This document shows, piece by piece, positions 1-64,000 of a stretch of 64,000 nt of DNA. How positions within the stretch are numbered: position 1 is the stretch's first letter; the number at the start of each line of letters is the position of its first letter. The stretch lies in assembly GCF_054482595.1 (NCBI RefSeq), contig NZ_CM137008.1. One strand, given 5' to 3'. The position numbers were made by a program, and so were the translations under genes. The notes below the pieces were generated by a model, which did no database searches, was not told where the DNA came from, and saw only the letters and a list, made by a program, of their open reading frames with translations.

Positions 1-825
1 ATATTCTCCCGGGGTACAACCAAACTCGCGAACAAACGCCTTGTGAAAAGATGATTCACTGGCATAGCCTACTGACTCAGCGATCACCACAACAGGGAGC
101 ATTTCCCGGGAAAACATCTGGGCCGCTATTTGTAGACGCAACTTTGTTAATACAGCCAGCGGCGTGGTTCCGGAAACATCACGGAAAAGCTGGGCAAAAT
201 TTGCCCGGGACATGTGGGCGATGCTGGCCAGCGATTCGACGGTCCAGGCGTGTCCTGGCATTTCCAGCATTTGCTGTATTACCGCACCAAGACGTGGATG
301 CAGAAGCAAACTGAGAATGTTTTTCTCAGTATTAACCTGTGCAATCCACTCACGCACCGCGAGGGTAAAGAATGTAGCGCAGATCTGGCTACACAGAGCA
401 TCCATTCCCGGCATTGCCGATCTGGATTCCTGTTGTAAAAACGGGATCGCCTCCCTCAGCCAGTTATATTCCACGCTGTGGTTAACCGGTGCTAAAAACA
501 GCGTTTCCGGCAAAGACGTTAAAAAATAACGCGCCGAATGTTGCAACCGAAGAGTGCCGCAGACAATACAGGTCGATTCATTATCGACATGACTCAGGCG
601 ATGAGCTGAATTTTGTGGTAGCAGGACCACATTTCCCGGGCGTAATGTAAAAATCTCTCCCGTCGGCATTTCCAGCTTCGCCGCTCCTTGCGTTAACGCA
701 TGCCAACGAATAACCGATAATTCCCCGGCACCATGTGGAAGCTGCCAGTCACTTCCTAACACGCAATTCTTATCGATCGTTCCTTGTGGAGCGTTAAGCA
801 TCAACAAACGGCTAAGGGCATCCAT
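1..825 (-). CDS. rclR: AraC-family regulator RclR, 3' end beyond window start
   Basis: Minus-strand frame starts at 825 (MDALSRLLMLNAPQGTIDK) and runs off the window with an AraC C-terminal motif (FHKAFVREFGCTPGEY) at 1-60; divergent from rclA. Not in ORF track because no in-window stop. Confidence 0.8.
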   Translation of the reverse strand, partial: MDALSRLLMLNAPQGTIDKNCVLGSDWQLPHGAGELSVIRWHALTQGAAKLEMPTGEIFTLRPGNVVLLPQNSAHRLSHVDNESTCIVCGTLRLQHSARYFLTSLPETLFLAPVNHSVEYNWLREAIPFLQQESRSAMPGMDALCSQICATFFTLAVREWIAQVNTEKNILSLLLHPRLGAVIQQMLEMPGHAWTVESLASIAHMSRANFAQLFRDVSGTTPLAVLTKLRLQIAAQMFSREMLPVVVIAESVGYASESSFHKAFVREFGCTPGEY

Positions 826-1050
826 ATCAGACTCCTGAGTGGTTTTTGATTAGAAGCACCAACAATCTTAGTAAATAACTAATCTAATACCATCAAATAG
901 TTAATCATGATTTTTGTTTTGTGATTCTGATTAAGAAAAAGAAAATACCAGACGATAAGACAAAATATCAAGCGTTGTGAAGAAATGTTATTTGCTCTTT
1001 TGCGTCTATAGTCATGATGTCAAATGAACACGTTTCGACAGGAAATCATC

Positions 1051-2376
1051 ATGAATAAATATCAGGCAGTGATTATTGGTTTTGGCAAGGCTGGAAAAAC
1101 ATTAGCCGTCACGCTGGCAAAAGCAGGTTGGCGAGTGGCTCTCATCGAACAATCAAATGCAATGTATGGCGGGACCTGTATTAATATCGGCTGCATCCCA
1201 ACCAAAACATTGGTTCATGACGCACAGCAGCACACAGATTTTGTCCGTGCCATACAGCGTAAAAATGAAGTGGTTAATTTTTTACGTAATAAGAATTTTC
1301 ATAATCTTGCAGATATGCCCAATATCGACGTGATCAACGGCCAGGCGGAGTTTATCAATAATCATAGCCTGCGTGTTCATCGGCCTGAGGGAAATCTGGA
1401 GATTCATGGCGAGAAAATTTTTATTAATACTGGTGCACAAACCGTGGTTCCGCCAATTCCTGGAATTACCACCACGCCTGGTGTATATGACAGCACCGGA
1501 TTACTTAATCTAAAAGAATTGCCTGGGCATTTAGGTATTTTGGGCGGCGGATATATTGGCGTTGAGTTCGCCTCTATGTTCGCTAATTTTGGCAGCAAGG
1601 TAACCATTTTAGAAGCAGCTTCGCTGTTTTTGCCTCGGGAAGAACGGGATATTGCTGATAATATCGCGATGATTTTACGCGATCAGGGCGTCGATATTAT
1701 CCTCAATGCCCATGTGGAGCGAATCAGTCACCATGAAAATCAAGTGCAAGTGCATAGCGAGCACGCCCAACTGGCGGTGGATGCACTGTTAATAGCTTCC
1801 GGTCGTCAACCGGCTACCGCTTCGTTACATCCAGAAAATGCCGGTATCGCAGTAAACGAGCGCGGGGCAATTGTCGTTGACAAGCGATTACATACCACCG
1901 CAGACAATATTTGGGCGATGGGAGATGTTACCGGCGGGCTGCAATTTACTTACATATCACTGGATGATTACCGCATTGTACGTGATGAGTTACTGGGTGA
2001 AGGCAAACGTAGTACTGATGATCGGAAAAATGTGCCTTATTCCGTATTTATGACACCGCCCCTGTCCAGGGTTGGTATGACAGAAGAACAAGCCAGAGAG
2101 AGTGGTGCTGATATTCAGGTGGTGACATTGCCTGTAGCTGCAATTCCGCGCGCCAGAGTGATGAACGATACCCGTGGGGTATTAAAAGCGATTGTTGATA
2201 ATAAAACCCAACGTATATTAGGGGCATCACTGCTGTGTGTTGACTCCCACGAGATGATTAATATAGTGAAAATGGTGATGGATGCCGGGCTGCCTTATAG
2301 CATATTACGCGATCAGATATTTACTCATCCGTCGATGAGCGAATCACTCAATGATCTATTTTCATTAGTCAAATAA
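1051..2376 (+). CDS. rclA: Pyridine nucleotide-disulfide oxidoreductase RclA
   Basis: ORF 1024..2376; likely start at internal MNKYQAVIIGFGKAGK (FAD-binding GxGxxG), giving 441 aa; CIPTK redox-active Cys motif. Confidence 0.9.
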   Translation: MNKYQAVIIGFGKAGKTLAVTLAKAGWRVALIEQSNAMYGGTCINIGCIPTKTLVHDAQQHTDFVRAIQRKNEVVNFLRNKNFHNLADMPNIDVINGQAEFINNHSLRVHRPEGNLEIHGEKIFINTGAQTVVPPIPGITTTPGVYDSTGLLNLKELPGHLGILGGGYIGVEFASMFANFGSKVTILEAASLFLPREERDIADNIAMILRDQGVDIILNAHVERISHHENQVQVHSEHAQLAVDALLIASGRQPATASLHPENAGIAVNERGAIVVDKRLHTTADNIWAMGDVTGGLQFTYISLDDYRIVRDELLGEGKRSTDDRKNVPYSVFMTPPLSRVGMTEEQARESGADIQVVTLPVAAIPRARVMNDTRGVLKAIVDNKTQRILGASLLCVDSHEMINIVKMVMDAGLPYSILRDQIFTHPSMSESLNDLFSLVK

Positions 2377-2385
2377 ACTCAAAAT

Positions 2386-2420
2386 CAGACGCCAGAACAA
2401 ATATTCTGGCGTCTCAGAGA
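2386..2420 (+). terminator. Hairpin after rclA (possible attenuator within rclABC)
   Basis: Inverted repeat gacgccag...ctggcgtc directly after the rclA stop; no strong T-run. Confidence 0.35.
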
Positions 2421-2484
2421 AAAGAATCTTATTAATTCCCTGTTACTCTATAACTTCTTAATCACTTCATTGATGGTATTTTAT

Positions 2485-2721
2485 ATGTTTAAAAAATCCG
2501 TTTTATTTGCAACACTATTATCTGGCGTTATGGCATTTTCCACCAATGCAGATGATAAAATAATTCTGAAACATATCAGCGTCTCGTCAGTATCAGCATC
2601 ACCGACAGTTCTGGAGGATGCCATTGCTGATATAGCCAGAAAATATAATGCTTCATCCTGGAAAGTCACATCGATGCGAATTGATAATAATTCAACCGCA
2701 ACAGCAGTATTGTATAAATAA
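2485..2721 (+). CDS. rclB: Small periplasmic DUF1471 (BhsA/YdgH-like) protein RclB
   Basis: ORF 2470..2721; 78-aa product from MFKKSVLFATLLSGVMA signal peptide; position between rclA and rclC. Confidence 0.8.
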   Translation: MFKKSVLFATLLSGVMAFSTNADDKIILKHISVSSVSASPTVLEDAIADIARKYNASSWKVTSMRIDNNSTATAVLYK

Positions 2722-2732
2722 GGATGTTCACA

Positions 2733-3326
2733 ATGGAAAAATACCTGCACCTGTTAAGTCGGGGAGATAAAATTGGCCTGACATTGATTCGTCTGAGTAT
2801 TGCGATTGTTTTTATGTGGATTGGGTTATTAAAGTTTGTCCCTTACGAGGCAGACAGCATTACACCATTCGTCGCAAACAGTCCACTAATGTCGTTCTTT
2901 TATGAACACCCGGAAGACTATAAACAGTATCTGACTCACGAAGGCGAATACAAACCAGAAGCAAGGGCATGGCAATCGGCCAATAATACCTATGGTTTTT
3001 CCAACGGTCTTGGCGTCGTGGAGGTGATTATTGCTCTGCTGGTTTTGGCTAATCCTGTCAATCGCTGGTTAGGTTTATTGGGAGGGCTGATGGCATTTAC
3101 CACACCGTTGGTAACACTCTCATTTTTAATCACCACCCCGGAGGCATGGGTACCCGCATTGGGTGACGCTCATCATGGTTTCCCTTATTTATCCGGTGCT
3201 GGTCGCTTGGTATTGAAAGATACTCTGATGCTGGCAGGTGCTGTCATGATAATGGCAGATTCGGCGCGGGAAATTCTTAAACAACGCAGTAATGAATCCA
3301 GTTCAACGTTAAAAACTGAATATTGA
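2733..3326 (+). CDS. rclC: Inner-membrane DUF417 protein RclC
   Basis: ORF 2724..3326; hydrophobic helices throughout; third gene of rclABC. Confidence 0.8.
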   Translation: MEKYLHLLSRGDKIGLTLIRLSIAIVFMWIGLLKFVPYEADSITPFVANSPLMSFFYEHPEDYKQYLTHEGEYKPEARAWQSANNTYGFSNGLGVVEVIIALLVLANPVNRWLGLLGGLMAFTTPLVTLSFLITTPEAWVPALGDAHHGFPYLSGAGRLVLKDTLMLAGAVMIMADSAREILKQRSNESSSTLKTEY

Positions 3327-3357
3327 TAATCCGAACACTGTCTGTTGTTCACTTTTT

Positions 3358-3398
3358 CAGGCGTCAGGCCCCCTTTCTGATGATGAAGCCTGACGCCA
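3358..3398. terminator. Bidirectional hairpin terminator between rclC and the convergent reductase gene
   Basis: Inverted repeat ggcgtcaggc...gcctgacgcc. Confidence 0.5.
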
Positions 3399-3485
3399 TA
3401 TTACCGGAGATATGACAGAGTGAAGATCAATATCACTCCCCTGTTAAAAGATTCTTGTCGTCTCAGGTAAAATACATGATTAATA

Positions 3486-4370
3486 TCAATCATGTATTTT
3501 TACAGCAAGACAACCACGAACAAATTCAGGATTAAAATGTTTTACCGACTCCCCAACATAACCCAAATCAAGCGAACTAATTTGTGCCATTTCTTTCTCT
3601 GTCAGTGAGAAATCCCAGATAGCAAAATTTTCTTCGATACGCTGTTGATGTGTCGATTTCGGAATAACGACCACTCCCCGTTGAATATTCCAACGCAGAA
3701 TGACTTGAGAAATCGATTTTTGATGGGCATCTGCAATACTCTGAAGCAGATTATTTTCAAAGGGTTTATGTCGTCCACCACCTAACGGAGCCCATGCTTC
3801 AGGCTGCACGTTATAATACTTCATGGTTGCCAGCGCCTCTGGTTGGGCAAAATAGGGATGCAACTCGACCTGGTTGACCATCGGTTTAACTCTTACCGTT
3901 TCACAAAAGTTCGCCAGAACATGAGGATAGAAATTGGAAACCCCAATCGCTTTTAATTTGCCCTCTTCATAGGCATCTTCGAGTGCACGCCACGCACTGA
4001 AATAATCGCGCATAGCCTGATGCAATAAATAGAGGTCGAAGTATTCTAGTCCCGATTTTTTTAATGATGCTTCAATACCTGCTGCTGCCGTATCCTGATT
4101 CAACATATCCTGCACCCACAATTTAGACGTTAAAAATAACTCTTCTCGGGTACATAAACCTTCGGATATAGCTTCACGAACGGCTTCACCGACGGCATCT
4201 TCATTACCGTATACCGCTGCAGTGTCGATGAGTCGATACCCCGTGCGGATAGCGTTCAACACTGACTGTTTGCACACGTTTTTATCGGTAACCTGAAAAA
4301 CACCAAATCCCATCATCGGCATTTTCAGATTGTTACTTAATACGGAAAATTCCACTGTCAGTCCCTCCAT
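3486..4370 (-). CDS. Aldo-keto reductase (DkgA-like)
   Basis: 294-aa ORF; AKR N-terminus (MPMMGFGVFQV...[13 protein letters not shown]); paralog of the ORF at 10394..11245. Confidence 0.85.
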   Translation of the reverse strand: MEGLTVEFSVLSNNLKMPMMGFGVFQVTDKNVCKQSVLNAIRTGYRLIDTAAVYGNEDAVGEAVREAISEGLCTREELFLTSKLWVQDMLNQDTAAAGIEASLKKSGLEYFDLYLLHQAMRDYFSAWRALEDAYEEGKLKAIGVSNFYPHVLANFCETVRVKPMVNQVELHPYFAQPEALATMKYYNVQPEAWAPLGGGRHKPFENNLLQSIADAHQKSISQVILRWNIQRGVVVIPKSTHQQRIEENFAIWDFSLTEKEMAQISSLDLGYVGESVKHFNPEFVRGCLAVKIHD

Positions 4371-4569
4371 TAGGCATGAACAATGAGTCTACGTTAAAAC
4401 GTAACCTCAAATTAGTATGTGGATTTTGATATCACTTATGCAAAAAATTCATTAATAATGTAGGACTGAAACCTCTCTATTTTCGGGGCAACGAAGCAGA
4501 CGCTACCAGTGCTTTTGCCTTGGGCCTTGCTGTTTTTGATACACTTAGGGCCCAGGGCATAACGAAAAT

Positions 4570-5454
4570 GTGCGATATGACAAAGAATTAACGGAGAATG
4601 TGATGATCAGGCAGAAGATTCTACAGCAGCTCCTGGAGTGGATTGAGTGCAATCTTGAGCACCCTATTTCAATCGAAGATATCGCACAGAAATCTGGCTA
4701 CAGCAGACGCAACATCCAGCTTCTGTTCCGAAATTTCATGCATGTGCCTTTGGGAGAATACATTCGCAAACGAAGGCTTTGTCGTGCCGCCATTCTTGTC
4801 CGGCTCACCGCGAAATCTATGCTTGATATTGCACTCTCTTTGCATTTTGATTCACAGCAATCATTCAGCCGCGAATTTAAAAAGTTATTCGGCTGCTCTC
4901 CCCGTGTATACCGCCACCGTGATTATTGGGATCTCGTAAATATCTTCCCTTCTTTTTTAATACGTCAACAGCAAAAGACGGAGTGTAGATTAGTCAACTT
5001 TCCTGAGACACCTATTTTTGGCAATTCATTTAAATATGATATTGAAGTGTCGAATAAATCACCGGATGAAGAAGTCAAACTGCGACGTCATCATTTAGCC
5101 AGATGTATGAATAATTTTAAGACGGATATCTATTTCGTCTCCACGTTTGAACCGTCAACAAAATCGGTCGATTTGCTCACGGTTGAAACTTTTGCTGGTA
5201 CGGTATGTGAATATGCTGACATGCCAAAAGAGTGGACAACGACCCGAGGACTTTATGCCTCTTTCCGTTATGAAGGAAACTGGGAAAATTATCCTGACTG
5301 GGTGCGTAACATCTATCTGATAGAGTTGCCTGCCAGGGGGTTAGCCAGAGTGAACGGCAGCGATATTGAGCGCTTTTATTACAATGAAGATTTCGTAGAA
5401 AAGGATGGCAATGATGTTGTTTGCGAAATTTTTATTCCCGTTCGTCCGATTTAG
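4570..5454 (+). CDS. AraC-type HTH regulator with C-terminal GyrI-like effector domain
   Basis: 294-aa ORF divergent from the reductase; AraC HTH region (SIEDIAQKSGYSRRNIQLLFR...FKKLFGCSPRVYR). True start may be the internal Met at 4603. Confidence 0.75.
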   Translation: MRYDKELTENVMIRQKILQQLLEWIECNLEHPISIEDIAQKSGYSRRNIQLLFRNFMHVPLGEYIRKRRLCRAAILVRLTAKSMLDIALSLHFDSQQSFSREFKKLFGCSPRVYRHRDYWDLVNIFPSFLIRQQQKTECRLVNFPETPIFGNSFKYDIEVSNKSPDEEVKLRRHHLARCMNNFKTDIYFVSTFEPSTKSVDLLTVETFAGTVCEYADMPKEWTTTRGLYASFRYEGNWENYPDWVRNIYLIELPARGLARVNGSDIERFYYNEDFVEKDGNDVVCEIFIPVRPI

Positions 5455-5574
5455 CTGTCGCTATGTCTAAATGAATTTATAACGAGACTACTGTCAGGAA
5501 ATTCAATAAATAATGGCGTTGAAGATGTCAACGCCATTATTGTTTATTAGAATGTTACTTTCATACTCTTAATA

Positions 5575-8500
5575 TTATTTCATCGCCTCCTCGCCCGTTG
5601 CCGTATTGGCATCCACCGCGGTAATGGTCACCGTCACTGGCTTCATTTCGTACCCGCCATAGGTCAGGGCGTTAAATGTGAATGTATAGACACCAGGCTT
5701 GCTGGTACTAAATGTACGCGTGATTTTTCCGCTCACGAAATGGTCATTTTTCGACGGCAGGAACTGATAATCCTCCTCCGTCACCCCTTCCGGCGTCTGA
5801 ATGTCGACCCACATATTCCCGCCAACGGGGTTATTTGCCGACATCAGGGTCACCTCCAGCTTCGCAGTCGATTTCCCATCCGCCACCAGAGATTGCATAT
5901 CAGATGATGCGGTGAGCACCGCGTTTTTATCATCCGCGACGAATTTAGATTCGGCAGTTTTCGTTGATACCTGACCGTTGGTCTGACTCACTTGCGCCGT
6001 GAGTTTATATGTCGCCGCAACAGTAGTGGTGGCGGTGAAAATAGCCTGCCCTTGCTCATTCGTTGTCGCAGTGCCATTCGGTTCCAGGTTTAACGAAGCC
6101 GGGCTGGCAGTTAGCGTCACGTCGCTATCTTTCACCAAATTGTTATTGGCATCAGTCACCGTAACTTTATACGTTTGTTTGGCTTTGCCGTCCGCCAGCG
6201 CATAGTTGCCCATCACCTCAATACCGGAGACGGTTGCGGTAGCCTTATCGGCTACAAACGTTATAGTCTGCGTATCCGAAGGCTGGCTATTCCCTGCCGA
6301 TGCCGTGATCTCATACGTTCCGGCAGTCACTGAAACCACCTGCAACTCGGCTTTCCCCTCATCGTTGGCTTTCACCCAGACATTATCGCCTGTAAGCGGC
6401 TTGACACCCCGGGGCAGATTAAAGGTCACCAGGCTCCCTGGAACAGGGTTACCATTTTTATCCTCAACGGTCGCCGTCAGCGTAAAGGCATCTTTGCCGT
6501 TTGCCACTTTTTGAACGGCGGTGTCTACCTGCAGGTTTGCCTGACCGGTGCTGGCATCCGCGTTGAATTTCACCGTGACCGTCTTCTGAGCACCATTCAC
6601 CGAAGCGGAAATATTGTGTTCTCCCGCAACCGTTGACATCAGCTCAATGTCCACTTTCCCTGCCGCATTGGTTGTTACTGTATTCCCCGTCTTGCTGGTC
6701 ACACCCTGCGGTAAAGTCAGCGTAACTTCTTGCCCCTGCAACGGGTTACCATAGCTGTCCACGACGGTCAGGGTTATCTGGTTCGCAGACTGTCCATTAG
6801 CCAGTTGGTTATTAAACTTCACTGTCATATCACGAATCTCAGCCTTAGATGCGTCACCTGCAACATTCAGCACCAGTGGCTGAGCAACGGCATTTTGGCC
6901 GTTCACTCGCGGCATCACAGACAACTGACCCGCGGCAGATCCCAGCGTTAAGGTCGACACGTAGACCCCATTACCTTTCTCTGTCCAGTTTCCTGCTGAA
7001 GGACGCTCACTCCCCGTGCTGGCGGCACCGCTAAACACTGGTGCATCTGGCTTCAGCCCGGTGACCGGGTTCCCGTACGCATCCTTCACGGTGAAGGTGA
7101 GTTCCGTCGTCGTTTTGACGGTCGGAGCCTTATTGTCCGCAACAAGCGTAGAGTTCGCTGATGACATCTCCCCGGCGATGACCGTCAACTGCGCGGCTTC
7201 GGTGGCTGCTGGCTGGCCGTTGAAGAGCGGCATGACGCGAAGCTCGCCCGTCTTTCCGCCTGTAGTCAACGTAGCAACATAGGAACCGTCACCTTTTTCG
7301 GTCCAACTGGAAACGGTCGCCCCTTCAGAGGCGGTCCCCGTCAAACTTGCCGACAACGCAAGACCACTGATAGCGTTGCCATGCGCATCTTTCGCCACCA
7401 GCGTCACGGTTGTGCTTTCGCCGGCTTTTACGTGGTCTTCTGCGACAGAGACTTTCGACTGGTTTGAAGATAACGCATCAGCCACCACGGTTACTTTTGC
7501 CGCATTTGCTGCCGCATTCTGTCCATTTAGCTTCGGCATAACTTCTAATTCACCCGCCGTAGAGCCGAGAGTAATCTGCGCAGTCCACGTCCCATCACCA
7601 TTATTTGTCCAGCCCGATGCCGTAGAACCTTCAGCAGCGGCACCCGCTAATGACGGCGCTTCCGGCGTGAGGCTGGTCACAGGGTTGTCATAGGCATCTT
7701 TTACCGTCCAGATTGCCGTAACTGTACCCCCAACCACCGGTTTATCAGGATTCAGGGTGATGGACGAATGTGCTGCATCAAGCGGCCCGGCAACAAACTT
7801 CAGCGTTTGTTGTAATGTGCCCAGCTGATACTGCTCGCTGAAAGCACGCACAACAACGTTTCCGGCACGGGTCGAAGAAACCGTGGCGCTGTAAACGCCT
7901 GGTTTTATTTCCGAAATGGCACCAACGGTTACACCATTAGTGTCTTGCGGAACAAATCGCAAGCGGCTGGCTTCTCCCGTCACCGGATTACCCTCGGAGT
8001 CCACCGCAGTCAACGTCAACGTATAGGCTTGCTGACCATCAGCAACCACGTCACCTGACGGCTCGTTAGCGCTCAGGGTGGAGTTTGCCACATCCATCAT
8101 CGTGGCCCGCAGTTCTGCAGTGACGGTTTTGCTCATGCCATCAACGCTAACAGTAATCGTTGCCTCACCTGACTGCGTTCCGGTAGTAAAGACAGACTGA
8201 TACACCCCTGCTTCAGTTTCGGTGAACTCACCCAGTGTTGGCTTTGCCTGTGATTTAGTGGCCTTCAGGGAACGAGTCACAATATTTCCAGCCGGTTTGA
8301 AAGTTAGTTCAGTCTTGATCTGATCTTTCATGCCCGTGACTGGCTGGCCCTCGGCGTCGCGCAGAGACAGCACCAGCGGTTTTTGCTCATTACCGTTAGC
8401 AAGCATTTGAATACGGCTCTGACCGTCAAGCGTTAACGCCGTGCGATCGGCGCTCATACCTGCTCCGGTAATGACCACCTCTGTCTGCACGCGTTTTGAG

Positions 8501-9828
8501 GCATTGCCTTTGTTATCGTAGGCAACCGCAGAAATCGCATAATAATTGTTTTTACCTGGACGATAAGCCGGGAGCGTTACTTGCCACTGACTACCCTGAC
8601 CGGTAATTTTGCCACCTTCAGCCAGTAATGACGGCGCTTCCCACTGCACATTTTTCAGTCCGTGAGTTGCTTTGCTGACCACAAGCCCCAGGGAAAGTGT
8701 CTGACCGCCCTTACCTTCAATACGCTCAGGCAGAGCAATACGGATCACCTCAGATTTGCGGTACTCAAGAACGATGTTGTTATTACGCTCAACCAGGTCA
8801 TAGCGGCTGCCTGCCAGTACCCGACGCTCGCGAATGCTATCCGTATCGAGTTGTTTCGCCAAAGGTTCGCCAATTCGGTAGTTAACTTCCAGGCCAAAGC
8901 GAGTGTCATTCTCACCGCTCTTGCCCTGCTTATGCCCGGCGCTCAGTGTCAGAAGAGGCACTGGCGTATAGGTCACCTCGGCAGAAATCGCATGCGGGTC
9001 TTTCTGGCGCTTATCTTTACCAAACAGCCCGACTTCATCGCCATAATACTGTTCATACATCAGGCTTGCGCCAAGCTGCGGCCAGGCAGGTAAATAGCCC
9101 TCTGCGCGGATATCCCAACCATTCGCCGGGCGTTCCTGATAATCCTCAATATCCGGCGATTTTTTCCAGCCAGAAGCCCGAATATAACCATTGGCGCTCA
9201 GTTTCAAATAATCACGCCAGTATTCCGCACCAACACCAATGCGGGTATGACTACGGGATAAATCATGGTCGATAAAGGTGTTCACCCCCGCCATCCAGTC
9301 ATTTCCTGAAAAATGACGCCAGCCAAAACCAATATTTGACTGAGTACGATCGTCGGTACGATGTATTGCTCCCTGAGTGAACAACATATTTGTTGGCGTA
9401 TCATAAATCGGATAAAGCATTTCCAGCGAAGAATCCTTCAGCGAGAAATTTTTATCGACATTCAGTTTGACGCGCGCAGTACCGTATTTCCCGAGCCACT
9501 CCTGTATTTCCTGGTTAGCTTTAGCGGTGGCCATTCCGGTAATAAAGTTACGTGTCGCATCGCTATCTGGCTGACTGCTTAAAAATGTCCCGGCATTTGC
9601 GGCAAACGACGCGACATTTTTCTCCACGTTATTATCAGCAGTTACCGTAGTATTTCCCATGCTCAACCGTGGCTGAACCGCATGCTGCGCACGTGCCGCC
9701 ATTACTGGGGTAAAGGTGACAGCGAGTGGAAAAAGAACCTGAACAGAGATATTTGCCCACGCCACGCAGCGGGCCAGAACTGAATAACGAAATCGTGGTT
9801 GTTTATGACCTGTTTTATAACGTGACAT
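5575..9828 (-). CDS. fdeC: Intimin-like inverse-autotransporter adhesin, apparently intact
   Basis: Single 1417-aa ORF; N-terminal signal and beta-barrel region followed by many Ig-like (Big) repeats rich in T/V/G/A. Confidence 0.85.
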   Translation of the reverse strand: MSRYKTGHKQPRFRYSVLARCVAWANISVQVLFPLAVTFTPVMAARAQHAVQPRLSMGNTTVTADNNVEKNVASFAANAGTFLSSQPDSDATRNFITGMATAKANQEIQEWLGKYGTARVKLNVDKNFSLKDSSLEMLYPIYDTPTNMLFTQGAIHRTDDRTQSNIGFGWRHFSGNDWMAGVNTFIDHDLSRSHTRIGVGAEYWRDYLKLSANGYIRASGWKKSPDIEDYQERPANGWDIRAEGYLPAWPQLGASLMYEQYYGDEVGLFGKDKRQKDPHAISAEVTYTPVPLLTLSAGHKQGKSGENDTRFGLEVNYRIGEPLAKQLDTDSIRERRVLAGSRYDLVERNNNIVLEYRKSEVIRIALPERIEGKGGQTLSLGLVVSKATHGLKNVQWEAPSLLAEGGKITGQGSQWQVTLPAYRPGKNNYYAISAVAYDNKGNASKRVQTEVVITGAGMSADRTALTLDGQSRIQMLANGNEQKPLVLSLRDAEGQPVTGMKDQIKTELTFKPAGNIVTRSLKATKSQAKPTLGEFTETEAGVYQSVFTTGTQSGEATITVSVDGMSKTVTAELRATMMDVANSTLSANEPSGDVVADGQQAYTLTLTAVDSEGNPVTGEASRLRFVPQDTNGVTVGAISEIKPGVYSATVSSTRAGNVVVRAFSEQYQLGTLQQTLKFVAGPLDAAHSSITLNPDKPVVGGTVTAIWTVKDAYDNPVTSLTPEAPSLAGAAAEGSTASGWTNNGDGTWTAQITLGSTAGELEVMPKLNGQNAAANAAKVTVVADALSSNQSKVSVAEDHVKAGESTTVTLVAKDAHGNAISGLALSASLTGTASEGATVSSWTEKGDGSYVATLTTGGKTGELRVMPLFNGQPAATEAAQLTVIAGEMSSANSTLVADNKAPTVKTTTELTFTVKDAYGNPVTGLKPDAPVFSGAASTGSERPSAGNWTEKGNGVYVSTLTLGSAAGQLSVMPRVNGQNAVAQPLVLNVAGDASKAEIRDMTVKFNNQLANGQSANQITLTVVDSYGNPLQGQEVTLTLPQGVTSKTGNTVTTNAAGKVDIELMSTVAGEHNISASVNGAQKTVTVKFNADASTGQANLQVDTAVQKVANGKDAFTLTATVEDKNGNPVPGSLVTFNLPRGVKPLTGDNVWVKANDEGKAELQVVSVTAGTYEITASAGNSQPSDTQTITFVADKATATVSGIEVMGNYALADGKAKQTYKVTVTDANNNLVKDSDVTLTASPASLNLEPNGTATTNEQGQAIFTATTTVAATYKLTAQVSQTNGQVSTKTAESKFVADDKNAVLTASSDMQSLVADGKSTAKLEVTLMSANNPVGGNMWVDIQTPEGVTEEDYQFLPSKNDHFVSGKITRTFSTSKPGVYTFTFNALTYGGYEMKPVTVTITAVDANTATGEEAMK

Positions 9829-10378
9829 TGAGATAATTTCCTGATGAACGAATTAACGAACATAGGCAGACACAAATAATGGCGTCTGCTTGTCAGAAAA
9901 ACCGGGGATTTCCCGGTTTCCTTTTCCGCAGAAAAGGAAATACCTTTATGTAAGAAAGTACACCGCCACCTAATATATCCAGTGCCTGTAGCCACTCATC
10001 AGGTGGTTGGGCGCGGGATTATATTTTTATTTATGGGTGAAAATTTAGCTTTTTGTGCAAGTCATTAAATAGATACTTAAGTTATATTTCTTACTCTGTG
10101 GACAGTGAATAATTCATTATTCAGAGTGAATAATAATGACCTACCTTTAATTAGCAACTATTGGAAATACGTCGAAGTAGGTATATACGCCAGGATAAAC
10201 CGATATATTTTTTATGGATATTCATTTTCCTTTATCGGACTGTAAATTGCGGAGATATCGAACTTGCACTACCCATCGCAACACTCAAACAGATTTATGA
10301 ATTTTGTTCATAACCCCTGACAAATCCTGCCGTCTAATCGAGCTTTTCCCTTTACGTTATGCTTCTCATGAACGATAA

Positions 10379-13246
<2,868 letters not shown>

Positions 13247-13603
13247 CTATTATTTTAGCCACATTATTAGTAACAATGATAATCTGGCTGTATCGAAAAT
13301 AATTCTAAACTTTCAGGAGATTTATTATGAATAAACGTATCCTCACGATTGTGCCATTCTTCTTACCGATATTCTGACACATATCATCAATTTTCGAGTT
13401 TTACTCTTTTCTCCACCATAAAATCAATAAAAGCACGAACTTTAGAGGGCATTCTCATCCGTGATGAAACATAAATATAAAATCCAGGAAATGAAACAGC
13501 CCAATCCTCAAGAATCGGCTGTAACTTGCCCGCATTGATATGTTCAGCGATTGCAAAATCCAGATGTTGAATGATACCCGTTCCATTCAGCGTGGATTTG
13601 CCC

Positions 13604-14509
13604 CTATATTTCCAGACACCTGTTATCACTTAACCCATTACTGGCTTGCTGCCGTAGATATTCCCGTGGCGAGCGATAACCCAGTGCACTATGCGGATGC
13701 CATTCGTTATAATGCTCGAATGCCTCTGCAAGGTTCTTTGCTGCCGTTAACCCGTCTGGTTTGGGCATGACACTGATGTAGTCACGCTTTATCGTTTTCA
13801 CGAAGCTCTCTGCTATGCCGTTACTCTCCGGACTCCGCACCGCCGTGTTCTTCGGTTCAAGCCCCAACATCCGGGCAAACTGCCGTGTTTCATTAGCCCG
13901 GTAGCATGAACCATTATCCGTCAGCCACTCTACTGGAGACGCCGGAAGCTCGTTGCCGAAACGGCGTTCCACCGCTCCCAGCATGACGTCCTGTACTGTT
14001 TCACTGTTGAAGCCGCCCGTAGTGACCGCCCAGTGCAGTGCCTCACGGTCACAGCAGTCCAGCGCGAACGTGACTCGCAGTTTTTCTCCGTTATCACAGC
14101 GGAACTCGAACCCGTCAGAGCACCATCGCTGATTACTTTCTTTCACAGCCACTCTGCCGGTATGTGCCCGTTTCGATGGCGGTACAGCGGGTTTTCGCTC
14201 AAGCAACAGCGCATTCTGGCGCATGATCCGGTAAATACGTTTGGCATTGATCGCAGGCATACCATCAAGTTCGGCCTGTCTGCGAAGCAGCGCCCATACC
14301 CGACGATAACCATATGTGGGCAGCTCTCCGATAACATGGTGTATACGGAGAAGCACATCCGTATCATCTGAGTGACGGCTGCGGCGACCATCTTTCCAGT
14401 CATCGGTTCGTCTGAGAATGACGTGCAACTGCGCACGCGACACCCGGAGACAACGGCTGACTAAGCTTACTCCCCATCCCCGGGCAATAAGGGCGCGTGC
14501 GCTATCCAC
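13604..14509 (-). CDS. insD: IS2 transposase OrfB (InsD, DDE integrase)
   Basis: 301-aa [23 protein letters not shown]... near-identical to IS2 InsD from memory. Confidence 0.9.
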
Positions 14510-14832
14510 TTTTTTGCACGCCCGTATTCAACGGCTTCTTTAAGGAGTTCATTTTCCATCGTTTTTTTGCCGAGCAGGCGCTGGAGTTCTTTAATCTGCT
14601 TCATGGCGGCAGCAAGTTCAGAGGCAGGAACGACCTGTTCTCCTGCGGCCACAGCAGTAAGACTTCCCTCCTGGTATTGCTTGCGCCAGAGAAATAACTG
14701 GCTGGCTGCCACACCGTGTTGCCGGGCAACAAGGGAGACTGTCATTCCCGGTTCAAAACTCTGCTGAACAATAGCGATCTTTTCCTGTGTAGTACGCCGT
14801 CTGCGTTTCTCCGGTCCTAAGACATCAATCAT
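14467..14832 (-). CDS. insC: IS2 transposase OrfA (InsC, HTH)
   Basis: ORF 14467..14877; start at [22 protein letters not shown] (14832); overlaps insD as expected for the frameshift-coupled pair. Confidence 0.9.
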
Positions 14833-15805
14833 CTGCTCTCCAATGACTAGTCTAAAAACTAGTATTAAGACTATCACTTAAATAAGTGATATTGGTTGTC
14901 TGGAGATTCAGGGGGCCAGTCTACAGCGCCATTCGTATCATGCTTTCGTCATCATTAGAAATATACTTACCTGAAACCTCTATTTCGAACTCTTCATTAC
15001 CCCCCACAACATTAGAAAACTCCCATGCAGAGAGTGCACCGCTACTTTTATGCCGCAACCGAAGGCAATTATGGTTACTCAGTTCCTGAGGCGTTTCAGG
15101 AATACCGTGTTCTTTTAAATAATCTGGCGATGCCACAGTAACCAGTTTAATAAGCGGAGAAACAGGAACGGCAGTCATATGCTCATCCAGTCCTTGCTCA
15201 AGACGTATGCCCACATCACAGCCGTCCGCAATAATGTTAGATAAACCGTCATCCATAATGAGTTCTATCTTTGTTTTGGGGTAACGAGTAAGAAACTCGC
15301 CAATATGAGGCTCAACAAGCATCCGTGCTGCAACACGGGAGGAATTTATTCTCAACAGGCCTGTAGGTTCAAGTTGGGTATCACCAACATCTTTCAAAGC
15401 ATCATCAATTTGCCCCAAAGCCGACACCAGCACTTCATACAGACGCTGTCCTTCCTCAGTAAGCGACATATTGCGGGTCGTACGGTATATCAGCTTGGTG
15501 TTAAGACGTTCCTCAAGAGATTTTAAATTCTGGGACAATGCGGCCCGCGTAATACCCATTTCAGAAGCGGCTCTGGAAAAACTGCCGGCACGAACAATCA
15601 GCGCAAACCAGGCAAGAGAAGGCAAAATTGAAGGCTCTATTTTCATCATTGTAAACCTTAACTTAACACTGTGATAGATATTAGACCATTGATGATAACC
15701 AATACAAGTCATACTATTACGCCGTTCTCGATATGAACACGAATGCCAGTTGCGGATAATAGAAATGATATTTAAATCTGTTTAGGCAAATCCCCGGAGC
15801 TTGAA

Positions 15806-16726
15806 ATGAAAACTGTTTCGATAAAACACACTTACTGGGATATAGCTGCTGATATCTATTTCCCTGACGATTTTAATAGTGAAAAAAAGTATCCTGCCAT
15901 TATCAGCGCCCATCCAATTGGAAGCTGCAAAGAACAGACATCGGGTAGTGTGTATGGTGCCGCCCTGGCAAAAGCTGGCTTTATCGTCATTGCTTTTGAT
16001 GCCAGTTTTCAGGGAAGCAGCGGTGGGGAACCGCGTTATCTGGAAGATCCAACAATGCGAGTAAAAGACTTCAGCATTGTCGTTGATTACCTTACCAGCT
16101 TACCTTACGTTGATGCCGGGCGTATTGGTGTACTGGGTATTTGTGGTGGAGGTGGATATGCCATTAATGCCGCAATGACAGAACGTCGAATTAAAGCTAT
16201 TGGTACTGTCACGGGTGCAAACTACGGGCGTCTTATGCGTGAGGGATTTACAGCGTTTAATCCTATCGGAGCACTCGAAGCAATGGCGCAACAAAGAACA
16301 GACGAAGCTAACGGCGCAAAACTTCGCGTAGATGATTTACTCCCCTCTTCTCCGGATGCAGCTCTTGAAGCGGGATTAACAGAAATAGACCTTTTTGAAG
16401 CCACAGAATATTATCGTTCGCCACGAGGCTATGCACCTAATGGGGTAAATCGTTCGCTATTCTCACATCAGACTGTTGCCGTGGGTTGGGATGCATTTCA
16501 TCTTGCAGAAGTCCTGTTAACTCAACCAATAATGGTTGTGGTGGGCGATAGAGTGGGCGCATTTGGTGCCTACCGTGACGGCTGCGAAATTATTGGCCGC
16601 GCTGCTTCAAAACATAAAGAGCTGGTCGTGGTTGAAGGTTATTCACATTACGACCTGTATGATAAGCCAGAACCTGTGAAACAGGCACTCGATAAATTAA
16701 TTCCTTTTTATAAAACACATTTATAA
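15806..16726 (+). CDS. Alpha/beta hydrolase (dienelactone-hydrolase-like)
   Basis: 306-aa ORF; nucleophile-elbow-like LGICGGGG; paralogous to the secreted hydrolase at 35494..36630. Confidence 0.75.
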   Translation: MKTVSIKHTYWDIAADIYFPDDFNSEKKYPAIISAHPIGSCKEQTSGSVYGAALAKAGFIVIAFDASFQGSSGGEPRYLEDPTMRVKDFSIVVDYLTSLPYVDAGRIGVLGICGGGGYAINAAMTERRIKAIGTVTGANYGRLMREGFTAFNPIGALEAMAQQRTDEANGAKLRVDDLLPSSPDAALEAGLTEIDLFEATEYYRSPRGYAPNGVNRSLFSHQTVAVGWDAFHLAEVLLTQPIMVVVGDRVGAFGAYRDGCEIIGRAASKHKELVVVEGYSHYDLYDKPEPVKQALDKLIPFYKTHL

Positions 16727-16735
16727 TAATTTTAC

Positions 16736-16756
16736 AGGGAGATCCCTTATCTCCCT
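16736..16756 (+). terminator. Hairpin after the hydrolase gene
   Basis: agggagatcccttatctccct inverted repeat. Confidence 0.4.
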
Positions 16757-16960
16757 GACATTTATCCTTTATTGACTACACAACAATAATAAAATTACTC
16801 AAAAAGAAATTTCATTAAAAAACAAAAAAGCAGCAACTCAATTATTAGAAACACTTTAAAGGGATTATAAATAAAGCCAGAACTCTTGGTTCCAAAGCTG
16901 GCAACAACTAACCAGTTAAAACATTCGCATCAAAATCAGATAAACATTTGAGGTATTGTT

Positions 16961-18103
16961 ATGACAAATAAACACCCATCATTGTTTTCTCCTTTTATGC
17001 TGACAGAAAAAATAAAGCTACGTAATCGTATCGTTATGGCTCCTATGACGACCTGGTCAGCGAATCCTGATGGAACCATCTCTGAGCAAGAACTCGAATT
17101 TTATAAACGCCGCTCACAAAATGTTGGTTTAGTAATAACAGGATGTACCTATGTCACGCCAAGCGGCATTGGGTTTACTCATGAATTTGCCGCATATGAC
17201 GACCGTTTCATTAACAGCCTTGAAAAGTTAGCAGCGGCAGCCCAAAGTGGGGGTGCTCCGGCTATTTTGCAGATTTTCCACGCCGGTAATAAAGCCATCC
17301 CGGAGCTTGTACCAAATAACGATGTTATTAGTGCCAGCGCATCAAGCGTAAAAAATGGTGACTTTATGAAGAGAGTGGTACAAAGCAGGGAAATGACTGA
17401 AAACGAAATTCAGGAAACCATTAGAGCATTCGGAGATGTCACAAAAAGGGCGATTAAAGCAGGTTTTGATGGCATTGAACTTCATGGTGCGCACGGATTC
17501 CTTCTACAGAATTTCTTCTCCCCTCTATTTAACCAGCGTAATGACCGATGGGGAGGAGATCTCGAAGGACGTATGCGCTTCCCGCTGGCCGTATTACAGG
17601 AAGTAAAAAATGTAGTCTATGAATATGCGACAAAGCCCTTTGCCATCGGTTACAGAATATCTCCTGAAGAATCTGCAACAGGGGGGCTGCGGATAGAGGA
17701 TACTTATAAACTCCTTGATCGGCTCATTTCATCCGGTATTTCGTATATACATACCTCGCTGGTCAGTATTAACGATAGCTACCCTGTTGAGTCGCCAAAT
17801 GGCCCCCGAACTATTGAATTGATTTTAAATCATATTGCAGGCAGAGTGCCGGTAATCGCTGCAGGTAAAATACGCACACCGTCTCAGGCTCAAGAAGCAA
17901 TTTCCACTGGCCTGCCACTTGTTGCGATCGGTAAAGGGCTGGTGATAAATCCAGAATGGGTGACTTTAGCTGAATCAGGTAGAGGCCATGAAATTCAAAC
18001 AACCCTTAATCCACAACTTGTTCCTGAATTAACCATTCCGGATAAACTATGGGATCAAATTCAGGCATCGAAAGGAACTGGCTGGTTTCCGTTAATGGAT
18101 TAA
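16961..18103 (+). CDS. NADH:flavin oxidoreductase, Old Yellow Enzyme family
   Basis: 380-aa ORF; OYE-type TIM-barrel signatures (RIVMAPMTT, LQIFHAGNKA, GFDGIELHGAHGFLLQNFFSP). Confidence 0.8.
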   Translation: MTNKHPSLFSPFMLTEKIKLRNRIVMAPMTTWSANPDGTISEQELEFYKRRSQNVGLVITGCTYVTPSGIGFTHEFAAYDDRFINSLEKLAAAAQSGGAPAILQIFHAGNKAIPELVPNNDVISASASSVKNGDFMKRVVQSREMTENEIQETIRAFGDVTKRAIKAGFDGIELHGAHGFLLQNFFSPLFNQRNDRWGGDLEGRMRFPLAVLQEVKNVVYEYATKPFAIGYRISPEESATGGLRIEDTYKLLDRLISSGISYIHTSLVSINDSYPVESPNGPRTIELILNHIAGRVPVIAAGKIRTPSQAQEAISTGLPLVAIGKGLVINPEWVTLAESGRGHEIQTTLNPQLVPELTIPDKLWDQIQASKGTGWFPLMD

Positions 18104-18576
18104 ATATCTATTACTCTCCCGAGAGTAAAACTATCAAATCAATGAGTAACCGATACAGCCTCACAAATTCTTTCAAATAATTAACCCGTCACTGCGGCAC
18201 GTTCTCTCATAAGGCGTGCCTGCAGTGTAATCCAGTATGTATCCGGCATAGTTGACGGTTTAATAGAGCTCAATTCCTCGCCCAGGTTACCAACAACGAT
18301 ATCTTGTATAACACCCCAGGAGATACGACATTATGATGAGATGCGATATGCTCCTCAGCGCCAATTAACGCCAGGACTGGGCCAGTCTTGAGATCAGACT
18401 CATTCCCGGAACTGACTTCAGGCGACATATATCAATGACGTTGGTGCAATAAAAGATAGCCGATGTAATACATCTATTCAAATTTGTGATACATGTCAAA
18501 AAATTGGTTGACCAAACTCGTTATTTATATAAGGGCACTTACGAAGTGCGCTCTTTTTTAAAGCGAGGAAGTACCA

Positions 18577-18678
18577 ATGAAAGAGAATAAAGTACAACAA
18601 ATCAGTCATAAACTGATTAATATCGTTGTTTTTGTCGCAATTGTAGAATACGCCTATTTATTTCTCCATTTCTATTAA
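18577..18678 (+). CDS. ykgR: Small 33-aa membrane protein YkgR
   Basis: ATG 18577 to TAA 18676-18678; MKENKVQQISHKLINIVVFVAIVEYAYLFLHFY; not in ORF track (below size cutoff); degraded paralog at 37927. Confidence 0.6.
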   Translation: MKENKVQQISHKLINIVVFVAIVEYAYLFLHFY

Positions 18679-19007
18679 TAACGGCAATAAACTGTTCACT
18701 TCAGTGATATTTAAAATATGCATCCTCTCCCTTTTTGTAAGTAATTATTATATCCGTGGGAGAGGAATACACGCTGTCAGGTAATCAATCATACTGCGAT
18801 AAATCATCGGCCAGTAAAGTGGAGATAACCTCCATTCTCGAAAAATCCATACTCTCAGCGAAACTATCATCAATCACTCATCCAGGCGTTTATGGGAGCG
18901 TCGCCAATGGCTGTTAACAATGCCAGACTTCCCCGTTGCGGAAATTCCACATACCACTAATGGTCACAGGGATTGGGTGTTGAAATGATCCGGATGAGCA
19001 TGTATCT

Positions 19008-19033
19008 TTATGGTTATGTTATAACATAACAGG
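19008..19033 (+). promoter_or_regulatory. Zur box (zinc-uptake-regulator operator) upstream of ykgM
   Basis: Palindromic tggttATGTTATAACATAACagg 6-30 bp upstream of the ykgM start; ykgM-ykgO are the classic zinc-independent ribosomal paralogs. Confidence 0.7.
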
Positions 19034-19038
19034 TAAAA

Positions 19039-19305
19039 ATGATGAAGCCCAATATCCATCCTGAGTATCGTACTGTGGTGTTCCACGACACCAGTGTTGA
19101 TGAGTACTTTAAAATCGGCTCGACTATCAAAACAGACCGTGAGATTGAGCTGGATGGCGTAACGTATCCGTACGTAACAATTGATGTCTCTTCGAAATCG
19201 CACCCGTTCTATACAGGGAAGCTGAGAACAGTGGCATCAGAAGGAAATGTTGCACGGTTCACCCAACGTTTTGGTCGTTTTGTTAGCACGAAAAAGGGGG
19301 CATGA
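19039..19305 (+). CDS. ykgM: 50S ribosomal protein L31 type B (zinc-independent paralog)
   Basis: [24 protein letters not shown]...; lacks the CxxC zinc ribbon; start may be 19042. Confidence 0.9.
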
Positions 19306-19445
19306 TGAAAGTCCTTAACTCTCTGCGTACCGCAAAAGAACGCCATCCAGACTGTCAGATTGTGAAGCGAAAAGGACGGCTGTATGTGATTTGTAAATCT
19401 AATCCACGTTTTAAGGCCGTTCAGGGTCGTAAGAAAAAACGTTGA
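19305..19445 (+). CDS. ykgO: 50S ribosomal protein L36 paralog (zinc-independent)
   Basis: 46-aa [46 protein letters not shown]; start overlaps the ykgM stop (ATGATG); not in ORF track. Confidence 0.9.
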
Positions 19446-19496
19446 TTTAAAATTCGACGAATTAACGATATTTGTCTGATTAATAATCAGACCGGA

Positions 19497-19535
19497 TTAA
19501 TGTTGGTGTATTTATTACACCAGCATTAATTTTCC
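19497..19535 (+). terminator. Rho-independent terminator after ykgM-ykgO
   Basis: ttaatgttggtgta...tacaccagcattaa hairpin followed by tttt; a second smaller hairpin at 19474-19493. Confidence 0.55.
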
Positions 19536-20460
19536 TGGGGATGTATCTTCCTGTTCATTTAAGGTCAACTGCCTGACGTTTCTCTCCGAATATTCCATTA
19601 TATTAATGTTGACTTGTTGACCAGCTTCGCCCCTGTATGCTGGCATCAACCCTCTTTTAGACTGAACACGCCACTCAGTTTCCTCCCTTTGCGACGCAGC
19701 CTGCATTTACACTCAAACTGTTAAGATGATAAATGTGGTAAATCTGTTGGTACTGACATAAAAACGTTTACGCCACAGGAACGGCCTGATCCACCGGTAA
19801 CCCCATCGCCGACGTTCGAGTGCCAGTTAGAGTAACGCGCACAGATAACTGCACTCAGTGCCCTGGCAAAGAGGCCATCGTTCCTGTGACAACTGGCAGT
19901 CTTCGTTTAACTTCACTTAATTTGGCTCTTAGGGGGCTTACCGGACAGATGAAATACTTACACCTGTTTAATTTTTCATCACTTATTGGGATGAACACCC
20001 ATAACCATTTTGTGCGGCATGTTAATCCATTAAAACACCTTACTGATTGGCAAATCATCTTTAATTATGACTCATGATAGTTTTATATTCTATTTCTTAT
20101 CATTTAAACTTGTTTTTTTACTAGTCCATTACACAACACATTAAGACTATTCCTAACACCTCAGGGCAAAGTTCCTGGCTAATATAAAATGCAAGTAAGA
20201 ATTGAACGATATATTGCCAATAACCTTATGAAACTGAATGTCTTTTTCTTCTTATCAAAAAAGCAATATTTTCATTTTTTGTAAATATTGACTTAACCAT
20301 GGAATTCCTTTTTCGTTCACATATTGACACTGATCGGGAAAAAAACATAAATTTAAGCCCAATCGAAAATAATTAAACTTAATCTCGTTTAACCTATATT
20401 GATATGTGCTACGTATCTTATTTACTTCCGATTTACTAAAGAAACTGAATGTACCTGTAA

Positions 20461-21072
<612 letters not shown>

Positions 21073-21146
21073 ACTCCAGACAAGTTAGTTTTAAAAAATG
21101 ACTCACCGGGACTTCATGTCCTCAATTCAACTCGGGAAGAAAAGCA

Positions 21147-21734
21147 ATGAAAAAAAAGGTTCTGGCAATAGCTCTGGTAACGGTGTTTACCGGTATAGGT
21201 GTGGCGCAGGCTGCTGACGTAACAGCTCAGGCTGTAGCGACCTGGTCAGCAACAGCCAAAAAAGACACCACCAGTAAGCTGGTTGTGACGCCACTCGGTA
21301 GCCTGGCGTTCCAGTATGCCGAAGGCATTAAAGGTTTTAACTCACAGAAAGGTCTATTTGACGTGGCTATCGAGGGTGACTCAACGGCTACCGCCTTTAA
21401 ACTGACCTCACGTCTTATCACCAACACATTAACCCAGTTGGATACCTCAGGTTCCACACTGAATGTGGGCGTGGATTATAACGGCGCGGCAGTCGAAAAA
21501 ACTGGCGATACCGTGATGATCGATACCGCCAACGGCGTACTGGGCGGCAACCTTAGCCCGCTGGCTAACGGTTACAATGCCAGCAATCGTACCACCGCAC
21601 AGGATGGTTTCACCTTCTCCATCATCAGCGGCACCACCAATGGTACCACCGCAGTAACCGATTACAGCACTCTACCGGAAGGCATCTGGAGCGGCGACGT
21701 TAGCGTACAGTTCGACGCGACCTGGACCAGTTAA
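21147..21734 (+). CDS. ecpA: E. coli common pilus major pilin EcpA (MatB)
   Basis: 195-aa ORF; signal peptide [22 protein letters not shown]; sequence recognised as EcpA. Confidence 0.9.
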
Positions 21735-21749
21735 TCTCTCTGATGTACC

Positions 21750-21775
21750 AGCAGGGGTAGCCCCCCTGCTTTATT
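21750..21775 (+). terminator. Hairpin after ecpA (intra-operon attenuator)
   Basis: agcaggggtagcccccctgct then ttatt; consistent with pilin being over-expressed relative to downstream genes. Confidence 0.5.
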
Positions 21776-21791
21776 CCTGGACGGAATTGTT

Positions 21792-22460
21792 ATGAAAAAG
21801 CACCTTCTGCTTCTCGCTCTGCTGTTATCCGGAATATCTCCGGCCCAGGCGCTGGATGTCGGCGATATATCATCGTTTATGAACAGTGACAGCAGCACGC
21901 TGAGCAAAACGATCAAAAACAGTACCGACAGTGGTCGCCTCATCAATATCCGTCTCGAACGGCTCTCTTCACCGCTTGACGACGGGCAGGTTATCGCAAT
22001 GGACAAGCCGGATGAGTTGCTACTCACTCCCGCCAGCTTGCTGCTACCCGCCCAAGCCAGCGAAGTGATCCGCTTCTTCTATAAGGGACCAGCAGATGAA
22101 AAAGAGCGCTACTACCGCATTGTCTGGTTTGATCAGGCCCTCAGTGATGCGCAGCGCGATAATGCCAACCGCAGCGCTGTGGCCACTGCTTCCGCCCGCA
22201 TCGGCACCATTCTGGTCGTCGCACCCCGCCAGGCAAACTACCACTTTCAGTACGCCAACGGCTCCCTGACAAATACAGGAAATGCGACGCTGCGGATCCT
22301 CGCCTACGGCCCCTGCCTGAAAGCCGCCAATGGTAAAGAGTGTAAAGAGAATTACTACCTGATGCCGGGCAAGTCGCGTCGTTTTACCCGCGTGGACACG
22401 GCGGATAACAAAGGACGGGTTGCACTTTGGCAGGGTGATAAGTTCATTCCCGTGAAATAG
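21792..22460 (+). CDS. ecpB: Pilus periplasmic chaperone EcpB
   Basis: 222-aa ORF with signal peptide; position in ecp operon. Confidence 0.85.
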
Positions 22461-22485
22461 ATAGCTGTGCAGATGGATAACGACA

Positions 22486-25011
22486 ATGCCTTTACGACGG
22501 TTCTCCCCAGGACTGAAAGCCCAGTTTGCCTTCGGCATGGTCTTTTTGTTCGTTCAGCCCGATGCCAGCGCTGCTGACATAAGTGCGCAGCAAATAGGTG
22601 GGGTGATTATTCCGCAGGCCTTCAGTCAGGCGCTTCAGGACGGCATGAGCGTCCCGCTCTATATTCATCTCGCCGGTAGTCAGGGTCGCCAGGACGATCA
22701 GCGAATCGGCAGCGCTTTTATCTGGCTGGATGATGGACAGCTACGCATCCGGAAAATACAGCTGGAAGAGAGTGAAGATAACGCCAGTGTCAGCGAACAA
22801 ACTCGACAGCAGCTGATGGCTCTGGCAAACGCCCCGTTCAATGAGGCCCTTACCATCCCCCTGACTGACAACGCGCAGCTGGATCTCAGCTTGCGCCAAC
22901 TGCTGCTGCAGCTGGTGGTCAAGCGCGAAGCGCTGGGCACTGTACTACGCTCACGTAGCGAAGACATCGGGCAGTCCAGTGTTAACACCCTCAGCAGTAA
23001 TCTGAGCTATAACTTCGGCATCTATAACAACCAGTTGCGTAACGGCGGGAGTAACACATCCAGCTATCTGTCGCTGAATAACGTTACTGCACTGCGCGAA
23101 CATCATGTGGTGCTCGACGGCTCGCTGTACGGGATCGGTAGCGGTCAACAGGACAGTGAATTATATAAAGCGATGTATGAACGCGATTTTGCCGGTCACC
23201 GATTTGCCGGTGGAATGCTCGACACCTGGAACTTGCAGTCCTTAGGGCCGATGACCGCCATTTCAGCAGGGAAGATTTACGGCCTTTCCTGGGGAAACCA
23301 GGCCAGCTCCACCATCTTCGACAGCAGCCAGTCAGCCACGCCAGTGATCGCCTTTTTACCGGCGGCGGGCGAAGTACATCTCACCCGTGATGGGCGGTTA
23401 CTAAGCGTTCAGAACTTCACCATGGGCAATCATGAAGTGGATACCCGGGGTCTACCGTACGGTATTTACGATGTGGAAGTTGAGGTGATCGTTAACGGTC
23501 GCGTGATCAGCAAACGCACTCAACGGGTCAATAAGCTGTTTAGCCGGGGGCGCGGCGTCGGTGCACCACTGGCGTGGCAGATATGGGGCGGTAGCTTTCA
23601 TATGGATCGCTGGTCGGAAAACGGGAAAAAGACGCGACCAGCTAAAGAGAGTTGGCTGGCAGGTGCCTCGACCTCCGGCTCACTGAGTACGCTTAGCTGG
23701 GCGGCAACGGGATATGGATACGATAATCAGGCGGTGGGTGAAACCCGTCTGACGCTGCCGCTTGGGGGAGCGATCAACGTTAACCTGCAAAATATGCTGG
23801 CCAGTGACAGCTCATGGAGCAACATCGCCAGCATCAGCGCCACTCTACCGGGAGGCTTTAGTTCGCTGTGGGTTAACCAGGAAAAAACCCGCATTGGCAA
23901 TCAATTGCGACGTAGCGATGCCGACAACCGTGCAATCGGCGGCACACTCAACCTGAACTCACTGTGGTCGAAGCTGGGCACATTCAGCATCAGCTACAAT
24001 GATGACCGCCGTTACAACAGCCATTATTACACGGCAGATTACTATCAAAATGTCTACAGCGGTCCCTTTGGTTCGCTTGGCCTGCGGGCCGGTATTCAGC
24101 GCTATAACAACGGCGACAGCAACGCCAATACAGGGAAATATATCGCTCTCGATCTCTCGCTACCACTGGGCAACTGGTTTAGCGCAGGGATGACTCATCA
24201 AAACGGCTACACCATGGCAAACCTGTCAGCACGCAAGCAGTTTGATGAAGGGACCATTCGCACTGTTGGTGCCAATCTGTCACGAGCCATCTCCGGCGAT
24301 ACCGGTGATGACAAAACTCTCAGTGGTGGGGCGTATGCACAGTTCGACGCTCGCTACGCCAGCGGAACGCTGAACGTCAATAGCGCGGCGGACGGCTACG
24401 TCAATACCAATTTAACCGCCAATGGCAGCGTCGGCTGGCAGGGTAAAAACATTGCTGCCAGCGGGCGGACTGATGGCAACGCTGGGGTGATATTCAACAC
24501 CGGGCTGGAGGACGACGGTCAGATCAGCGCCAAAATCAACGGGCGGATTTTCCCGCTTAACGGCAAGCGTAACTATCTCCCGCTCTCTCCCTATGGAAGA
24601 TATGAGGTGGAGTTACAGAACAGCAAAAACTCACTCGACAGTTACGATATCGTCAGCGGTCGCAAAAGTCATCTGACTCTCTATCCAGGCAATGTCGCTG
24701 TCATTGAGCCAGAGGTGAAGCAGATGGTTACCGTCTCCGGTCGTATCCGTGCGGAAGACGGCACACTGCTGGCTAACGCACGGATTAACAACCATATCGG
24801 CCGAACCCGAACCGATGAAAACGGCGAGTTTGTCATGGACGTGGATAAGAAATACCCCACTATCGATTTTCGCTACAGTGGCAATAAAACCTGCGAAGTG
24901 GCACTGGAACTCAACCAGGCGCGCGGTGCCGTCTGGGTCGGTGATGTGGTCTGCAGCGGCCTCTCATCGTGGGCGGCGGTGACGCAGACAGGAGAAGAGA
25001 ATGAGAGTTAA
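22486..25011 (+). CDS. ecpC: Pilus outer-membrane usher EcpC
   Basis: 841-aa ORF; signal peptide; size and position typical of usher. Confidence 0.85.
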
Positions 25012-26644
25012 CCTACTGATAGCGATGATAATCTTTGCGCTAATCTGGCCAGTAACTGCGCTCAGAGCGGCAGTGAGCAAAACAACCTGGGCGGATGCAC
25101 CGGCACGCGAGTTTGTGTTTGTCGAAAACAACTCAGACGACAACTTTTTCGTCACTCCTGGCGGGGCGCTGGATCCGCGCCTGACCGGTGCCAACCGCTG
25201 GACCGGTTTAAAATACAATGGTTCAGGAACCATCTATCAGCAAAGCCTCGGCTACATTGATAACGGTTACAACACCGGCCTTTATACCAACTGGAAGTTT
25301 GATATGTGGCTGGAAAATTCACCAGTTTCATCTCCTTTAACTGGCTTGCGCTGCATCAACTGGTACGCTGGGTGTAATATGACCACCAGTCTTATCCTGC
25401 CGCAAACCACCGACACCAGTGGATTTTATGGCGCGACGGTGACCAGCGGCGGCGCGAAGTGGATGCACGGCATGTTGTCAGACGCGTTTTACCAGTATCT
25501 GCAACAAATGCCCGTCGGCAGCAGCTTTACAATGACCATCAATGCCTGCCAGACCTCTGTGAACTATGACGCCAGCAGCGGCGCACGCTGTAAGGATCAG
25601 GCCTCCGGCAACTGGTATGTTCGCAACGTCACCCATACGAAAGCAGCAAACCTACGGTTGATAAATACCCACTCGCTGGCGGAAGTATTTATCAACAGCG
25701 ACGGAGTACCGACTCTGGGCGAAGGGAACGCCGACTGCCGGACGCAAACCATCGGCAGCCGTTCAGGATTAAGTTGTAAGATGGTTAACTATACCCTGCA
25801 AACAAACGGACTCAGCAACACCTCAATCCATATATTCCCGGCGATCGCCAACTCGTCGTTAGCCTCGGCCATCGGGGCGTACGATATGCAGTTCAGTCTG
25901 AATGGCAGTTCATGGAAACCGGTGAGCAATACTGCCTATTACTACACCTTCAACGAGATGAAGAGCGCAGACTCGATCTATGTTTTCTTCTCGAGCAACT
26001 TCTTTAAGCAGATGGTGAACCAGGGAATCAGCGATATCAACACCAAAGATCTATTCAACTTTCGCTTTCAGAACACCACATCACCGGAGTCTGGCTGGTA
26101 TGAATTTTCTACCTCCAACACGCTGATTATCAAACCCCGTGATTTCAGCATCAGTATTATCTCCGATGAATATACTCAGACACCGTCGCGGGAGGGATAT
26201 GTTGGCAGCGGCGAGTCGGCACTCGATTTCGGCTATATCGTAACCACCAGCGGTAAAACAGCTGCCGACGAAGTGCTGATCAAGGTGACCGGACCCGCGC
26301 AGGTGATTGGCGGGCGCTCCTATTGTGTCTTCAGCTCCGATGACGGTAAGGCGAAAGTACCGTTCCCGGCGACGCTTTCCTTTATTACCCGCAACGGAGC
26401 TACAAAAACCTACGATGCCGGGTGCGATGATAGCTGGCGGGATATGACCGATGCGCTGTGGCTGACCACACCGTGGACTGATATCTCTGGCGAAGTGGGG
26501 CAGATGGATAAGACCACAGTCAAATTTTCGATTCCAATGGATAACGCCATTTCGCTGCGTACGGTAGATGATAACGGCTGGTTTGGCGAAGTCAGCGCTT
26601 CAGGAGAAATTCATGTTCAGGCGACGTGGCGTAACATTAACTAA
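25001..26644 (+). CDS. ecpD: Pilus tip adhesin EcpD
   Basis: 547-aa ORF with signal peptide; 11-bp overlap with ecpC. Confidence 0.85.
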
Positions 26645-27323
26645 GGCCCTGCTGACAGCGGTCTGTATGCTGGCGGCACCTTTGACACAGGCGATTTCGG
26701 TCGGCAATCTGACATTTTCGCTGCCGTCCGAGACTGACTTTGTCAGCAAACGTGTAGTGAATAACAACAAAAGCGCACGGATATACCGTATTGCCATCAG
26801 TGCTATTGATAGCCCGGGCAGCAGTGAATTGCGCACCCGACCGGTGGATGGTGAACTGCTTTTCGCCCCCCGCCAGCTGGCGTTGCAGGCTGGTGAGAGC
26901 GAGTATTTTAAATTTTACTATCATGGTCCACAGGATAACCGCGAGCGCTACTACCGGGTCTCATTTCGCGAGGTCCCCACTCGTAACCTGACAAAACGCA
27001 GCCCTACCGGCGGTGAGGTCAGCACGGAGCCGGTGGTGGTGATGGATACCATTCTGGTAGTACGACCACGTCAGGTTCAGTTTAAATGGTCCTTCGACAA
27101 GGTGACAGGAACGGTAAGTAACACCGGCAACACATGGTTTAAGCTACTGATTAAGCCAGGATGTGATTCGACCGAAGAGGAAGGCGATGCCTGGTATCTA
27201 CGTCCGGGAGACGTGGTTCATCAGCCTGAGTTACGTCAGCCGGGGAATCATTATCTGGTCTATAACGACAAATTCATTAAGATTAGCGATTCCTGTCCGG
27301 CTAAGCCCCCTTCGGCGGACTGA
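26613..27323 (+). CDS. ecpE: Second pilus chaperone EcpE
   Basis: ORF 26568..27323; likely start [14 protein letters not shown] (236 aa); paralogous to EcpB (shared YYRVSF/YYRIVWF-type chaperone motifs). Confidence 0.85.
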
Positions 27324-27635
27324 TACTTATCCATCGGTCGAGGGAAGAATTCCACCTCAGAGACTCAAAAAACGTTTAAATGATGTGGAAGCGATCGTCA
27401 ATGTCACCTGTAACGATGGGCTTTCTCATATGCACACCATAGTGTTCAGGAGACACAGAAAGGTATCAGGCTGCCTGCTAACGAGTGGTTTATTCACGAA
27501 ATAGTACGTAAAATCGGTAACGGCTGGAAATCATTCAATACTCACACTATCGAAAGTACACCAGCCAACCGCGGTACGTTCTTACATACGATGTACCGCT
27601 GTTCTCTTTACGATTTATAGCTGTACTGGTGAATT

Positions 27636-27965
27636 ATGAGCAATCTGAATCCATGCATGACGTGTGGTGCCTGTTGTGCATTTTTCCGCGTCTCTTTTTA
27701 CTGGGCCGAAGCCGACGATGCTGGCGGTACCATTCCCGCCAGGCTCACTGAACAAATATCCCCTTTTCACCGATGCATGAGCGGTACCAATCAGAAAAAC
27801 CCCCGATGTATTGCCCTTGCAGGAACCCCAGGCAAAAATGCCTGCTGCACGATATATAAAAATCGATCGTCCACGTGCAGAGAATTCGCCATGTCTGGTG
27901 AGAACGGAGAAGTCAATGAGGCTTGCAATCGTGCAAGGGCTAAATACGGGCTGACACCGTTATAA
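27636..27965 (+). CDS. ykgJ: YkgJ-family Cys-rich (Fe-S/Zn-binding, UPF0153) protein
   Basis: 109-aa [14 protein letters not shown] and CTIY...CREF cysteine clusters. Confidence 0.8.
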
Positions 27966-27987
27966 ATATACAATAATTAATTGCACT

Positions 27988-28020
27988 GCCCCGCCAGCGA
28001 TAATAGCGGGGCTTCGTTTT
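27988..28020 (+). terminator. Rho-independent terminator after ykgJ
   Basis: gccccgccagcgataatagcggggc followed by ttcgtttt. Confidence 0.6.
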
Positions 28021-28169
28021 CAGGGACAACAAAACCCGAAACTTCTTGTATTTGCCAGCAACAATGCCTCTCTTCTGTAGCGTTCTTCGGATCTACATCA
28101 TCCTGAAGTAGCGCGATATACTCACTGACTATCTGAATCAGAATATAAAAAGCAATGTTTTTAACCTAT

Positions 28170-28199
28170 AAAAATGGCGCTGTATTTGCGCCATTTTTA
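28170..28199 (-). terminator. Rho-independent terminator after yagU
   Basis: aaaaatggcgctgtatttgcgccattttt; symmetric A/T runs. Confidence 0.6.
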
Positions 28200-28211
28200 T
28201 CATTCAATGCA

Positions 28212-28826
28212 TTATCTGTTTGAGCCTAAGGGGATCTCAGGGTCTGGCTCATGAGTAATTCTGTTTCGTAAATCTCTGCGAATAATTTCAATGGACCAGA
28301 ACCAGACTAAATGTCCAAAAATTTCAGAAACATTCTCATACCACGGGAGATCAAAAAGAGGTGGTGTCAGTCCCATGAGAGGGAATGAAATCATATGAAC
28401 AAAAAGTTGGGCTAAAGCACCTGCCAGTAAGCCCTGCCAGAGTTTAATTTTTGGAAATACTTCAGCGACCACACAATAACCGACAGCAAACACTATCGAA
28501 AAGATAATGTGCGTAACACCAACCCAGTTAAAGATATGCCCGGCAAAGGTATAAACAGCCGCATTGGGATCTGTCAGCCCCAGCCAGTCTCGAAGAAAAA
28601 TATACGGAGGATTGAGAAAATTACGCGAGCAATCAATTTGCCCAGCAGCCCTGATTAATGATTCCGGGCCACACGCTGCATTAAACATATCCACCGGGCT
28701 ACGTGGAGGCAATGGAACTTCAGCCCCCCACTTCACAAATGCGGAAACAACGCCAGCAATCAGCCCAATGAATGCAGCAAGACCATAACGTCTGCGGTTC
28801 GGTGGAGTTTGTTCAAATATATTCAT
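28212..28826 (-). CDS. yagU: Inner-membrane DUF1440 protein YagU
   Basis: 204-aa ORF; multiple hydrophobic helices; position next to pao operon. Confidence 0.8.
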
Positions 28827-29243
28827 ATCTACCCTGCTTGTACCATTATGTTATACACCTCTTTAGGAGTATTCATAAAACAAGGCGAATGTAAAGAACT
28901 GTATTGTTTTGTATAACAAGATGGTTGTCTAATCGCCAAAGAATATAAGCACCATCATTTCTCCCTATTTTTATATTAGAAGTGACATAGATTTGCAGGG
29001 TGATGCAGAGCTGACAATCACAGGTTTCCTTATCGGTTTTTGCATCGTACAACTCAAGCAATAAACCAGCTCCCATCATCATCAACATCCCGGCGAACAT
29101 GAATTTATTAGCCGGGCTCATAGCTGCATTCGCGTTTTAAGAATAATCCTCCTGCTGTCGCCGACTATGCTTAACGTTTAAAAAAGCATCAGCACTCTCG
29201 CAACGCACTCTTATTTTCCCCTTTAGAATACCGGAGGCCTGGT

Positions 29244-29933
29244 ATGAGCAACCAAGGCGAATACCCCGAAGATAATCGGGTTGGGAAGCACGAGCCGCAC
29301 GATTTTAGTTTGACCCGTCGCGATCTGATTAAAGTGAGCGCCGCAACGGCGGCGACCGCCGTGGTTTATCCTCATTCTACGCTTGCGGCAAGCGTTCCGG
29401 CAGTTACACCCGCGCCAGAGATAATGCCCCTGACACTTAAGGTGAACGGCAAAACCGAGCAGCTTGAGGTGGATACCCGAACCACGCTACTGGACGCTTT
29501 GCGTGAAAATCTGCATTTGATCGGTACCAAGAAAGGTTGCGATCACGGACAGTGCGGAGCCTGTACCGTGCTGGTCAATGGTCGCAGGCTTAATGCCTGC
29601 CTGACGCTTGCAGTCATGCATCAGGGGGCCGAGATCACCACCATTGAAGGCCTGGGTTCACCAGATAATCTTCACCCCATGCAGGCGGCCTTTATCAAGC
29701 ATGATGGCTTCCAGTGCGGCTACTGCACCTCCGGGCAAATTTGCTCATCAGTAGCGGTGCTAAAAGAGATTCAGGACGGCATTCCCAGTCACGTCACGGT
29801 CGATTTGGTTTCCCCTCCAGAAAGAACTGCCGATGAGATCCGTGAACGTATGAGCGGCAACATCTGTCGCTGTGGTGCATACGCTAACATCCTTGCCGCC
29901 ATTGAAGACGCTGCGGGGGAGATAAAATCATGA
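29244..29933 (+). CDS. paoA: Periplasmic aldehyde oxidoreductase 2Fe-2S subunit PaoA
   Basis: 229-aa ORF; Tat signal ([20 protein letters not shown]); two [2Fe-2S] Cys clusters ([19 protein letters not shown]). Confidence 0.9.
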
Positions 29934-30886
29934 AGGCGTTTACCTATGAACGAGTGAACACCCCGGCCGAGGCGGCACTTAGCGCTCAGCGCGTACCCGG
30001 CGCAAAATTTATCGCGGGCGGGACCAATCTGCTGGACCTGATGAAGCTGGAAATTGAAACGCCCACCCACCTTATCGATGTGAACGGGCTCGGGCTCGAT
30101 AAGATTGAAGTGACCGACGCGGGTGGGCTGCGCATCGGCGCACTGGTACGGAACACCGACCTGGCGGCTCACGAGCGCGTGCGTCGTGATTACGCGATAC
30201 TCTCCCGCGCCCTGCTCGCTGGCGCGTCTGGTCAGTTACGCAATCAGGCAACCACCGCAGGTAATCTGCTCCAGCGCACGCGCTGCCCCTATTTTTACGA
30301 CACCAATCAGCCCTGCAATAAGCGCCTGCCCGGGAGCGGCTGCGCGGCGCTTGAAGGCTTTAGCCGTCAGCACGCGGTGGTAGGCGTAAGCGAAGCCTGC
30401 ATTGCCACCCATCCGAGCGATATGGCGGTCGCAATGCGGTTGCTGGATGCGGTGGTGGAAACCATCACGCCGGAGGGAAAGACTCGCAGTATCACACTGG
30501 CTGATTTTTATCACCCACCGGGGAAAACGCCGCACATTGAAACCGCCCTGCTTCCCGGTGAGCTTATCGTTGCGGTGACGTTACCTCCGCCGCTCGGCGG
30601 AAAACATATTTACCGTAAGGTGCGCGATCGCGCCTCCTACGCCTTTGCCCTGGTATCGGTCGCGGCGATTATTCAGCCTGACGGCAGCGGGCGCGTCGCG
30701 CTGGGCGGAGTAGCACATAAGCCCTGGCGCATTGAGGCTGCGGATGCTCAACTATCCCAGGGGGCGCAGGCCGTATATGACGCGCTGTTCGCCAGCGCCC
30801 ATCCCACCGCTGAAAACACCTTTAAACTCCTGTTGGCGAAGCGAACGCTTGCCTCCGTACTGGCTGAAGCGAGGGCACAAGCATGA
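29930..30886 (+). CDS. paoB: Aldehyde oxidoreductase FAD-binding subunit PaoB
   Basis: 318-aa ORF; FAD-binding CO-dehydrogenase-medium-subunit-like; translationally coupled to paoA and paoC. Confidence 0.9.
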
Positions 30887-33081
30887 AATTTGATAAACCC
30901 GCAGGGGAAAACCCGATCGATCAGCTGAAGGTTGTCGGTCGTCCCCATGACCGCATCGACGGACCGCTGAAAACTACCGGCACGGCACGCTACGCCTACG
31001 AATGGCATGAAGAATCCCCCAACGCCGCCTATGGCTATATCGTCGGTTCCGCCATTGCCAAAGGACGCCTCACCGCCCTTGATACGGACGCCGCGCAAAA
31101 AGCGCCGGGCGTACTGGCTGTCATTACCGCCAGTAACGCCGGGGCACTCAGTAAAGGCGACAAAAACACCGCCAGGCTGTTAGGCGGCCCCACTATTGAG
31201 CACTATCATCAGGCCATTGCGCTGGTAGTGGCCGAGACCTTCGAACAGGCGCGAGCGGCGGCCTCGCTGGTGCAGGCGCACTATCGCCGTAATAAAGGAG
31301 CTTACTCCCTGGCGGACGAAAAACAGGCCGTCAGTCAGCCGCCGGAAGACACGCCCGACAAAAACGTCGGTGACTTTGACGGGGCTTTCTCCTCCGCTGC
31401 GGTGAAGATTGATGCTACCTACACGACCCCGGATCAGAGCCATATGGCGATGGAGCCGCATGCCTCGATGGCCGTCTGGGATGGAAATAAGCTTACTCTC
31501 TGGACCTCAAATCAGATGATTGACTGGTGCCGCACCGATCTGGCAAAAACGCTGAAAGTGCCCGTGGAGAATGTGCGTATTATCTCCCCGTATATCGGCG
31601 GAGGGTTTGGCGGCAAGCTGTTCCTGAGAAGCGATGCGCTGCTGGCAGCCCTCGCCGCCCGAGCGGTGAAACGTCCGGTTAAAGTGATGCTCCCCCGCCC
31701 CACTATTCCCAATAACACCACGCACCGCCCCGCCACCCTTCAGCACTTGCGTATCGGTGCCGACCAGAGCGGGAAAATCACCGCTATCTCACATGAAAGC
31801 TGGTCCGGAAACCTGCCCGGCGGCACGCCGGAAACGGCGGTACAGCAAAGCGAATTACTCTACGCCGGGGCAAACCGTCATACCGGCCTGCGGCTCGCCA
31901 CGCTTGATTTGCCGGAAGGGAACGCCATGCGTGCGCCCGGCGAAGCCCCCGGTCTGATGGCGCTCGAAATCGCGATCGACGAACTGGCGGAAAAAGCGGG
32001 CATCGATCCCGTCGAGTTTCGCATCCTGAATGACACTCAGGTTGACCCCGCCGACCCGACGCGCCGCTTCTCTCGCCGTCAGCTTATCGAGTGCTTGCGC
32101 ACCGGAGCGGATAAATTTGGCTGGAAGCAGCGCAACGCCACACCCGGACAGGTGCGCGACGGGGAGTGGCTGGTCGGCCACGGTGTTGCGGCGGGCTTTC
32201 GCAATAATCTGCTGGAAAAATCGGGTGCTCGGGTTCACCTCGAACAAAACGGCACCGTTACCGTAGAAACGGACATGACCGACATTGGCACCGGCAGCTA
32301 CACCATTCTGGCCCAGACGGCAGCGGAAATGCTTGGCGTACCGCTGGAGCAGGTTGCGGTTCACCTCGGCGATTCCAGTTTCCCGGTTTCTGCGGGTTCT
32401 GGTGGACAATGGGGCGCGAATACCTCCACCTCCGGCGTTTACGCCGCCTGTATGAAGCTTCGCGAAATGATTGCCTCGACAGTCGGGTTTGATCCTGAGC
32501 AGTCGCAGTTTGCCGACGGCAAGATTACCAACGGTACCCGAAGCGCCACGCTACATGAGGCCACCGCAGGCGGCAGACTGACAGCGGAAGAGAGCATTGA
32601 ATTCGGAACACTGAGCAAGGAGTACCAGCAGTCGACCTTTGCCGGGCATTTTGTGGAGGTCGGCGTGCATAGCGCGACGGGAGAAGTTCGGGTCCGGCGT
32701 ATGCTCGCTGTGTGTGCTGCAGGACGCATCCTGAATCCGAAAACTGCACGCAGCCAGGTCATTGGCGCAATGACTATGGGCATGGGCGCGGCACTGATGG
32801 AGGAGCTGGCGGTGGATGACCGTTTGGGCTACTTCGTTAATCACGATATGGCGGGGTATGAGGTGCCGGTCCATGCGGATATCCCAAAACAGGAGGTGAT
32901 TTTCCTGGATGATACCGACCCCATATCCTCCCCGATGAAGGCCAAAGGTGTCGGTGAGCTGGGCCTGTGCGGCGTGAGCGCGGCTATCGCCAACGCGGTG
33001 TATAACGCCACCGGTATTCGGGTACGGGATTATCCCATCACTCTGGATAAGCTGCTCGATAAGCTGCCGGATGTGGTTTAA
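30883..33081 (+). CDS. paoC: Aldehyde oxidoreductase molybdopterin subunit PaoC
   Basis: 732-aa ORF; xanthine-dehydrogenase-family molybdopterin-binding domains. Confidence 0.9.
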
Positions 33082-33090
33082 GGAGGAACA

Positions 33091-34047
33091 ATGTCATACC
33101 CGCTTTTTGACAAAGACGAACACTGGCATAAGCCAGAGCAGGCGTTTCTCACCGATGACCACCGGACCATTCTGCGCTTCGCCGTAGAGGCGCTAATGTC
33201 CGGTAAAGGAGCGGTGCTGGTGACGCTGGTGGAGATACGCGGCGGCGCGGCGCGCCCGCTCGGGGCGCAGATGGTGGTGCGCGAAGATGGTCGTTACTGC
33301 GGTTTTGTCTCTGGCGGCTGCGTGGAGGCCGCTGCCGCTTTTGAAGCGCTGGAGATGATGGGCTCAGGCTGCGAACGCGAAATTCGCTATGGCGAAGGTT
33401 CGCCGTGGTTTGACATCGTTCTGCCCTGCGGCGGTGGGATCACGCTGACGCTCCATAAACTACGCTCGGCACAGCCTCTGCTCGCCGTGCTGAACCGCCT
33501 GGAACAGAGAAAACCGGCGGGGCTGCGCTACGATCCGCAAGCACAATCGTTGGTGTGCCTGCCCACGCAAACCCGAACGGGCTGGAATCTCAATGGCTTT
33601 GAGGTGGGGTTCAGGCCATGCGTCAGGCTGATGATTTACGGACGTTCTCTTGAGGCGCAGGCAACCGCGAGTCTTGCAGCAGCCACAGGCTATGACAGCC
33701 ATATCTTCGATCTTTTTCCGGCCTCAGCCAGCGCTCAGATCGATACCGATACGGCGGTCATTTTGCTGTGCCATGATCTCAACCGAGAGCTGCCAGTGTT
33801 GCAGGCCGCGCGAGAGGCAAAACCCTTTTATCTCGGCGCATTGGGCAGCTATCGAACCCACACGTTACGTCTGCAAAAGCTCCACGAGCTGGGATGGTCC
33901 AGGGAGGAGACAGCGCAAATCCGGGCACCCGTCGGGATATTTCCCAAAGCCCGGGATGCGCATACTCTGGCACTCTCCGTGCTGGCAGAAGTCGCCTCTG
34001 TACGTCTCCATCAGGAGGAGGATTCATACCTGCCCCCGTCGTCCTGA
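33091..34047 (+). CDS. paoD: XdhC-like molybdenum-cofactor insertion chaperone PaoD
   Basis: 318-aa ORF downstream of paoC. Confidence 0.85.
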   Translation: MSYPLFDKDEHWHKPEQAFLTDDHRTILRFAVEALMSGKGAVLVTLVEIRGGAARPLGAQMVVREDGRYCGFVSGGCVEAAAAFEALEMMGSGCEREIRYGEGSPWFDIVLPCGGGITLTLHKLRSAQPLLAVLNRLEQRKPAGLRYDPQAQSLVCLPTQTRTGWNLNGFEVGFRPCVRLMIYGRSLEAQATASLAAATGYDSHIFDLFPASASAQIDTDTAVILLCHDLNRELPVLQAAREAKPFYLGALGSYRTHTLRLQKLHELGWSREETAQIRAPVGIFPKARDAHTLALSVLAEVASVRLHQEEDSYLPPSS

Positions 34048-34224
34048 TCCTTGCGGCCGGGCGTGGGAAGCGCTTTCTCACCTCCGGGGAAATACCATAA
34101 ATTAAGAGAAAAATCTGCAGTAGCCGTTTTAGAAAATCACCTAAATCGTTTAAAAGAGCGCCCTACCCATAGTGGGTGCTCATCGCCTTGTGTAACTTAT
34201 TCAGCAACGCGCGCCCTCGCCGGA

Positions 34225-35418
34225 CTAAAGCGCACCGGCCTTCTGGCGTGCGGTAACAAAGGTCAGTACGCCCGCGCAAAGGAGCAGCACACTACTCATG
34301 GCAAACGTACTCTGCCAGCCAAGGCGGTCAAACACGATGCCTCCTGCCGTTGATCCAAGGGCGATTGAGAGCTGAATCACCGCGACCATGAGACCGCCTC
34401 CGGCTTCGGCGTTGTCAGGCAACGTACGCGCAATCCATGTCCACCATCCGGTTGGCGCGGCGGTGGCCAGCATGCCCCAGAGTCCTAACAGCAGCGAGAC
34501 CGTCCAGACGTGATGCCCGGTAAGCATCAGACCGATGGCAATGACGGCCATCAGTCCGGGTATGGCCATCAGCGTGGGGTAGAATTTTCTGTTGAGAAAT
34601 GTCGAAACAACCAGCGTGCCAATAAAACCGGCCACGCCGATAATCAGCAAAATCAACGACAAGCCTAAGGAATTAACCCGTGTCACCGACTCCAGAAACG
34701 GGCGCACATAGGTGAATAGCGCAAACTGCCCCATGAAAAACAGGCCACAAGCTATCATGCCGACCACAACCATGCGGCGGCTAAATAAGCGGAATACCGC
34801 GCCACATGACGTGTGGCTTTTATTCGCATCCATGCTGGGCAGACTAATGCACTGCCAGATAAAGGCGACAACCGCCATGGGCACCAGGCACAAGAAAGCG
34901 CCTCGCCATCCGACCGTAGCCCCCAGATAGCTTCCCAGCGGCGCGGCCACGACCGTCGCCAGCGCATTACCGGCGTTGAAAATCGCCAGCGCACGCGTGA
35001 CCTGATGCTGCGGCACCAGACGAATCGCCGTTGCCGCTGACATAGACCAGAATCCGCCAATGGCCACACCAATCATCGCACGACCGACCATATACATCAG
35101 ATAACTGGTAGCCAGCGCAATAATAAGCCCCGATACGGCCATCAGAACCGTCATCCCCAGCAGCAGGAACTTACGATTCATCTTTCCAGCTAGCGTTGAA
35201 AGCGTCAGGCTGGTCAGAACCGCCAGCGCACCGGAGATAGCAATCCCCTGCCCTGCAAGCCCCTCCGTCACGCCTAAATCGCGGGTAATCGGCGTGAGCA
35301 GGCTGACGGGCATAAATTCAGAAGCAATCAGCACAAACACGCACAGGGTCATGGCAAAAATACCGCCCCAGTATGCGCGCTGATGATGAGGTGATAGTGT
35401 TTGGCTTAGTGTCGACAT
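34225..35418 (-). CDS. MFS transporter (12-TM)
   Basis: 397-aa ORF; highly hydrophobic, MFS-like loop motifs. Confidence 0.8.
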   Translation of the reverse strand: MSTLSQTLSPHHQRAYWGGIFAMTLCVFVLIASEFMPVSLLTPITRDLGVTEGLAGQGIAISGALAVLTSLTLSTLAGKMNRKFLLLGMTVLMAVSGLIIALATSYLMYMVGRAMIGVAIGGFWSMSAATAIRLVPQHQVTRALAIFNAGNALATVVAAPLGSYLGATVGWRGAFLCLVPMAVVAFIWQCISLPSMDANKSHTSCGAVFRLFSRRMVVVGMIACGLFFMGQFALFTYVRPFLESVTRVNSLGLSLILLIIGVAGFIGTLVVSTFLNRKFYPTLMAIPGLMAVIAIGLMLTGHHVWTVSLLLGLWGMLATAAPTGWWTWIARTLPDNAEAGGGLMVAVIQLSIALGSTAGGIVFDRLGWQSTFAMSSVLLLCAGVLTFVTARQKAGAL

Positions 35419-35493
35419 AGTGAAATTTCACAAAGATCAGGATAAAAGCCACCAGCCTATGGCCGGTGGCTTTGCATCAATTCAGGAGAGGTT

Positions 35494-36630
35494 TTATTTC
35501 AGTTTGGTCTGGAAAAATTGTTCGAACTTCGCGAAAGGTATTTTTCCGGCCACGTTATCGTACAGGTCCACGTGATTTGCCCCTGGTACCACCACCAACT
35601 CTTTGTCTTTACTGCCAACCGCCTTGTAAGCATCTTCAGCAAAATAGCGTGAATGCGCTTTCTCACCGGTCACAATCAGCGTCGGGATGGTGATTTCACT
35701 GGCGTATCTCAACAGCGGCATATTCATAAATGACAGCGGCATCGTTGCCGTCCACGCCCCGGTAGAGTTAACGGAACGTTCGTGGAAGCCGCGCGGCATG
35801 CGATAGTAGTCAAAGAACTCTTTCAGTACCGGATGAGGATTTGCCGGCAGCGTTTCTGGCAGAATGCGCTCGCCCGCACTGACCTTGCCGTTGCTGTCGA
35901 CATTAATATCATGACCACCGTGAGCAAACGTTCCGCTCTGCGCATCCTTCCAGCGCTGTTCATTCAGATATTGCAGAACAGCACGACGGTCGGCGGTAGA
36001 ATAACGGTCTTTGCCATCCCCCACACCATGACCCATCGCCCGGCTCATGTCATACATCACGCTGGTAGCTACCGCTTTAACGCGGGTATCCATCGCCACG
36101 TCGTTCAGCGCCATGCCGCCCCAGCCACAAATACCGAGCAGCCCGATACGGTTGCGGTCTACCTCTTTTTGCAGCCCTAAGAAATCCACCGCCGCGCTGA
36201 AATCTTCAGTGTTGATATCCGGTGAGGCGACGTTTCGCGGATAGCCGCCGCTTTCCCCGGTGTAAGAAGGATCGAACGCCAGGGTAACAAACCCTCGTTC
36301 CGCCAGCGTCTGCGCATACAGGCCGCTGGATTGCTCTTTCACCGCGCCAAATGGCCCACTGACCGCAATCGCCGCCAGCTTGCGATCGCCACGGTCTTTA
36401 GGCAGGTAAAGATCGCCCACTAAGGTGATGCCATATCGGTTCGGGAACGAGACTTTACGGTGATCGACTTTCTGGCTCTCGGCGAACGTTTTATCCCATT
36501 TATCTGTCATGGACACAGGGGCATTAGGATTGGTTGAATCAGCATAACTCATTGTCGTGACTCCACTTAATGATGCGAAAAGCAGCATGGTCGGCATCGC
36601 GGTTTTTAGCGTTCGGGTGAAGGCTTTCAT
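35494..36630 (-). CDS. Secreted alpha/beta hydrolase (dienelactone-hydrolase-like)
   Basis: ORF 35494..36651; signal peptide MKAFTRTLKTAMPTMLLFASLSGVTTMSYA; LGICGWGG nucleophile elbow; paralog of 15806..16726; 75 bp upstream of the MFS gene. Confidence 0.75.
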   Translation of the reverse strand: MKAFTRTLKTAMPTMLLFASLSGVTTMSYADSTNPNAPVSMTDKWDKTFAESQKVDHRKVSFPNRYGITLVGDLYLPKDRGDRKLAAIAVSGPFGAVKEQSSGLYAQTLAERGFVTLAFDPSYTGESGGYPRNVASPDINTEDFSAAVDFLGLQKEVDRNRIGLLGICGWGGMALNDVAMDTRVKAVATSVMYDMSRAMGHGVGDGKDRYSTADRRAVLQYLNEQRWKDAQSGTFAHGGHDINVDSNGKVSAGERILPETLPANPHPVLKEFFDYYRMPRGFHERSVNSTGAWTATMPLSFMNMPLLRYASEITIPTLIVTGEKAHSRYFAEDAYKAVGSKDKELVVVPGANHVDLYDNVAGKIPFAKFEQFFQTKLK

Positions 36631-36816
36631 AAAAATCCCCATAAAAAACAACAGAGAGATACAGGTTTCCGACGGACAACGCTGCGGTGCTTTACTTTGA
36701 TGGGGTCATTATAGTGAGCAGAATTAGTGCTGATTAGGGGGCGATTAATGCTAAGATTAATACCATATTGTTATAAATTAATGCGGAGATTGCCGGCATG
36801 AAGGGGGGATGTTTCA

Positions 36817-37701
36817 ATGGCGAAAAGGGAGAACTACAACGAGCTGTACCTGTTTATGCAGGTGGTGCGGGAAGGCAGCTTTACCGCAGCGGCTCAGCGG
36901 CTGGGTCTTGCTCAGTCAGGAGTCAGCCGTTCTGTTCGCGAGCTTGAAGAAAGGCTGGGTGTCCAGCTGCTAGTGCGCACCACGCGTAAACTGTCGCTGA
37001 CACAAGCAGGCGAGCAGCTCTACCAGAAGACGGCATCTGGATTTGAAATGTTAGATCTTGGGCTTGCCACACTGGCGCACTATCGAGAGACGCCCTCCGG
37101 CACGGTGCGTATCAATGCCAGCCAGCACGCGATTGATAAATGCCTGCTGCCAAAGCTGGCGGTATTTAAACAGCGATATCCTGATATCCGGCTTGAACTG
37201 ATAAATGAGAGCCGGTTCGTCGATATCATCGAGGAAAGATTCGATGCAGGTGTCCGCCTGGGGCCTGAAGTCGGCCAGGGTATGGTCGCGGTACGCATCA
37301 CGCCCGATATGGAGATGGCAATTGTGGGGACTCCGGAACATTTTCGTCGCTATGGTTTTCCGCAAACTCCGGCGGATTTAAAGGCGCATCCCTGTATCGC
37401 CTATCAGTTTGCCGACGGCAGCGTATACCAGTGGGAACTCAATCAGGATGATAAAAAAATCACTCATCGCCCTGAAGGACAATGGGCCCTATCCGACAGC
37501 TATATGGAAGCAGAAGCCGCCCGGCTGGGCCTCGGATTGGCCTATGTTCCTGTTGAACTGGTCGCGGATGATTTAGAACACGGTAAGCTTATCAGGGTGT
37601 TGCAGCGTTACAGCCTGCGAATGGAGGGATTGTTTCTCTATTACCCTCATCGCAACGTCTCCCCCGCCCTGCGGATGGTCATTGATACATTGAAAATCTG
37701 A
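36817..37701 (+). CDS. LysR-family transcriptional regulator
   Basis: 294-aa ORF divergent from the hydrolase-MFS pair; HTH FTAAAQRLGLAQSGVSRSVRELEERLGVQLLVRTTR. Confidence 0.85.
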   Translation: MAKRENYNELYLFMQVVREGSFTAAAQRLGLAQSGVSRSVRELEERLGVQLLVRTTRKLSLTQAGEQLYQKTASGFEMLDLGLATLAHYRETPSGTVRINASQHAIDKCLLPKLAVFKQRYPDIRLELINESRFVDIIEERFDAGVRLGPEVGQGMVAVRITPDMEMAIVGTPEHFRRYGFPQTPADLKAHPCIAYQFADGSVYQWELNQDDKKITHRPEGQWALSDSYMEAEAARLGLGLAYVPVELVADDLEHGKLIRVLQRYSLRMEGLFLYYPHRNVSPALRMVIDTLKI

Positions 37702-37926
37702 ACGTTAATAACGACCGACTCTTCACTGTGCAAAATTGTGTCAGGTAATCCCTCTGCGTTCAATTCCAGGGTCTGCTTTGAGCGAGAAAGATCAGACTTA
37801 TCTGTACAAGGGGACTATCCAGCAATGGAGATCATCCAAAAGAAAAAACCACCTGGCTCCCCTCGACAACCTTAATCCGGGCATTTAGCCTCAATCAACA
37901 TTTTCATATCTGTCAGGTTACTTCAT

Positions 37927-38200
37927 TATGAAAACCGATCAATATCGTTGTTTTTGTTGCAACAGTAGAATACGCGTATTTATCCCTCCATTTCTATTAA
38001 TAACGGCAATAAACTGTTCATTTCACTGATATTTAAAATATGCATCCTTTTCAAGCTGTTCAGCGGCATAAGAAAACGTATTAAATATGAATTCGACGAT
38101 TTAACCATTTCTGTCTGATTGGTAATCATCTGTGATTAATGCTGGTCTATTGATTACGCCAGCATTAACCGCTTAGGGATGTATTCTTCCTGTTGATATA
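37927..38200 (+). repeat. Degraded paralog of the ykgR-ykgM-ykgO locus
   Basis: 37940-38040 aligns to 18625-18725 (about 90% identity by eye); 38050-38085 resembles the last codons of ykgO; 38090-38200 resembles the terminator region 19450-19560; the ykgR-like frame is disrupted. Confidence 0.6.
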
Positions 38201-38403
38201 CAGCCCTCGAAAAAGAGAGAAAATAAAACTGTGTCCAATATTACTCTACCACTCCAGACCGAAGCATCGGTAGAATTAGCAGAACGACTGGTACAATAGA
38301 TTGGGATAGCGTCATTTGTCAGGTATTCCATTGCCTGACAAATGACAATTTTGAGTCAATAGACGTGCTTCTTGATCATGTCTTAAAAATTATACCATGA
38401 GCC

Positions 38404-38676
38404 TTATGAAGCATCATTTTTACTGACTGGTGTTAATTTTGCTATCATATAAACTCTGTTCTTAAAAAACGCGCCCAGAATTTTATATGATTTCCCTTGT
38501 TTTTCTGCCTGTAAAGAAATTTCTTTTTCAGTGCTGTCAATGGTTGAACCGACGGCAGTAATCGTTTTGGCGACGCTACTGAATGATAATAAAGACAGTG
38601 TAACAACAACAATTAAAGAACAGATAGTATTCACGCTAATTCTCCTGACAATTGAGAGGATGAGTTTTATATACAT
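38404..38676 (-). CDS. Small secreted DUF1471 (BhsA/YdgH-like) protein
   Basis: 90-aa ORF; hydrophobic signal segment then motif TIDSTEKEISLQAEKQGKSYKI typical of the family; compare rclB. Confidence 0.55.
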   Translation of the reverse strand: MYIKLILSIVRRISVNTICSLIVVVTLSLLSFSSVAKTITAVGSTIDSTEKEISLQAEKQGKSYKILGAFFKNRVYMIAKLTPVSKNDAS

Positions 38677-38846
38677 AGGTATTAAACATGAGTCATATTT
38701 ACCCCAAGAGAAAATACTCCTTCTGTAATTAAACCTTCATCTCCTTCGGGGTGAGCAATACATAATACATCTTGCTATGAAAACACAGGGATATATAAAT
38801 CTTCCTTCTGACCTATTTAATAAAACGTGAATGTAAAAATTATTCT

Positions 38847-39088
38847 TCAGTTTGCAGATGCAGTGGGTCTGATGGTAATTTCGGTTGTATCAACGCTTTC
38901 GGGAGATTCAATAATATGCCTTACAGCACGGGCAATATCCGCGGGTTGAAGTGCAACAGAACGGTAGGCGTCCATTGCCTTCATGGTTTCCACATGGGTA
39001 ATGGTTGAAGCCAGTTCACTTTCGACAACGCCAGGATTTACGCAGGTCACACGGATTTTCGAGCTTTCTTGCCGTAAGCCATCAGAAA
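38847..39088 (-). pseudogene. 3' fragment of a short-chain dehydrogenase/reductase gene
   Basis: Frame encodes only an SDR-like C-terminal tail (NPGVVESELA...TEITIRPTASAN); the N-terminal Rossmann part is absent and its position is occupied by the next fragment. Confidence 0.45.
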
Positions 39089-39091
39089 TAG

Positions 39092-39526
39092 CCCGTACTG
39101 CAAATCAGGCAGCGTGAAATGGTCGTTGCCTCTCCCTCCTATCTCGCAGCCAACAGCACACCTGTTCATCCGCGTGAACTTGTGAATCATAAGTGTATCG
39201 GCTGGCGTCAATCCCCGGATGTTGCGCCTTATCGCTGGCCATTTGAAGAAAACAGGAGAGCTTTCGACCTTGCGATTGAACCGCAGATTACGACTAATGA
39301 TCTGCGTCTGATGTTGAGGCTGGCTCTTGCCGGCGGAGGAATAACAATTGCCACTCAGGAAACTTTCAGGCCATATATTGAAAGCGGTAGGCTTGTATCT
39401 CTGCTTGATGACTTTCTTCCACAATTTCCGGGCTTCTATCTGTATTTCCCACAGCGTCGCAATATTGCACCAAAGCTCCGCGCCCTGATTGACCACGTCA
39501 AGGAATGGCGGCAGCAATTGGCTTAA
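39092..39526 (+). pseudogene. 3' fragment of a LysR-family regulator gene (effector domain only)
   Basis: Open frame from 39092; encodes MVVASPSYLA...FPGFYLYFPQRR (LysR C-terminal domain) with no HTH; abuts the SDR fragment head-to-head. Confidence 0.6.
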
Positions 39527-39652
39527 ATGTCTGCACCTGCATTGCCTGATGTCAGAACAGTATTTTGATTAATTGCCAGGGTTACAATGGCATAAATACG
39601 GCACAGGAGGAAACGTGGTGTATTTGAATATGGGGTAACTACTTGATTTAAA

Positions 39653-39728
39653 TGGTGCCGATAATAGGAGTCGAACCTACGACCTTCGCATTACGAATGC
39701 GCTGCTCTACCAACTGAGCTATATCGGC
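39653..39728 (-). tRNA. thrW: tRNA-Thr (anticodon CGT)
   Basis: Reverse complement GCCGATATAGCTCAGTTGGTAGAGCAGCGCATTCGTAATGCGAAGGTCGTAGGTTCGACTCCTATTATCGGCACCA; cloverleaf with CGT anticodon and CCA end. Confidence 0.9.
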
Positions 39729-39842
39729 CCTGAAAGGACATGTTCACGAACGTGAATCACGGTGGACAAGGTTAAAACTAACCGGGCGATGCGTCAATGG
39801 CCTTGTGAATCAAACGGCTACTTTTGCATCACCCGGTTTTAT

Positions 39843-41096
39843 TTACGCACGAATGGTGTAATCACCAATGCCGATCCACTTGTAAGTGGTCAGTGCTTCC
39901 AGCCCCATTGGGCCACGCGCGTGGAGTTTTTGTGTGCTTACCGCCACTTCCGCACCCAGTCCAAACTGGCCGCCGTCGGTAAAACGCGTAGAGGCGTTAA
40001 CGTAAACAGCGGACGAATCCACTTCGTTAACAAAACGCTGGGCGTTGCGCATATCGCGGGTCAGGATCGCATCGGAGTGTTGTGTGCCGTGTTCACGAAT
40101 ATGGGCGATGGCATCGTCAAGATCGCTGACGATTTTGACGTTCAAATCTAATGACAGAAACTCATCGTCATACTCTTCAGCTTTAACCGCCACCACCTTC
40201 GCAGGGCCTGCCTGCAACTGTGTCAGCGCAGCTGCATCTGCGTGTAATGTCACGCCGCTTTCCGCCATTTGTTTGCTTAATGCGGGCAGGAAGCTATCGG
40301 CGATGTTTTTATTCACCAGCAACGTTTCTACCGTATTACATGTGCTCGGACGCTGAGTTTTCGCGTTGACGATCACTTTTAATGCTTCAGCGATCTCTGC
40401 ACTTTCATCAACGTAAATATGGCATACGCCTATACCACCAGTGATCACCGGGATCGTCGACTGTTCACGGCACAGTTTATGCAAACCAGCGCCACCACGC
40501 GGGATCAGCATGTCGATGTATTTATCCATACGCAGCATTTCACTGACCAGCGCACGGTCAGGATTATCAATCGCCTGCACGGCACCCGCCGGTAAGCCAC
40601 AGGATTTCAGGGCGTCCTGAATCACCGCTACCGTTGCCGCGTTAGTGCGACAGGTTTCTTTGCCACCACGCAGGATCACCGCATTACCGGTTTTCAGGCA
40701 CAGCGAAGCGACATCAACCGTCACGTTCGGGCGCGCTTCATAAATCACGCCAATAACCCCCAGCGGTACGCGACGACGCTCAAGACGCAGGCCGCTGTCC
40801 AGTACGCCGCCATCGATTACCTGCCCCACCGGATCGGCGAGGTTACACACCTGGCGTACATCGTCGGCAATGCCTTTCAGCCGTGCGGGCGTCAGTGCCA
40901 GACGGTCAAGCATCGCTTCGCTAAGGCCATTGGCTCGCGCGTCAGCAACATCCTGGGCGTTAGCGTTGAGGATGATTTCGCTTTGTGCTTCCAGTTCATC
41001 GGCGATTTTTTCCAGCACGCGATTTTTTTCGCGGCTGGAGAGTTGCGCTAATTTATACGAGGCTTGCTTCGCGGCAATGCCCATTTGTTCCAGCAT
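39843..41096 (-). CDS. proA: Gamma-glutamyl phosphate reductase
   Basis: 417-aa ORF recognised as ProA. Confidence 0.9.
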
Positions 41097-41107
41097 CAGC
41101 CTGCTCC

Positions 41108-42211
41108 TTAACGGGTAATCATGTCATCACGGTGAACGGCAACCGGGCCGTATTCATATCCCAGTATTGCATCAATTTCTTGCGAGTGGTGTCCGGCAAT
41201 ACGGCGTAATGCATCGCTGTTGTAACGACTGACACCGTGGGCGATATCGCGACCTTCGAGGTTGCAAATGCGGATGACTTCACCACGCGAGAAATTGCCA
41301 GTTACGCTCTTAATGCCTTTCGGCAACAGGGAGCTGCCGCGTTCAAGAATGGCGGCGGTTGCCCCTTCATCTACCGTGATTTCACCCGCAGGCGGCGCAC
41401 CGAAAATCCAGCGTTTACGGTTTTCTAATGGCGTTGCCTGGGCATGGAACAGCGTACCGACGGAAATGCCTTCCATCACATCACCAATAACGCCCGGCTT
41501 GCTGCCCGCGGCAATAATGGTGTCGATACCCGCACGGCAAGCCACGTCCGCGGCCTGCAATTTGGTACTCATGCCGCCAGTTCCGAGGCCTGAAACGCTG
41601 TCACCTGCAATCGCGCGTAGTGCGTCATCAATGCCGTAAACATCTTTAATCAGTTCTGCCTGCGGATTGCTGCGCGGGTCAGCGGTATACAAACCTTTTT
41701 GATCGGTCAGCAGCAACAGTTTATCGGCACCCGCCAGAATCGCCGCCAGCGCAGAAAGATTGTCGTTATCGCCGACCTTAATCTCTGCAGTAGCGACAGC
41801 ATCGTTCTCATTGATTACCGGAACGATATTGTTATCGAGCAACGCACGCAGGGTGTCGCGGGCGTTCAGGAAGCGTTCACGGTCTTCCATATCAGCACGG
41901 GTCAGCAGCATCTGCCCGACGTGAATGCCATAAATCGAAAACAGCTGTTCCCACAGTTGAATCAGTCGACTCTGCCCTACCGCCGCCAGCAGTTGTTTCG
42001 AGGCGATAGTCGCTGGCAGTTCCGGGTAACCCAGGTGCTCACGTCCGGCGGCGATCGCGCCCGACGTCACAATAACAATCCGATGCCCGGCGGCATGTAA
42101 CTGCGCGCACTGGCGAACAAGTTCAACGATATGGGCACGGTTCAGGCGGCGCGATCCGCCTGTTAGCACACTGGTGCCGAGTTTTACCACCAGCGTCTGG
42201 CTGTCACTCAT
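41108..42211 (-). CDS. proB: Glutamate 5-kinase
   Basis: ORF 41108..42298; start at [16 protein letters not shown] (367 aa). Confidence 0.9.
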
Positions 42212-42498
42212 GATTCTCTGCCATTCAATTTTAGGAAAAATGATATCAAACGAACGTTTTAGCAGGACTGTCGTCGGTTGCCAACCATCTGCGAGCAAAG
42301 CATGGCGTTTTGTTGCGCGGGATCAGCAAGCGTAGCGGCAGTTGTTTACGCTTTTATTACAGATTTAATAAATTACCACATTTTCAGAATATCATTAATC
42401 TGTAATATATCTTTAACAATCTCAGGTTAAAAACTTTCCTGTTTTCAACGGGACTCTCCCGCTGAATATTCGCGCGTTAATTAAAATCAGGAATGAAA

Positions 42499-43554
42499 AT
42501 GAAAAAGAGCACTCTGGCATTAGTGGTGATGGGCATTGTGGCATCTGCATCCGTACAGGCCGCAGAAATATATAACAAAGACGGTAATAAACTGGATGTC
42601 TATGGCAAAGTTAAAGCCATGCATTATATGAGTGATAACGACAGTAAAGATGGCGACCAGAGTTATATCCGTTTTGGTTTTAAAGGCGAAACACAAATTA
42701 ACGATCAACTGACTGGCTATGGCCGTTGGGAAGCGGAGTTTGCCGGAAATAAAGCGGAGAGTGATACTGCACAGCAAAAAACGCGTCTCGCTTTTGCCGG
42801 GTTGAAATATAAAGATTTGGGTTCTTTCGATTATGGTCGTAACCTGGGCGCGTTGTATGACGTGGAAGCCTGGACCGATATGTTCCCGGAATTTGGTGGC
42901 GACTCCTCGGCGCAGACCGACAACTTTATGACCAAACGCGCCAGCGGTCTGGCGACGTATCGGAACACCGACTTCTTCGGCGTTATCGATGGCCTGAACT
43001 TAACCCTGCAATATCAAGGGAAAAACGAAAACCGCGACGTTAAAAAGCAAAACGGCGATGGCTTCGGCACGTCATTGACATATGACTTTGGCGGCAGCGA
43101 TTTCGCCATTAGTGGGGCCTATACCAACTCAGATCGCACCAACGAGCAGAACCTGCAAAGCCGTGGCACAGGCAAGCGTGCAGAAGCATGGGCTACAGGT
43201 CTGAAATACGATGCCAATAATATTTATCTGGCAACTTTTTATTCTGAAACACGCAAAATGACGCCAATAACTGGCGGCTTTGCCAATAAGACACAGAACT
43301 TTGAAGCGGTCGCTCAATACCAGTTTGACTTTGGTCTGCGTCCATCGCTGGGTTATGTCTTATCGAAAGGGAAAGATATTGAAGGTATCGGTGATGAAGA
43401 TCTGGTCAATTATATCGATGTCGGGGCTACATATTATTTCAACAAAAATATGTCAGCGTTTGTTGATTATAAAATCAACCAACTGGATAGCGATAACAAA
43501 TTGAATATTAATAATGATGATATTGTCGCGGTTGGCATGACCTATCAGTTTTAA
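42499..43554 (+). CDS. phoE: Phosphate-starvation outer-membrane porin PhoE
   Basis: ORF 42493..43554; [21 protein letters not shown] signal; porin ending ...MTYQF. Confidence 0.9.
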
Positions 43555-43562
43555 TGATTATT

Positions 43563-43583
43563 GCCGGATGTGATGCATCCGGC
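43563..43583. terminator. Hairpin terminator between phoE and crl
   Basis: gccggatgtgatgcatccggc. Confidence 0.5.
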
Positions 43584-43592
43584 ACATTTCAC

Positions 43593-44051
<459 letters not shown>

Positions 44052-45296
44052 TTAACACAAACGTTTTTCGATCCATTCTGTGATTTCCTGAAGACCTTTG
44101 TCAAAATTCCGATACACCGGGTTAAATGGGATCTCTAATAATTTACCGTCAGCAGATGATGAGGTGATTAAGCGTGAGTCCTCTTCCGGGCTGAACGGAT
44201 CGTTCTTCCAGTAGCCTGATAACATTGGCGTTGGGCAGCGACGTCCCAGCAATCCTTGCACTTTTAATGAATAGCGATTCAGCTCCACGCGCAACGCTTC
44301 GTCGGAAGCATCATGCATCCCCAAACGACTGGCCAGAACGTCAAGATACATTTCCGGCACCTGTTGCTGGCACTTAAAATCACTCAACAGGGTATGAACT
44401 ACCGGACCAAGACAGGCAACCGCTTTCAGACGCGGCGATTCAAGGTATGCCAGACGCACGGCAACGTTAGCGCCGAAACGGAAACCAAAGGCCGCGACGC
44501 GAGTGTGATCCACCCACGGTACGTTAGGCAGTGCCTTTAAGACGTGCTGATGCAACAGGCTGGAGTCCTGGGTGAGCTTCCATTTTGAAGAAAAGCCCAC
44601 CGACGGCATATCAATAGTCAGCATCGCAATGCCGCGCGGCGCAAAATAACGTTCATACAGGCTGTAATAGTCCGTCTGCATCGCATCCAGACCACCACAC
44701 ATTAATACCGTCGGGAACGGGCCATCGCCTTTCGGCATATGCAAAAAGCCGGTGATGGGCGCACCGCCAGGTACGGTAAACTCCATCTGCCGCATCGTGC
44801 CCGGTAGACGCTGAGCGGCCTCTTCATAGGCGCGGTTTGACAAAGCCTGCGCTTGCTCGGCCAGGTCATCTCCTTTCAGATGAGGATAGGCGGCAATGTT
44901 GTACAACGTAGCCGCATGCAGCCAGTGACGACCACTGAGTTGCGGATCTTCTTCCGCACAGGCTTTTTGTTGCCACACCATCGCCTGGGTGGCCCACTCA
45001 TAAATCCAGTTGCCGCCACGGTAGCCAATCACCGTATCGTATAAATCATCGTCGGTACGTTCGGCATCGCTCATCACAATACGTGCCTGGACGTCGAGGA
45101 TTTCGCGTGGGTCAATGCCGCGCCAGATCCACATCAGACGGTTAATCATGCGATACCAGTGAGGGATGGTTTTACCATCAAGGGCCGACTGCACAGGCGG
45201 TTGTGCGCCGTGATTAAAGCGGCGGACTAGCGTCGAGGTTTCAGGATGTTTAAAGCGGGGTTTGAACAGGGTTTCGCTCAGGTTTGCCTGTGTCAT
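44052..45296 (-). CDS. frsA: Fermentation/respiration switch esterase FrsA
   Basis: 414-aa ORF; alpha/beta hydrolase. Confidence 0.9.
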
Positions 45297-45387
45297 GGAT
45301 GCAGCCTCCAGAATACTTACTGGAAACTATTGTAACCTGCCTGAAGTTAAAAAGAACAACGCCCGGCAGTGCCAGGCGTTGAAAAGA

Positions 45388-45846
45388 TTAGCGACCGGAG
45401 ATTGGCGGGACGAATACGACGCCCATATCCCACGGCTGTTCGATCCAGGTATCTTGCGGGATATCAACAACATAATCATCAACCAGCGGACGACCAGCCG
45501 GTTTTGCAAAGATGGTGACAAAGTGCGCTTTTGGATACATTTCACGAATCGCAACCGCAGTACCACCGGTATCCACCAGGTCATCAATAACGATGAAGCC
45601 TTCGCCATCGCCTTCTGCGCGTTTCAGCACTTTAAGCTCGCGCTGGTTGTCGTGATCGTAGCTGGAAATACAAACGGTATCGACATGACGAATACCCAGT
45701 TCACGCGCCAGTAACGCACCCGGTACCAGACCGCCACGGCTTACGGCAATAATGCCTTTCCATTGTTCAGAAGGCATCAGTCGGCTTGCGAGTTTACGTG
45801 CATGGATCTGCAACATGTCCCAGGTGACGATGTATTTTTCGCTCAT
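45388..45846 (-). CDS. gpt: Xanthine-guanine phosphoribosyltransferase
   Basis: 152-aa [26 protein letters not shown]... Confidence 0.9.
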
Positions 45847-46106
45847 GTGAAGTGTCCCAGCCTGTTTATCTACGGCTTAAAAAGTGTTCGAGGGGAAAAT
45901 AGGTTGCGCGAGATTATAGAGATCTGGCGCACTAAAAACCAGTATTTCACATGAGTCCGCGTCTTTTTACGCACTGCCTCTCCCTGACGCGGGATAAAGT
46001 GGTATTCTCAAACATATCTCGCAAGCCTGTCTTGTGTTGACAACATTTTCTGCTAACCCTGTGACCTGCAATACTGTTTTGCGGGTGATCGACAAGGAGA
46101 CTTAAC

Positions 46107-47564
46107 GTGTCTGAACTGTCTCAATTATCTCCACAGCCGCTGTGGGATATTTTTGCCAAAATCTGTTCTATTCCTCACCCGTCCTATCATGAAGAGCAAC
46201 TCGCTGAATACATTGTTGGTTGGGCAAAAGAGAAAGGTTTCCATGTCGAACGCGATCAGGTAGGTAATATCCTGATTCGTAAACCTGCTACCGCAGGTAT
46301 GGAAAATCGTAAACCGGTCGTCTTACAGGCCCACCTCGATATGGTGCCGCAGAAAAATAACGACACCGTGCATGACTTCACGAAAGATCCTATCCAGCCT
46401 TATATTGATGGCGAATGGGTTAAAGCGCGCGGCACCACGCTGGGTGCGGATAACGGCATTGGTATGGCGTCTGCGCTGGCGGTTCTGGCTGACGAAAACG
46501 TGGTTCACGGTCCGCTGGAAGTGCTGCTGACCATGACCGAAGAAGCCGGTATGGACGGTGCGTTCGGCTTACAGAGCAACTGGTTGCAGGCTGATATTCT
46601 GATTAACACCGACTCCGAAGAAGAAGGTGAAATCTACATGGGTTGTGCGGGGGGTATCGACTTCACCTCCAACCTGCATTTAGATCGTGAAGCGGTTCCA
46701 GCTGGTTTTGAAACCTTCAAGTTAACCTTAAAAGGTCTGAAAGGCGGTCACTCCGGCGGTGAAATCCACGTTGGCCTGGGTAATGCCAACAAACTGCTGG
46801 TGCGCTTCCTGGCGGGTCATGCAGAAGAACTGGATCTGCGTCTTATTGATTTCAACGGCGGCACACTGCGTAACGCCATCCCGCGTGAAGCCTTTGCGAC
46901 CATTGCTGTCGCAGCTGATAAAGTCGACGCCCTGAAATCTCTGGTGAATACCTATCAGGAGATCCTGAAAAACGAGCTGGCAGAGAAAGAGAAAAATCTG
47001 GCCTTGTTGCTGGACTCTGTAGCGAACGATAAAGCTGCCCTGATTGCGAAATCTCGCGATACCTTTATTCGTCTGCTGAACGCCACCCCGAACGGTGTTA
47101 TCCGCAATTCCGACGTGGCAAAAGGTGTGGTCGAAACCTCCCTGAACGTCGGTGTGGTGACCATGACTGACAATAATGTAGAAATTCACTGCCTGATCCG
47201 TTCTCTGATCGACAGCGGTAAAGACTACGTGGTGAGCATGCTGGATTCGCTGGGTAAACTGGCTGGCGCGAAAACCGAAGCGAAAGGCGCATATCCTGGC
47301 TGGCAGCCGGACGCTAACTCTCCGGTGATGCATCTGGTACGTGAAACCTATCAGCGTCTGTTCAACAAGACGCCGAACATCCAGATTATCCACGCGGGCC
47401 TGGAATGTGGTCTGTTCAAAAAACCGTATCCGGAAATGGACATGGTTTCTATCGGGCCAACAATCACCGGTCCACACTCTCCGGATGAGCAAGTTCACAT
47501 CGAAAGCGTAGGTCATTACTGGACACTGCTGACTGAACTGCTGAAAGAAATTCCAGCGAAGTAA
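46107..47564 (+). CDS. pepD: Cytosol non-specific dipeptidase (aminoacyl-histidine dipeptidase)
   Basis: 485-aa ORF; M20 peptidase. Confidence 0.9.
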   Translation: MSELSQLSPQPLWDIFAKICSIPHPSYHEEQLAEYIVGWAKEKGFHVERDQVGNILIRKPATAGMENRKPVVLQAHLDMVPQKNNDTVHDFTKDPIQPYIDGEWVKARGTTLGADNGIGMASALAVLADENVVHGPLEVLLTMTEEAGMDGAFGLQSNWLQADILINTDSEEEGEIYMGCAGGIDFTSNLHLDREAVPAGFETFKLTLKGLKGGHSGGEIHVGLGNANKLLVRFLAGHAEELDLRLIDFNGGTLRNAIPREAFATIAVAADKVDALKSLVNTYQEILKNELAEKEKNLALLLDSVANDKAALIAKSRDTFIRLLNATPNGVIRNSDVAKGVVETSLNVGVVTMTDNNVEIHCLIRSLIDSGKDYVVSMLDSLGKLAGAKTEAKGAYPGWQPDANSPVMHLVRETYQRLFNKTPNIQIIHAGLECGLFKKPYPEMDMVSIGPTITGPHSPDEQVHIESVGHYWTLLTELLKEIPAK

Positions 47565-47576
47565 TTATTTGATTTG

Positions 47577-47608
47577 CTGCCGGATGGCGTTTAATCGCCT
47601 TCCGGCAG
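47577..47608. terminator. Bidirectional hairpin terminator (pepD / prfH)
   Basis: ctgccggatggcg...cgccttccggcag. Confidence 0.55.
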
Positions 47609-47620
47609 TTTCATCCTTCA

Positions 47621-48356
47621 TTATCCTTCGATAAAAGCCATCCCTGTAAACGTTCGTCGCGGGTTGCCACGTTCAATCTGGTGATGGAACATTCGCCGCT
47701 GCGATTTCAGCACTGCGCTATTTTCCTGTTGCTGTTGCTCCAGCTTCCAGGCAATCAGCAATCGTGCCAGCCGCTTGTTGGCATGCTGGCTGCGCTCTGA
47801 CTGAACCTTCACGCTAATCCAGGTAGCCAGATGCGTGGCGCGCGCCGCCGAATCGGTTTTATTGACATGTTGACCGCCCGGCCCCGACGAACGCAGCGTC
47901 TCATAACGGACCGCGTCGGATTGTTCCTGCTCATCAGCAGTAAAACGCCCAATGCCCAGAAACCAGTTTTTACGCCCATGATGTGGGCGATACGGACTCC
48001 GACAAATCCACTGAATAGTGCCATACCAGCTTTCGCTTAATGCCCATGCGTTGTCGCCATTCAGAGAAACCAGCGCTGAACGCAGGGTGTCAGAGTAACG
48101 ACCTGTTTCTGTTTCCAGCACTGTTACCGCGACGTCTTGTCGGGTAAAAACGACCAACAGAGAAGAACGCTGCGCCAATCGGGTAGCCGCGTCCGGGGTG
48201 TAAATCTGGCATCCCCACTACGCGCTGCATGTTGGGTAAATTTGCCGTGGTGTGTAATTGTTGGATCGCTAAACTCTCGATCCACAGGTCATCAGATGCG
48301 ATGGTAAATACCGCATCGGATAAGGGACGAATATATTTGCCCATGTACCATTCCAT
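47621..48356 (-). pseudogene. prfH: Decayed rtcB-prfH module: RtcB-like N-terminal fragment in one frame fused to a release-factor-H body with a divergent N-terminus
   Basis: 47621..48178 encodes a class-I release-factor fold with GGQ ([15 protein letters not shown]) but an unusual N-terminus; 48090..48356 encodes a short RtcB-like N-terminal stretch ([17 protein letters not shown]) in another frame. Confidence 0.6.
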
Positions 48357-48646
48357 TTATACTCGTCATACTTCAAGTTGCATGTACTGCGACTACGTTC
48401 GTTCACCCCAGTCACTTACTTTAGTAAGCTCCTGGCGATTCACTCGCTTGTCACCTTCCTGCAACTCGAATTATTTAGAGTATATAAATATTAAAAATCA
48501 GGAAATGGCAGACGAATCCAGGGCAAGAAAAAAAGAATTAATCCTGGAAAGGTCTGCAAAGAGTCATTGATAAAGGATTTGTCATGATTTACCTCCTTGC
48601 AGTTTGTGGAATAAGAAAACGCGCACATACCAGGCGGGCGTTATTT

Positions 48647-49114
48647 TCATTGCAAGCTGGATTTAATGTTGCGGTTTATATCGCATAGAAAAATTAGTAA
48701 ACCACGCTCCCCGGCATTCAACGCGCTGCTGCTTAACTGTCTGAAAACCATAACGTTCAAAAAAGGGTTTGCGGTTATGCTTGCGTCCACCGTAAGTTCG
48801 GATTCAGACTTAATCAAAGGTTTTAACAAAGCGCTGGCAACCCCACGGCGGGTGTATTCAGGGTCAACAAATAACATATCGATATAATGTTCAATGCGGG
48901 AAATAAAACCAACCGGTTGTGCATTAATGACTGCAACCCGCACTTGTGATTTCGCGAGTTTCTCCTTCCAGCGAGATTCGTCAATCTGCGCCCAGGCGGC
49001 AATTTGTTGTGGTGAATAATGCTGACTTGCGGTCATCATAACCGCTCTAATGAAAATAGCGCATAGTTGCTGAAAATCGCCAGGCTGATAGTTTCTTATT
49101 TGTATGTTATTCAT
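48647..49114 (-). CDS. yafP: GNAT-family acetyltransferase YafP
   Basis: 155-aa ORF; start overlaps the dinB stop. Confidence 0.8.
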
Positions 49115-50166
49115 AATCCCAGCACCAGTTGTCTTTCCATTTGCGGGTCAAGCAACGTCACATGCAGCCCCACCAGACGCACACCTCGCCCGCCGCGGCG
49201 TTCATCCCAGGTTTTACGCGCGGTGGCGATTAAGTCAGCTTTATTCAGCCTCGGCCAGACGTGCTCCTGGGTGGTTTGCTGAAAATCGTCGAACTTTAAT
49301 TTCACCCCCTGGCGAGCAATCAGTAAATCAGGTTTTACCTTTGCCAGACGGCGTTCAAGTTCCGGATACAGCCGCTCGATAATCGCCTCACATTCAGACC
49401 AGTGATGAATATCTTCCGCCATCGTGCGTTCCACGCCGACGGATTTTCGCAACCGTTCGCTGTTAACATCGCGTTCGTCAATCCCCTGACTACGCTCCCA
49501 CAAAATGCGGCCAAATTTGCCAAAGCGTTTAAGCAGTATCACCAGATCACACTTTTGTACATCACCGCAGGTCCGCAGCCCCATCGCTTCCAGTTTTGCC
49601 GCCGAGACTTTGCCGACGCCGGGGATTTTTGCCAGTGATAAGGTTTGTAAAAATGCCGGAACTTCTGCCGGCGTAATCACAAACTGGCCGTTGGGTTTAT
49701 TCATGTCGGAGGCGATTTTGGCGAGAAACTTTACTGGTGCCACGCCCGCAGATGCCGTCAGTTGCAGCTCGTTGAAAATCGTCTGGCGGATTTCCTGGGC
49801 GATGAGGGTCGCAGAACCGTGGCAATGGACGCTGTCGGTGACATCGAGATAGGCTTCATCCAGTGACAACGGTTCAATGCGCGAGGTGTAGCGCGAGAAG
49901 ATTTCACGGATATGATTTGAGGCTTCTTTGTAGGCGTCAAAGCGCCCCGGAAGCAAGGTGAGATGTGGGCATAATTTGAGCGCCATCCCTGTCGGCATAG
50001 CGCTACGTACGCCAAATTTACGCGCGGGATAATTGGCGGTGCTGATCACCCCTCGACGTTCGCGGCTGCCGCCAATAGCAATAGGGATATCGCGCAGGGC
50101 GGGATTGTCGCGCATCTCCACCGCTGCGAAAAAGCAGTCCATATCCACATGAATGATTTTACGCAT
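49111..50166 (-). CDS. dinB: DNA polymerase IV
   Basis: 351-aa [36 protein letters not shown]... Confidence 0.95.
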
Positions 50167-50182
50167 TGCTCACCTCTCAACA

Positions 50183-50198
50183 CTGGTAAAGTATACAG
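50183..50198. promoter_or_regulatory. LexA (SOS) box upstream of dinB
   Basis: CTGGTAAAGTATACAG (CTG-N10-CAG palindrome) 17-32 bp upstream of the dinB start. Confidence 0.75.
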
Positions 50199-50236
50199 TG
50201 ATTTCAGGGTTTGAGAAATGCGTAAAGATTCAGCAT

Positions 50237-51000
50237 TTAACGCGTTCGCTGCGAAAGCACCTGCTGCTTATCCAGCTTTTGCACCAGTGGCTGCACCACT
50301 TTATCCCCATGCTGACCAAAGTATTGATACAGCGTATCGGACGCACTTTTGGTCAGCACCATAATCTCAATACGCCGATTGCCCGCGCTTTGCGGATTTT
50401 TGGCATCCAGCAGCATCTGGTCCGCCATTGCGCTTACCTGCATCACTTTATCTTCCGGCATTCCGGCCTCTTCCAGCACCCGACGAGCTGAAAGCGCGCG
50501 ATCGCCCGAAAGGTTCCAGTTGTTGTAGATATTGTTTTTGTAGGCCATCGCATCGGTATGCCCGGTAATAATAATTTTGTTATCGAGCGAGTCGAACACT
50601 GGCGCTAGCTCCACCAGCAGCGTTTTAAAGAACGGCATAATCTTCGCGCTGCCGCGTTCGAACATATTGCGATTCTGGTCGTCTTTAATCAGCACGCGTA
50701 ATCCCTGGGGAACAATCTCCATCTCCAGATTCGCTTCCATATGCGCATCACGGGCAATGGTGTTGATACTGGTTGCCAACTCGCCAAGCTCGGTGGCGGA
50801 TTTCTTCTTCAGCAGCGCCGTTTTCTCATTCACATCACGCGCTTTTTTCTCCGTCTCTTCCGGCACCGCCACGGTGGCAGGTTTTGGCGGATGAGACGGG
50901 CTGATTTTATTTAACGGCGACAGCCCACCACCGTTAAAAATCGACTGCCCGTGCAGCGCGGCGATAATGCTTTCACGCTCGGATTTACTGACGCTGTTGA
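50237..51000 (-). pseudogene. lafU: MotB-like Flag-2 motor protein remnant, 5'-truncated
   Basis: C-terminal OmpA-like peptidoglycan-binding domain (ITGHTDAMAY...NRRIEIMVL); the apparent N-terminal 40-50 aa of ORF 50237..51127 is antisense lfhA sequence. Confidence 0.7.
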
Positions 51001-52706
51001 CAATCAACTTTATCGTCGTCACCAAAGGGGCCGAGCGTATTTCCGAGGTTTCTGCCCGCTTTACCCTGGACGCGATGCCCGGCAAACAGATGGCGATTGA
51101 CGCCGACCTTAACGCCGGGTTGATCAACCAGGCGCAGGCGCAAACCCGGCGTAAAGATGTCGCCAGCGAGGCCGATTTCTACGGCGCGATGGACGGGGCA
51201 TCAAAGTTTGTGCGCGGGGACGCCATCGCCGGGATGATGATTCTGGCGATCAACCTGATCGGCGGTGTCTGTATCGGGATCTTCAAATACAACCTGAGCG
51301 CCGATGCTGCCTTCCAGCAATATGTGCTGATGACCATCGGCGACGGGCTGGTGGCGCAGATCCCTTCCCTGCTGCTCTCCACCGCGGCGGCGATTATCGT
51401 CACCCGCGTCAGCGACAACGGCGATATCGCCCATGACGTGCGCCACCAGCTGCTGGCAAGCCCGTCGGTGCTCTACACCGCCACCGGGATTATGTTTGTG
51501 CTGGCGGTGGTGCCGGGAATGCCGCATCTGCCGTTTTTGCTGTTCAGCGCCCTGCTTGGCTTTACCGGCTGGCGGATGAGCAAACGCCCGCAGGCAGCGG
51601 AGGCGGAGGAGAAAAGTCTCGAAACGCTGACCCGCACCATCACCGAAACCAGCGAGCAACAGGTCAGTTGGGAAACGATACCGCTGATCGAGCCTATCAG
51701 TTTAAGCCTCGGCTACAAACTGGTGGCGCTGGTGGACAAAGCCCAGGGCAACCCACTCACCCAGCGGATCCGCGGCGTGCGACAGGTGATATCCGACGGC
51801 AACGGCGTGCTGCTGCCGGAGATCCGCATTCGGGAAAATTTCCGCCTCAAGCCCAGCCAGTACGCCATTTTCATCAACGGTATTAAGGCTGATGAAGCGG
51901 ATATTCCGGCGGATAAACTGATGGCCCTGCCCTCCAGCGAAACCTACGGCGAGATTGACGGCGTGCTGGGGAACGACCCGGCGTACGGGATGCCGGTGAC
52001 CTGGATCCAGCCCGCGCAGAAAGCGAAGGCGCTGAATATGGGGTATCAGGTGATCGACAGCGCCAGCGTGATTGCCACCCATGTGAATAAGATTGTGCGC
52101 AGCTATATTCCTGATTTGTTTAACTATGATGATATTACGCAGTTGCATAATCGTTTGTCGTCGATGGCACCGCGCCTGGCAGAAGACTTAAGCGCGGCGC
52201 TGAATTACAGCCAGTTGCTGAAAGTGTACCGCACACTACTGACCGAAGGCGTTTCCCTGCGCGATATCGTCACCATCGCCACCGTGCTGGTCGCCAGTAG
52301 CGCGGTGACTAAAGATCATATTCTGCTGGCGGCCGATGTACGCCTGGCGCTGCGGCGCAGCATTACCCATCCGTTCGTTCGCAAGCAGGAGCTGACGGTG
52401 TATACGCTGAATAATGAGCTGGAAAATCTGCTCACCAATGTGGTGAATCAGGCGCAACAGGGCGGCAAAGTGATGCTCGACAGCGTGCCGGTTGACCCGA
52501 ATATGCTCAACCAGTTCCAGAGCACGATGCCGCAGGTAAAAGAGCAGATGAAAGCGGCGGGGAAAGACCCGGTGCTGCTGGTGCCGCCGCAGCTTCGCCC
52601 TTTGCTGGCGCGCTATGCGAGATTGTTTGCGCCGGGGCTGCATGTGCTGTCGTATAACGAAGTGCCGGATGAGCTGGAGTTGAAGATTATGGGGGCGTTG
52701 ATGTAG
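50967..52706 (+). pseudogene. lfhA: Flag-2 FlhA-family export-apparatus gene remnant lacking the first ~120 codons
   Basis: ORF begins inside the FlhA transmembrane region (VVTKGAERISEVSARFTLDAMPGKQMAIDADLNAGLI); no upstream coding sequence. Confidence 0.75.
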
Positions 52707-52900
52707 GTATCCGGCATCGGTGCACAACCGCCGGATGCGGCGTGAACGCCTTATCCGGCCTACCGATCCGGCACAGGTTTGTAGGCATGATAAGACGCGC
52801 CAGCGTCGCATCAGGCATCCGCGCACAATTGCCGGATGCGGCACAAGTTTGTAGGCATGATAAGACGCGCTAGCGTCGCATCAGGCATCCGCGCACAATT
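52707..52900. repeat. REP/BIME cluster (several REP palindromes)
   Basis: Repeated gccggatgcggcgtgaacgccttatccggcctac and gtaggcatgataagacgcgccagcgtcgcatcaggc units. Confidence 0.85.
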
Positions 52901-53396
52901 ATGAAATGATACGCTCCCCGGCACTAAAATCCGTTATGTTACCCGCCCAATCAATGGGATATAACCCTCGCGCCACATCGCGATGGAACGTTGAGAATGG
53001 CCAATCACACACCTGCTTTACCCAGCCATGTTTCACTGGATTTATATAAATATAATCAACATGATGCCGATAATCTTTTGTATTACGGATGGCATGCTCC
53101 CAAAAACGTGGTTGCCAGATATTTTTCAATCCACAAGCATGGGTGAATTGCTTTTTAATCTCTCTCCAGCGCGAGGAAAAATCATCATCGCCTTCAGGTA
53201 ATGTCCATATGCAATGCATATGCTCTGGCAAAACGACCCAAGCGTTGATTTCAAAAGGTCTGTCTCGCTTAACGTTAATAATAGCGTTACGGAGCATCTG
53301 GAACTGAGCGGTCAGAAGGTGGCTTCGACGATTTCGTAGGTTAACCGTGAAAAACCAGGTTCCCCCCTTGATGTAATACCGACGATATTCAGACAT
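52899..53396 (-). CDS. rayT: REP-associated tyrosine transposase (RAYT)
   Basis: 165-aa ORF with HuH-type motif (PEHMHCIWTLPEGD) and catalytic Tyr region; flanked by REP clusters on both sides. Confidence 0.8.
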   Translation of the reverse strand: MSEYRRYYIKGGTWFFTVNLRNRRSHLLTAQFQMLRNAIINVKRDRPFEINAWVVLPEHMHCIWTLPEGDDDFSSRWREIKKQFTHACGLKNIWQPRFWEHAIRNTKDYRHHVDYIYINPVKHGWVKQVCDWPFSTFHRDVARGLYPIDWAGNITDFSAGERIIS

Positions 53397-53479
53397 AGCG
53401 ACTCCTTTTTCTCAACGGTAAGAAGAAAAGGAAAGGTTGGCAATGAGGTTGTTTTATATCGGGAAAGCGGCTCGCAAAT

Positions 53480-53575
53480 ATTCGCGGGCTCGTAGGCATG
53501 ATAAGACGCGCCAGCGTCGCATCAGGCACCTGCGTACAACTGCCGGATGCGGCGTAAACGCCTTATCCGTCCTAC
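53480..53575. repeat. REP elements
   Basis: tcgtaggcatgataagacgcgccagcgtcgcatcaggc...gccggatgcggcgtaaacgccttatcc. Confidence 0.85.
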
Positions 53576-54321
53576 AAAATCGTCTCTTCCGTCAAAATCC
53601 GGCGCGCGCCTAAAAAATGATCCTGCCAGAAAGGTTCAGCTAACCGACTTACCCGAATGGTTTCCCCGGTGCGCGGTGACTCAATAAACTGACCGTCGCC
53701 CAGATATACCCCCATATGGTCGGCAATCTCGCGGCTGTGGATATGGAAAAACAGCAAATCTCCCCGGCGCAGGTCGTTATTCGCCACAATCGTTGCCCGA
53801 TGGTAGTGATACATCTCATTAGCCGTACGCTGGAGCTTCGCCTCGAGGATCTTGTTGTAGGCATAAAAAACCAACCCGCTACAGTCAAAGCCTTTATCAG
53901 GCCGCGTGCCGCCCCAGACGTAAGGCTTGCCAAGCTGCTGCTCCAGGCGGTGAATCGCCACTTCGGTAATGTTATGCAGATGGTCGCTGCTTAAAAAGTG
54001 GTTGTTTTCCGCCAGCGCCTGCCAGCGTCTGTCACTCGCCTTGAGCGGCGCAGGAAACCATTCTGGATGCTGTTTTATCTGTTCGCGGTTGTGCTGGCGC
54101 AGCGCCCTTCTGCTTTCGGCATTGCCTTCCACAATATAGCTGGCCTGCTTTTTCAGATGGGTTTGGTACTGTTTTAATAAACGCGCACGGTTTTGCATCC
54201 GCTGGCGGGCGGCGTAGCTGAAAGAGATATGTGATGTGGTGGCGCTGGCAAATGAAGAAAACGGCAAACAAATCAACAGTAATCCCGACAATACAAAGGA
54301 TGGAATCGACGGCAAGGACAT
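53572..54321 (-). CDS. yafL: NlpC/P60-family peptidoglycan endopeptidase lipoprotein YafL
   Basis: ORF 53572..54381; start at MSLPSIPSFVLSGLLLICLPFSSFA; catalytic Cys context GFDCSGLVFYAY and His (HMGVYLGDG). Confidence 0.85.
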   Translation of the reverse strand: MSLPSIPSFVLSGLLLICLPFSSFASATTSHISFSYAARQRMQNRARLLKQYQTHLKKQASYIVEGNAESRRALRQHNREQIKQHPEWFPAPLKASDRRWQALAENNHFLSSDHLHNITEVAIHRLEQQLGKPYVWGGTRPDKGFDCSGLVFYAYNKILEAKLQRTANEMYHYHRATIVANNDLRRGDLLFFHIHSREIADHMGVYLGDGQFIESPRTGETIRVSRLAEPFWQDHFLGARRILTEETIL

Positions 54322-54498
54322 ACTCAATAATGGCTGGTCATGCTTTAATGTTGCAGTGTATCCCGGATCGTTTCTGAACAAACTTAATAAACCATTATTA
54401 TAAAATTAACATATATATTTCAGTGAATTATGTAAATACATCAGTTTATTGAATTGCTCATAAATTGCCGCTGTTGCTCAATTGAGCTACAATTCAAG

Positions 54499-54514
54499 CT
54501 GAATATATATACAG
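54499..54514. promoter_or_regulatory. LexA box upstream of dinJ
   Basis: CTGAATATATATACAG 17 bp upstream of the dinJ start. Confidence 0.75.
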
Positions 54515-54530
54515 CACAGGAGATACCCCA

Positions 54531-54791
54531 ATGGCTGCAAATGCATTTGTTCGCGCCCGAATCGATGAAGATCTGAAGAATCAGGCGGCGGACGTACTGG
54601 CCGGGATGGGGCTGACCATCTCTGACCTGGTTCGCATAACCCTCACAAAGGTCGCGCGTGAAAAGGCATTGCCGTTTGATTTACGCGAGCCTAATCAATT
54701 AACCATTCAATCAATCAAAAACAGCGAAGCTGGCGTTGGTGTTCATAAGGCCAAAGACGCCGATGATTTATTTGATAAATTAGGAATTTAA
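54531..54791 (+). CDS. dinJ: Antitoxin DinJ
   Basis: 86-aa MAANAFVRARIDEDLKNQAADVLAGMGLTISDLVRITL... Confidence 0.9.
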   Translation: MAANAFVRARIDEDLKNQAADVLAGMGLTISDLVRITLTKVAREKALPFDLREPNQLTIQSIKNSEAGVGVHKAKDADDLFDKLGI

Positions 54792-54793
54792 AT

Positions 54794-55072
54794 ATGATTC
54801 AAAGGGATATTGAATACTCGGGACAATTTTCAAAGGATGTAAAACTTGCACAAAAGCGTCATAAGGATATGAATAAATTGAAATATCTTATGACGCTTCT
54901 TATCAATAATACTTTACCGCTTCCAGCTGTTTATAAAGACCACCCGCTGCAAGGTTCATGGAAAGGTTATCGCGATGCTCATGTCGAACCGGACTGGCTC
55001 CTGATTTACAAACTTACCGATAAACTTTTACGATTTGAGAGAACTGGAACTCACGCGGCGCTCTTTGGGTAA
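54794..55072 (+). CDS. yafQ: mRNA interferase toxin YafQ (RelE fold)
   Basis: 92-aa MIQRDIEYSGQFSKDVKLAQKRHKDMNKL...; 2 bp after dinJ. Confidence 0.9.
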   Translation: MIQRDIEYSGQFSKDVKLAQKRHKDMNKLKYLMTLLINNTLPLPAVYKDHPLQGSWKGYRDAHVEPDWLLIYKLTDKLLRFERTGTHAALFG

Positions 55073-55227
55073 AGCCCGCTGCCGATGAAATTTGTAAACC
55101 CTGCGCCGACAGGCTTGCGTAAAACTCTTTTGGTGATAATGTGAGCCTTCCAAATCCAGACTATTCCGATTTGGGATCCATTTTGCCGTCCTGGCGTGTG
55201 TAACCGTTTTATCAAGGAATAAGCAGT

Positions 55228-55968
55228 ATGCGTAAAATCGCATTAATTCTTGCGATGTTGTTGATCCCGTGCGTTTCGTTTGCCGGTTTGCTGGGCAGCA
55301 GTAGCTCGACCACGCCAGTGAGCAAAGAGTATAAGCAGCAGTTGATGGGATCCCCTGTCTACATCCAGATCTTCAAGGAAGAACGTACGCTCGATCTCTA
55401 CGTCAAAATGGGTGAGCAATATCAACTGCTCGACAGCTATAAAATCTGTAAATATTCCGGCGGCTTAGGGCCAAAACAGCGTCAGGGCGATTTCAAAAGC
55501 CCGGAAGGGTTTTATAGCGTCCAGCGTAATCAGTTAAAACCAGACAGCCGTTACTACAAAGCGATTAATATTGGTTTCCCCAATGCCTATGACCGTGCGC
55601 ATGGTTATGAAGGGAAATACCTGATGATCCACGGCGATTGTGTTTCCATCGGCTGCTACGCAATGACCAATCAGGGTATTGATGAGATCTTCCAGTTCGT
55701 TACTGGTGCGCTGGTGTTTGGTCAGCCGAGCGTGCAAGTGAGTATTTACCCGTTCCGCATGACCGACGCTAATATGAAGCGCCACAAATATTCCAACTTT
55801 AAGGACTTCTGGGAGCAACTGAAGCCAGGCTACGACTACTTTGAGCAAACCCGTAAGCCACCGACCGTTTCTGTGGTCAATGGCCGTTACGTGGTCAGCA
55901 AGCCGTTAAGCCACGAAGTTGTGCAACCACAACTGGCATCAAACTACACGCTCCCCGAGGCAAAATAA
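55228..55968 (+). CDS. yafK: L,D-transpeptidase-family periplasmic protein YafK
   Basis: 246-aa ORF with signal peptide; YkuD-like motif [14 protein letters not shown]. Confidence 0.85.
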
Positions 55969-56706
55969 GCGCCATTCGCCTGGCATAATCTTTTGCCAGG
56001 TTTCATTGCCCGTCAGCGGCTGTGTCGCAATCACCGTGACCACATCATTCGGTGTGGTCTGCGAGCTGAAGTCGATTTCTACATCCTGATCCAGCAACGT
56101 TGCCACGCCAAACGGCGCGCGGCGGGTGATCCAGTGTAAATTAGTCGAGCAATACGCCATTACATAGCGACCGTCCGAAAGCAGCATGTTGAAAACGCCC
56201 TTCGCCCGCAGTTCATCCGCCAGTGAGGCGATATATTTAAACACTGCCGCCATGTTGCCCGGCGTGCGCGGGTAACGCTGCGTTAATTTATGCAGGAGCC
56301 AGCAAAAGGCTTTTTCGCTGTCGGTTTCACCGACCGGGCGGAAGTTGCCGGTTTCCAGTGATTTGTAGCCCGTCAGTTGCCCGTTATGGGCATAAGTCCA
56401 GTTACGCCCCCATAACTCGCGGGTAAACGGGTGAGTATTTTCCAGCGCCACCTCGCCCCGATTAGCCTGGCGAATATGAGCCACCACCGAACAGGATTTT
56501 ATCGGGTAGTCCTGGACCAGTTTGGCGATAGGTGAGTTAAAGCTGGGTTGCGGATCTTTAAATGTGCGACAGCCTTTACCTTCGTAAAAGGTAATGCCCC
56601 AGCCATCTTTATGTGGCCCGGTTCCACCACCACGCTGCACCAGACCGGTGAAACTAAAGCAGATATCGGTAGGGACGTTGGCGCTCATCCCGAGCAATTC
56701 GCACAT
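55939..56706 (-). CDS. yafJ: Class II glutamine amidotransferase YafJ
   Basis: ORF 55939..56721; N-terminal [11 protein letters not shown] (Cys2 nucleophile). Confidence 0.85.
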
Positions 56707-56759
56707 GGGTAACCTCCACAACAGCGGGAGCGCATGGCCCCCGGCGAAGATTGATTTAA

Positions 56760-56905
56760 GAATTTTCAGGTCGGATGCGGCGTGAACGCATTATTCGGCC
56801 TACGGTTCGCGTACAGATTTGTAGGCATGATAAGACGCGTCAGCGTCGCATCAGGCATCGGTGCACAATTGCCGGATGCGGCGTAAACGTCTTATCCGGC
56901 CTACG
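56760..56905. repeat. REP/BIME cluster
   Basis: tcggatgcggcgtgaacgc...gtaggcatgataagacgcgtcagcgtcgcatcaggc...gccggatgcggcgtaaacgtcttatccggcctacgcc. Confidence 0.85.
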
Positions 56906-56911
56906 CCAGAC

Positions 56912-57490
56912 TTACTTAACCATCTCTTTTTCAATCAACTGGATCAGGATATGGATCACTTTAATGTGAATCTCCTGAATGCGGTCGGCATAACCAAAGT
57001 GCGGTACGCGAATTTCGATATCCGCCGTGCCAGCCATTTTGCCGCCGTCTTTACCGGTCAGGGTGATCACTTTCATTCCCTTCTCACGCGCCGCTGCGAT
57101 CGCTTTGATCACGTTTGCAGAGTTACCGGAGGTGGAGATCCCCAGCAGTACATCGCCTTCGCGACCTACCGCTTCAACGTAACGGGAGAAAATATCATTG
57201 AAACCGAAATCGTTACCGACGCAGGAAATATGACTAACGTCAGAAATAGCAATCGCCGGGTAGCCCGGACGGTTTTCACGGTAGCGACCGGTCAACTCTT
57301 CGGCAAAGTGCATAGCGTCGCAATGGGAACCGCCGTTGCCGCAGGAAAGCACTTTGCCACCGGCTTTAAAGCTGTCTGCTAACAGGACCGCCGCGCGCTG
57401 AATGGCGTGAATATTGGCGTCATCTTTTAAAAAGTTAGCCAGCGTTTCCGCCGCTTCGTTCAGTTCGTTACGAATAAGATCCTGGTACAT
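56912..57490 (-). CDS. gmhA: Sedoheptulose-7-phosphate (phosphoheptose) isomerase
   Basis: ORF 56912..57652; start at [17 protein letters not shown] (192 aa); SIS domain. Confidence 0.9.
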
Positions 57491-57691
57491 GAGGATATCC
57501 TTCAGCATAAATGTAATAGACAAAATGCAGTGTACCGGATACCGCCAAAAGCGAGAAGTACGGGCAGGTGCTATGACCAGGACTTTTTGACCTGAAGTGC
57601 GGATAAAAACAGCAACAATGTGAGCTTTGTTGTAATTATATTGTAAACACATTGCTAAATGTTTTTACATCCACTACAACCATATCATCAC

Positions 57692-57708
57692 AAGTGGTCA
57701 GACCTCCT
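57692..57708. promoter_or_regulatory. FadR operator upstream of fadE
   Basis: AAGTGGTCAGACCTCCT resembles the FadR consensus (TGGTCnGACC core), 22 bp upstream of the fadE start. Confidence 0.6.
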
Positions 57709-57729
57709 ACAAGTAAGGGGCTTTTCGTT

Positions 57730-60174
57730 ATGATGATTTTGAGTATTCTCGCTACGGTTGTCCTGCTCGGCGCGTTGTTCTATCACCGCGTGAGCTTATT
57801 TATCAGCAGTCTGATTTTGCTCGCCTGGACAGCCGCCCTCGGCGTTGCTGGTCTGTGGTCGGCGTGGGTACTGGTGCCTCTGGCCATTATCCTCGTGCCA
57901 TTTAACTTTGCGCCTATGCGTAAGTCGATGATTTCCGCGCCGGTATTTCGCGGTTTCCGTAAGGTGATGCCGCCGATGTCGCGCACTGAGAAAGAAGCGA
58001 TTGATGCGGGCACCACCTGGTGGGAGGGCGACTTGTTCCAGGGCAAGCCGGACTGGAAAAAGCTGCATAACTATCCGCAGCCGCGCCTGACGGCTGAAGA
58101 GCAAGCGTTTCTCGACGGCCCGGTAGAAGAAGCCTGCCGGATGGCGAATGATTTCCAGATCACCCATGAGCTGGCTGATTTGCCGCCGGAGTTGTGGGCG
58201 TACCTTAAAGAGCATCGCTTCTTCGCGATGATCATCAAAAAAGAGTACGGCGGGCTGGAGTTCTCGGCTTATGCCCAGTCTCGTGTGCTGCAAAAACTCT
58301 CCGGCGTGAGCGGGATCCTGGCGATTACCGTCGGCGTGCCGAACTCATTAGGCCCGGGCGAGCTGCTGCAACATTACGGCACTGACGAGCAGAAAGATCA
58401 CTATCTGCCGCGTCTGGCGCGTGGTCAGGAAATCCCTTGCTTTGCACTAACCAGCCCGGAAGCGGGTTCCGATGCGGGCGCGATTCCGGATACCGGGATT
58501 GTCTGCATGGGTGAATGGCAGGGCCAGCAGGTGCTGGGCATGCGACTGACCTGGAACAAACGCTACATTACGCTGGCACCGATTGCGACCGTGCTGGGTC
58601 TGGCATTTAAACTCTCCGACCCGGAAAAATTGCTGGGTGGCGCAGAAGATTTAGGTATTACCTGTGCGCTGATCCCGACCACCACGCCGGGCGTGGAAAT
58701 TGGTCGTCGCCACTTCCCGCTGAACGTACCGTTCCAGAACGGACCGACGCGCGGTAAAGATGTCTTCGTGCCGATCGATTACATCATCGGCGGGCCGAAA
58801 ATGGCCGGGCAAGGCTGGCGGATGCTGGTGGAGTGCCTCTCGGTAGGCCGCGGCATCACACTGCCTTCCAACTCAACCGGCGGCGTGAAATCGGTAGCGC
58901 TGGCAACCGGCGCGTATGCTCACATTCGCCGTCAGTTCAAAATCTCTATCGGTAAGATGGAAGGGATTGAAGAGCCGCTGGCGCGTATTGCCGGGAACGC
59001 TTATGTAATGGATGCTGCGGCATCGCTGATTACCTACGGCATTATGCTCGGCGAAAAACCTGCCGTGCTGTCGGCTATCGTTAAGTATCACTGTACCCAC
59101 CGCGGGCAGCAGTCGATTATTGATGCGATGGATATTACCGGCGGTAAAGGCATTATGCTCGGGCAAAGCAACTTCCTGGCGCGTGCTTACCAGGGCGCAC
59201 CGATTGCCATCACCGTTGAAGGGGCTAACATTCTGACCCGCAGCATGATGATCTTCGGACAAGGAGCGATTCGTTGCCATCCGTACGTGCTGGAAGAGAT
59301 GGAAGCGGCGAAGAACAATGACGTCAACGCGTTCGATAAACTGTTGTTCAAACATATCGGTCACGTCGGTAGCAACAAAGTTCGCAGCTTCTGGCTGGGC
59401 CTGACGCGCGGTTTAACCAGCAGCACGCCAACCGGCGATGCCACTAAACGCTACTATCAGCATCTTAACCGCCTGAGCGCCAACCTCGCCCTGCTTTCTG
59501 ATGTCTCGATGGCAGTGCTGGGCGGCAGCCTGAAACGTCGTGAGCGTATCTCGGCACGTCTGGGGGATATTTTAAGCCAGCTTTACCTCGCCTCTGCCGT
59601 TCTGAAGCGTTATGACGACGAAGGCCGTAATGAAGCCGATCTGCCGCTGGTGCACTGGGGCGTACAGGATGCGCTGTATCAGGCAGAACAGGCGATGGAC
59701 GATTTACTGCAAAACTTCCCGAACCGCGTGGTTGCCGGGCTGCTGAATGTGGTGATCTTCCCGACCGGACGTCATTATCTGGCACCGTCTGACAAGCTGG
59801 ATCATAAAGTGGCGAAGATTTTACAAGTGCCGAACGCCACTCGTTCACGTATTGGTCGCGGTCAGTACCTGACGCCAAGCGAGCATAACCCGGTTGGTTT
59901 ACTGGAAGAGGCGTTGGTGGATGTGATTGCCGCCGACCCGATTCATCAGCGGATCTGTAAAGAGCTGGGTAAAAATCTGCCATTTACCCGTCTGGATGAA
60001 CTGGCGCACAACGCGCTGGCGAAGGGGCTGATTGATAAAGATGAAGCCGCTATTCTGGTGAAAGCGGAAGAAAGCCGTCTGCGCAGTATTAACGTTGATG
60101 ATTTTGATCCGGAAGAGCTGGCGACGAAGCCGGTAAAGTTGCCGGAGAAAGTGCGGAAAGTTGAAGCCGCGTAA
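57730..60174 (+). CDS. fadE: Acyl-CoA dehydrogenase FadE
   Basis: ORF 57652..60174; start at [13 protein letters not shown] (814 aa). Confidence 0.9.
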
Positions 60175-60182
60175 TTGAATAA

Positions 60183-60212
60183 CGGAGCCGAAAGGCTCCG
60201 TTTCTTTATCCG
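60183..60212. terminator. Rho-independent bidirectional terminator (fadE / ivy)
   Basis: cggagccgaaaggctccg followed by tttcttt. Confidence 0.7.
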
Positions 60213-60216
60213 CTAA

Positions 60217-60690
60217 TTATTTAAAATTAAAGCCATCCGGATGGTTTTCCAGGCTGCCGGTCAACGCCGCGAACAGCACCGTTTTACCATCAATCGAAAG
60301 CGCATCGTTCACATTCAACCAGGTGAGTTTCTCTTGCGACGTTTTCTCATCAATAGTCGAGAACAGCCCCGTCATCTGATTAGATTTCTCGGACCACATC
60401 ACAGCGATACGTTGCGAGCCACAGTCATGCGGTTTGCACGCGCTCATCACCTGATACGTCTCATCTCCCAACGTTACGGTTTGTGCGGGAGTATAAGTAC
60501 CGCCTTTCATCACCCATGCAGGTAGCTTATGCCCTTGCACCATCTGATTAAACGCAGCTTTGGTGGTTTCGCCCTTTGCCAGGCTGCTAATGGTTAAATC
60601 ATCCTGCGCCATTGCACTGGTGGCGATGACCAGAGCGGCGACTGTCGTTATTGCCTTAAACATCATTCCTCCCGAGCTTATCCTGCCCAT
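60217..60690 (-). CDS. ivy: Inhibitor of vertebrate (C-type) lysozyme Ivy
   Basis: 157-aa ORF with signal peptide and the CKPHDC inhibitory loop. Confidence 0.9.
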   Translation of the reverse strand: MGRISSGGMMFKAITTVAALVIATSAMAQDDLTISSLAKGETTKAAFNQMVQGHKLPAWVMKGGTYTPAQTVTLGDETYQVMSACKPHDCGSQRIAVMWSEKSNQMTGLFSTIDEKTSQEKLTWLNVNDALSIDGKTVLFAALTGSLENHPDGFNFK

Positions 60691-60843
60691 GTTATTAACC
60701 TCCTAAAGCCTGGCGATAACACGATAATTTGCAAATCAGATATTTCCAATATCAGCGTTGGTTATCAATTTATTCTGCGCTAAGGCAACTGCCTGATAAG
60801 GTGTTAAAGTTATAAAACCCTTCGCATAAAGGAGTTGTACACC

Positions 60844-61614
60844 GTGCCTGGTTTGAAGATTACGCTTTTGCAGCAACCACTGGTGTGGATGGATGGTCCT
60901 GCCAACCTGCGCCATTTTGATCGTCAACTGGAAGGTATTACCGGGCGCGATGTGATCGTTCTACCGGAGATGTTTACCAGCGGCTTTGCCATGGAAGCGG
61001 CAGCTTCGTCGCTAGCGCAAGATGACGTAGTGAACTGGATGACAGCTAAAGCGCAGCAGTGCAATGCGCTGATTGCAGGCAGTGTTGCATTACAAACGGA
61101 GTCTGGTTCGGTTAACCGCTTTTTGCTGGTTGAGCCGGGCGGCACGGTACATTTTTATGATAAGCGTCATCTGTTCCGCATGGCAGATGAGCATCTGCAT
61201 TATAAAGCGGGCAATGCGCGAGTGATTGTGGAATGGCGCGGCTGGCGTATTTTGCCGCTGGTGTGCTACGACTTACGTTTTCCTGTGTGGTCGCGCAATC
61301 TCAACGATTATGACCTCGCCCTGTACGTCGCCAACTGGCCTGCTCCGCGCTCTCTGCACTGGCAGGCATTGCTGACGGCCCGCGCGATTGAGAATCAGGC
61401 GTATGTGGCGGGATGCAATCGCGTCGGCAGCGATGGCAACGGCTGCCATTATCGCGGTGACAGCCGGGTGATTAATCCACAAGGCGAGATTATCGCTACT
61501 GCCGACGCGCATCAGGCAACGCGCATTGATGCCGAGCTGTCGATGGCGGTGTTAAGGGAATATCGCGATAAGTTTCCGGCATGGCGAGATGCGGATGAGT
61601 TTAGGTTGCGGTGA
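60844..61614 (+). CDS. yafV: Nitrilase-superfamily omega-amidase YafV
   Basis: ORF 60835..61614; carbon-nitrogen hydrolase motifs ([19 protein letters not shown]); start may be the GTG at 60844. Confidence 0.85.
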
Positions 61615-62040
61615 GTGGGGGCTGTGTTTAGGGCCGGGGAGAGTCGGGGTAAGACTACGAAAGCCCGCTCTCCTGCGACCACTTTTATCATAGGAGTGTG
61701 GAAGCGCTTTTCCATCAATCGCGATGACGTCTTTGTCATTTGATGAATGGCAGTCACGCATCCAGTTAATAAAGCACTCGTGAAATTTTGCAGGACTGAT
61801 ACAGGATACAACTCTGGCAATGGTATCGTGAACAGGCATACCATTTTCAAAATCACCATATTGCTTCAAAAAATCGAGATGTGTTTCCCCAAAACCCTCT
61901 ATATCTTCCCAACCTTCTGCACCAGAAATAACGGCACAAATAGTCAACAGTAGAATATCCGATAATTTATGTTCCACGTTCCAGGCTTGTCTGTAATCAG
62001 GGATAATAGAAATATGTTCCATCAATTTTTTAAGTTCCAT
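61552..62040 (-). pseudogene. H-repeat-associated (ISAs1-family) transposase, N-terminal fragment
   Basis: First ~120 aa ([61 protein letters not shown]...) match H-rpt proteins, then the frame diverges and runs antisense into yafV. Confidence 0.75.
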
Positions 62041-62343
62041 TTTGTTCTCCTTAATTATGCAAGGAGTATTTGATCATGTATAAGCAATAAAAACAGCTTC
62101 AGGTAATGAGGAATATCTCAATTTTTAAACATAAAATGCGAACTATTTAGTACAAAAAGTGAACTTCTGATGATCTTTCCCTGGATTTACATTAGGTTGG
62201 TTATTTTCCATACCCACAACTATATTTTCTCTCTGAATTTAATACGTGCAAGACAATCGCAGCACTCTAACTGACTTCGATGTGATTTGATGTTCAGAAA
62301 AATCCCTCATTAGATTATTATCATGAAATACAGCCAATTATCT

Positions 62344-63369
62344 TTAGTTTTTATATTTCTCAATATATTCTTTTGAAAGGATTCGCGCCTTTTCAAACTC
62401 TTCAGGAGTTAATCTATTTTCCATCTTCAATTTATATTGAACACTTTTATCAAGTCCATGAGCGTATGCGGCACTGAACCAGGCATATGCCTTTTTATTA
62501 TCGAGTGGTAACTCTTTCGTGCCTACGGAATAGATTAATGCAAGATTATGTTGTGCAACAGGATCACCATGTGTGGCTGACTTTCTTAACAGTTCTATTG
62601 CTTTATATTTATTTACAGTAATCCCACCCAGTCCTTCATAGTAAAAGATACTTAGTGCTGATTGTGCTTTTATGAAACCTTGACTTGCCGATTTATCATA
62701 CCAAAAGGCGGCTTTATTATAATCCTTTTTAATAATAACGCCTTCATAATAGAGTCGCCCTAAATGATACTGAGCAACCTTATCCCCTTGCTCCGCAGCG
62801 ATACGATACCACTTATCTGCCAGATCTTTTTTATTAGTCTCATCATATAGTAAAGCAAGGTTAGTTTGAGCCGTAACTAATCCAGAATTTGCAGCTTTAT
62901 TTAACCACGCTATGGCCTTACCATAATCTCTTATCACGCCACTCCCTTTACTATATAATACTCCTAAGTTTCCCTGCGCTTCTGGAAAACCTTTTTCAGC
63001 TGCCATTTGATAACATTCAAATGCTTTTTCATAATTTTGAGACACCCCATAACCATGAGCATACATAACACCGAGGTTATACTGAGCCTCTGTCAGCCCC
63101 TGTTTTGCTGCAAGCGAGTACCAATATACTGCATCTTTATAACTCTGGATTCCTTCAGAACCACTTCGATATAACTCCGCGAGTTTAAATTGCGCAGTAG
63201 CATCTCCCTTATCAGCATCTTTTCTTATATATGTCATTTTATTGGAGGCTGCTGTGTCTTCTGTCACCCCAATTGCAACAGGAATACTCAACACTTCAAA
63301 AAAAAACATCACAACAACACACATTAATATTTTTCGGTTATTTTTTATCGGCATCTTTTTTATCATCAC
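62344..63369 (-). CDS. Secreted Sel1-repeat (TPR-like) protein; candidate immunity protein
   Basis: 341-aa ORF; N-terminal hydrophobic signal/anchor; about 8 tandem Sel1 repeats (AQxxLGxxYxxGxGVxxDYxKAxxWYxKAA); immediately downstream of the toxin tip. Confidence 0.7.
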   Translation of the reverse strand: MMIKKMPIKNNRKILMCVVVMFFFEVLSIPVAIGVTEDTAASNKMTYIRKDADKGDATAQFKLAELYRSGSEGIQSYKDAVYWYSLAAKQGLTEAQYNLGVMYAHGYGVSQNYEKAFECYQMAAEKGFPEAQGNLGVLYSKGSGVIRDYGKAIAWLNKAANSGLVTAQTNLALLYDETNKKDLADKWYRIAAEQGDKVAQYHLGRLYYEGVIIKKDYNKAAFWYDKSASQGFIKAQSALSIFYYEGLGGITVNKYKAIELLRKSATHGDPVAQHNLALIYSVGTKELPLDNKKAYAWFSAAYAHGLDKSVQYKLKMENRLTPEEFEKARILSKEYIEKYKN

Positions 63370-63472
63370 CTTTAAATTTATCTACCGCTTCACTAGAAGT
63401 CATGTCAGTAATATAATCTCCAAATGCATTTTCAGGCACAAAGGGTAATTTACCCAAAGTTGCACCTAATAA

Positions 63473-64000
63473 TTACTCCGCTCCTGTATCAGCAGCAGCA
63501 TAAACACCAGATTTAAAATCCCCTCCCTTACTTAAAAATGACAATCCCATTTTCAAAGCTATTTTCTCAACAAACGTTTTTCCCGCTCCCCAAGAACCAC
63601 CTAAAGCACATAGCGCCAACTCGGATTTATCCGGCATCTTATGATCAGACATATAGTCAGTCGTAGCAACCGCACCACATGAACTAAGACTTCCAATTGC
63701 TATCTCCCCCCATGTAAGAGTCCCCCCTTCTAATGCAGCCGCACTTGCTACTGGCCCGGTAAATACTACTCCGGCAATAACAGGAGGCAGTAAAGCCCAT
63801 CCTTTTACATAATCGTCTAATGGATTATACACTCCACGCATACTTGAAAAATCATCCAACGCTTTAAATTTTTCTTCATCTGACAGGTTCGGGGCGAATC
63901 CAACATTAGCCCCCTGCATAGTGTTATAATAATTAGTTCCAAATATCATTTGCGGCGTTACATTAGCTAACCCCAACGGATCTATATGTTCAATAGGATT
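63473..64000 (-). CDS. C-terminal tip of an Rhs-type polymorphic toxin (5' end beyond window)
   Basis: Frame is open to the window edge; translation at 63970-64000 reads NPIEHIDPLGL (PxxxxDPxGL demarcation motif), followed by a ~165-aa glycine-rich, partly hydrophobic domain ending at the stop at 63473. Confidence 0.6.
   Translation of the reverse strand, partial: NPIEHIDPLGLANVTPQMIFGTNYYNTMQGANVGFAPNLSDEEKFKALDDFSSMRGVYNPLDDYVKGWALLPPVIAGVVFTGPVASAAALEGGTLTWGEIAIGSLSSCGAVATTDYMSDHKMPDKSELALCALGGSWGAGKTFVEKIALKMGLSFLSKGGDFKSGVYAAADTGAE

Follow-up and report, generated by a model that had tools for sequence, protein, structure and literature searches.

The locus at positions 47,621–48,356 of the window, the 64,000-nucleotide stretch of contig NZ_CM137008.1 (RefSeq assembly GCF_054482595.1) analysed here, is almost certainly the inactivated remnant of the Escherichia coli rtcB2-prfH ribosome-repair operon, left by one 1,027-bp deletion with no working RtcB2 or PrfH. 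The deletion allele is inherited, not new, and is the same lesion that is carried by K-12 and by about half of the sequenced E. coli. Its two open reading frames (ORFs) are best annotated as the pseudogene fragments prfH′ and rtcB2′, and not as a release factor with a small hypothetical protein beside it. The lesion has been known since 2006, and the reading given in the initial annotation, a decayed RtcB2-PrfH pair, is textbook for this locus. The truncated prfH/rtcB-family operon of K-12 is credited to Pel (1992) and to Baranov et al. (2006; PMC1586002).

In its intact form, the module pairs the 379-aa RNA ligase RtcB2 with PrfH, a 204-aa release-factor homologue that docks in the damaged A site, where it hydrolyses peptidyl-tRNA; on ribosomes with a decoding-centre cut in the 16S rRNA, PrfH first releases the peptide, after which the rRNA is religated by RtcB2 (Tian et al., 2022; PMC9304027). 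The rRNA-recognition domain of PrfH comprises residues 2–98 and 180–204, and its GGQ domain residues 108–161 (PMC9304027; structure PDB 7SA4), and the products of both genes were regarded as presumably inactive in K12 owing to the deletion (Tian et al., 2022; PMC9304027). Earlier, Baranov et al. (2006; PMC1586002) had described the K-12 prfH as N-terminally truncated, through a ~1,000-nt deletion in K12 MG1655, W3110 and O157:H7 by which the upstream product loses C-terminal sequence and RFH loses N-terminal sequence, and had argued that any truncated product would be without a central beta-strand of domain 2. The mechanism of the module and the lack of function of the truncated operon are taken here from the literature. 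A search on 'ykfJ' found no paper on its expression or function.

The first of the two ORFs, described initially as release-factor-like with an intact GGQ motif and a non-canonical N-terminus, is found as described on the minus strand at 47621–48178, wherein 185 residues are encoded from a TTG start. It matches the Pfam RF-1 family (E 5e-22) and reaches 262.5 bits against the PrfH model TIGR03072 (release_prfH), which exceeds the equivalog cutoff of 166.65 in a partial-length alignment covering profile positions 31–200 of 200 only. The GGQ codons, at 47870–47878 on the minus strand, are intact and specify PrfH residues 120–122, the catalytic motif of the peptidyl-tRNA hydrolase domain. Alignment to the intact strain WAT delimits the retained prfH DNA to 47621–48144 (minus strand), that is nt 92–615 of the gene, from the second base of codon 31 to the stop codon at 47621–47623, encoding residues 32–204 of the 204-aa PrfH. 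The N-terminus of the ORF is odd because the prfH frame continues upstream of the junction into rtcB2, so that the first 12 residues are an out-of-frame translation of rtcB2 DNA. With codons 1–31 deleted, neither a complete rRNA-recognition domain nor the native start codon is present; as this domain comprises residues 2–98 and 180–204, the absence of residues 1–31 is a real structural loss, which amounts to about a third of its N-terminal segment. The candidate starts on the minus strand within 47621–48178 are TTG 48178, TTG 48157 and GTG 48121, and no obvious Shine-Dalgarno sequence occurs in the 20 nt upstream of any of the three.

The second ORF, the short RtcB-like fragment that had been placed in a different frame, is likewise borne out: it lies on the minus strand at 48090–48356, in another frame than the prfH ORF, and has 88 codons, with the genuine rtcB2 start codon, an ATG, at 48344. 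Against the RtcB2 model NF007153, it scores 107 bits (cutoff 407; model positions 1–69 of 379), and the remnant reaches 100 bits against TIGR03073 (cutoff 271.8), so that a full-length RtcB2 match is lacking with either model. The retained rtcB2 DNA is 48145–48344 (minus strand), namely nt 1–200 of the gene, or codons 1–66 and two bases of codon 67, and is labelled in RefSeq as 'RtcB family protein, missing C-terminus'; RefSeq genomes carry the whole arrangement as prfH and RtcB-family pseudogenes. This annotation and the recurrence of the junction in 2,688 complete E. coli genomes speak against a chance arrangement. The frame that is open from the rtcB2 start covers 48090–48344 (84 codons), the last 17 codons being out-of-frame prfH DNA before the TAA at 48090–48092. 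The catalytic core of RtcB2 is gone, as residues 67–379 are deleted, a stretch that begins immediately ahead of the GNDIGCG motif of the intact WAT RtcB2, and the deleted part presumably held the catalytic residues of RtcB, the metal-binding Cys/His and the His nucleophile. Nor does prfH follow directly downstream of rtcB2 in an ATGA overlap, which is located inside the deleted 1,027 bp.

The locus was aligned with those of K-12 EMG2, of the closest genome XH990, and of strain WAT, in which both genes are intact in the same slot (rtcB2, 379 aa; prfH, 204 aa). Compared with WAT, the window has one 1,027-bp gap, with the junction between 48145 and 48144, and the junctions of EMG2 and XH990 are identical in position to it. 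The deletion removes rtcB2 nt 201–1140 (codon 67 to the end) and prfH nt 1–91 (codons 1–31), and with them the ATGA stop/start overlap by which the two genes are coupled. Since its length, 1027, is 1 mod 3, the two remnants stand in different frames, and the rtcB2 frame therefore reads through 17 prfH codons and then stops at 48090–48092. The window shares with the K-12 truncated operon the slot between pepD and yafP, the 1,027-bp deletion, the position of the junction, the identical 200-nt rtcB2 remnant and the pseudogene annotation in RefSeq, and differs from it in the junction 7-mer, which is CCCGGCA in K-12 and CCCGACA in the window. With the intact RtcB2-PrfH module, as in E. coli ATCC 25922, it shares the orthologous locus, retained DNA that is 93–100% identical to intact E. 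coli alleles, and the GGQ domain; it is without RtcB2 residues 67–379, the whole ligase core, without PrfH residues 1–31, and without the ATGA overlap.

Each breakpoint falls within one copy of an imperfect 7-nt direct repeat, which is (T/C)CCGGCA on the rtcB2 side and CCCGACA on the prfH side. In intact alleles, the left-hand copy is preceded by TTTTA and the right-hand copy by GCT(G/A), the two being 1,027 bp apart, and the repeats are present at both breakpoints in WAT, 536, MRY15-131, E. whittamii and MOD1-EC7003, all with a 379-aa RtcB2 and a 204-aa PrfH. At the junction, rtcB2 nt 200 is joined to prfH nt 92, in a register that is ambiguous within the 7-nt repeat, and the retained copy, at 48138–48144 on the minus strand, is CCCGACA, the prfH-side version. 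The resulting sequence, GTCGTTTTTA joined to CCCG(A/G)CAAGACG, is common to the window, K-12, O157:H7, PT62 and others. From this arrangement, we infer that the deletion arose by slippage or illegitimate recombination at the microhomology of the repeats. This one deletion between the two 7-nt imperfect direct repeats has taken the whole ligase catalytic core, the ATGA coupling and the first 31 codons of the PrfH rRNA-recognition domain, and has left an rtcB2 frame that ends after 17 prfH codons and a prfH frame without a proper start.

It could be argued that a truncated PrfH of 166–185 residues is still made and has kept a residual activity or taken on a new one, for instance as an ArfB-like peptidyl-tRNA hydrolase or as a competitor for the A site. 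The frame is open over 185 codons with the GGQ intact, the score against the PrfH model remains above the cutoff, the lineage-specific changes are mostly synonymous, and a reviewer of the study by Baranov et al. (2006; PMC1586002) pointed out that nobody had looked at expression. Nevertheless, several lines of evidence make this reading very improbable. A crude sigma-70 consensus search of 47500–48700 found no promoter-like site, versus 1.5 expected in shuffled sequences, the in-frame starts have no obvious Shine-Dalgarno sequence, and the product would lack 31 residues at the N-terminal end of the rRNA-recognition domain. The RF-1 (GGQ) domain is shared by the ORF with RF1/RF2 and with ArfB, but the scores are far below the RF1/RF2 cutoffs (85 vs 370 for prfB; 71 vs 423 for prfA), the ArfB model NF006718 gives 31.6 bits vs a cutoff of 100 and over 25 residues around the GGQ only, and both the stop-codon recognition domain and a C-terminal tail of the ArfB type are lacking. 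A terminator scan returned a single weak terminator-like site, on the opposite strand.

The replaced residues and the state of the remnant in other carriers argue in the same direction. Relative to intact PrfH, the window has the replacements D59N, C71Y, P79R, I109V, V131A, S138T and G139W, of which D59N, C71Y, P79R, S138T and G139W belong to the window clade, and V131A is private to the window and is its sole difference from XH990 in 7 kb. G139W and V131A fall inside the GGQ domain, and C71Y and P79R are at otherwise invariant residues, as D59, C71, P79 and G139 do not vary in nine other allele types (six of E. coli and three of other Escherichia species), while position 138 is already S/T-variable among the compared alleles. 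Further damage was seen in sampled carriers of the deletion: GENOMIC22-004 and SJC33 have a second deletion of ~165 bp, equivalent to 47787–47951, that removes the GGQ; the remnant of XJ34 has another loss, of ~155 bp, and indels besides; that of CUVM53 has an internal stop in its annotation; and ~700 genomes cover less than 80% of the 524-nt prfH remnant. Judged by annotation length, MRSN346647, Ecol_545 and EBJ003 probably share the ~165-bp GGQ deletion.

Direct observations on the module come from colicin E3 challenge, wherein deletion of rtcB2 and/or prfH sensitised ATCC25922 and made no difference in BW25113, which has the truncated operon (Maviza et al., 2022; PMC9223846). The claim of the initial annotation that the truncated product is unlikely to be functional is thus upheld, because the K-12 derivative BW25113 gains nothing from its truncated genes against colicin E3, and because the sequence agrees with this in the lost domain segment, the lost translational coupling, the replaced invariant residues and the secondary deletions elsewhere. 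By analogy with BW25113, the window strain is predicted to be without RtcB2-PrfH repair of 16S rRNA cleaved by toxins of the colicin E3 type and to gain no protection against colicin E3 from the locus, and we infer that it has no stable product from the locus.

A gradual decay of the operon by several independent lesions, frameshifts as well as deletions, was also weighed, as the remnants lie in different frames and some other strains have extra lesions. It is extremely improbable for the window, since both remnants align to intact alleles without an indel and the frame offset is explained by 1027 = 1 mod 3. No further indel was found in the 200-nt rtcB2 remnant or the 524-nt prfH remnant relative to intact alleles, only point substitutions, and the prfH remnant aligned with eight other alleles with zero indels. 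The "deletion and frameshift erosion" of the RtcB2-PrfH pair that had been proposed is therefore right in its first part, as alignment to intact rtcB2-prfH loci, the check suggested at that time, shows that rtcB2 has lost the greater part of its length and prfH its 5′ end, and overstated in its second, as a single 1,027-bp event without any other indel leaves no stepwise frameshift erosion. The recovery of a full-length rtcB frame by correcting a single sequencing error, named as what would overturn the initial reading, is not achievable, with 940 nt of rtcB2 physically missing from the window and the junction recurring in thousands of independently sequenced genomes. That the operon is really intact or trivially damaged, and the gap an error of sequencing or assembly or a recent lesion confined to this isolate, can be dismissed with near certainty, as 1,027 bp and not one base are missing, the same junction is found in 2,688 complete genomes, K-12, O157:H7 and C43(DE3) among them, the lesion was published in 2006 (PMC1586002), and no point in favour was found.

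At the species level, the deletion and the intact operon are about equally common. Among 5,426 complete E. coli genomes, a 120-nt junction probe was covered in one piece in 2,688, and the deleted 1,027-bp segment was found in 2,715, so that the two counts are nearly complementary at ~50% each. K-12, O157:H7 and the BL21-derived C43(DE3) are among the deletion carriers, and 536, SE11, HS and ST131 among the intact strains. The carriers fall into three junction types by the 7-mer, CCCGACA in 1,126 genomes (the window type, counted with a 42-nt probe), CCCGGCA in 1,214 (the K-12 type) and TCCGGCA in 337. The first of these is the repeat copy from the right-hand breakpoint, and the other two are the C and T variants of the left-hand copy. 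Such switching of the 7-mer suggests conversion against intact alleles or the retention of a different repeat copy. Recurrent independent deletions were considered as the source of the junction polymorphism and were rejected, since the left repeat itself is T/C polymorphic in intact alleles. GENOMIC22-004, of the T type, and SJC33, of the C type, have the same secondary deletion, and this favours conversion or mutation in a single lineage over separate events.

A young, swept deletion haplotype was another candidate, as the first six deletion carriers compared were identical in the 200-nt rtcB2 remnant and differed by 17–35 nt on the prfH side; it was abandoned when a wider sample gave 0–5 differences on the left side and the left/right asymmetry became weaker. 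An exact scan for the junction GGTCGTTTTTACCCGRCAAGACG in one genome per bacterial species gave no match, the E. coli representative included, and this one-genome-per-species scan therefore offers no evidence of the deletion outside E. coli.

The prfH remnant of the window is itself divergent. Over ~47780–48122, it differs by ~7.5% from K-12 and WAT, whereas the flanks differ by 0–2%, and the remnant as a whole differs from that of K-12 at 35 of 524 nt (6.7%) and in 7 residues. This haplotype is common to 16 of the 5,426 genomes, including XH990 and the O157:H16 strain Santai, and all others are at most 94.5% identical to it. Seventeen variants are private to the window clade among E. coli alleles, 11 synonymous and 6 non-synonymous, which gives a dN/dS of ~0.17 (P = 0.0004 vs neutrality). 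Taken alone, such a low ratio resembles purifying selection on the remnant; as the private variants are mostly synonymous, most of the divergence would have accrued in a working gene, and we attribute the ratio to divergence built up while the haplotype sat in an intact prfH.

Import of 47780–48122 from a foreign species was considered as an origin of the divergent stretch, and yielded no donor. A scan with a degenerate prfH pattern, which fits all nine E. coli alleles examined, returned only E. whittamii, Escherichia sp. E1V33 and Escherichia sp. MOD1-EC7003, and retrieved no E. coli representative genome. The nearest allele is the intact one of Escherichia sp. E1V33, which differs at 25 of 524 nt and has 5 of the 17 window-specific variants in common, and is not a convincing donor. 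Intact E. coli prfH alleles differ from one another at up to 32 of 524 nt, and with prfH so broadly diverse in E. coli, the window allele is better regarded as the extreme of a broad range than as clearly foreign. A distance of 23 nt separates the start of the divergent stretch from the junction, where the 7-mer has the prfH-side form; tentatively, the right flank of the deletion haplotype may have been swapped with that of a divergent intact allele by homologous recombination up to the edge of homology.

Beyond the single lesion in the window, the presence and absence of RtcB2-PrfH might constitute a long-lived balanced polymorphism of E. coli, in which the deletion would have been moved repeatedly to new backgrounds, or its flanks re-imported from intact alleles, by homologous recombination up to the junction. 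The ~50% frequency, the prfH haplotypes of the carriers, which are as divergent as those of intact alleles, and the switching of the junction 7-mer all point in this direction, and we rate the proposal as unlikely, though conceivable. If it were true, a cost of the module would be weighed against exposure to colicin E3 or CdiA toxins, and the window clade would be a mosaic of a selected divergent prfH segment and the standard deletion haplotype. The ~50:50 split among 5,426 genomes together with the mosaic flanks may be of interest for the population genetics of bacterial conflict systems.

The genomic neighbourhood is that of annotated E. coli chromosomes, with the gene order frsA-gpt-pepD-[prfH′-rtcB2′]-yafP-dinB-lafU. 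According to the ORFs and the RefSeq annotation of near-identical genomes, frsA (44052–45296), gpt (45388–45846) and dinB (49111–50166) are on the minus strand; pepD (46107–47564, plus strand) lies downstream of the prfH remnant and yafP (48647–49114, minus strand) upstream of the rtcB2 remnant, a context that matches the K-12-type deletion allele. In the 56-bp gap between the convergent ends of pepD and prfH, the inverted repeat CTGCCGGATGGCG...CGCCTTCCGGCAG at 47577–47608 is likely a shared terminator hairpin, although the terminator scan gave no call there. In MRY15-131, E. whittamii and MOD1-EC7003, prfH is followed by DNA unrelated to that found there in the window and K-12, with annotated genes for a metal-dependent hydrolase and a hypothetical protein between prfH and pepD in MRY15-131, and PrfH ends in VAV and not IEG in MRY15-131 and MOD1-EC7003.

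Between yafP and the rtcB2 remnant, outside the module, lies an ERIC/IRU repeat (48357–48480; core 48395–48466), which is also present in K-12 and XH990 and of which a 72-bp central part is missing in the intact WAT. It matches the ERIC2 primer at 21 of 22 positions (48400–48421) and the ERIC1R primer at 19 of 22 (48422–48443). This repeat is the probable source of the additional megablast matches, a median of 6 places per genome. The dinB and yafP genes overlap at 49111–49114, and the yafN-yafO toxin-antitoxin pair, which stands between them in K-12, 536 and O157:H7, is missing in the window strain, XH990, WAT, PT62 and MRY15-131.

An Rfam scan found nothing in or beside the rtcB2-prfH locus, and its hits above the gathering threshold in the window, all on the minus strand, were IS009 (28008–28206), one tRNA (39656–39728) and two copies of naRNA4/CssrE (53495–53572 and 56824–56901). 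Further along, 50237–52706 resembles a scar of the Flag-2 lateral-flagella system, in which a lafU ORF (50237–51127, minus strand) overlaps an N-terminally truncated FlhA-like ORF (50967–52706, plus strand). The same arrangement occurs in K-12 and WAT, whereas XH990 and Santai keep lafU-motA and further Flag-2 genes, and the identity of the window to XH990 collapses at ~50965.

Follow-up and report, generated by a model that had tools for sequence, protein, structure and literature searches.

The window analyzed here, a stretch of 64,000 nt, is a segment of the Escherichia coli chromosome whose gene order is inverted relative to that of strain K-12. In window order, the genes of interest are pepD, an rtcB'/prfH' remnant, yafP, dinB, a lafU'/lfhA' remnant, rayT, yafL, and the pair dinJ-yafQ. 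The present report concerns the adjacent genes dinB and yafP, whose features are as follows.

49111-50166, minus strand: dinB, coding for DNA polymerase IV; intact ORF of 351 aa
50181-50200, minus strand: LexA box of dinB, CACTGTATACTTTACCAGTG, with the core CTG-N10-CAG at 50183-50198; identical to K-12
50190-50217, minus strand: promoter-like site of dinB from a consensus scan, with -35 TTCTCA, a 16-nt spacer, and -10 TATACT
49111-49114, minus strand: ATGA overlap, formed by the dinB stop codon TGA (49113-49111) and the yafP start codon ATG (49114-49112)
48647-49114, minus strand: yafP ORF as read, 155 aa, of which residues 1-115 are YafP and residues 116-155 are out of frame
48768-48770, minus strand: frameshift site in yafP, a plus-strand T3 run that reads A3 in the gene (GCAAACCC); relatives have T4 there (GCAAAACCC)
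48663-48767, minus strand: native-frame remainder of yafP, codons 116-150 plus the stop codon at 48663-48665, now not translated in frame

The dinB gene itself is unremarkable. Its product shares 99.4% identity with K-12 DinB and exceeds the curated cut-offs of the Pfam models IMS, IMS_HHH, IMS_HHH_1, and IMS_C (PF00817, at 173 bits, PF11798, PF21999, and PF11799). These matches to the full-length protein predict a Y-family DNA polymerase IV with its IMS catalytic region, its HhH/thumb region, and its little finger (IMS_C). Over the 81 bp upstream of dinB, the sequence is exactly that of K-12, including the LexA box that the first-pass annotation had correctly described as intact. The -10 hexamer of the promoter-like site falls within this box. 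Because promoter-like sites in the region are no more numerous than expected from shuffled sequence in the consensus scan, the assignment of the dinB promoter rests on identity with K-12, and the LexA control of the operon is predicted on the same grounds.

In K-12, annotation confirms the gene order dinB-yafN-yafO-yafP (b0231-b0234), in which a toxin-antitoxin pair separates the two genes. No such pair is present in the window. The genes dinB and yafP are adjacent on the same strand, and sequence and alignment agree with the earlier observation that the start codon of yafP overlaps the stop codon of dinB. Alignment to K-12 and to the intact relative XH990 gives the cassette-free junction as GGATTATGAATAAC, with zero residual cassette bases. 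The same junction is found in all eight of the two-gene E. coli genomes that were sampled, and also in Escherichia sp. MOD1-EC7003. The nearest genome, that of E. coli GF66.1, likewise has dinB followed directly by yafP in its PGAP annotation; over 62.7 kb of alignment it differs from the window by six SNPs, one 1-base indel, and an IS-sized insertion of 1331 bp.

The proposal that no ORFs resembling yafN or yafO exist at this site withstood homology searches. Tblastn of YafN and YafO (word size 2, E up to 10) against the whole 64-kb window yielded chance-level matches only, as did blastn and blastn-short searches of the same 64 kb with the 755-bp K-12 cassette. Within the interval 48650-49120, two weak matches were considered as candidates for residual yafNO sequence and rejected, because both are antisense (E values of 0.56 and 7.5). 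A YafN-YafO type II system would consist of a gene for a YafO_toxin protein (PF13957) after a gene for a Phd/YefM-type antitoxin, and the 64 kb contain no protein or DNA homolog of either component.

With these characteristics, the locus conforms to an operon form that has been known for more than a decade. Gutierrez et al. (2011, Nucleic Acids Res 39:4192; PMC3105422) surveyed 98 genomes and 72 ECOR strains, and found that 40-50% of strains carry dinB and yafP only, “always fused together” by a 4-nt ATGA overlap. Strain CFT073 was chosen for that study precisely because of its two-gene operon. A 2023 survey reported that YafO is less prevalent in phylogroups B1, C, and G and in ST131/ST73 (PMC10790755). 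In our own counts, DNA of the K-12 yafNO segment was matched in 2847 of the 5426 complete E. coli genomes, and 60 records sampled at even spacing included 27 two-gene and 32 four-gene operons across all identity levels. The layout is no peculiarity of the strain but a published polymorphism in which ∼47% of complete E. coli genomes are two-gene. How common the two-gene operon is, how it is distributed phylogenetically, and that its genes overlap at ATGA have all been known since 2011 and from later surveys. The missing cassette belongs to an old polymorphism, shared across Escherichia, in which yafNO is either present or absent, and is not an event private to this strain.

We therefore regard the window operon, with a probability of about 0.9, as an ordinary allele of the two-gene type for which strain CFT073 provided the first description. 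It shares with the CFT073 operon the gene order, the ATGA overlap, the absence of yafN and yafO, and a dinB promoter predicted to be SOS-regulated. It differs in that yafP is frameshifted at codon 116, so that the YafP half of the Pol IV/YafP pair is probably missing. Relative to the four-gene operon of K-12, the dinB promoter and LexA box are alike over 81 bp, DinB is nearly identical as noted above, and the yafP region of XH990 has 98.5% nucleotide identity. In contrast, the window is without a 759-bp segment that comprises the yafN promoter/operator region, yafN, and yafO, and the strain makes neither the YafO mRNA interferase nor the YafN antitoxin.

Although the first-pass annotation took yafP to be intact, a -1 frameshift removes the C-terminal third of its GNAT domain. 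An intact yafP is 453 bp long and codes for 150 aa, and in the window it would stop at 48663. GF66.1 and 12 other genomes (including XH990) that are otherwise identical over 48300-50400 have four Ts at the frameshift site, and the window is one T short. The frame is lost at codon 116, inside a conserved segment of 12 residues, and 40 foreign residues follow. Accordingly, tblastn splits the match to K-12 YafP over two frames (49114-48740 and 48770-48663), with about residues 116-151 of the K-12 protein matched at 97% identity in the other frame.

The consequences for the protein are best judged from its domain alignments. The Acetyltransf_1 alignment of the frameshifted YafP ends at model position 86 of 116, whereas the intact protein reaches 116 of 116, and the Acetyltransf_7 alignment ends at position 53 of 84; these alignment ends correspond to residues 100-102. 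Similarly, Acetyltransf_10 scores 50 bits for the frameshifted protein vs 71.7 for the intact one. The first 115 residues thus remain above the Pfam threshold, at 50 bits, and keep the acetyl-CoA-binding motif region. However, the GNAT fold is predicted to be incomplete, lacking its C-terminal motif B helix and last strands. With the final third of its acetyltransferase fold replaced from codon 116 on, the YafP of the window is probably inactive, which would leave dinB as the sole working product of the operon.

A missing base in a short run of identical nucleotides, like an absent cassette, invites the question of whether an assembly or sequencing error is involved. In favor of such an error are the location of the frameshift in a homopolymer and the fact that none of the 5426 RefSeq complete E. 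coli genomes carries the frameshift allele. However, the run at this site is only 3-4 bases long, and the lost base is the only indel relative to GF66.1 in 62.7 kb of alignment and the only one relative to XH990 in 2.1 kb. Moreover, the frameshift recurs with identical flanks in assemblies of separate projects (GCA_965257005.1, ERR6746624, ERR1790717, ERR15602633, and SRR23198742). Four loci from different projects match the window at 99.95%-100% identity, deletion included. The frameshift product, called from an internal start, appears in 38 blocks of a public collection, and at least 24 contigs carry the allele. As for the two-gene junction, thousands of independent complete genomes share it. 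An artefactual origin of either feature is consequently very improbable, and for the frameshift a sequencing error is ruled out by the single indel in 62.7 kb together with the recurrence in independent assemblies. The yafP frameshift allele is real and, given its absence from the 5426 complete genomes, confined to a small lineage.

The affected tract lies at 48759-48771 and reads AAACCCTTTTTT on the gene strand, compared with AAAACCCTTTTTT in relatives. An adjacent run within this tract is subject to the same kind of change. Alleles in which six Ts have become five (P0012, P0217, and P0219 among them) acquire the same out-of-frame tail, and they fall within a cluster of 77 sequences seen on well over 100 contigs, complete chromosomes included. 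Since independent alleles arrive at the same tail, the tract AAAACCCTTTTTT is a recurrent frameshift site in yafP. A literature search for yafP pseudogenes found none.

These features suggest a simple scheme for the operon, which borrows its regulatory part from the identity with K-12. LexA would repress a single promoter, DNA damage would derepress it, and one transcript would carry both dinB and yafP. The overlap of the dinB TGA with the yafP ATG points to translational coupling, in which yafP would most likely be translated by termination-reinitiation of ribosomes that have just finished dinB. In comparison, Gutierrez et al. (2011) speak of frameshifting, not translational coupling, at the ATGA overlap. 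With no yafN-yafO between the two genes, no YafO would be produced upon SOS induction. With yafP shifted at codon 116, DNA polymerase IV would be the only working product of this SOS operon.

YafO is a ribosome-dependent mRNA interferase. Since yafNO is absent, SOS induction in this strain should proceed without YafO-dependent mRNA cleavage at the ribosome, and the suggestion that the layout bears on SOS-induced translation inhibition was a fair one. The consequences for the strain are nevertheless modest, amounting to an SOS response without YafO-mediated translation inhibition and probably without YafP activity as well. YafP has been reported to modulate the toxicity and mutagenicity of nitroaromatics, NQO and nitrofurazone among them, which Pol IV must then handle (PMC3105422). 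For this strain, the yafP frameshift matters more than the missing toxin-antitoxin pair. A neighboring mRNA-interferase system, the type II toxin-antitoxin pair dinJ-yafQ (54531-55072, 4.4 kb from dinB), is intact and has been retained although the strain is without yafNO.

How the lineage of the window came to be without the cassette is a separate matter. Gutierrez et al. (2011) proposed that yafNO was deleted by recombination between two ATGA sequences. We find that the exact repeat is longer, namely the 7-bp sequence ATTATGA. Copies of this direct repeat, 759 bp apart, bound the cassette in all 11 of the four-gene loci that were examined, that of Escherichia whittamii included, and in K-12 (L001) they lie at 5948-5954 and 6707-6713. 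In E. coli, a third copy is present 39 bp into the dinB-yafN spacer. Recombination between the copies flanking the cassette would yield the two-gene junction exactly, and an insertion that duplicates its target would just as exactly yield the four-gene form. The junction is thus neutral with regard to direction. The alternatives originally offered, an ancestral state or a clean loss, were the right ones, and the junction is indeed exact, but the sequence of the junction fits both equally.

We consider it somewhat more probable that the lineage descends from a four-gene ancestor and lost the 759-bp yafNO segment, which is the published view. Such a loss could have occurred by slippage or illegitimate recombination between ATTATGA copies, or through homologous replacement by the two-gene allele of another strain. 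The repeats at both cassette ends provide the means, as their recombination gives the observed junction, and the distribution of alleles indicates that changes of this kind have happened more than once. In a tree of dinB plus yafP from 22 loci, the two- and four-gene forms are interleaved, and clades with 100% bootstrap support hold both. Strains AVS0362 (two-gene) and SCU-122 (four-gene) agree throughout the informative sites between -325 and -34 of dinB; from +36 of yafP onward they agree at nearly all such sites, with two differences. This common and distinctive haplotype implies that a cassette switch happened on a single haplotype. Together with the interleaved tree, it argues that switching has been repeated and has not proceeded solely via long foreign tracts. 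A single origin of the two-gene allele marked by linked SNPs was rejected, as no flanking SNP farther out associates with cassette presence. Nearer to the junction, over the first 34 nt upstream and the first 21 nt downstream, no SNP varies.

Small deletions also do occur at the dinB operon, as is evident from a third form, dinB-yafN-yafP, found in Escherichia sp. E1V33 (L006 3470-3510) and in E. coli GF43 (H45). In E1V33, a separate deletion between TTAT microhomologies has cut yafO alone to 10 codons (MRVFKTKLIL), leaving an orphan antitoxin, and the TGA of the remnant again overlaps the ATG of yafP. Two further observations favor loss. Pseudocitrobacter carries an old and fully diverged four-gene operon at the same site, and parsimony on the ECOR tree, with Escherichia fergusonii being four-gene, led to the inference of at least three independent losses (PMC3105422). 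Other findings weigh on the opposite side. The scarless junction is indistinguishable from that of a lineage that never had the cassette, and the window haplotype is nested among four-gene alleles with a bootstrap support of just 47%. Furthermore, the cassette is far less diverged than its flanks, which is unexpected if it was inherited vertically from an ancestor of the genus and lost only a few times.

This last discrepancy is substantial. Between E. whittamii (L009 2746-3500) and K-12 (L001 5955-6709), the cassette is 98.0% identical, whereas dinB, yafP, prfH, and pepD are 93%-94% identical. The corresponding synonymous divergence is 0.29 for dinB, 0.088 for yafN, and 0.037 for yafO (Fisher P of about 9 × 10−7), and the trough of divergence is centered on yafO. 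Within Escherichia, the cassette shows 3-8 times less synonymous divergence than dinB. In the comparison with Pseudocitrobacter, synonymous sites are saturated in all three genes alike, which argues that yafO is under no intrinsic synonymous constraint. These values suggest that the cassette has been exchanged between Escherichia species and lineages independently of its flanks.

Such exchange is a central element of the other account, which we judge possible but doubtful for the window lineage, and in which the two-gene layout is primordial and the lineage has always been free of the cassette. The yafNO pair would then be a mobile module that entered the dinB-yafP junction and spread by recombination. 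In keeping with this account, dinB is followed directly by yafP in Escherichia marmotae (with the ATGA overlap), Citrobacter amalonaticus, Klebsiella aerogenes, and Kluyvera ascorbata, and also in an Escherichia-like contig with a junction that is homologous at every base. Across the family as a whole, a two-gene operon appears to be the older arrangement. Homologs of YafNO with 67%-69% identity reside in unrelated contexts in Klebsiella variicola and in a Pectobacteriaceae genome. A duplicated 7-mer that spans the dinB stop codon and the yafP start codon is the expected trace of an insertion with target duplication, and the lack of synonymous constraint on yafO points the same way. The GC content of the cassette (41.9%) is also well below that of dinB (54.2%); however, yafP is similarly AT-rich (43.3% GC), making composition weak evidence. 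To our knowledge, no insertion mechanism generates a 7-bp duplication for a bare toxin-antitoxin pair, which counts against this account. In Pseudocitrobacter, the cassette is 77%-79% identical to that of K-12 at the nucleotide level, close to the 80% of dinB, and has no flanking repeat. The cassette has evidently been at the dinB-yafP site for a long time, as judged from this divergence. Finally, no separate deep clade unites the two-gene alleles, and most of them therefore cannot all be uninterrupted descendants of an allele that predates the insertion.

On balance, loss appears slightly ahead of retention for the window lineage, since switches have recurred on single haplotypes and the published phylogeny favors loss. 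At the same time, the published polarity, in which four genes are ancestral in Escherichia and the cassette was lost at least three times, may oversimplify the history. We tentatively propose, while granting that the odds fall somewhat short of even, that the two-gene layout is older and that yafNO is mobile and spreads by recombination into the dinB-yafP junction between lineages and species. The same tentative proposal includes the notion that the dinB and yafP alleles on either side are several-fold older than the yafNO alleles carried by E. coli and E. whittamii and, as a separate minor point, that the tract AAAACCCTTTTTT repeatedly knocks out YafP in nature. A cassette younger than its flanks and a two-gene layout that is widespread outside Escherichia would qualify the inference made in 2011, as far as a small sample allows. 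A scan of genome contigs with YafP recovered only four Escherichia loci plus an unrelated GNAT protein from the planctomycete Thalassoglobus neptunius, and its peptide patterns did not recover E. fergusonii or Escherichia albertii, species to which two short Logan contigs may belong. For the evolution of toxin-antitoxin systems, our findings suggest that a cassette can move independently of its flanks, such that losing it and never having had it look the same at the locus.

The surroundings of the operon offer several additional observations. Downstream from yafP, positions 47621-48356 hold an rtcB'/prfH' fusion remnant that corresponds to K-12 ykfJ and prfH; an intact rtcB-prfH pair is located downstream from yafP in E. 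marmotae, in K. aerogenes, and in many sampled E. coli genomes. On the other side of dinB, positions 50237-52706 represent the lafU'/lfhA' scar left by deletion in the Flag-2 lateral flagella cluster, in a form like that of K-12. Strain XH990 differs from the window over 48300-50400 solely by the yafP frameshift base, yet its lafU-motA-fliA cluster is intact. The polymorphisms of Flag-2 and of the dinB operon are thus uncoupled.

The insertion that separates the window from GF66.1 lies at 13593-14923, and its flanks overlap by 5 bp. It codes for two overlapping transposase-type ORFs of 136 and 301 aa, which resemble IS2. It splits a gene for a LysR-family regulator that is intact in GF66.1. 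Adjoining rayT at 52765-52900 are short tandem units of ∼66-70 bp, which are probably REP elements. Lastly, a 117-bp repeat with 91% identity between its copies, at 18610-18726 and 37932-38048, represents a second, partial copy of ykgR.

Follow-up and report, generated by a model that had tools for sequence, protein, structure and literature searches.

The Flag-2 lateral flagellar deletion scar between dinB and rayT in Escherichia coli: anatomy, junction and distribution

Results

Anatomy of the locus

The DNA analysed, hereafter the window, is a 64-kb stretch of an E. coli chromosome. Between dinB and rayT it carries two gene remnants, lafU' and lfhA', adjacent and divergent with nothing between them; both abut at an ATC that they have in common (Table 1). 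A preliminary description took this truncated pair for the footprint of a deletion of the Flag-2 lateral flagellar cluster, to be checked by alignment with an intact locus. As intact reference we used E. coli R7 (L001), which belongs to ST131, and the annotation was that in RefSeq of the identical strain GF66.1 (window = L002 + 44099). The alignment bears out the footprint. It places the endpoints at 51003-51005, which corrects the meeting point first put at 50970-51000. Between the two breakpoints the intact R7 holds 38,135 nt and 43 complete flagellar genes, all gone here; the other parts of this block have no match in the window except short REP-like repeats, and an intact N-terminal coding sequence, sought for either gene across the 64 kb, was not found. 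The flanks are collinear with the intact locus—pepD, yafP and dinB on one side, rayT and yafL on the other. The position from dinB to rayT/yafL is the site of intact Flag-2, collinear in GF66.1, R7, 23CRST029, Z135-3 and CE0032f. The region 50237-52706 is a Flag-2 deletion scar: the remnants themselves are confirmed, and the comparison with R7 supports their origin by deletion. They do meet, as first described, but not tail-to-head: both genes read outward in the intact locus, and it is their truncated 5' ends that are joined, head-to-head.

Table 1. Features of the scar and of its surroundings, with positions in the window
Feature	Position	Strand	Description	Basis
dinB	49111..50166	-	conserved neighbour on the lafU side, anchors the locus	GF66.1 and R7 annotation
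lafU'	50237..51004	-	codons 53-307 and stop of the MotB-like lateral stator LafU	tblastn, Pfam
lfhA' frame extension	50967..51002	+	chance 12 codons (MLSRSDLLTLLT), antisense of lafU'	ORF list
inverted-repeat surviving arm TGACGCTGT	50989..50997		9-bp stem, 9-nt loop, spans the intact lafU breakpoint; partner arm deleted	inverted-repeat scan of the intact locus
imperfect direct homology	50994..51005		CTGTTGACAATC vs CTGATGATCATC, 9/12 match	BLAST overlap and base-by-base comparison
deletion junction	51003..51005		ATC at both ancestral breakpoints, 3-bp microhomology	alignment of window, intact lafU and intact lfhA
lfhA'	51003..52706	+	codons 131-697 and stop of the FlhA-type export-gate protein	Pfam FHIPEP, three-way alignment
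lafU' frame extension	51005..51022	-	6 codons, antisense of lfhA', to GTG	GF66.1 RefSeq annotation
REP/BIME repeat cluster	52709..52900		between the lfhA' stop and rayT	repeat families D1, D2
rayT	52899-53396	-	other side of the scar	annotation

Residues 53-307 of R7 LafU map by tblastn to 51004-50240 with 100% identity, the intact gene lying at 4785-5708 of L001; the loss of the N-terminus, already seen in the preliminary description, amounts to 52 codons in this alignment. Full-length LafU proteins display MotB_plug (PF13677) and OmpA (PF00691), truncated ones PF00691 only, and lafU' has the OmpA match alone (residues 155-248). It keeps the OmpA-like peptidoglycan-binding domain and has lost the cytoplasmic N-terminus, the transmembrane helix and Trp52; the N-terminal transmembrane helix and plug which precede the OmpA-like domain in a functional MotB/LafU stator are missing. 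PGAP sets the start at the GTG at 51022, giving a 261-aa "LafU" CDS that is called intact. The six-codon extension so included is not conserved in Atlantibacter, and the mechanical minus-strand ORF runs up to a TTG at 51127.

In lfhA' the FHIPEP match begins at profile position 99 of 657, so that the N-terminus is missing here too. tblastn maps R7 LfhA residues 125-697 to 50985-52703, where the first six aligned residues are a chance similarity in the antisense-lafU extension. Intact lfhA occupies 43299-45392 of L001, with the retained part starting at 43689; the loss is of 130 codons, against the approximate 120 of the preliminary description. Along with these 130 codons the deletion took the start codon and, upstream of it, the lfiMNPQR-lfhB operon. 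The remnant is without about the first four transmembrane helices and keeps the FHIPEP loop, the later transmembrane helices and the cytoplasmic domain; its frame is open throughout, with no internal stop. The full membrane domain, own start and operon promoter expected of a functional FlhA/FHIPEP gene are lacking. The ATG at 50967 that opens the lfhA' extension has no Shine-Dalgarno motif and recurs only in E. albertii and A. subterranea, being absent in the other six non-E. coli loci examined. The overlapping antisense frames pointed out earlier do exist as mechanical ORFs; they are chance extensions over the junction and not ancestral coding sequence.

The junction

In the three-way alignment the window matches lafU through 51005 and lfhA from 51003. 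The codon for Ile53 of lafU, which reads AAT on the plus strand (51002-51004), overlaps the one for Ile131 of lfhA (ATC, 51003-51005) by 2 nt. ATC is present at both parental sites and once in the scar, with no longer repeat, as expected of a deletion at a microhomology. By contrast an att-like site-specific recombination finds little to rely on: only AT/ATC is common to the loci and the flanking bases vary between taxa. No recombinase is found among the annotated Flag-2 genes of R7 or 23CRST029. Two other candidates were dropped, a GATC/Dam site at the lfhA breakpoint because the lafU side of E. coli has no GATC, and the neighbouring RayT as excision enzyme because rayT adjoins the locus only in Escherichia.

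Both breakpoints fall in palindromic sequence. Inverted repeats of the kind that spans the intact lafU breakpoint cover 0.7% of Flag-2 positions in the scan of the intact locus, and palindromes such as ATGATCAT, at the lfhA breakpoint, 1.0%, values obtained with parameters picked after the palindromes had been seen. That each is individually rare hints at a structure-guided and possibly repeatable mechanism. ATGATCAT is conserved in 4/4 taxa examined; E. coli and A. subterranea have the lafU inverted repeat, C. amalonaticus has it in a weakened form, and in the intact allele of K. ascorbata it is broken. As the parameters are post hoc and the lafU repeat is not conserved in K. ascorbata, we retain a hairpin or palindrome driving the deletion, although statistically unusual, as a lead only.

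Distribution in E. coli and in other genera

A 151-nt junction probe matched 4085 of 5426 complete E. coli genomes; 1323 and 1291 of the 5426 have the uninterrupted breakpoint sequence of lafU and of lfhA, respectively. The intact locus is present in 24% of E. coli here, close to the shares published for E. albertii (about 25%) and Escherichia (24%) in PMC6993521 and PMC11420993. Twelve scar alleles out of twelve, from diverse complete genomes, have the identical junction and the length of 2470 nt, and the E. coli genomes sharing this junction span 94.5-100% identity.

At the codon level the junction is identical in E. albertii, Citrobacter, Kluyvera, three Atlantibacter, a Cedecea-like group and Ewingella, taxa which apparently span two families, Enterobacteriaceae and Yersiniaceae. 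In these non-E. coli scars the flanks are native to each taxon to within 2-3 nt of the junction, and the codons before the lfhA part differ between taxa (GACAAT, GACGAT, CATAAT, TAGAAT). A recent cross-genus import of the E. coli scar is rejected on this account, wobble positions 2-6 nt from the junction differing per taxon. In K. ascorbata the scar occurs on many contigs. The pair is reportedly missing where Flag-2 is wholly lacking, e.g. in Salmonella and Klebsiella. PMC6993521 places Flag-2 remnants mainly in taxa that also hold intact loci, and its table 1 has the pair absent from taxa without any Flag-2, Salmonella and Klebsiella among them. A table of De Maayer et al. gives Atlantibacter 0/5 with Flag-2; A. 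subterranea does hold an intact LfhA of 696 aa.

Scar and intact alleles

Scar and intact alleles are intermixed within species. No fixed difference separates them, and 158 of the 254 polymorphisms of lfhA' are shared with as few as six intact alleles. All four combinations of left and right haplotypes are present within about 130 nt across the junction. The scar strain CE0032f matches 23CRST029, which is intact, on one side alone, the right flank, as far as the junction itself. Near-identity of scar and intact alleles is also found in A. subterranea (1.1% nt) and Ewingella (1.9-2.6%), and at the lafU side in Kluyvera and Atlantibacter.

The closest pair belongs to ST131: the scar strain Z135-3 and the Flag-2+ strain R7 align with 0 mismatches along their flanks, for 5.5 kb and 3.8 kb, up to the breakpoints. 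This pair could be read as proof of a recurrent, de novo deletion. We rejected that reading because both strains belong to ST131, for which an insertion, hence a gain, of Flag-2 is described (Ben Zakour et al. 2016, summarised by PMC5369007).

Reading frames, selection and expression

Among 12 E. coli scar alleles dN/dS is 0.030 for lfhA' and 0.041 for lafU', the same as among intact alleles; it is 0.019-0.034 among the three Atlantibacter scars (dS 0.34-0.81) and 0-0.01 among Ewingella scars. lfhA' is open over all its 567-568 codons in 8/9 non-E. coli loci, and of these eight, six have a lafU' that reads through to the natural stop, while in the other two it stays open as far as the contig extends. 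Nonsense mutations are absent from 35 E. coli scar alleles (0/35). On the other hand lfhA' has frameshifts in four of the 35 (11%) and in-frame deletions in two, the type strain of E. albertii has both remnants disrupted, and many shortened forms of the scar occur in E. coli and A. hermannii. Scar-only singletons have N:S ratios of 13:64 and 12:42, where about 2.4-3.4 would be expected under neutrality; they are not decisive as a test of recent neutral evolution, since singletons among 35 alleles of a population about 5% diverse are mostly old variants. Atlantibacter would have offered a clean test of selection as a scar-only genus, which is undermined by the intact LfhA of A. subterranea; A. 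hermannii, apparently scar-only, is too uniform to inform on selection.

Over the ten loci surveyed across taxa neither remnant has a conserved start codon or Shine-Dalgarno motif, which rules out conserved chimeric starts for the two junction-crossing ORFs. The promoter scan gave only weak 9/12 matches, and the pair has reportedly been described as promoterless. Under laboratory conditions, expression of lafU is reported to be undetectable (PMC8824477).

Discussion

Origin and persistence of the scar

We consider it probable, with real room for doubt, that the scar is one ancient microhomology deletion allele which swaps with the intact cluster by homologous recombination, and that the remnants have no function of their own. 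An illegitimate recombination in an ancestor would have joined the lafU site (Trp52/Ile53) to the lfhA site (Ile130/Ile131) by 2-3 common bases (AT/ATC). About 38 kb would have been lost in this way, the 43 lateral-flagellar genes and, from the two outermost genes, which face outward, the 5' ends with their promoters and start codons, leaving two head-to-head, promoterless, N-terminally truncated fragments unable to form an export gate or a stator. Such a deletion probably occurred once, long ago: with conservation at the join limited to 2-3 nt, independent hits on the same nucleotides on both sides are very unlikely without a dedicated mechanism. The scar would then endure as an alternative allele of Flag-2, traded with the intact cluster, the remnants serving as homology arms; crossovers in the perfectly conserved stretch beside the junction would let the flanks stay native. 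Allele exchange at Flag-2 is documented in ST131, whose scar-bearing and Flag-2+ members differ by the whole cluster, which indicates that the two states interconvert by recombination (PMC5369007). The remnants, probably unexpressed, would be repeatedly re-exposed to selection, and we infer that they owe their undecayed state to repeated conversion from intact genes under selection, or to being taken back into such genes, and not to a function of their own.

Some difficulties weigh on this scheme. A rough calculation with published genome-wide recombination parameters of E. coli predicts more decay than there is: zero nonsense mutations in 35 alleles and a dN/dS like that of intact genes would need an exchange about 7-15 times the genome average. 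One deletion allele standing beside the intact allele in several genera, and apparently in two families, demands a very long-lived polymorphism or repeated transfer across taxa, with flanks that are native in each taxon to within 2-3 nt of the join. The rare palindromic sequence at both breakpoints speaks against it as well.

Alternatively, the junction may be remade independently between and within species, each scar being young and derived from the local intact allele by cleavage and joining directed by hairpins or palindromes, or by a putative site-specific recombinase. Native flanks up to the junction in every taxon, scar alleles often identical to the local intact allele, and remnants that look fresh—undisrupted in 8/9 non-E. 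coli loci as far as the contigs reach, lafU' running off the contig end in two—all fit this proposal; so do the presence of scars mainly where intact loci occur (PMC6993521) and the position of both breakpoints in palindromes, each kind making up about 1% of the locus, with ATGATCAT conserved in all four taxa examined. However, the 2-3 nt common at the join stand between widely varying codons, with no conserved recombinase core visible; the conserved annotated Flag-2 genes include no recombinase, and rayT is a neighbour in Escherichia only. Besides, K. ascorbata carries the scar in spite of the broken inverted repeat of its intact lafU, and whole scar-bearing phylogroups would demand very many independent events. 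The best isogenic pair, that of ST131, is described in PMC5369007 as a gain of Flag-2 and not a loss. We regard recurrent site-directed deletion as unlikely. For a private and recent deletion in this strain, or in K-12-like strains, with no wider history, nothing speaks except that a single genome has just one junction to show; the same junction in 4085 of 5426 E. coli genomes and in other genera refutes it, and we give it practically no credit.

It is just as improbable as recurrent deletion, to our mind, that truncated LfhA and/or LafU are expressed at a low level or conditionally, purifying selection then conserving the junction across genera. The low dN/dS in E. coli, Atlantibacter and Ewingella scars, the mostly synonymous scar-only singletons, the open frames outside E. 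coli with the absence of nonsense mutations inside it, and the annotation of lafU' as an intact CDS by PGAP would all be accounted for. Yet no start codon or Shine-Dalgarno motif is conserved over all the surveyed taxa, the pair is reportedly promoterless, and the parts lost, transmembrane helices 1-4 of FlhA and the transmembrane helix and plug of MotB, are essential to the known roles of these proteins. The frameshifts of lfhA' in E. coli, the double disruption in the E. albertii type strain and the many shortened forms point in the same direction, and the Atlantibacter values lose weight with the intact lfhA of A. subterranea. Moreover lafU expression reportedly went undetected (PMC8824477), and the absence of the pair from taxa without Flag-2 (table 1 of PMC6993521) is unexpected of an independently useful pair.

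Significance

Beyond the ancient, exchanged allele that we favour, one may tentatively go further and see in this very old alternative allele an on/off switch at the level of the population, whose arms are kept intact by direct or second-order selection; equally new, and included in the same tentative proposal, would be a site-directed deletion at two palindromes. Under such a switch a 38-kb flagellar system could be cleanly lost and regained and, if second-order selection operates, only lineages with undamaged arms would regain a working system. If the exchange holds true, the locus offers a natural example of a large cluster that comes and goes through homologous recombination at fixed arms, and a "pseudogene" can have a low dN/dS and an open frame without the fragment being functional. 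This would bear on long-lived presence/absence polymorphisms of flagella, secretion systems and capsules. A plainer point concerns annotation: the two "genes" are the ends of a lost lateral-flagella cluster, and pipelines still call lafU intact.

Comparison with known systems

The scar itself is already published, as the fhiA-mbhA or Flag-2 remnant. The remnant of K-12 (Ren, Beatson, Parkhill and Pallen 2005, via PMC3032704 and PMC6993521) has the same fragments, divergent order, dinB-rayT/yafL site and junction, and the lfhA/lafU (fhiA/mbhA) pair is given as the Flag-2 leftover in K-12, B, EDL933 and Flag-2-negative E. albertii (PMC3032704, PMC6993521, PMC11420993 and PMC5369007). In Flag-2-negative E. 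albertii and Enterobacterales, a region of about 2.5 kb with truncated flhA/lfhA and lafU replaces the cluster (PMC6993521, PMC11420993). Flag-2-negative ST131 retains lfhA over about 1700 bp and lafU over 769 bp (PMC5369007); we count here 1704 nt of lfhA' and 769 nt of lafU'. The codon-identical junction across genera, the open frames and the dN/dS go beyond the published accounts so far as these could be consulted, no report of them being found in the available text of De Maayer 2020 and Carter 2024 (PMC6993521, PMC11420993).

In ST131 the scar is present in SE15, S250 and Z135-3, and Flag-2 in subclades B2-B5 and clade C (PMC5369007), with R7 as the Flag-2+ member used here. The exchange in ST131 left no detectable donor sequence outside the cluster, the 5.5 kb and 3.8 kb of flank being identical. 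K-12 MG1655 (L003) is 96.4% identical to this strain over the region, with the identical junction and length of 2470 nt; the difference is allelic only, a nucleotide divergence of 3.6% that is mostly synonymous. Beside dinB, K-12 has yafN-yafO, which this strain is without at that place. ETT2, a degenerate second type III secretion cluster, resembles Flag-2 in being intact in some E. coli and reduced to deletion remnants in others, K-12 included. At the opposite, ETT2 has undergone several different deletions and widespread point inactivation, whereas the loss of Flag-2 goes through essentially one junction.

Anatomy of the scar

The identification of 50237-52706 as the remainder of a deleted Flag-2 lateral flagellar cluster is close to certain. 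Over 50100-52800 the window matches E. coli GF66.1 at 100% identity and K-12 MG1655 at 96.4%; the RefSeq gene order of GF66.1 (locus L002; window coordinate = L002 + 44099) reads pepD, prfH' (pseudo), rtcB-family' (pseudo), yafP, dinB, lafU, flhA (pseudo, "missing N-terminus"), rayT, yafL, dinJ, yafQ, dpaA. An OmpA-family domain is the sole domain in the minus-strand ORF ending at 50237, and the FHIPEP match of the plus-strand ORF ending at 52706 begins at profile position 99 of 657, so that its N-terminal part is absent. As intact reference we took the Flag-2 locus of E. coli R7 (L001), which has the same orientation as the window and 43 annotated genes between lafU and lfhA. BLAST returned two collinear pieces overlapping by 12 nt; base by base, the window matches lafU through 51005 and lfhA from 51003, the shared ATC lying within a 9/12 imperfect repeat. 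Compared with R7, 38,135 nt are missing, including 155 nt of lafU and 390 nt of lfhA. Neither this block (only short REP-like repeats match) nor N-terminal coding sequence of either gene was found elsewhere in the window.

The preliminary description thus recognised rightly two N-terminally truncated genes and a large deletion that removed Flag-2, and its proposed alignment with an intact locus does place the endpoints. Its details need amending: lfhA lost 130 codons instead of about 120, and the junction lies at 51003-51005, not 50970-51000. The genes do not meet tail-to-head either: since both point away from the cluster, the contact is between the truncated 5' ends, head-to-head and divergent. 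The overlapping antisense frames exist as ORFs, but are mechanical extensions across the junction (plus-strand ATG at 50967, PGAP GTG at 51022). RefSeq/PGAP nevertheless calls the lafU remnant an intact 261-aa "putative lateral flagellar export/assembly protein LafU", with a start within lfhA' antisense, and flags the lfhA remnant as a pseudogene; the database cluster of this LafU form has >6,000 member sequences.

Features of the scar, its intact counterpart and its neighbourhood
Feature	Sequence	Position	Strand	Extent or remark
Intact lafU (R7 annotation)	L001	4785-5708	minus	307 codons
Intact lfhA (annotated flhA; R7 annotation)	L001	43299-45392	plus	697 codons
lafU'	window	50237-51005	minus	769 nt kept, residues 53-307
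lfhA'	window	51003-52706	plus	1704 nt kept, residues 131-697 plus stop
PGAP "lafU"	window	50237-51022	minus	261 aa
High-diversity segment, pepD to yafL	window	46107-54381
Second scar, prfH'/rtcB-family'	window	47621-48356		junction about 48138-48146
R7 segment missing at second scar	L001	about 1796-2813		about 1.0 kb
dinB/yafP overlap	window	49111-49114		4 nt
REP/BIME-type clusters	window	52709-52900, 53476-53579, 56772-56905
rayT	window	52899-53396
dinJ-yafQ	window	54531-55072		toxin-antitoxin pair
Serine recombinase gene	L065	2680-3999		Resolvase, Recombinase, Zn_ribbon_recom

Neighbourhood

A second deletion scar lies nearby, where prfH has lost its N-terminus and its rtcB-family neighbour the C-terminus (both PGAP pseudogenes); the two alignments to R7 have 9 nt in common at the join, and both genes are intact in R7 and Z135-3. 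REP/BIME-type clusters are found on both sides of rayT, and similar REP-like units in several intergenic spaces of R7's intact cluster. The yafN-yafO pair, which lies between dinB and yafP in K-12, is absent there in the window, R7, Z135-3, CE0032f and 23CRST029. The dinJ-yafQ pair, present in the window and 23CRST029 and absent between yafL and dpaA in R7, Z135-3 and CE0032f, is another presence/absence polymorphism of this neighbourhood. From pepD to yafL the region is unusually diverse in E. coli (3-5% mean pairwise nucleotide difference for pepD, yafP, dinB, rayT and yafL; 0.6-2% for dinJ-yafQ, dpaA and yafJ). The junction probe described below also matches 17 places in E. coli plasmid records, presumably F-prime plasmids with the proAB-lac-dinB part of the chromosome on them; if so, the scar would be conjugally mobile in laboratory strains.

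Scar and intact alleles within E. coli

A 151-nt junction probe matched full length in 4085 of 5426 complete E. coli genomes, and the intact-breakpoint probes in 1323 (lafU side) and 1291 (lfhA side), i.e. about 75% scar and about 24% intact. Twelve scar alleles picked across the 94.5-100% identity range all carry the identical junction string and a stop-to-stop length of exactly 2470 nt, with no stop codon or frameshift. Among them dN/dS is 0.030 for lfhA' (dS 0.21) and 0.041 for lafU' (dS 0.13), and 0.025 and 0.050 respectively over the same codons of intact alleles. No difference is fixed between the two classes; 158 of 254 lfhA' polymorphisms recur in a set of only six intact alleles. Diversity stays undiminished towards the junction: the nearest variable site, 11 nt off, is polymorphic in both classes. 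Some scar alleles even equal particular intact alleles, or nearly so, over kilobases: Z135-3 (scar) and R7 (intact) show 0 mismatches in 5553 nt of one flank and 3813 nt of the other, and CE0032f (scar) differs from 23CRST029 (intact) at 2 positions within 3.1 kb on the lfhA side, with 2.5% divergence on the lafU side from 343 nt off the junction onward. Z135-3 might pass for a fresh deletion of R7, a reading we rejected: both belong to ST131, for which PMC5369007 describes a Flag-2 insertion.

Adding 23 further usable alleles from metagenomes and other contigs revealed lfhA' frameshifting deletions in four (1, 1, 5 and 5 nt) and in-frame deletions in two (3 and 12 nt), with no nonsense mutation and no lafU' lesion; the protein database holds many shortened E. 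coli forms. Lesions thus arise and are tolerated, yet far fewer are seen than a sequence neutral ever since the diversification of E. coli would be expected to carry.

The same junction outside E. coli

When one genome per species was scanned with a degenerate, codon-aware pattern of the junction, the join turned up in E. albertii, Citrobacter sp. MGH106, Kluyvera ascorbata and three Atlantibacter species, at the same codons despite genus-level flank divergence. Truncated LfhA ORFs, in which antisense-lafU residues precede I-N-F-[IV]-V-V-T-K-G, were seen down to 69% identity, and contigs or cluster members assign them to a Cedecea-like group ("Enterobacter sp. Ap-916") and to Ewingella americana, a member of the Yersiniaceae. 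In all these scars LafU' begins at the Ile after Trp52 and LfhA' at Ile131, with an overlap of the same two bases between the two Ile codons. The lfhA' frame runs uninterrupted through all its 567-568 codons except in the E. albertii type strain, which alone has both remnants broken; that of lafU' reaches its natural stop in 6 of 8 loci and stays open up to the end of the contig in the remaining two. The dN/dS is 0.019-0.034 for the three Atlantibacter scars (dS 0.34-0.81) and 0-0.01 for those of Ewingella.

Intact alleles, too, occur in every one of these taxa and are close to the local scar alleles: the nucleotide difference is 1.1% in A. subterranea, 1.9-2.6% in Ewingella, and 8.0% for the Cedecea-like pair, which however joins different species. 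In K. ascorbata and A. subterranea the 36 nt beside the junction on the lafU side are the same in scar and intact alleles, taxon-specific wobble bases included.

Full-length LfhA of Siccibacter turicensis (P0075-P0077) is 96% identical to an Atlantibacter lfhA' (L030), closer than expected between genera, which suggests a horizontal exchange of Flag-2 between the two. Contigs of Collinsella- and Clostridiales-labelled MAGs (L028, L032) bear an E. coli-type scar at about 95-96% identity, almost certainly E. coli binning contamination of these Gram-positive gut taxa. In a Citrobacter amalonaticus-type contig (L065) a large serine recombinase gene lies directly downstream of intact lafU, at the place of dinB in other genomes; it probably belongs to an island or prophage integrated beside the locus.

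Origin and maintenance of the scar

With no more than 2-3 bases shared at the join and different codons around it from taxon to taxon, identical independent deletions by chance are not credible, which leaves a single origin or a directed mechanism. A mechanism deleting at these two points would fit the native flanks seen in every taxon, and the breakpoints fall in a 9-bp-stem inverted repeat (lafU; such features cover 0.7% of locus positions) and a perfect 10-bp palindrome (lfhA; 1.0%). However, the join has no conserved core, the R7 and 23CRST029 annotations show no recombinase in the cluster, rayT adjoins the locus in Escherichia only, and in K. ascorbata an intact allele has a disrupted lafU inverted repeat. 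We rather lean towards one old microhomology deletion allele that would coexist with the intact cluster, scar and intact alleles being exchanged by homologous recombination with crossovers in the strongly conserved sequence next to the junction; in this way the remnants would time and again pass through, or be converted from, intact genes on which selection acts. A rough two-class estimate with genome-wide recombination parameters falls within a factor of ten of what is observed and still predicts more remnant decay than seen; this excess, and the demanding long persistence across genera, keep our preference for the single old allele a measured one. The reverse reaction is documented in ST131, where Flag-2, described as inserted into a scar-bearing ancestor (PMC5369007), was regained by recombination in the remnants with no donor sequence left in the flanks.

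The low dN/dS and open frames could also mean that the remnants are themselves functional. Against this, they have no conserved start codon or Shine-Dalgarno motif and only weak promoter-like matches, and they lack segments on which the known roles depend (FlhA transmembrane helices 1-4; the MotB transmembrane helix and plug); frameshifted alleles amount to 11%, and the pair is absent where taxa have no Flag-2. Moreover lafU is reportedly not detectably expressed, according to a remark in PMC8824477.

Comparison with published remnants

In the portions of the Flag-2 remnant literature at hand we met no statement of the cross-genus junction identity or of the undecayed remnants, a side observation that may merit a dedicated study. 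The scar itself is a known feature, correctly called and ordinary as annotation. The lfhA/lafU pair is the published vestige of Flag-2 in K-12 and B (PMC3032704) and is known from EDL933, MG1655 and Flag-2-negative E. albertii (PMC11420993), and direct repeats at the deletion ends have been read as a sign of recombination (PMC6993521). A Flag-2-negative ST131 strain is reported to keep about 1700 bp (lfhA) and 769 bp (lafU) of the two genes (PMC5369007), with which the remnant lengths found here agree.

What the first reader, a model, noticed from the sequence alone, without database searches (positions are those of the whole stretch)
52707..53575. RAYT transposase bracketed by REP clusters
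The HuH tyrosine transposase gene is flanked on both sides by the REP palindromes it is thought to mobilise, and a third REP cluster lies at 56760-56905. This is a good locus for studying REP proliferation.
Basis: partly seen in the sequence, partly recalled or inferred. Interest (0 to 1): 0.3.

Follow-up and report, generated by a model that had tools for sequence, protein, structure and literature searches.

The report
E. coli rayT gene with REP flanks
This is the well-known E. coli rayT (yafM, tnpA-REP) gene, sitting as usual between clusters of the REP hairpin repeats its enzyme cuts; the locus has already been studied in detail, so the finding is correct but ordinary.

Summary
A 165-aa ORF at 52899-53396 (minus strand) is RayT/TnpA_REP. 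It differs from the crystallised E. coli enzyme (PDB 4ER8) at 8 of 165 residues, and all published active-site residues are kept. It is bordered by REP palindromes of the y and z2 types: y, z2, a truncated y and z2 on its 3' side (52730-52886), and one z2-y pair on its 5' side (53492-53575). A third y-z2-y cluster lies at 56770-56904. These are the only eight full REPs in the 64-kb window. Seven of them fold into the canonical hairpin with a 5' GTAG.

This is the E. coli "REPtron", the main experimental model for REP-associated transposases (Nunvar 2010; Ton-Hoang 2012; Messing 2012; Corneloup 2021).

I reproduced it on 5,426 complete genomes:
- rayT is single-copy, and in every strain examined it lies between yafL and the flhA remnant; 66% of genomes carry it.
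- The 5' side carries one z2-y pair in all nine strains; the 3' side varies from 2 to 6 REPs.
- Strains without rayT carry hicAB there, or only REPs, or (one strain) an unrelated repeat.

In vitro cleavage of REP DNA is established. Mobilisation in living cells remains inferred.

Novelty: already known. Interest: low.

The parts
50967..52706 (+). Left neighbour: an N-terminally truncated flhA (lfhA/fhiA) remnant of the deleted Flag-2 flagellar cluster. Its TAG stop (52704-52706) lies inside the GTAG of a REP scar.
   Evidence: ORF. Pfam FHIPEP hit covering profile positions 99-656 only. Annotated as an flhA pseudogene missing its N-terminus in the identical strain GF66.1.
52703..52716 (+). REP scar GTAGGTATCCGGCA: the GTAG and the outer stem of an inverted REP whose hairpin interior has been deleted.
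   Evidence: Sequence. Strain VG1046 has a complete z2 REP at the same place.
52730..52763 (-). y-type REP (the 5'-GTAG-hairpin reads on the minus strand), a perfect match to the consensus.
   Evidence: 0 mismatches. Folds at -12.2 kcal/mol, z -2.9.
52781..52816 (+). z2-type REP (the 5'-GTAG-hairpin reads on the plus strand). With the preceding y it forms a BIME-2/REPIN-like pair.
   Evidence: The pair folds as a long hairpin at -23 kcal/mol, z -2.7.
52831..52842 (-). Truncated y REP: only the arm GCCGGATGCGGC survives. Relative to K-12, 31 bp are deleted between CGGCA microhomologies. This deletion creates the 70-bp tandem repeat 52765-52830 / 52835-52900.
   Evidence: (family D1, 95% identity, spacing 70), and comparison with the K-12 sequence.
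52851..52886 (+). Second z2-type REP. It begins 12 nt downstream of the rayT stop codon, so it lies in the rayT 3' UTR.
52899..53396 (-). rayT (yafM, tnpA_REP): REP-associated tyrosine transposase, 165 aa, intact.
   Evidence: 4ER8 E=1e-113; NF047646 at 178 bits; annotated rayT in strains that match the locus 100% over the queried stretch; active-site residues kept; dN/dS about 0.06-0.1 against other alleles.
53397..53491 (-). 95-bp rayT upstream region between the start codon and the 5' REP pair. No promoter was identified.
   Evidence: Sequence. No minus-strand sigma-70-like site in the consensus scan. The region is the same length in all nine rayT-carrying strains examined.
53492..53527 (+). 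z2-type REP of the single BIME on the 5' side, identical to 52781-52816.
53542..53575 (-). y-type REP of the 5' BIME. The yafL stop codon TAG (53572-53574, minus strand) is the TAG of its GTAG.
   Evidence: The z2/y pair folds as a REPIN-like hairpin at -21.9 kcal/mol, z -3.7.
53572..54321 (-). Right neighbour: yafL (NlpC/P60, C40 peptidase), transcribed in the same direction as rayT and located upstream of it.
   Evidence: Pfam NLPC_P60 E=1.6e-32; annotation; translation check.
56770..56904 (.). Third REP cluster, between lpcA/gmhA (56912-57490, minus) and yafJ (55939-56706, minus): a decayed y (56770-56803), z2 (56821-56856) and y (56871-56904).

Best explanation
This is the Escherichia coli REPtron: the single-copy, vertically inherited rayT (yafM / tnpA_REP) gene between yafL and the flhA remnant, together with the REP/BIME repeats that border it.

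RayT is a monomeric HUH / single-tyrosine nuclease related to the IS200/IS605 transposases. It binds a single-stranded REP hairpin through the 5' GTAG and the AA/GC bulge. It cleaves at CT dinucleotides on either side and can join the cleaved strand to another 3'-OH. It is thought to act in trans on REP/BIME units across the chromosome, seeding new copies and changing tandem copy number, rather than moving itself.

Shown here:
- the identity of the gene and of the REPs;
- intact catalytic residues;
- hairpin folding;
- single-copy status, and the same yafL/flhA context wherever it was inspected, in E. coli genomes;
- purifying selection on the gene;
- a fixed 5' BIME and a variable 3' REP array.

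Shown by others in vitro: binding, cleavage and strand transfer.

Inferred only: that this activity is what spreads REPs in living cells.
For: - Protein identity: 4ER8_A at E=1e-113, with 157/165 residues identical to K-12 RayT. NCBIfam equivalog NF047646 scores 178 bits against a cutoff of 80.
- Active site: H59, M60, H61, Y115, N119, H123 and E161, as listed in PMC3479197, are all present.
- Repeats: eight y/z2 REPs with GTAG lie in three clusters, five of them abutting rayT, with none expected by chance. Seven fold into the bulged hairpin. The z2/y pairs fold as REPIN-like long hairpins.
- Population data: rayT is present in 3,568 of 5,426 complete E. coli genomes, with a median of 1 and a maximum of 2 copies. 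The two plasmid records inspected and identified are F'128 and a chromosome-like fragment with the same neighbouring genes.
- Flanks: in nine rayT-carrying strains the 5' gap is always 175 bp and carries one z2-y pair, while the 3' gap varies from 144 to 319 bp with 2-6 REPs.
- Selection: dN/dS is about 0.05-0.1 between alleles.
- Literature: the same architecture and the name 'REPtron', with in vitro cleavage and recombination (PMC3333891); the absolute requirement for GTAG and the Y115F catalytic mutant (PMC8266576); E. coli RAYTs placed in Group 2, mostly single-copy and vertically inherited (PMC5581495).
Against: - No in vivo transposition or amplification of E. coli REPs by RayT has been demonstrated. 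A mobilome sequencing study found no circular REP intermediates (bioRxiv 10.1101/2024.07.17.603846).
- One third of E. coli genomes lack rayT yet keep their REPs. Ton-Hoang et al. saw only minor differences in REP number, although Park et al. report fewer REPINs without the gene (PMC8049555).
- The crystal structure shows the C-terminal tail blocking the active site, so the enzyme is auto-inhibited.
- Pfam Y1_Tnp matches only below its threshold (14.8 against 23 bits). That is expected for this divergent clade.
Confidence: 0.95

Rival explanations
1. RayT is a domesticated nuclease kept for a host function that acts on REPs, such as their maintenance, chromosome structuring or processing of REP-containing nucleic acids. 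On this reading it is not a mobilising transposase, and the flanking REPs are binding or regulatory sites for its own expression. This overlaps with the best explanation rather than excluding it.
For: - Single copy at the same chromosomal context in every strain inspected, and strong purifying selection (dN/dS about 0.06).
- Housekeeping-like distribution of RAYT genes (PMC5581495).
- The rayT stop codon is 12 nt from a REP, and a conserved single BIME lies 95 bp upstream of the start codon.
- The enzyme's C-terminal tail is auto-inhibitory.
Against: - One third of E. coli genomes have lost the gene, or carry it as a pseudogene (O157 EDL933 has W99*). Any host function is therefore dispensable.
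- The in vitro strand-transfer activity is that of a recombinase.
Confidence: 0.3
2. The REP clusters next to rayT are coincidental. REPs simply accumulate in the 3' regions of genes, and both rayT flanks contain gene 3' ends: the flhA remnant and rayT converge on the left, and yafL ends on the right.
For: REP density in the window (8 in 64 kb) is about the genome average, taking 'about six hundred' REPs in K-12 (PMC8266576). All three clusters sit just after a stop codon.
Against: - The chance that two of three clusters flank one named gene is about 0.002.
- The association recurs in all nine rayT-carrying strains examined and across genera (PMC2817692; PMC3333891).
- Where hicAB replaces rayT, the flanking BIMEs are gone too (L005).
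Confidence: 0.03
3. The unit is an autonomous IS200/IS605-type insertion sequence, with REP hairpins serving as its subterminal ends, and it transposes as a whole.
For: The layout resembles IS200/IS605: a Y1 HUH transposase gene between hairpins carrying a 5' guide tetranucleotide. There is a weak Pfam Y1_Tnp match.
Against: - One copy per genome (median 1, maximum 2) across 3,574 genomes, in the same yafL/flhA context in every strain inspected.
- The plasmid copies that were inspected and identified are F'128 or a chromosome fragment.
- The Pfam score is below the gathering threshold.
- The flanking REP number is variable and asymmetric.
- The authors of the original study also reject this reading.
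Confidence: 0.02

Closest known systems
E. coli K-12 MG1655 REPtron 'Ec' (rayT = yafM = tnpA_REP, between yafL and fhiA/lfhA)
   Same: - Same locus and same neighbouring genes.
- Same single z2-y BIME 5' of the gene, with an identical 175-bp gap.
- Same REP types (y, z2).
- All active-site residues identical, in a protein of 165 aa.
   Different: - An allelic variant with 8 amino-acid differences (Q26H, T30A, Y32F, H37N, K41N, S130C, D153N, V154I) and 7% nucleotide divergence (dS 0.34).
- The 3' side has y, z2, a truncated y and z2, where K-12 has y-z2-y-z2, because of a 31-bp deletion.
IS200/IS605 family Y1 transposases (e.g. TnpA of IS608)
   Same: HUH motif plus a single catalytic tyrosine, single-stranded DNA hairpin substrates with a 5' tetranucleotide, and a gene bracketed by hairpins (PMC3479197).
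   Different: RayT is a monomer with an auto-inhibitory C-terminal tail. It is single-copy and does not move itself. It scores below the Pfam Y1_Tnp threshold.
Pseudomonas fluorescens REPIN-RAYT systems (RAYT Group 3)
   Same: A single-copy RAYT flanked by inverted REP pairs (REPINs) that fold as long hairpins (PMC3116915, PMC5581495).
   Different: A different RAYT group (E. coli is Group 2) and different REP sequences. E. coli REPs form mixed y/z2 BIME arrays rather than uniform REPINs.

Membership tests
RAYT / TnpA_REP (Group 2, E. coli REPtron) | Sequence membership in the curated family model | tested here: met
   NCBIfam NF047646 REP_Tyr_transpos (equivalog) scores 178.3 bits against a cutoff of 80. 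4ER8_A matches over the full length at E=1e-113.
RAYT / TnpA_REP (Group 2, E. coli REPtron) | HUH motif, a single catalytic tyrosine and the metal ligands (H59, M60, H61, Y115, N119, H123, E161) | tested here: met
   All are present in the translated ORF. The residue list comes from PMC3479197.
RAYT / TnpA_REP (Group 2, E. coli REPtron) | Single copy per genome at one conserved chromosomal locus, not on mobile elements | tested here: met
   3,574 genomes have a match, with a median of 1 and a maximum of 2 places per genome. The gene lies between yafL and flhA' in every strain inspected. The two plasmid records inspected and identified are F'128 and a chromosome-like fragment.
RAYT / TnpA_REP (Group 2, E. 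coli REPtron) | Gene bordered on both sides by GTAG-tagged REP/BIME sequences | tested here: met
   REPs at 52730-52886 and 53492-53575.
RAYT / TnpA_REP (Group 2, E. coli REPtron) | One invariant BIME on the 5' side and a variable REP/BIME number on the 3' side across strains (PMC3333891) | tested here: met
   In nine strains the 5' gap is always 175 bp with one z2-y pair, and the 3' gap ranges from 144 to 319 bp with 2-6 REPs.
RAYT / TnpA_REP (Group 2, E. coli REPtron) | Binds and cleaves single-stranded REP DNA at CT dinucleotides and performs strand transfer | not testable with these tools
   Shown in vitro for the K-12 protein, which is 95% identical (PMC3333891, PMC3479197, PMC8266576). 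Not tested for this allele.
RAYT / TnpA_REP (Group 2, E. coli REPtron) | Mobilises or amplifies REPs in vivo | not testable with these tools
   Not demonstrated for E. coli in the literature read.
E. coli REP (y, z2) / BIME-2 | Imperfect palindrome of 35-37 nt preceded by GTAG, with a conserved AA/GC mismatch bulge | tested here: met
   All eight copies carry GTAG. Seven fold as stem / 2x2 internal loop / stem; the y at 56770-56803 has decayed and does not fold.
E. coli REP (y, z2) / BIME-2 | y and z2 alternate in opposite orientation, separated by short linkers, often in tandem | tested here: met
   Every y has its GTAG on the minus strand and every z2 on the plus strand, with linkers of 14-17 nt.
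E. coli REP (y, z2) / BIME-2 | High copy number dispersed over the genome | tested here: met
   A query containing the REPs hit 171,764 places in 5,425 genomes, with a median of 32 per genome. This is an undercount, because the search keeps at most 40 aligned pieces per record.
IS200/IS605 insertion sequence | Transposase passes the Pfam Y1_Tnp (PF01797) gathering threshold | tested here: not met
   14.8 bits against a cutoff of 23, E=0.032.
IS200/IS605 insertion sequence | The element transposes as a unit, giving multiple copies or varied locations | tested here: not met
   Median of one copy per genome and the same genomic context wherever inspected.

The most novel reading that the evidence does not exclude
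The roughly 2.5 kb centred on rayT (about 51.5-54 kb) is a local trough of identity. It is 93.6-95% identical to K-12, against about 97-99.8% on either side, and 89-93% identical to UTI89, against about 96-98%. Synonymous divergence is very high (rayT dS 0.22-0.46; yafL 3' end up to 0.69), and the relationships among strains differ between rayT and the adjacent yafL end.

The most novel reading not excluded is that the REPtron is a long-lived recombination or allele-exchange hotspot. On this reading, RayT-made single-strand breaks at the flanking BIMEs stimulate the exchange. That would also account for the recurrent loss of the gene by 'precise excision' and its replacement by hicAB.

More ordinary causes are at least as likely: weak codon bias with high dS in poorly expressed genes, neutral decay of the flhA pseudogene, and ordinary homologous recombination.
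Probability: 0.1. Interest if true: 0.45.

Novelty: already known. Interest (0 to 1): 0.07.

Why it matters
REPs are among the most abundant non-coding repeats in E. coli, and RayT is the only candidate enzyme for spreading them. The locus therefore matters for understanding how bacterial genomes acquire and maintain repeat populations. It is already the standard model: the crystal structure, in vitro biochemistry, SELEX and a 110-strain comparison have been published. This window adds one more allele (8 amino-acid changes, none at an active-site residue) and one more variant of the 3' REP array. The open question, whether RayT moves REPs in vivo, is not brought closer by this sequence alone.

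Tried and rejected
- **Source strain.** I first took strain XH990 as the source because it matched 1.3 kb at 100%. The window is not collinear with it upstream of about 50.9 kb: XH990 has an intact Flag-2 flagellar cluster and the window has the deletion. Strain GF66.1 matches essentially the whole window apart from one IS2.
- **Pfam.** At default settings the search gave no family for the ORF. At E<=10 only a sub-threshold Y1_Tnp hit appeared. NCBIfam and PDB settled the identity.
- **Promoters and terminators.** The consensus scan of 52600-53700 found no minus-strand promoter for rayT and no intrinsic terminator, so the transcription signals are unresolved.
- **Stop-proximal REPs.** I recall from memory (Liang, Rudd and Deutscher 2015) that REPs close to a stop codon reduce translation. 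A literature search did not retrieve that paper, and a 2026 REP preprint does not discuss stop codons, so this remains an uncited lead.
- **rayT on plasmids.** This would contradict the published view. Of three records inspected, one is F'128, one is a non-mobilizable record carrying the same chromosomal genes, and one (82% identity, sparsely annotated) lies among dinB and yafJ-type chromosomal genes. I rejected plasmid carriage.
- **DNA-contact residues.** I checked whether the 8 substitutions hit residues named in Messing 2012; a text search for those residues found nothing. Only the active-site list could be checked.
- **Heavy tools.** I did not run structure prediction, the large protein-database searches or metagenome scans, because a crystal structure of a protein 95% identical exists.

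Full report
**What is in the sequence**

The interval 52707-53575 contains one ORF of 165 aa on the minus strand (52899-53396). It sits between two blocks of palindromic repeats.

The protein matches the crystallised E. coli TnpA_REP (PDB 4ER8) over its full length at E=1e-113. It differs from the K-12 protein at 8 of 165 positions: Q26H, T30A, Y32F, H37N, K41N, S130C, D153N and V154I. It passes the NCBIfam equivalog model "REP-associated tyrosine transposase" at 178 bits against a cutoff of 80. Pfam's IS200-type Y1_Tnp model matches only below threshold, at 14.8 against 23 bits.

The active-site residues listed for the crystal structure are H59, M60, H61, Y115, N119, H123 and E161 (PMC3479197). 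All are present in this protein.

**The repeats**

Consensus searches found four y-type and four z2-type REPs in the whole 64-kb window. Shuffled sequence gave none. A looser scan found no further full copies. All eight lie in three clusters.

| Position | Feature |
|---|---|
| 52703-52716 | REP scar GTAGGTATCCGGCA, containing the stop codon of the flhA remnant |
| 52730-52763 | y |
| 52781-52816 | z2 |
| 52831-52842 | truncated y arm |
| 52851-52886 | z2 |
| 52899-53396 | rayT (minus strand) |
| 53492-53527 | z2 |
| 53542-53575 | y |
| 56770-56803 | y, decayed |
| 56821-56856 | z2 |
| 56871-56904 | y |

- Every y has its GTAG on the minus strand and every z2 on the plus strand. This is the alternating arrangement of a BIME-2.
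- Seven of the eight fold as single-stranded DNA into the stem / AA-GC bulge / stem hairpin preceded by GTAG. The 3-mismatch copy at 56770-56803 does not fold.
- Adjacent z2/y pairs can also fold as long REPIN-like hairpins, for example -21.9 kcal/mol with z -3.7.
- With roughly 55-65 intergenic gaps in the window, two of three clusters flanking one named gene has a chance of about 0.002.

**Where the window comes from**

The window is E. coli chromosome. Strain GF66.1 matches 46000-58000 at 100% and essentially the whole window at 99.98-99.99% apart from one insertion. RefSeq annotates the ORF as rayT.

The neighbours are a truncated flhA (lfhA/fhiA) on the left and yafL, dinJ-yafQ, dpaA, yafJ, lpcA and fadE on the right. 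This is the K-12 yafM context.

- rayT alone matches 3,574 of 5,426 complete E. coli genomes, and 3,568 (66%) hold at least 80% of it. The median is one copy per genome and the maximum is two.
- Thirteen plasmid records match. Of the three I inspected, one is F'128, one is a chromosome-like fragment carrying the same neighbouring genes, and one (82% identity, sparsely annotated) lies among dinB and yafJ-type chromosomal genes.
- In nine rayT-carrying strains, the gap between the rayT start and the yafL stop is always 175 bp and carries one z2-y pair. The gap on the 3' side varies from 144 to 319 bp and holds 2 to 6 REPs.
- The window's 3' array differs from K-12's y-z2-y-z2 by a 31-bp deletion between CGGCA microhomologies. 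The deletion removed most of the second y and created a 70-bp tandem repeat.
- Strains without rayT fall into three kinds: hicA-hicB between flhA and yafL with no REPs (L005); only a y / degenerate-z / y array (L004, L007); or an unrelated GC-rich repeat (L006).
- O157:H7 EDL933 carries rayT with an internal stop, W99*.

**All of this is already published**

Ton-Hoang et al. [quoted passage not shown]
- tnpA_REP is present in two-thirds of them, at a unique site between yafL and fhiA.
- The 5' side carries a single BIME and the 3' side a variable number.
- In phylogroup B2 strains the gene has been precisely excised and the BIMEs retained.
- In phylogroup B1 strains it has been replaced by hicAB.

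They named the structure a REPtron and showed in vitro binding, cleavage and recombination of single-stranded BIMEs.

Other work covers the rest of the picture:
- Messing et al. 2012 solved the structure with REP DNA.
- Corneloup et al. 2021 used "REPtron Ec" as the main model. They confirmed that GTAG tolerates no mutation and that Y115F is catalytically dead (PMC8266576).
- Nunvar et al. 2010 (PMC2817692) and Bertels and Rainey defined RAYTs and REPINs.
- Bertels et al. 2017 placed the E. coli enzyme in RAYT Group 2, whose members are mostly single-copy and vertically inherited.
- Park et al. 2021 compared REPIN numbers in E. coli with and without the gene.

**Mechanism**

The best-supported account is that RayT is a monomeric HUH/Y1 nuclease. 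It recognises single-stranded REP hairpins through the GTAG and the bulge, cuts at nearby CT dinucleotides, and can transfer the cut strand. It acts in trans on REP/BIME units and does not move itself.

- Shown here: identity, intact catalytic residues, REP folding, single-copy status in a conserved context, and purifying selection (dN/dS 0.05-0.1).
- Shown by others: the in vitro chemistry.
- Inferred: that this activity spreads REPs in cells. A mobilome study found no circular REP intermediates. A third of strains do without the gene.

Among the rivals:
- A domesticated host function acting on REPs is plausible and not exclusive (0.3).
- Coincidental flanking is unlikely (0.03).
- An autonomous IS200/IS605-type element is contradicted by the copy number and the conserved location (0.02).

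**Side observations**

- Three stop codons sit in or next to REPs. The flhA' and yafL TAG codons are the TAG of a GTAG, and the rayT TAA lies 12 nt from a z2 stem.
- The 2.5 kb around rayT is a local trough of identity to K-12 and UTI89. Synonymous divergence there is high and the relationships among strains are mosaic.
- The window also carries a 1,331-bp IS2 with a CAGCG target duplication at 13593-14923.
- It lacks yafN-yafO, which K-12 has.
- It ends in an ISAs1 remnant and an RHS element.

**Verdict**

The locus is already known. Interest is low.

Noticed in passing
window 13593-14923: A 1,331-bp IS2-like element of the IS3 family, absent from the otherwise near-identical strain GF66.1. 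It has overlapping ORFs of 136 and 301 aa on the minus strand, imperfect terminal inverted repeats and a 5-bp target duplication CAGCG. It is inserted just downstream of, or at the 3' end of, a LysR-family regulator gene (ORF 14921-15712, minus strand).
   Followed up: partly
window 51500-54000: A local trough of nucleotide identity centred on rayT: 93.6-95% to K-12 against about 97-99.8% on either side, and 89-93% to UTI89. Synonymous divergence is very high (rayT dS 0.22-0.46, yafL 3' end up to 0.69) while dN/dS stays near 0.06. Strain relationships differ between rayT and the adjacent yafL end, which suggests mosaic recombination or old alleles.
   Followed up: partly
window 52704-52706, 52899-52901, 53572-53574, 56912-56914: Stop codons sit in or beside REPs. 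The flhA-remnant and yafL TAG codons are the TAG of a REP's GTAG. The rayT TAA is 12 nt from a z2 stem. The lpcA TAA is 7 nt before a y REP's GTAG. From memory, stop-proximal REPs have been reported to lower translation; I could not retrieve that paper here.
   Followed up: partly
window 50237-51127 and 50967-52706: The scar of the Flag-2 lateral-flagellar deletion: a shortened lafU (minus strand) overlaps the start of an N-terminally truncated flhA, as in K-12. Strain XH990 has the identical rayT allele but an intact Flag-2 cluster of about 37 kb at this point.
   Followed up: partly
window about 49111-49117: The yafN-yafO toxin-antitoxin pair, which lies between dinB and yafP in K-12 and UTI89 (about 750 bp), is absent here. 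In this window dinB overlaps yafP directly.
   Followed up: partly
L010 (E. coli O157:H7 EDL933) 451-948: rayT is a pseudogene in EDL933 (internal stop, W99*). Its 3' flank is the shortest seen (144 bp, one y-z2 pair), and the flhA remnant ends differently there.
   Followed up: no
L005, L004/L007 and L006 (strains without rayT): Three different 'empty' states occur between flhA and yafL: hicA-hicB with no REPs; a y / degenerate-z / y array in which the z copies have GTCG instead of GTAG; and an unrelated GC-rich palindromic repeat. In all of them the last bases of the y REP (CCTAC) are retained, because they provide the yafL stop codon. The first two states are published (PMC3333891); I did not look up the third.
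   Followed up: partly
L017 (plasmid F128-(C3026)) 3501-3998; L016 (pHNAH212872-2) 4001-4498: rayT occurs on 13 records labelled as plasmids. Those inspected and identified are the laboratory F'128 episome, which carries the chromosomal dinB-rayT-yafL segment, and a non-mobilizable 'plasmid' that looks like a chromosomal fragment. Neither is real horizontal carriage of rayT.
   Followed up: yes
window 56770-56803: The first y REP of the third cluster has three substitutions (GTCGGATG...CATTATTCGG) and no longer folds as a hairpin (z +0.17), although it keeps its GTAG. It appears to be a decaying copy next to two intact ones.
   Followed up: yes
window about 61670-64000: Collinearity with K-12 ends at about 61673, at an ISAs1-family transposase remnant. 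This is followed by a tetratricopeptide-repeat gene and the start of an RHS element core protein, according to the GF66.1 annotation.
   Followed up: no

Follow-up and report, generated by a model that had tools for sequence, protein, structure and literature searches.

A truncated Rhs toxin tip and a candidate Sel1-repeat immunity gene at the yafV-side end of an Escherichia coli T6SS-1 island

At its right edge, a 64,000-nucleotide stretch of Escherichia coli DNA (the window) contains the aspV T6SS-1 island's end on the yafV side. This end carries the end part of an Rhs effector gene whose toxin tip is cut short by a premature stop codon, followed by a candidate immunity gene for a Sel1-repeat protein. 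We consider it somewhat probable that this explanation holds as a whole, namely that the region is the end of a T6SS-1 island Rhs effector with a Sel1 immunity gene and an ISAs1 scar, that the toxin acts on membranes, and that the locus is decaying. The module is most likely a weapon in decay, and probably an inactive one, with the immunity half retained.

Polymorphic Rhs toxins help to set the winners of contact-dependent competition, and many tips are without an assigned activity. The Rhs core is a shell around the polymorphic C-terminal toxin, and the motif PxxxxDPxGL sets the toxin off.

Results

The region 61552-64000 was identical in four complete E. coli genomes. In the genomes that match the stretch over 13 kb, the gene order was hcp, vgrG, Rhs, Sel1, ISAs1 remnant and yafV, with the tssB-K cluster, hcp and vgrG directly upstream of the Rhs gene and outside the window. 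When the window was compared with positions 234000-243000 of E. coli K-12 by blastn, only 60800-61673 aligned; between aspV and yafV, K-12 carries yafT-ykfM-yafU-yafF. The right-hand boundary of the island was thus placed at 61615-61673, given that K-12 homology runs from 61673 and that yafV is closed by a stop codon ending at 61614. The GC content was 63% in the Rhs core, 41% in the tip and 37% in the Sel1 gene, i.e. a low-GC variable tip followed by a candidate immunity gene, as expected of an Rhs polymorphic toxin.

The frame that runs off the window on the minus strand ends its conserved Rhs core with 11 codons (NPIEHIDPLGL, 63968-64000). The original prediction had taken this string as the end of an Rhs core, with the worry that DPLGL might be a chance match. 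The boundary motif PLNPIEHIDPLGL was found at 64000-63968, and the RHS_core profile stops exactly there. In the four complete genomes identical to the window here, the frame extends upstream as part of a 1425-aa Rhs protein, encoded just downstream of hcp and vgrG, with a core of 1261 aa; this removes the worry. The read-through allele of strain XH990 (locus L003) matched NF041261 (RHS_core, NCBIfam) over residues 1-1261 with 2594 bits, against a cut-off of 2000 bits. The same protein showed five TIGR01643 stretches, TIGR03696 at 1184-1261 and, in Pfam, 12 RHS_repeat matches, RHS and DUF6531 (49-126). The YD-repeat shell and the Rhs-associated core upstream of the tip were therefore seen in the genomes matching over 13 kb, while the window itself holds 11 core codons. 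Of the upstream features proposed for checking, YD repeats, vgrG and hcp were found in the matching genomes, but the PAAR domain was not recovered as such: the N-terminus MGGKPAARQGD looks PAAR-like by eye, and Pfam PAAR_motif was absent from residues 1-48.

Following the core in frame, the tip spans 164 codons (63476-63967, minus strand). Its N-terminal sub-domain, about 52 aa long, is hydrophilic, and the remainder is the first 112 of the 157 residues of a C-terminal toxin domain. The sequences GPVASAAALEGG and CALGGSWGAG are present in it as earlier described, and the part of the C-terminal domain before the stop contains one clearly hydrophobic stretch, ALLPPVIAGVVFTGPVASA, and an invariant GxxxxG[KR] motif. 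The prediction of a tip of about 165 aa was right in that an Rhs tip lies here, but this is not a complete domain. The intact tip has 209 aa: the lead-in (about 52 aa) and then a C-terminal domain, about 157 aa long, that is rich in Gly, Ala, Ser and Thr. The length of 164/165 aa results from a nonsense mutation at 63473-63475 (minus strand), where a G-to-T change converts a GAA (Glu) codon, as read at loci L002-L005, to TAA. Beyond it the toxin gene continues in frame at 63338-63472 (minus strand), now untranslated, with 44 codons (LLGATLGKLPFVPENAFGDYITDMTSSEAVDKFKGDDKKDADKK) and the original TAA at 63340-63338. The intact toxin ORF overlaps the start of the Sel1 gene by 17 nt.

Among 5426 complete E. 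coli genomes, 32 had the tip. Four of these 32 carry the TAA allele of the window and 10 have the exact GAA allele; in 27 genomes the annotated Rhs CDS extends into the Sel1 gene. We weighed whether the TAA could be harmless, either as a sequencing error or because the 164-aa form is itself a functional toxin. In favor of this, the hydrophobic segment and the GxxxxGK motif sit before the stop, and the allele has persisted, being in four complete genomes. However, a sequencing error is excluded because five independent assemblies, the window included, carry the TAA allele. Moreover, the stop position is read through in 28 of the 32 genomes and in every homologue from other genera that reaches far enough. 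Protein cluster P0001 and the homologues P0004, P0007, P0011 and P0012 read through as well. The 45 residues lost are conserved in the family, with an LP[FY]VP...GDY[IV]TD motif kept in the homologues; this is the best-conserved C-terminal motif, and the segment aligns with a glycine-zipper-like helix of the sister clades. The state of the secretion system also speaks against a harmless stop. The tssH (clpV) gene has a stop at codon 273 in all five closest genomes (Santai, SM107, W619, XH990 and GF66.1), whereas it is intact in EC1515, and the TAA allele arose in the lineage in which tssH was already broken. Taken together, a harmless TAA is quite unlikely, although the truncated toxin could retain some activity. 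Given the stop codon in the toxin and the broken tssH of every closest relative, this weapon has probably been disarmed; the remaining T6SS genes, tssH included, are outside the window, and their state in the genome of the window is read from these relatives. Santai and XH990 differ at only 3 sites across 23.2 kb, the premature stop among them. To the left of 51003, the window departs from the other genomes with the TAA allele.

The HMM and PDB searches proposed for the tip assigned it to no family. Pfam and NCBIfam gave zero matches, PDB searches with the single sequence and with a whole-family profile gave no significant match, and AlphaFold2 models of the tip had pLDDT values of 36 and 41, too poor for a fold search. 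Relatives of the tip were few; all were Rhs tips or orphan fragments, and every one with a named source came from Enterobacterales. By sequence comparison, the toxin family is rare, unnamed and unannotated.

What is invariant across the family is glycines only (G124, G129 and G141). A basic residue is also conserved, and across the wider family there is no conserved catalytic set of His, Ser, Asp or Cys. The hydrophobic segment is common to all clades, with a 19-residue Kyte-Doolittle average of 1.0-1.9 (1.67 in this tip). Several sister clades exceed the compositional expectation for glycine-zipper-like runs; in their three richest members, 7 were counted against about 2-3 expected. The Sel1-linked clade, to which this tip belongs, had 1 against 2.0 expected, which is no excess. 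This clade is also the most polar and least hydrophobic, with 8% Lys, 8% Asp and a single stretch above 1.6 hydropathy, and its residues C97 and C120 are invariant.

In a different reading, the C-terminal half of the tip would be a degenerate P-loop or NMP-kinase-like nucleotide-binding module, and the toxin would work in the cytoplasm as zeta-type kinase toxins do, with nucleotides or a phosphorylated metabolite as its target. The string GGSWGAGKT matches the Walker A pattern GxxxxGK[ST], and the single-sequence PDB search returned only adenylate and cytidylate kinases, at E of about 0.5. With a profile of the Sel1-linked clade, all 17 PDB hits were NMP kinases (E=0.028-0.06), and the alignments covered the P-loop, a helix, a strand and the 'G.LVP' region. 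Nevertheless, the kinase hits vanished with the whole-family profile. The sister clades have GxxxxGR, and therefore the essential lysine is not conserved. Pfam ADK and all other P-loop kinase models were silent even at E<=10, and hhalign against E. coli Adk, using an approximate Adk sequence, gave a probability of 7%. In addition, the roughly 85 residues after the motif are too few for a kinase core, the immunity candidates are predicted membrane or exported proteins, and ATP is absent from the periplasm. With a Walker A lysine that is not invariant, no Pfam match and PDB E values of only 0.03-0.5, we rejected membership of the P-loop NMP kinases and regard a kinase-like activity as very improbable.

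Next to the toxin lies the immunity candidate, a Sel1-repeat protein of 336 aa (62344-63354, minus strand; RefSeq WP_001695458). The original prediction had described a secreted Sel1-repeat protein of 341 aa; the repeats were confirmed, but the length corresponds to an alternative start, GTG at 63369. The ATG at 63354 is the likelier start because RefSeq uses it and because the homologues begin there (MPIKNNRK, MAIKNSRK and MANIKNKK). A Shine-Dalgarno-like AGGTGA is found before the gene at 63372-63362. The protein has six Sel1 repeats (PF08238, the tandem type of 36-38 residues) with E values of 4e-12 to 2.6e-4, and a partial seventh. Its PDB matches to SLR proteins reach down to 8e-78, and PA5087 (5jkp) matched with E=3.7e-13. 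Judged by eye, the N-terminus is a predicted basic-plus-hydrophobic export or anchor segment, MPIKNNRK-ILMCVVVMFFFEVLSIPVAIG, and three Sel1 orthologues have similar N-termini.

Across the 5426 E. coli genomes, the 32 with the toxin tip were precisely those with the Sel1 gene. Sel1 orthologues also follow the toxin homologues of L011, L015/L026 and L012, which makes four diverged lineages with E. coli, and the 17-nt frame overlap of the intact E. coli allele recurs in L015. Close Sel1 orthologues are as rare as the toxin and were found solely beside toxins of this tip's family. We then compared the identities to the E. coli proteins of the N-terminal sub-domain of the tip, of its C-terminal domain and of the downstream gene. 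The two tip parts were 83 and 73% identical in Salmonella Texas (followed by a Sel1 gene with 77%), 47 and 61% in L026 (Sel1, 59%), and 23 and 55% in L012 (Sel1, 38%). In P0004 they were 75 and 36% identical and were followed by an 81-aa membrane protein, and in P0005 76 and 24%, followed by an 85-aa membrane protein. What lies downstream thus goes with the toxin C-terminal domain and not with the lead-in: the divergence of Sel1 tracks this domain, and other membrane proteins replace Sel1 when the domain changes. In Salmonella Texas, the tip is frameshifted and the Sel1 gene is split, so that both are pseudogenised.

Because the Sel1 gene recurs after the toxin in four lineages and co-diverges with its C-terminal domain, the comparison supports the Sel1 protein as the best immunity candidate for the tip. 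The gene is immediately downstream, co-inherited and co-diverging, as an immunity gene should be, and the predicted pairing thus gains from position, overlap, shared distribution and recurrence in three other lineages. The Sel1 protein might instead be exported to serve in virulence or regulation, or be an effector of its own, and neighbor the Rhs gene by position only. Host-interaction proteins commonly carry Sel1 repeats (PMC2907695), Sel1-like proteins of Salmonella SPI-19 reportedly modulate T3SS expression and chicken infection (PMC13014557, citing Zhang 2022), and a Klebsiella Sel1 protein that is toxic when over-expressed has been proposed as a T6SS effector (PMC12469244). A neighbor by chance would not be expected to overlap the toxin stop by 17 nt in both E. 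coli and L015, to co-occur strictly with the tip, to co-diverge with its C-terminal domain and be swapped when that domain changes, to be pseudogenised along with the toxin in Salmonella Texas, or to have its close orthologues solely beside this toxin family. We thus rate a role other than immunity as distinctly improbable.

The AT-rich spacer that separates the Sel1 gene from the ISAs1 remnant (62041-62343; GC about 0.31-0.35) contained no ORF and no orphan toxin module, and scans of it for promoters and terminators gave chance-level results only. The H-repeat fragment of the original prediction is in part what it was thought to be. The ORF at 62040-61552 matched the ISAs1 transposase profile NF033564 with E=3.7e-34, over profile positions 1-96 of 314 only; a complete ISAs1 element is thereby ruled out. 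What is present is the 5' remnant of an ISAs1-family transposase gene (61666-62040, minus strand), which keeps about 124 of the roughly 314 or more codons, and RefSeq labels it as a pseudogene missing the C-terminus. The ORF beyond 61666 is not ISAs1-derived but runs antisense into the 3' end of yafV.

Discussion

A membrane-targeting or pore-forming activity, as originally suggested for the tip, is plausible from the family context, since the sister clades use small two-helix membrane immunity proteins. PDB searches with the single sequence and two profiles returned no pore-former, and Pfam gave no matches. Most likely, the intact toxin would be delivered by the T6SS into the periplasm of the target cell, and would then associate with or insert into the cytoplasmic membrane and dissipate the membrane potential. 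In the periplasm of the producer and its siblings, an exported, membrane-tethered Sel1 protein would bind and block the toxin C-terminal domain. In the lineage of the window strain, a G-to-T change replaced Glu-164 of the tip by a stop; with this, the final 45 residues, which are conserved, were lost and the toxin frame became separated from the immunity frame, leaving the immunity gene intact. A disarmed toxin with a kept immunity gene is the usual fate of such loci.

The intact tip may alternatively be a soluble periplasmic toxin that forms no pore and is neutralised by direct binding of the Sel1-repeat protein; its target could be an envelope component, e.g. a lipid carrier, a peptidoglycan precursor or a phospholipid head group. 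The comparatively polar character of this clade and the lack of excess zipper motifs fit such a toxin, the clade-invariant C97 and C120 could make a periplasmic disulfide, and the immunity candidate is a soluble-type repeat protein and not a polytopic membrane protein. Known Sel1-repeat immunity proteins also partner non-pore effectors (PMC7108748, PMC7216683). On the other hand, no catalytic set is conserved family-wide where glycines alone are invariant, no enzyme family matches, and the same domain in the sister clades goes with two-helix membrane immunity proteins, which are typical of membrane-inserting toxins. On balance, we think a soluble toxin unlikely.

The locus resembles the RhsA-like elements of E. 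coli (NF041261) linked to vgrG at T6SS-1/aspV. Both have a full-length GC-rich core ending in PxxxxDPxGL, an AT-rich tip, an immunity gene and then an H-repeat/ISAs1 remnant, with hcp and vgrG upstream. The tip described here differs in that it is unannotated, rare (32/5426) and truncated by a stop.

Among toxins of known activity, Tse5 of P. aeruginosa is an Rhs pore-former whose immunity protein, Tsi5, is a two-helix membrane protein (PMC9637101). Like Tse5 (PMC9637101, PMC10684867), the membrane-targeting toxin proposed here is an Rhs effector with a C-domain of about 150-200 aa, no predicted enzymatic function and what may be hydrophobic or amphipathic helices, and the immunity candidates of the sister clades (about 80 aa, two transmembrane helices) resemble Tsi5. 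In contrast, PDB searches, whose database should contain the deposited Tse5 chains, found no sequence similarity, and this clade has a Sel1-repeat protein of 336 aa as its candidate in place of a small membrane protein. The CdiA-CT EC93 ionophores (PMC11630599) share a two-part tip with a variable N-part and a glycine-rich C-domain (helical in the CDI toxins), highly polymorphic immunity proteins, and an immunity specificity that follows the C-terminal domain. Delivery differs, being by Rhs/T6SS and not by CdiA; no CdiA was found in the hits among tip relatives, and AlphaFold gave no five-helix bundle.

The Sel1 protein was first thought unusually large for an immunity protein, a view that does not hold, as Sel1-repeat immunity proteins are already known (Sel1E, PA5088). 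Sel1E acts as immunity protein to VgrG4 of Klebsiella pneumoniae (PMC7108748), and PA5086-PA5088 confer immunity to PldB of P. aeruginosa (cited in PMC7216683). As here, a Sel1-like repeat protein is encoded directly downstream of a T6SS effector. The partner toxins are different (the VgrG4 DUF2345 domain and a phospholipase D), and what the proteins have in common is a generic repeat fold, with identities of 45% at most. SPI-19 of Salmonella, a related T6SS island, also has a Sel1-like repeat protein at its Rhs end (PMC2907695; S. Pullorum, PMC13014557). Compared by description and not by sequence, this gene is intact in certain serovars, whereas others have it split; those papers take the Sel1 proteins as host-interaction or regulatory factors and not as immunity proteins.

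We tentatively propose, as a possibility, that the tip represents a previously undescribed family of Rhs-delivered membrane-targeting toxins, so far from Enterobacterales, in which one homologous toxin domain is neutralised by immunity proteins that are unrelated from clade to clade. If this is true, the family would offer a natural series for how a soluble repeat protein replaces an intramembrane immunity protein, and the Salmonella SPI-19 'Sel1-like virulence proteins' might be recast as remnants of Rhs immunity genes. Switching of immunity type between clades is uncommon and directly testable. The locus adds a rare, unannotated toxin family and a clear genomic case for a large Sel1-repeat protein as the cognate immunity factor, and it carries the lesson that the length of an ORF is not the length of a domain.

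All immunity candidates of the toxin family are predicted membrane or exported proteins. They differ by clade, being membrane proteins of about 80 aa with two helices, a membrane protein of 201 aa or, for the clade of this tip, the predicted periplasmic Sel1-repeat protein.

The Rhs core and its island

The minus-strand frame that enters at position 64000 reads NPIEHIDPLGL (last core codons, 63968-64000). The original prediction took this motif for the end of an Rhs core, and in matching genomes it is indeed part of a 1425-aa protein. In the window, a TAA stop (63475-63473, minus strand) follows 164 codons later. The read-through Rhs protein of E. coli strain XH990 (1470 aa) matched the NCBIfam model NF041261 'RHS_core' with 2594 bits (cut-off 2000); residues 1-1261 corresponded to profile positions 1-1261, and the match stopped exactly at DPLGL. 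The same protein also matched YD repeats (TIGR01643), the Rhs-associated core (TIGR03696, residues 1184-1261) and, in Pfam, DUF6531, 12 RHS repeats and RHS. The GC content falls from 63% (core) through 41% (tip) to 37% (next gene), which is the classic Rhs pattern. Given the RHS_core match ending at DPLGL, the YD repeats and the GC pattern, DPLGL is not a chance match. The upstream YD repeats and the neighbouring vgrG and hcp, which had been suggested as the features to look for, are present in matching genomes.

The two further genes of the prediction were also recovered. The ORF next to the tip (62344-63354, minus strand; 336 aa) encodes six significant Sel1 repeats and a partial seventh. 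The H-repeat fragment (61666-62040, minus strand) matched the ISAs1 transposase model with E=3.7e-34, but over only the first 96 of 314 profile positions, and its RefSeq entry is a pseudogene without the C-terminus. We are highly confident of the architecture, which comprises a vgrG-linked Rhs core, a tip and a downstream gene. As a whole, the system corresponds to the standard type of Rhs effector-immunity module linked to vgrG, including the usual H-repeat remnant, and its parts are already annotated generically in RefSeq.

The species is E. coli. The last 13 kb of the window (51003-64000) differed from O157:H16 strain Santai by one mismatch in 12,998 aligned bases; in a positional comparison over this span, strain SM107 differed from the window solely at Santai's mismatch site. 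From left to right, the window carries fadE, ivy, yafV and then the region of the tip, the Sel1 gene and the ISAs1 remnant. In K-12, the interval from tRNA-aspV to yafV contains yafT, ykfM, yafU and yafF only. In matching genomes, it contains a complete T6SS-1 cluster (including tssB-C-E-F-G, tagH, tssJ-K, icmH and tssH), beyond which lie hcp, vgrG and genes annotated as 'RHS element core protein' and 'tetratricopeptide repeat protein', then an ISAs1 pseudogene and yafV. K-12 homology starts at 61673, 59 nt past the yafV stop. This boundary, together with the T6SS-1 cluster in matching genomes, indicates that the feature is the right-hand end of an island. We rejected the possibility that the ISAs1 remnant is the H-repeat piece of K-12 yafF, since K-12 homology begins only at 61673. 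Promoter and terminator scans gave signals at chance level only.

Left of approximately 51003, the window no longer matches Santai, SM107 or strain W619, and its closest match is strain GF66.1. Both the window (48500-51500) and GF66.1 have a K-12-like Flag-2 deletion; in the window, a truncated flhA/lfhA is fused to lafU and followed by dinB and yafP. The Flag-2 flagellar cluster is intact in all genomes of the collection with the TAA allele of the tip, so the window genome joins features otherwise seen apart. Two adjacent 66-nt repeats (52765-52830 and 52835-52900), each about 95% identical to a tandem pair beside rayT in Santai, are presumably REP elements.

A nonsense allele of the tip

The original prediction treated a tip of about 165 aa as complete. 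The intact tip is 209 aa long (residues 1262-1470 of WP_021556444), and the window carries a premature TAA. A 49-member protein cluster (P0001) has Glu where the window has its stop and continues for 44 further residues, ...TGAE-E-LLGATLGKLPFVPENAFGDYITDMTSSEAVDKFKGDDKKDADKK; in the DNA, a single base separates the two alleles, GAA vs TAA. Four homologues (P0004, P0007, P0011 and P0012) and the tip of the metagenomic locus L026 all read through the position of the stop. The segment lost in the window includes LP[FY]VP and GDY[IV]TD, which are conserved in more distant homologues, and the stop itself falls within the segment that aligns with a glycine-zipper-like helix of sister clades.

The tip was found in 32 of 5426 complete E. 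coli genomes. Four of them share the TAA with the window (Santai, SM107, W619 and, in a record that bears a plasmid label, AHM21C2872I), and ten have the GAA allele, being identical over a 71-nt probe. The annotated Rhs CDS continues into the Sel1 gene in 27 genomes, and an annotated IS1 copy is also at the locus in one (strain 2824). Five independent assemblies have the TAA, which excludes a sequencing error. In the 23.2 kb of the T6SS-Rhs-Sel1 region, just 3 positions distinguish Santai from XH990, the TAA stop among them, and the stop is therefore recent.

With its stop codon at 63340-63338 (window coordinates), the intact tip extends 17 nt into the Sel1 gene, which begins with the ATG at 63354. 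Such an overlap is typical of a translationally coupled toxin-immunity pair. An AGGTGA is located 8-13 nt upstream of the Sel1 ATG, and thus the immunity gene can be translated even with the toxin coupling lost.

A tblastn search of a plasmid collection returned a single record, seemingly mislabelled chromosomal DNA. The 100,861-bp record NZ_CP104632.1 (examined over positions 1-30000), labelled 'plasmid pHNAH212872-2', contains at least 30 kb of chromosomal core genes; it carries a vgrG fragment, Rhs, Sel1, yafV, ivy, fadE, gmhA, dinJ-yafQ and the Flag-2 cluster. This probably reflects an error of assembly or labelling and not an Rhs carried on a plasmid.

The downstream gene as a candidate immunity gene

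The downstream gene was inspected for every homologue with a reachable contig. The tip was divided at the conserved DYVKGW into an N-terminal sub-domain of 52 aa and a C-terminal domain of 157 aa (residues 53-209), and identities were determined relative to the E. coli proteins. First, three loci have a downstream Sel1 protein. In Salmonella Texas, where the toxin and the Sel1 gene are both frameshifted, the N-terminal and C-terminal identities are 83% and 73%, and the Sel1 protein is 77% identical. The corresponding values are 47%, 61% and 59% for the intact metagenomic L026, and 23%, 55% and 38% for L012, an orphan module behind a different main Rhs. In addition, P0004 (N-terminal 75%, C-terminal 36%) and P0017 are each followed by an 81-aa protein with two hydrophobic helices whose start overlaps the toxin stop, and P0005 (76% and 24%) is followed by an 85-aa membrane protein. 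Finally, the protein downstream of P0018, from Buttiauxella, has 201 aa and two N-terminal hydrophobic helices. The identities per locus indicate that the type of downstream gene tracks the C-terminal domain and not the N-terminal lead-in. This is what one would expect if the C-terminal domain were toxic and recognised by the downstream protein.

In E. coli, the 32 genomes with the Sel1 gene are precisely the 32 with the tip. Close orthologues of the Sel1 protein are as rare as the toxin (3 clusters at ≥61% identity), and all other matches reflect generic repeat similarity at ≤49%. The N-terminus of the Sel1 protein has a basic stretch and about 20 hydrophobic residues (MPIKNNRK-ILMCVVVMFFFEVLSIPVAIG in the window); that of L012, MANIKNKKHTP-MAILIIATVFFITLISVYFW, is likewise basic and then hydrophobic. 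Judged by eye with the positive-inside rule, these N-termini predict a periplasmic Sel1-repeat domain.

The Sel1 protein had been considered unusually large for an immunity protein. Its size is not anomalous, because Sel1-repeat immunity proteins are established elsewhere: in Klebsiella, VgrG4 is countered by Sel1E (PMC7108748), and PMC7216683 cites PA5088 as an immunity protein. PA5087 (5jkp) matched the window's Sel1 protein with E=3.7e-13. From the sequence comparisons, we consider it probable that the toxin and the Sel1 protein form an immunity pair.

At the metagenomic enterobacterial locus L012 (115-6421), vgrG is accompanied by a main Rhs of 1369 aa with a different tip and by an 85-aa immunity candidate. 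After these come a frameshifted orphan Rhs fragment with a tip of the window's family and a 350-aa Sel1 protein. This layout is that of a typical orphan toxin-immunity array.

The toxin family and its proposed activity

The tip matched no Pfam model even at E≤10 and no NCBIfam model; individual Pfam/NCBIfam scans of 13 family members gave no match either. Across 1.84 billion cluster representatives, a full HMMER scan yielded 12 hits, of which P0013 and P0015 were rejected as unrelated repeat proteins. A profile search of a 5.8-billion-protein set gave 22 hits; every source-named one was from Enterobacterales (Escherichia, Salmonella, Buttiauxella, Yokenella, Enterobacter), and those whose sequence was read were Rhs C-termini or orphan Rhs fragments. 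No close relative was found in 100,044 species-representative genomes with two peptide patterns, which were taken from the Sel1-linked clade as the whole-family alignment was too diverse for patterns. No paper naming the RefSeq accessions was found. The toxin family, its proposed Sel1-repeat immunity pairing and the switch of immunity type between clades are absent from the databases and the searchable literature.

The family alignment covers the full tip length. G124, G129 and G141 are invariant, and a conserved basic residue follows G129 (GxxxxG[KR]). A hydrophobic segment is present at residues 55-80 or so in all members (19-residue hydropathy average 1.0-1.9), and the Gly+Ala+Ser+Thr content is 37-52%. 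Several sister clades have a glycine-zipper-like repeat run near residues 140-160, such as GAISGAGLGTVASGVAG. The three richest members contain 7 zipper-like motifs vs about 2-3 expected from composition; in the window's clade there is no excess (1 motif vs 2.0 expected). AlphaFold2 models from 8- and 13-sequence alignments were all-helical and unusable (pLDDT 36 and 41). Within the Sel1-linked clade, C97 and C120 are invariant, as is the stretch GxxGAGK[TSG]F...KMGxSFLSxG...GxLP[FY]VP (window 63476-63610, tip residues ~120-164, plus the lost 63341-63472).

This stretch includes GGSWGAGKT, a Walker A pattern, and we considered whether the tip's C-terminal part is a P-loop/NMP-kinase-like domain. 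A PDB sequence search with the single tip sequence returned NMP kinases only (E about 0.5), and the Sel1-clade profile gave 17 hits, all adenylate or cytidylate kinases (E=0.028-0.06), with alignments running from the Walker A pattern through KMGLSFLSKG to GKLPFVPEN. However, these hits vanished with the whole-family profile, Pfam ADK and other P-loop kinase models stayed silent even at E≤10, and a comparison by hhalign with a hand-entered sequence of E. coli Adk gave 7% probability. The residues after the motif are too few to form a kinase core, sister clades have Arg at the position of the Walker lysine, and the exported immunity proteins point to the periplasm, where ATP is absent. Given the non-conserved lysine and the exported immunity proteins, we rejected an NMP kinase as the main reading and regard it as very unlikely.

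The architecture, the nonsense allele and the conserved pairing are established, whereas the target is an inference. The cytoplasmic membrane is the favoured target, and the intact tip would act there by depolarisation. Several observations favour this target. The family alignment has no conserved set of catalytic-type residues, glycines alone being invariant; the hydrophobic helix is conserved, and glycine-zipper-like runs occur in several sister clades; and each clade has an immunity candidate that is either exported or a membrane protein. Precedent is offered by Tse5 and by two-domain CDI ionophore toxins. Tse5, likewise an Rhs effector, depolarises cells through a C-terminal domain of 149 residues for which no enzymatic function is predicted, and it is countered by Tsi5, a two-helix membrane protein (PMC9637101) resembling the two-helix immunity candidates of sister clades. 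In the CDI toxins, immunity specificity resides in the C-terminal domain (PMC11630599), as the downstream partner type follows the C-terminal domain in the two-part tip. On the other hand, the Sel1-linked clade is the most polar of the family, which counts against a membrane target, and PDB sequence searches (single sequence and two profiles) found no homology to characterised pore-formers. Membrane depolarisation is therefore proposed only tentatively as the activity.

Probable decay of the locus

The tssH (clpV) gene is interrupted by a stop at codon 273 of 913 in the five closest genomes examined, namely Santai, SM107, W619, XH990 and GF66.1 (L001, 331-3069, and the same gene of loci L019, L020, L022 and L024). 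Strain EC1515 has an intact tssH (919 aa) and an intact Rhs (1462 aa). Since XH990 and GF66.1 have a broken tssH but an intact tip, tssH was damaged before the toxin gained its stop. Such an order fits relaxed selection on a weapon already disabled, with the immunity gene kept intact. The window ends before tssH, whose state there is presumed from the relatives; the secretion system for this Rhs is probably impaired in the window's lineage, and the window probably carries a disarmed remnant of the module.

A one-base indel changes the length of the Sel1 alignment from 1011 to 1012 nt in five E. coli genomes (hits H132-H136). In the one of these that was examined, DSM 103246, RefSeq moves the Sel1 start and flags the Rhs gene as frameshifted, and an IS66 element separates the Sel1 gene from the ISAs1 remnant. 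The indel and the lesions of DSM 103246 are a further sign of module decay.

A broken copy was also found in Salmonella Texas (L011, 22-1841), where an orphan toxin of this family, disrupted by frameshifts, precedes a Sel1 gene broken into pieces of 114 aa and 207 aa. By description, the broken gene is similar to the 'two Sel1-like proteins' of Salmonella SPI-19. Agona and Weltevreden have intact SPI-19 proteins, whereas those of Gallinarum, Enteritidis and Dublin are split (PMC2907695); those of S. Pullorum have been studied as T3SS modulators (PMC13014557). The SPI-19 'Sel1-like' proteins may represent this kind of Rhs immunity gene, possibly as remnants.
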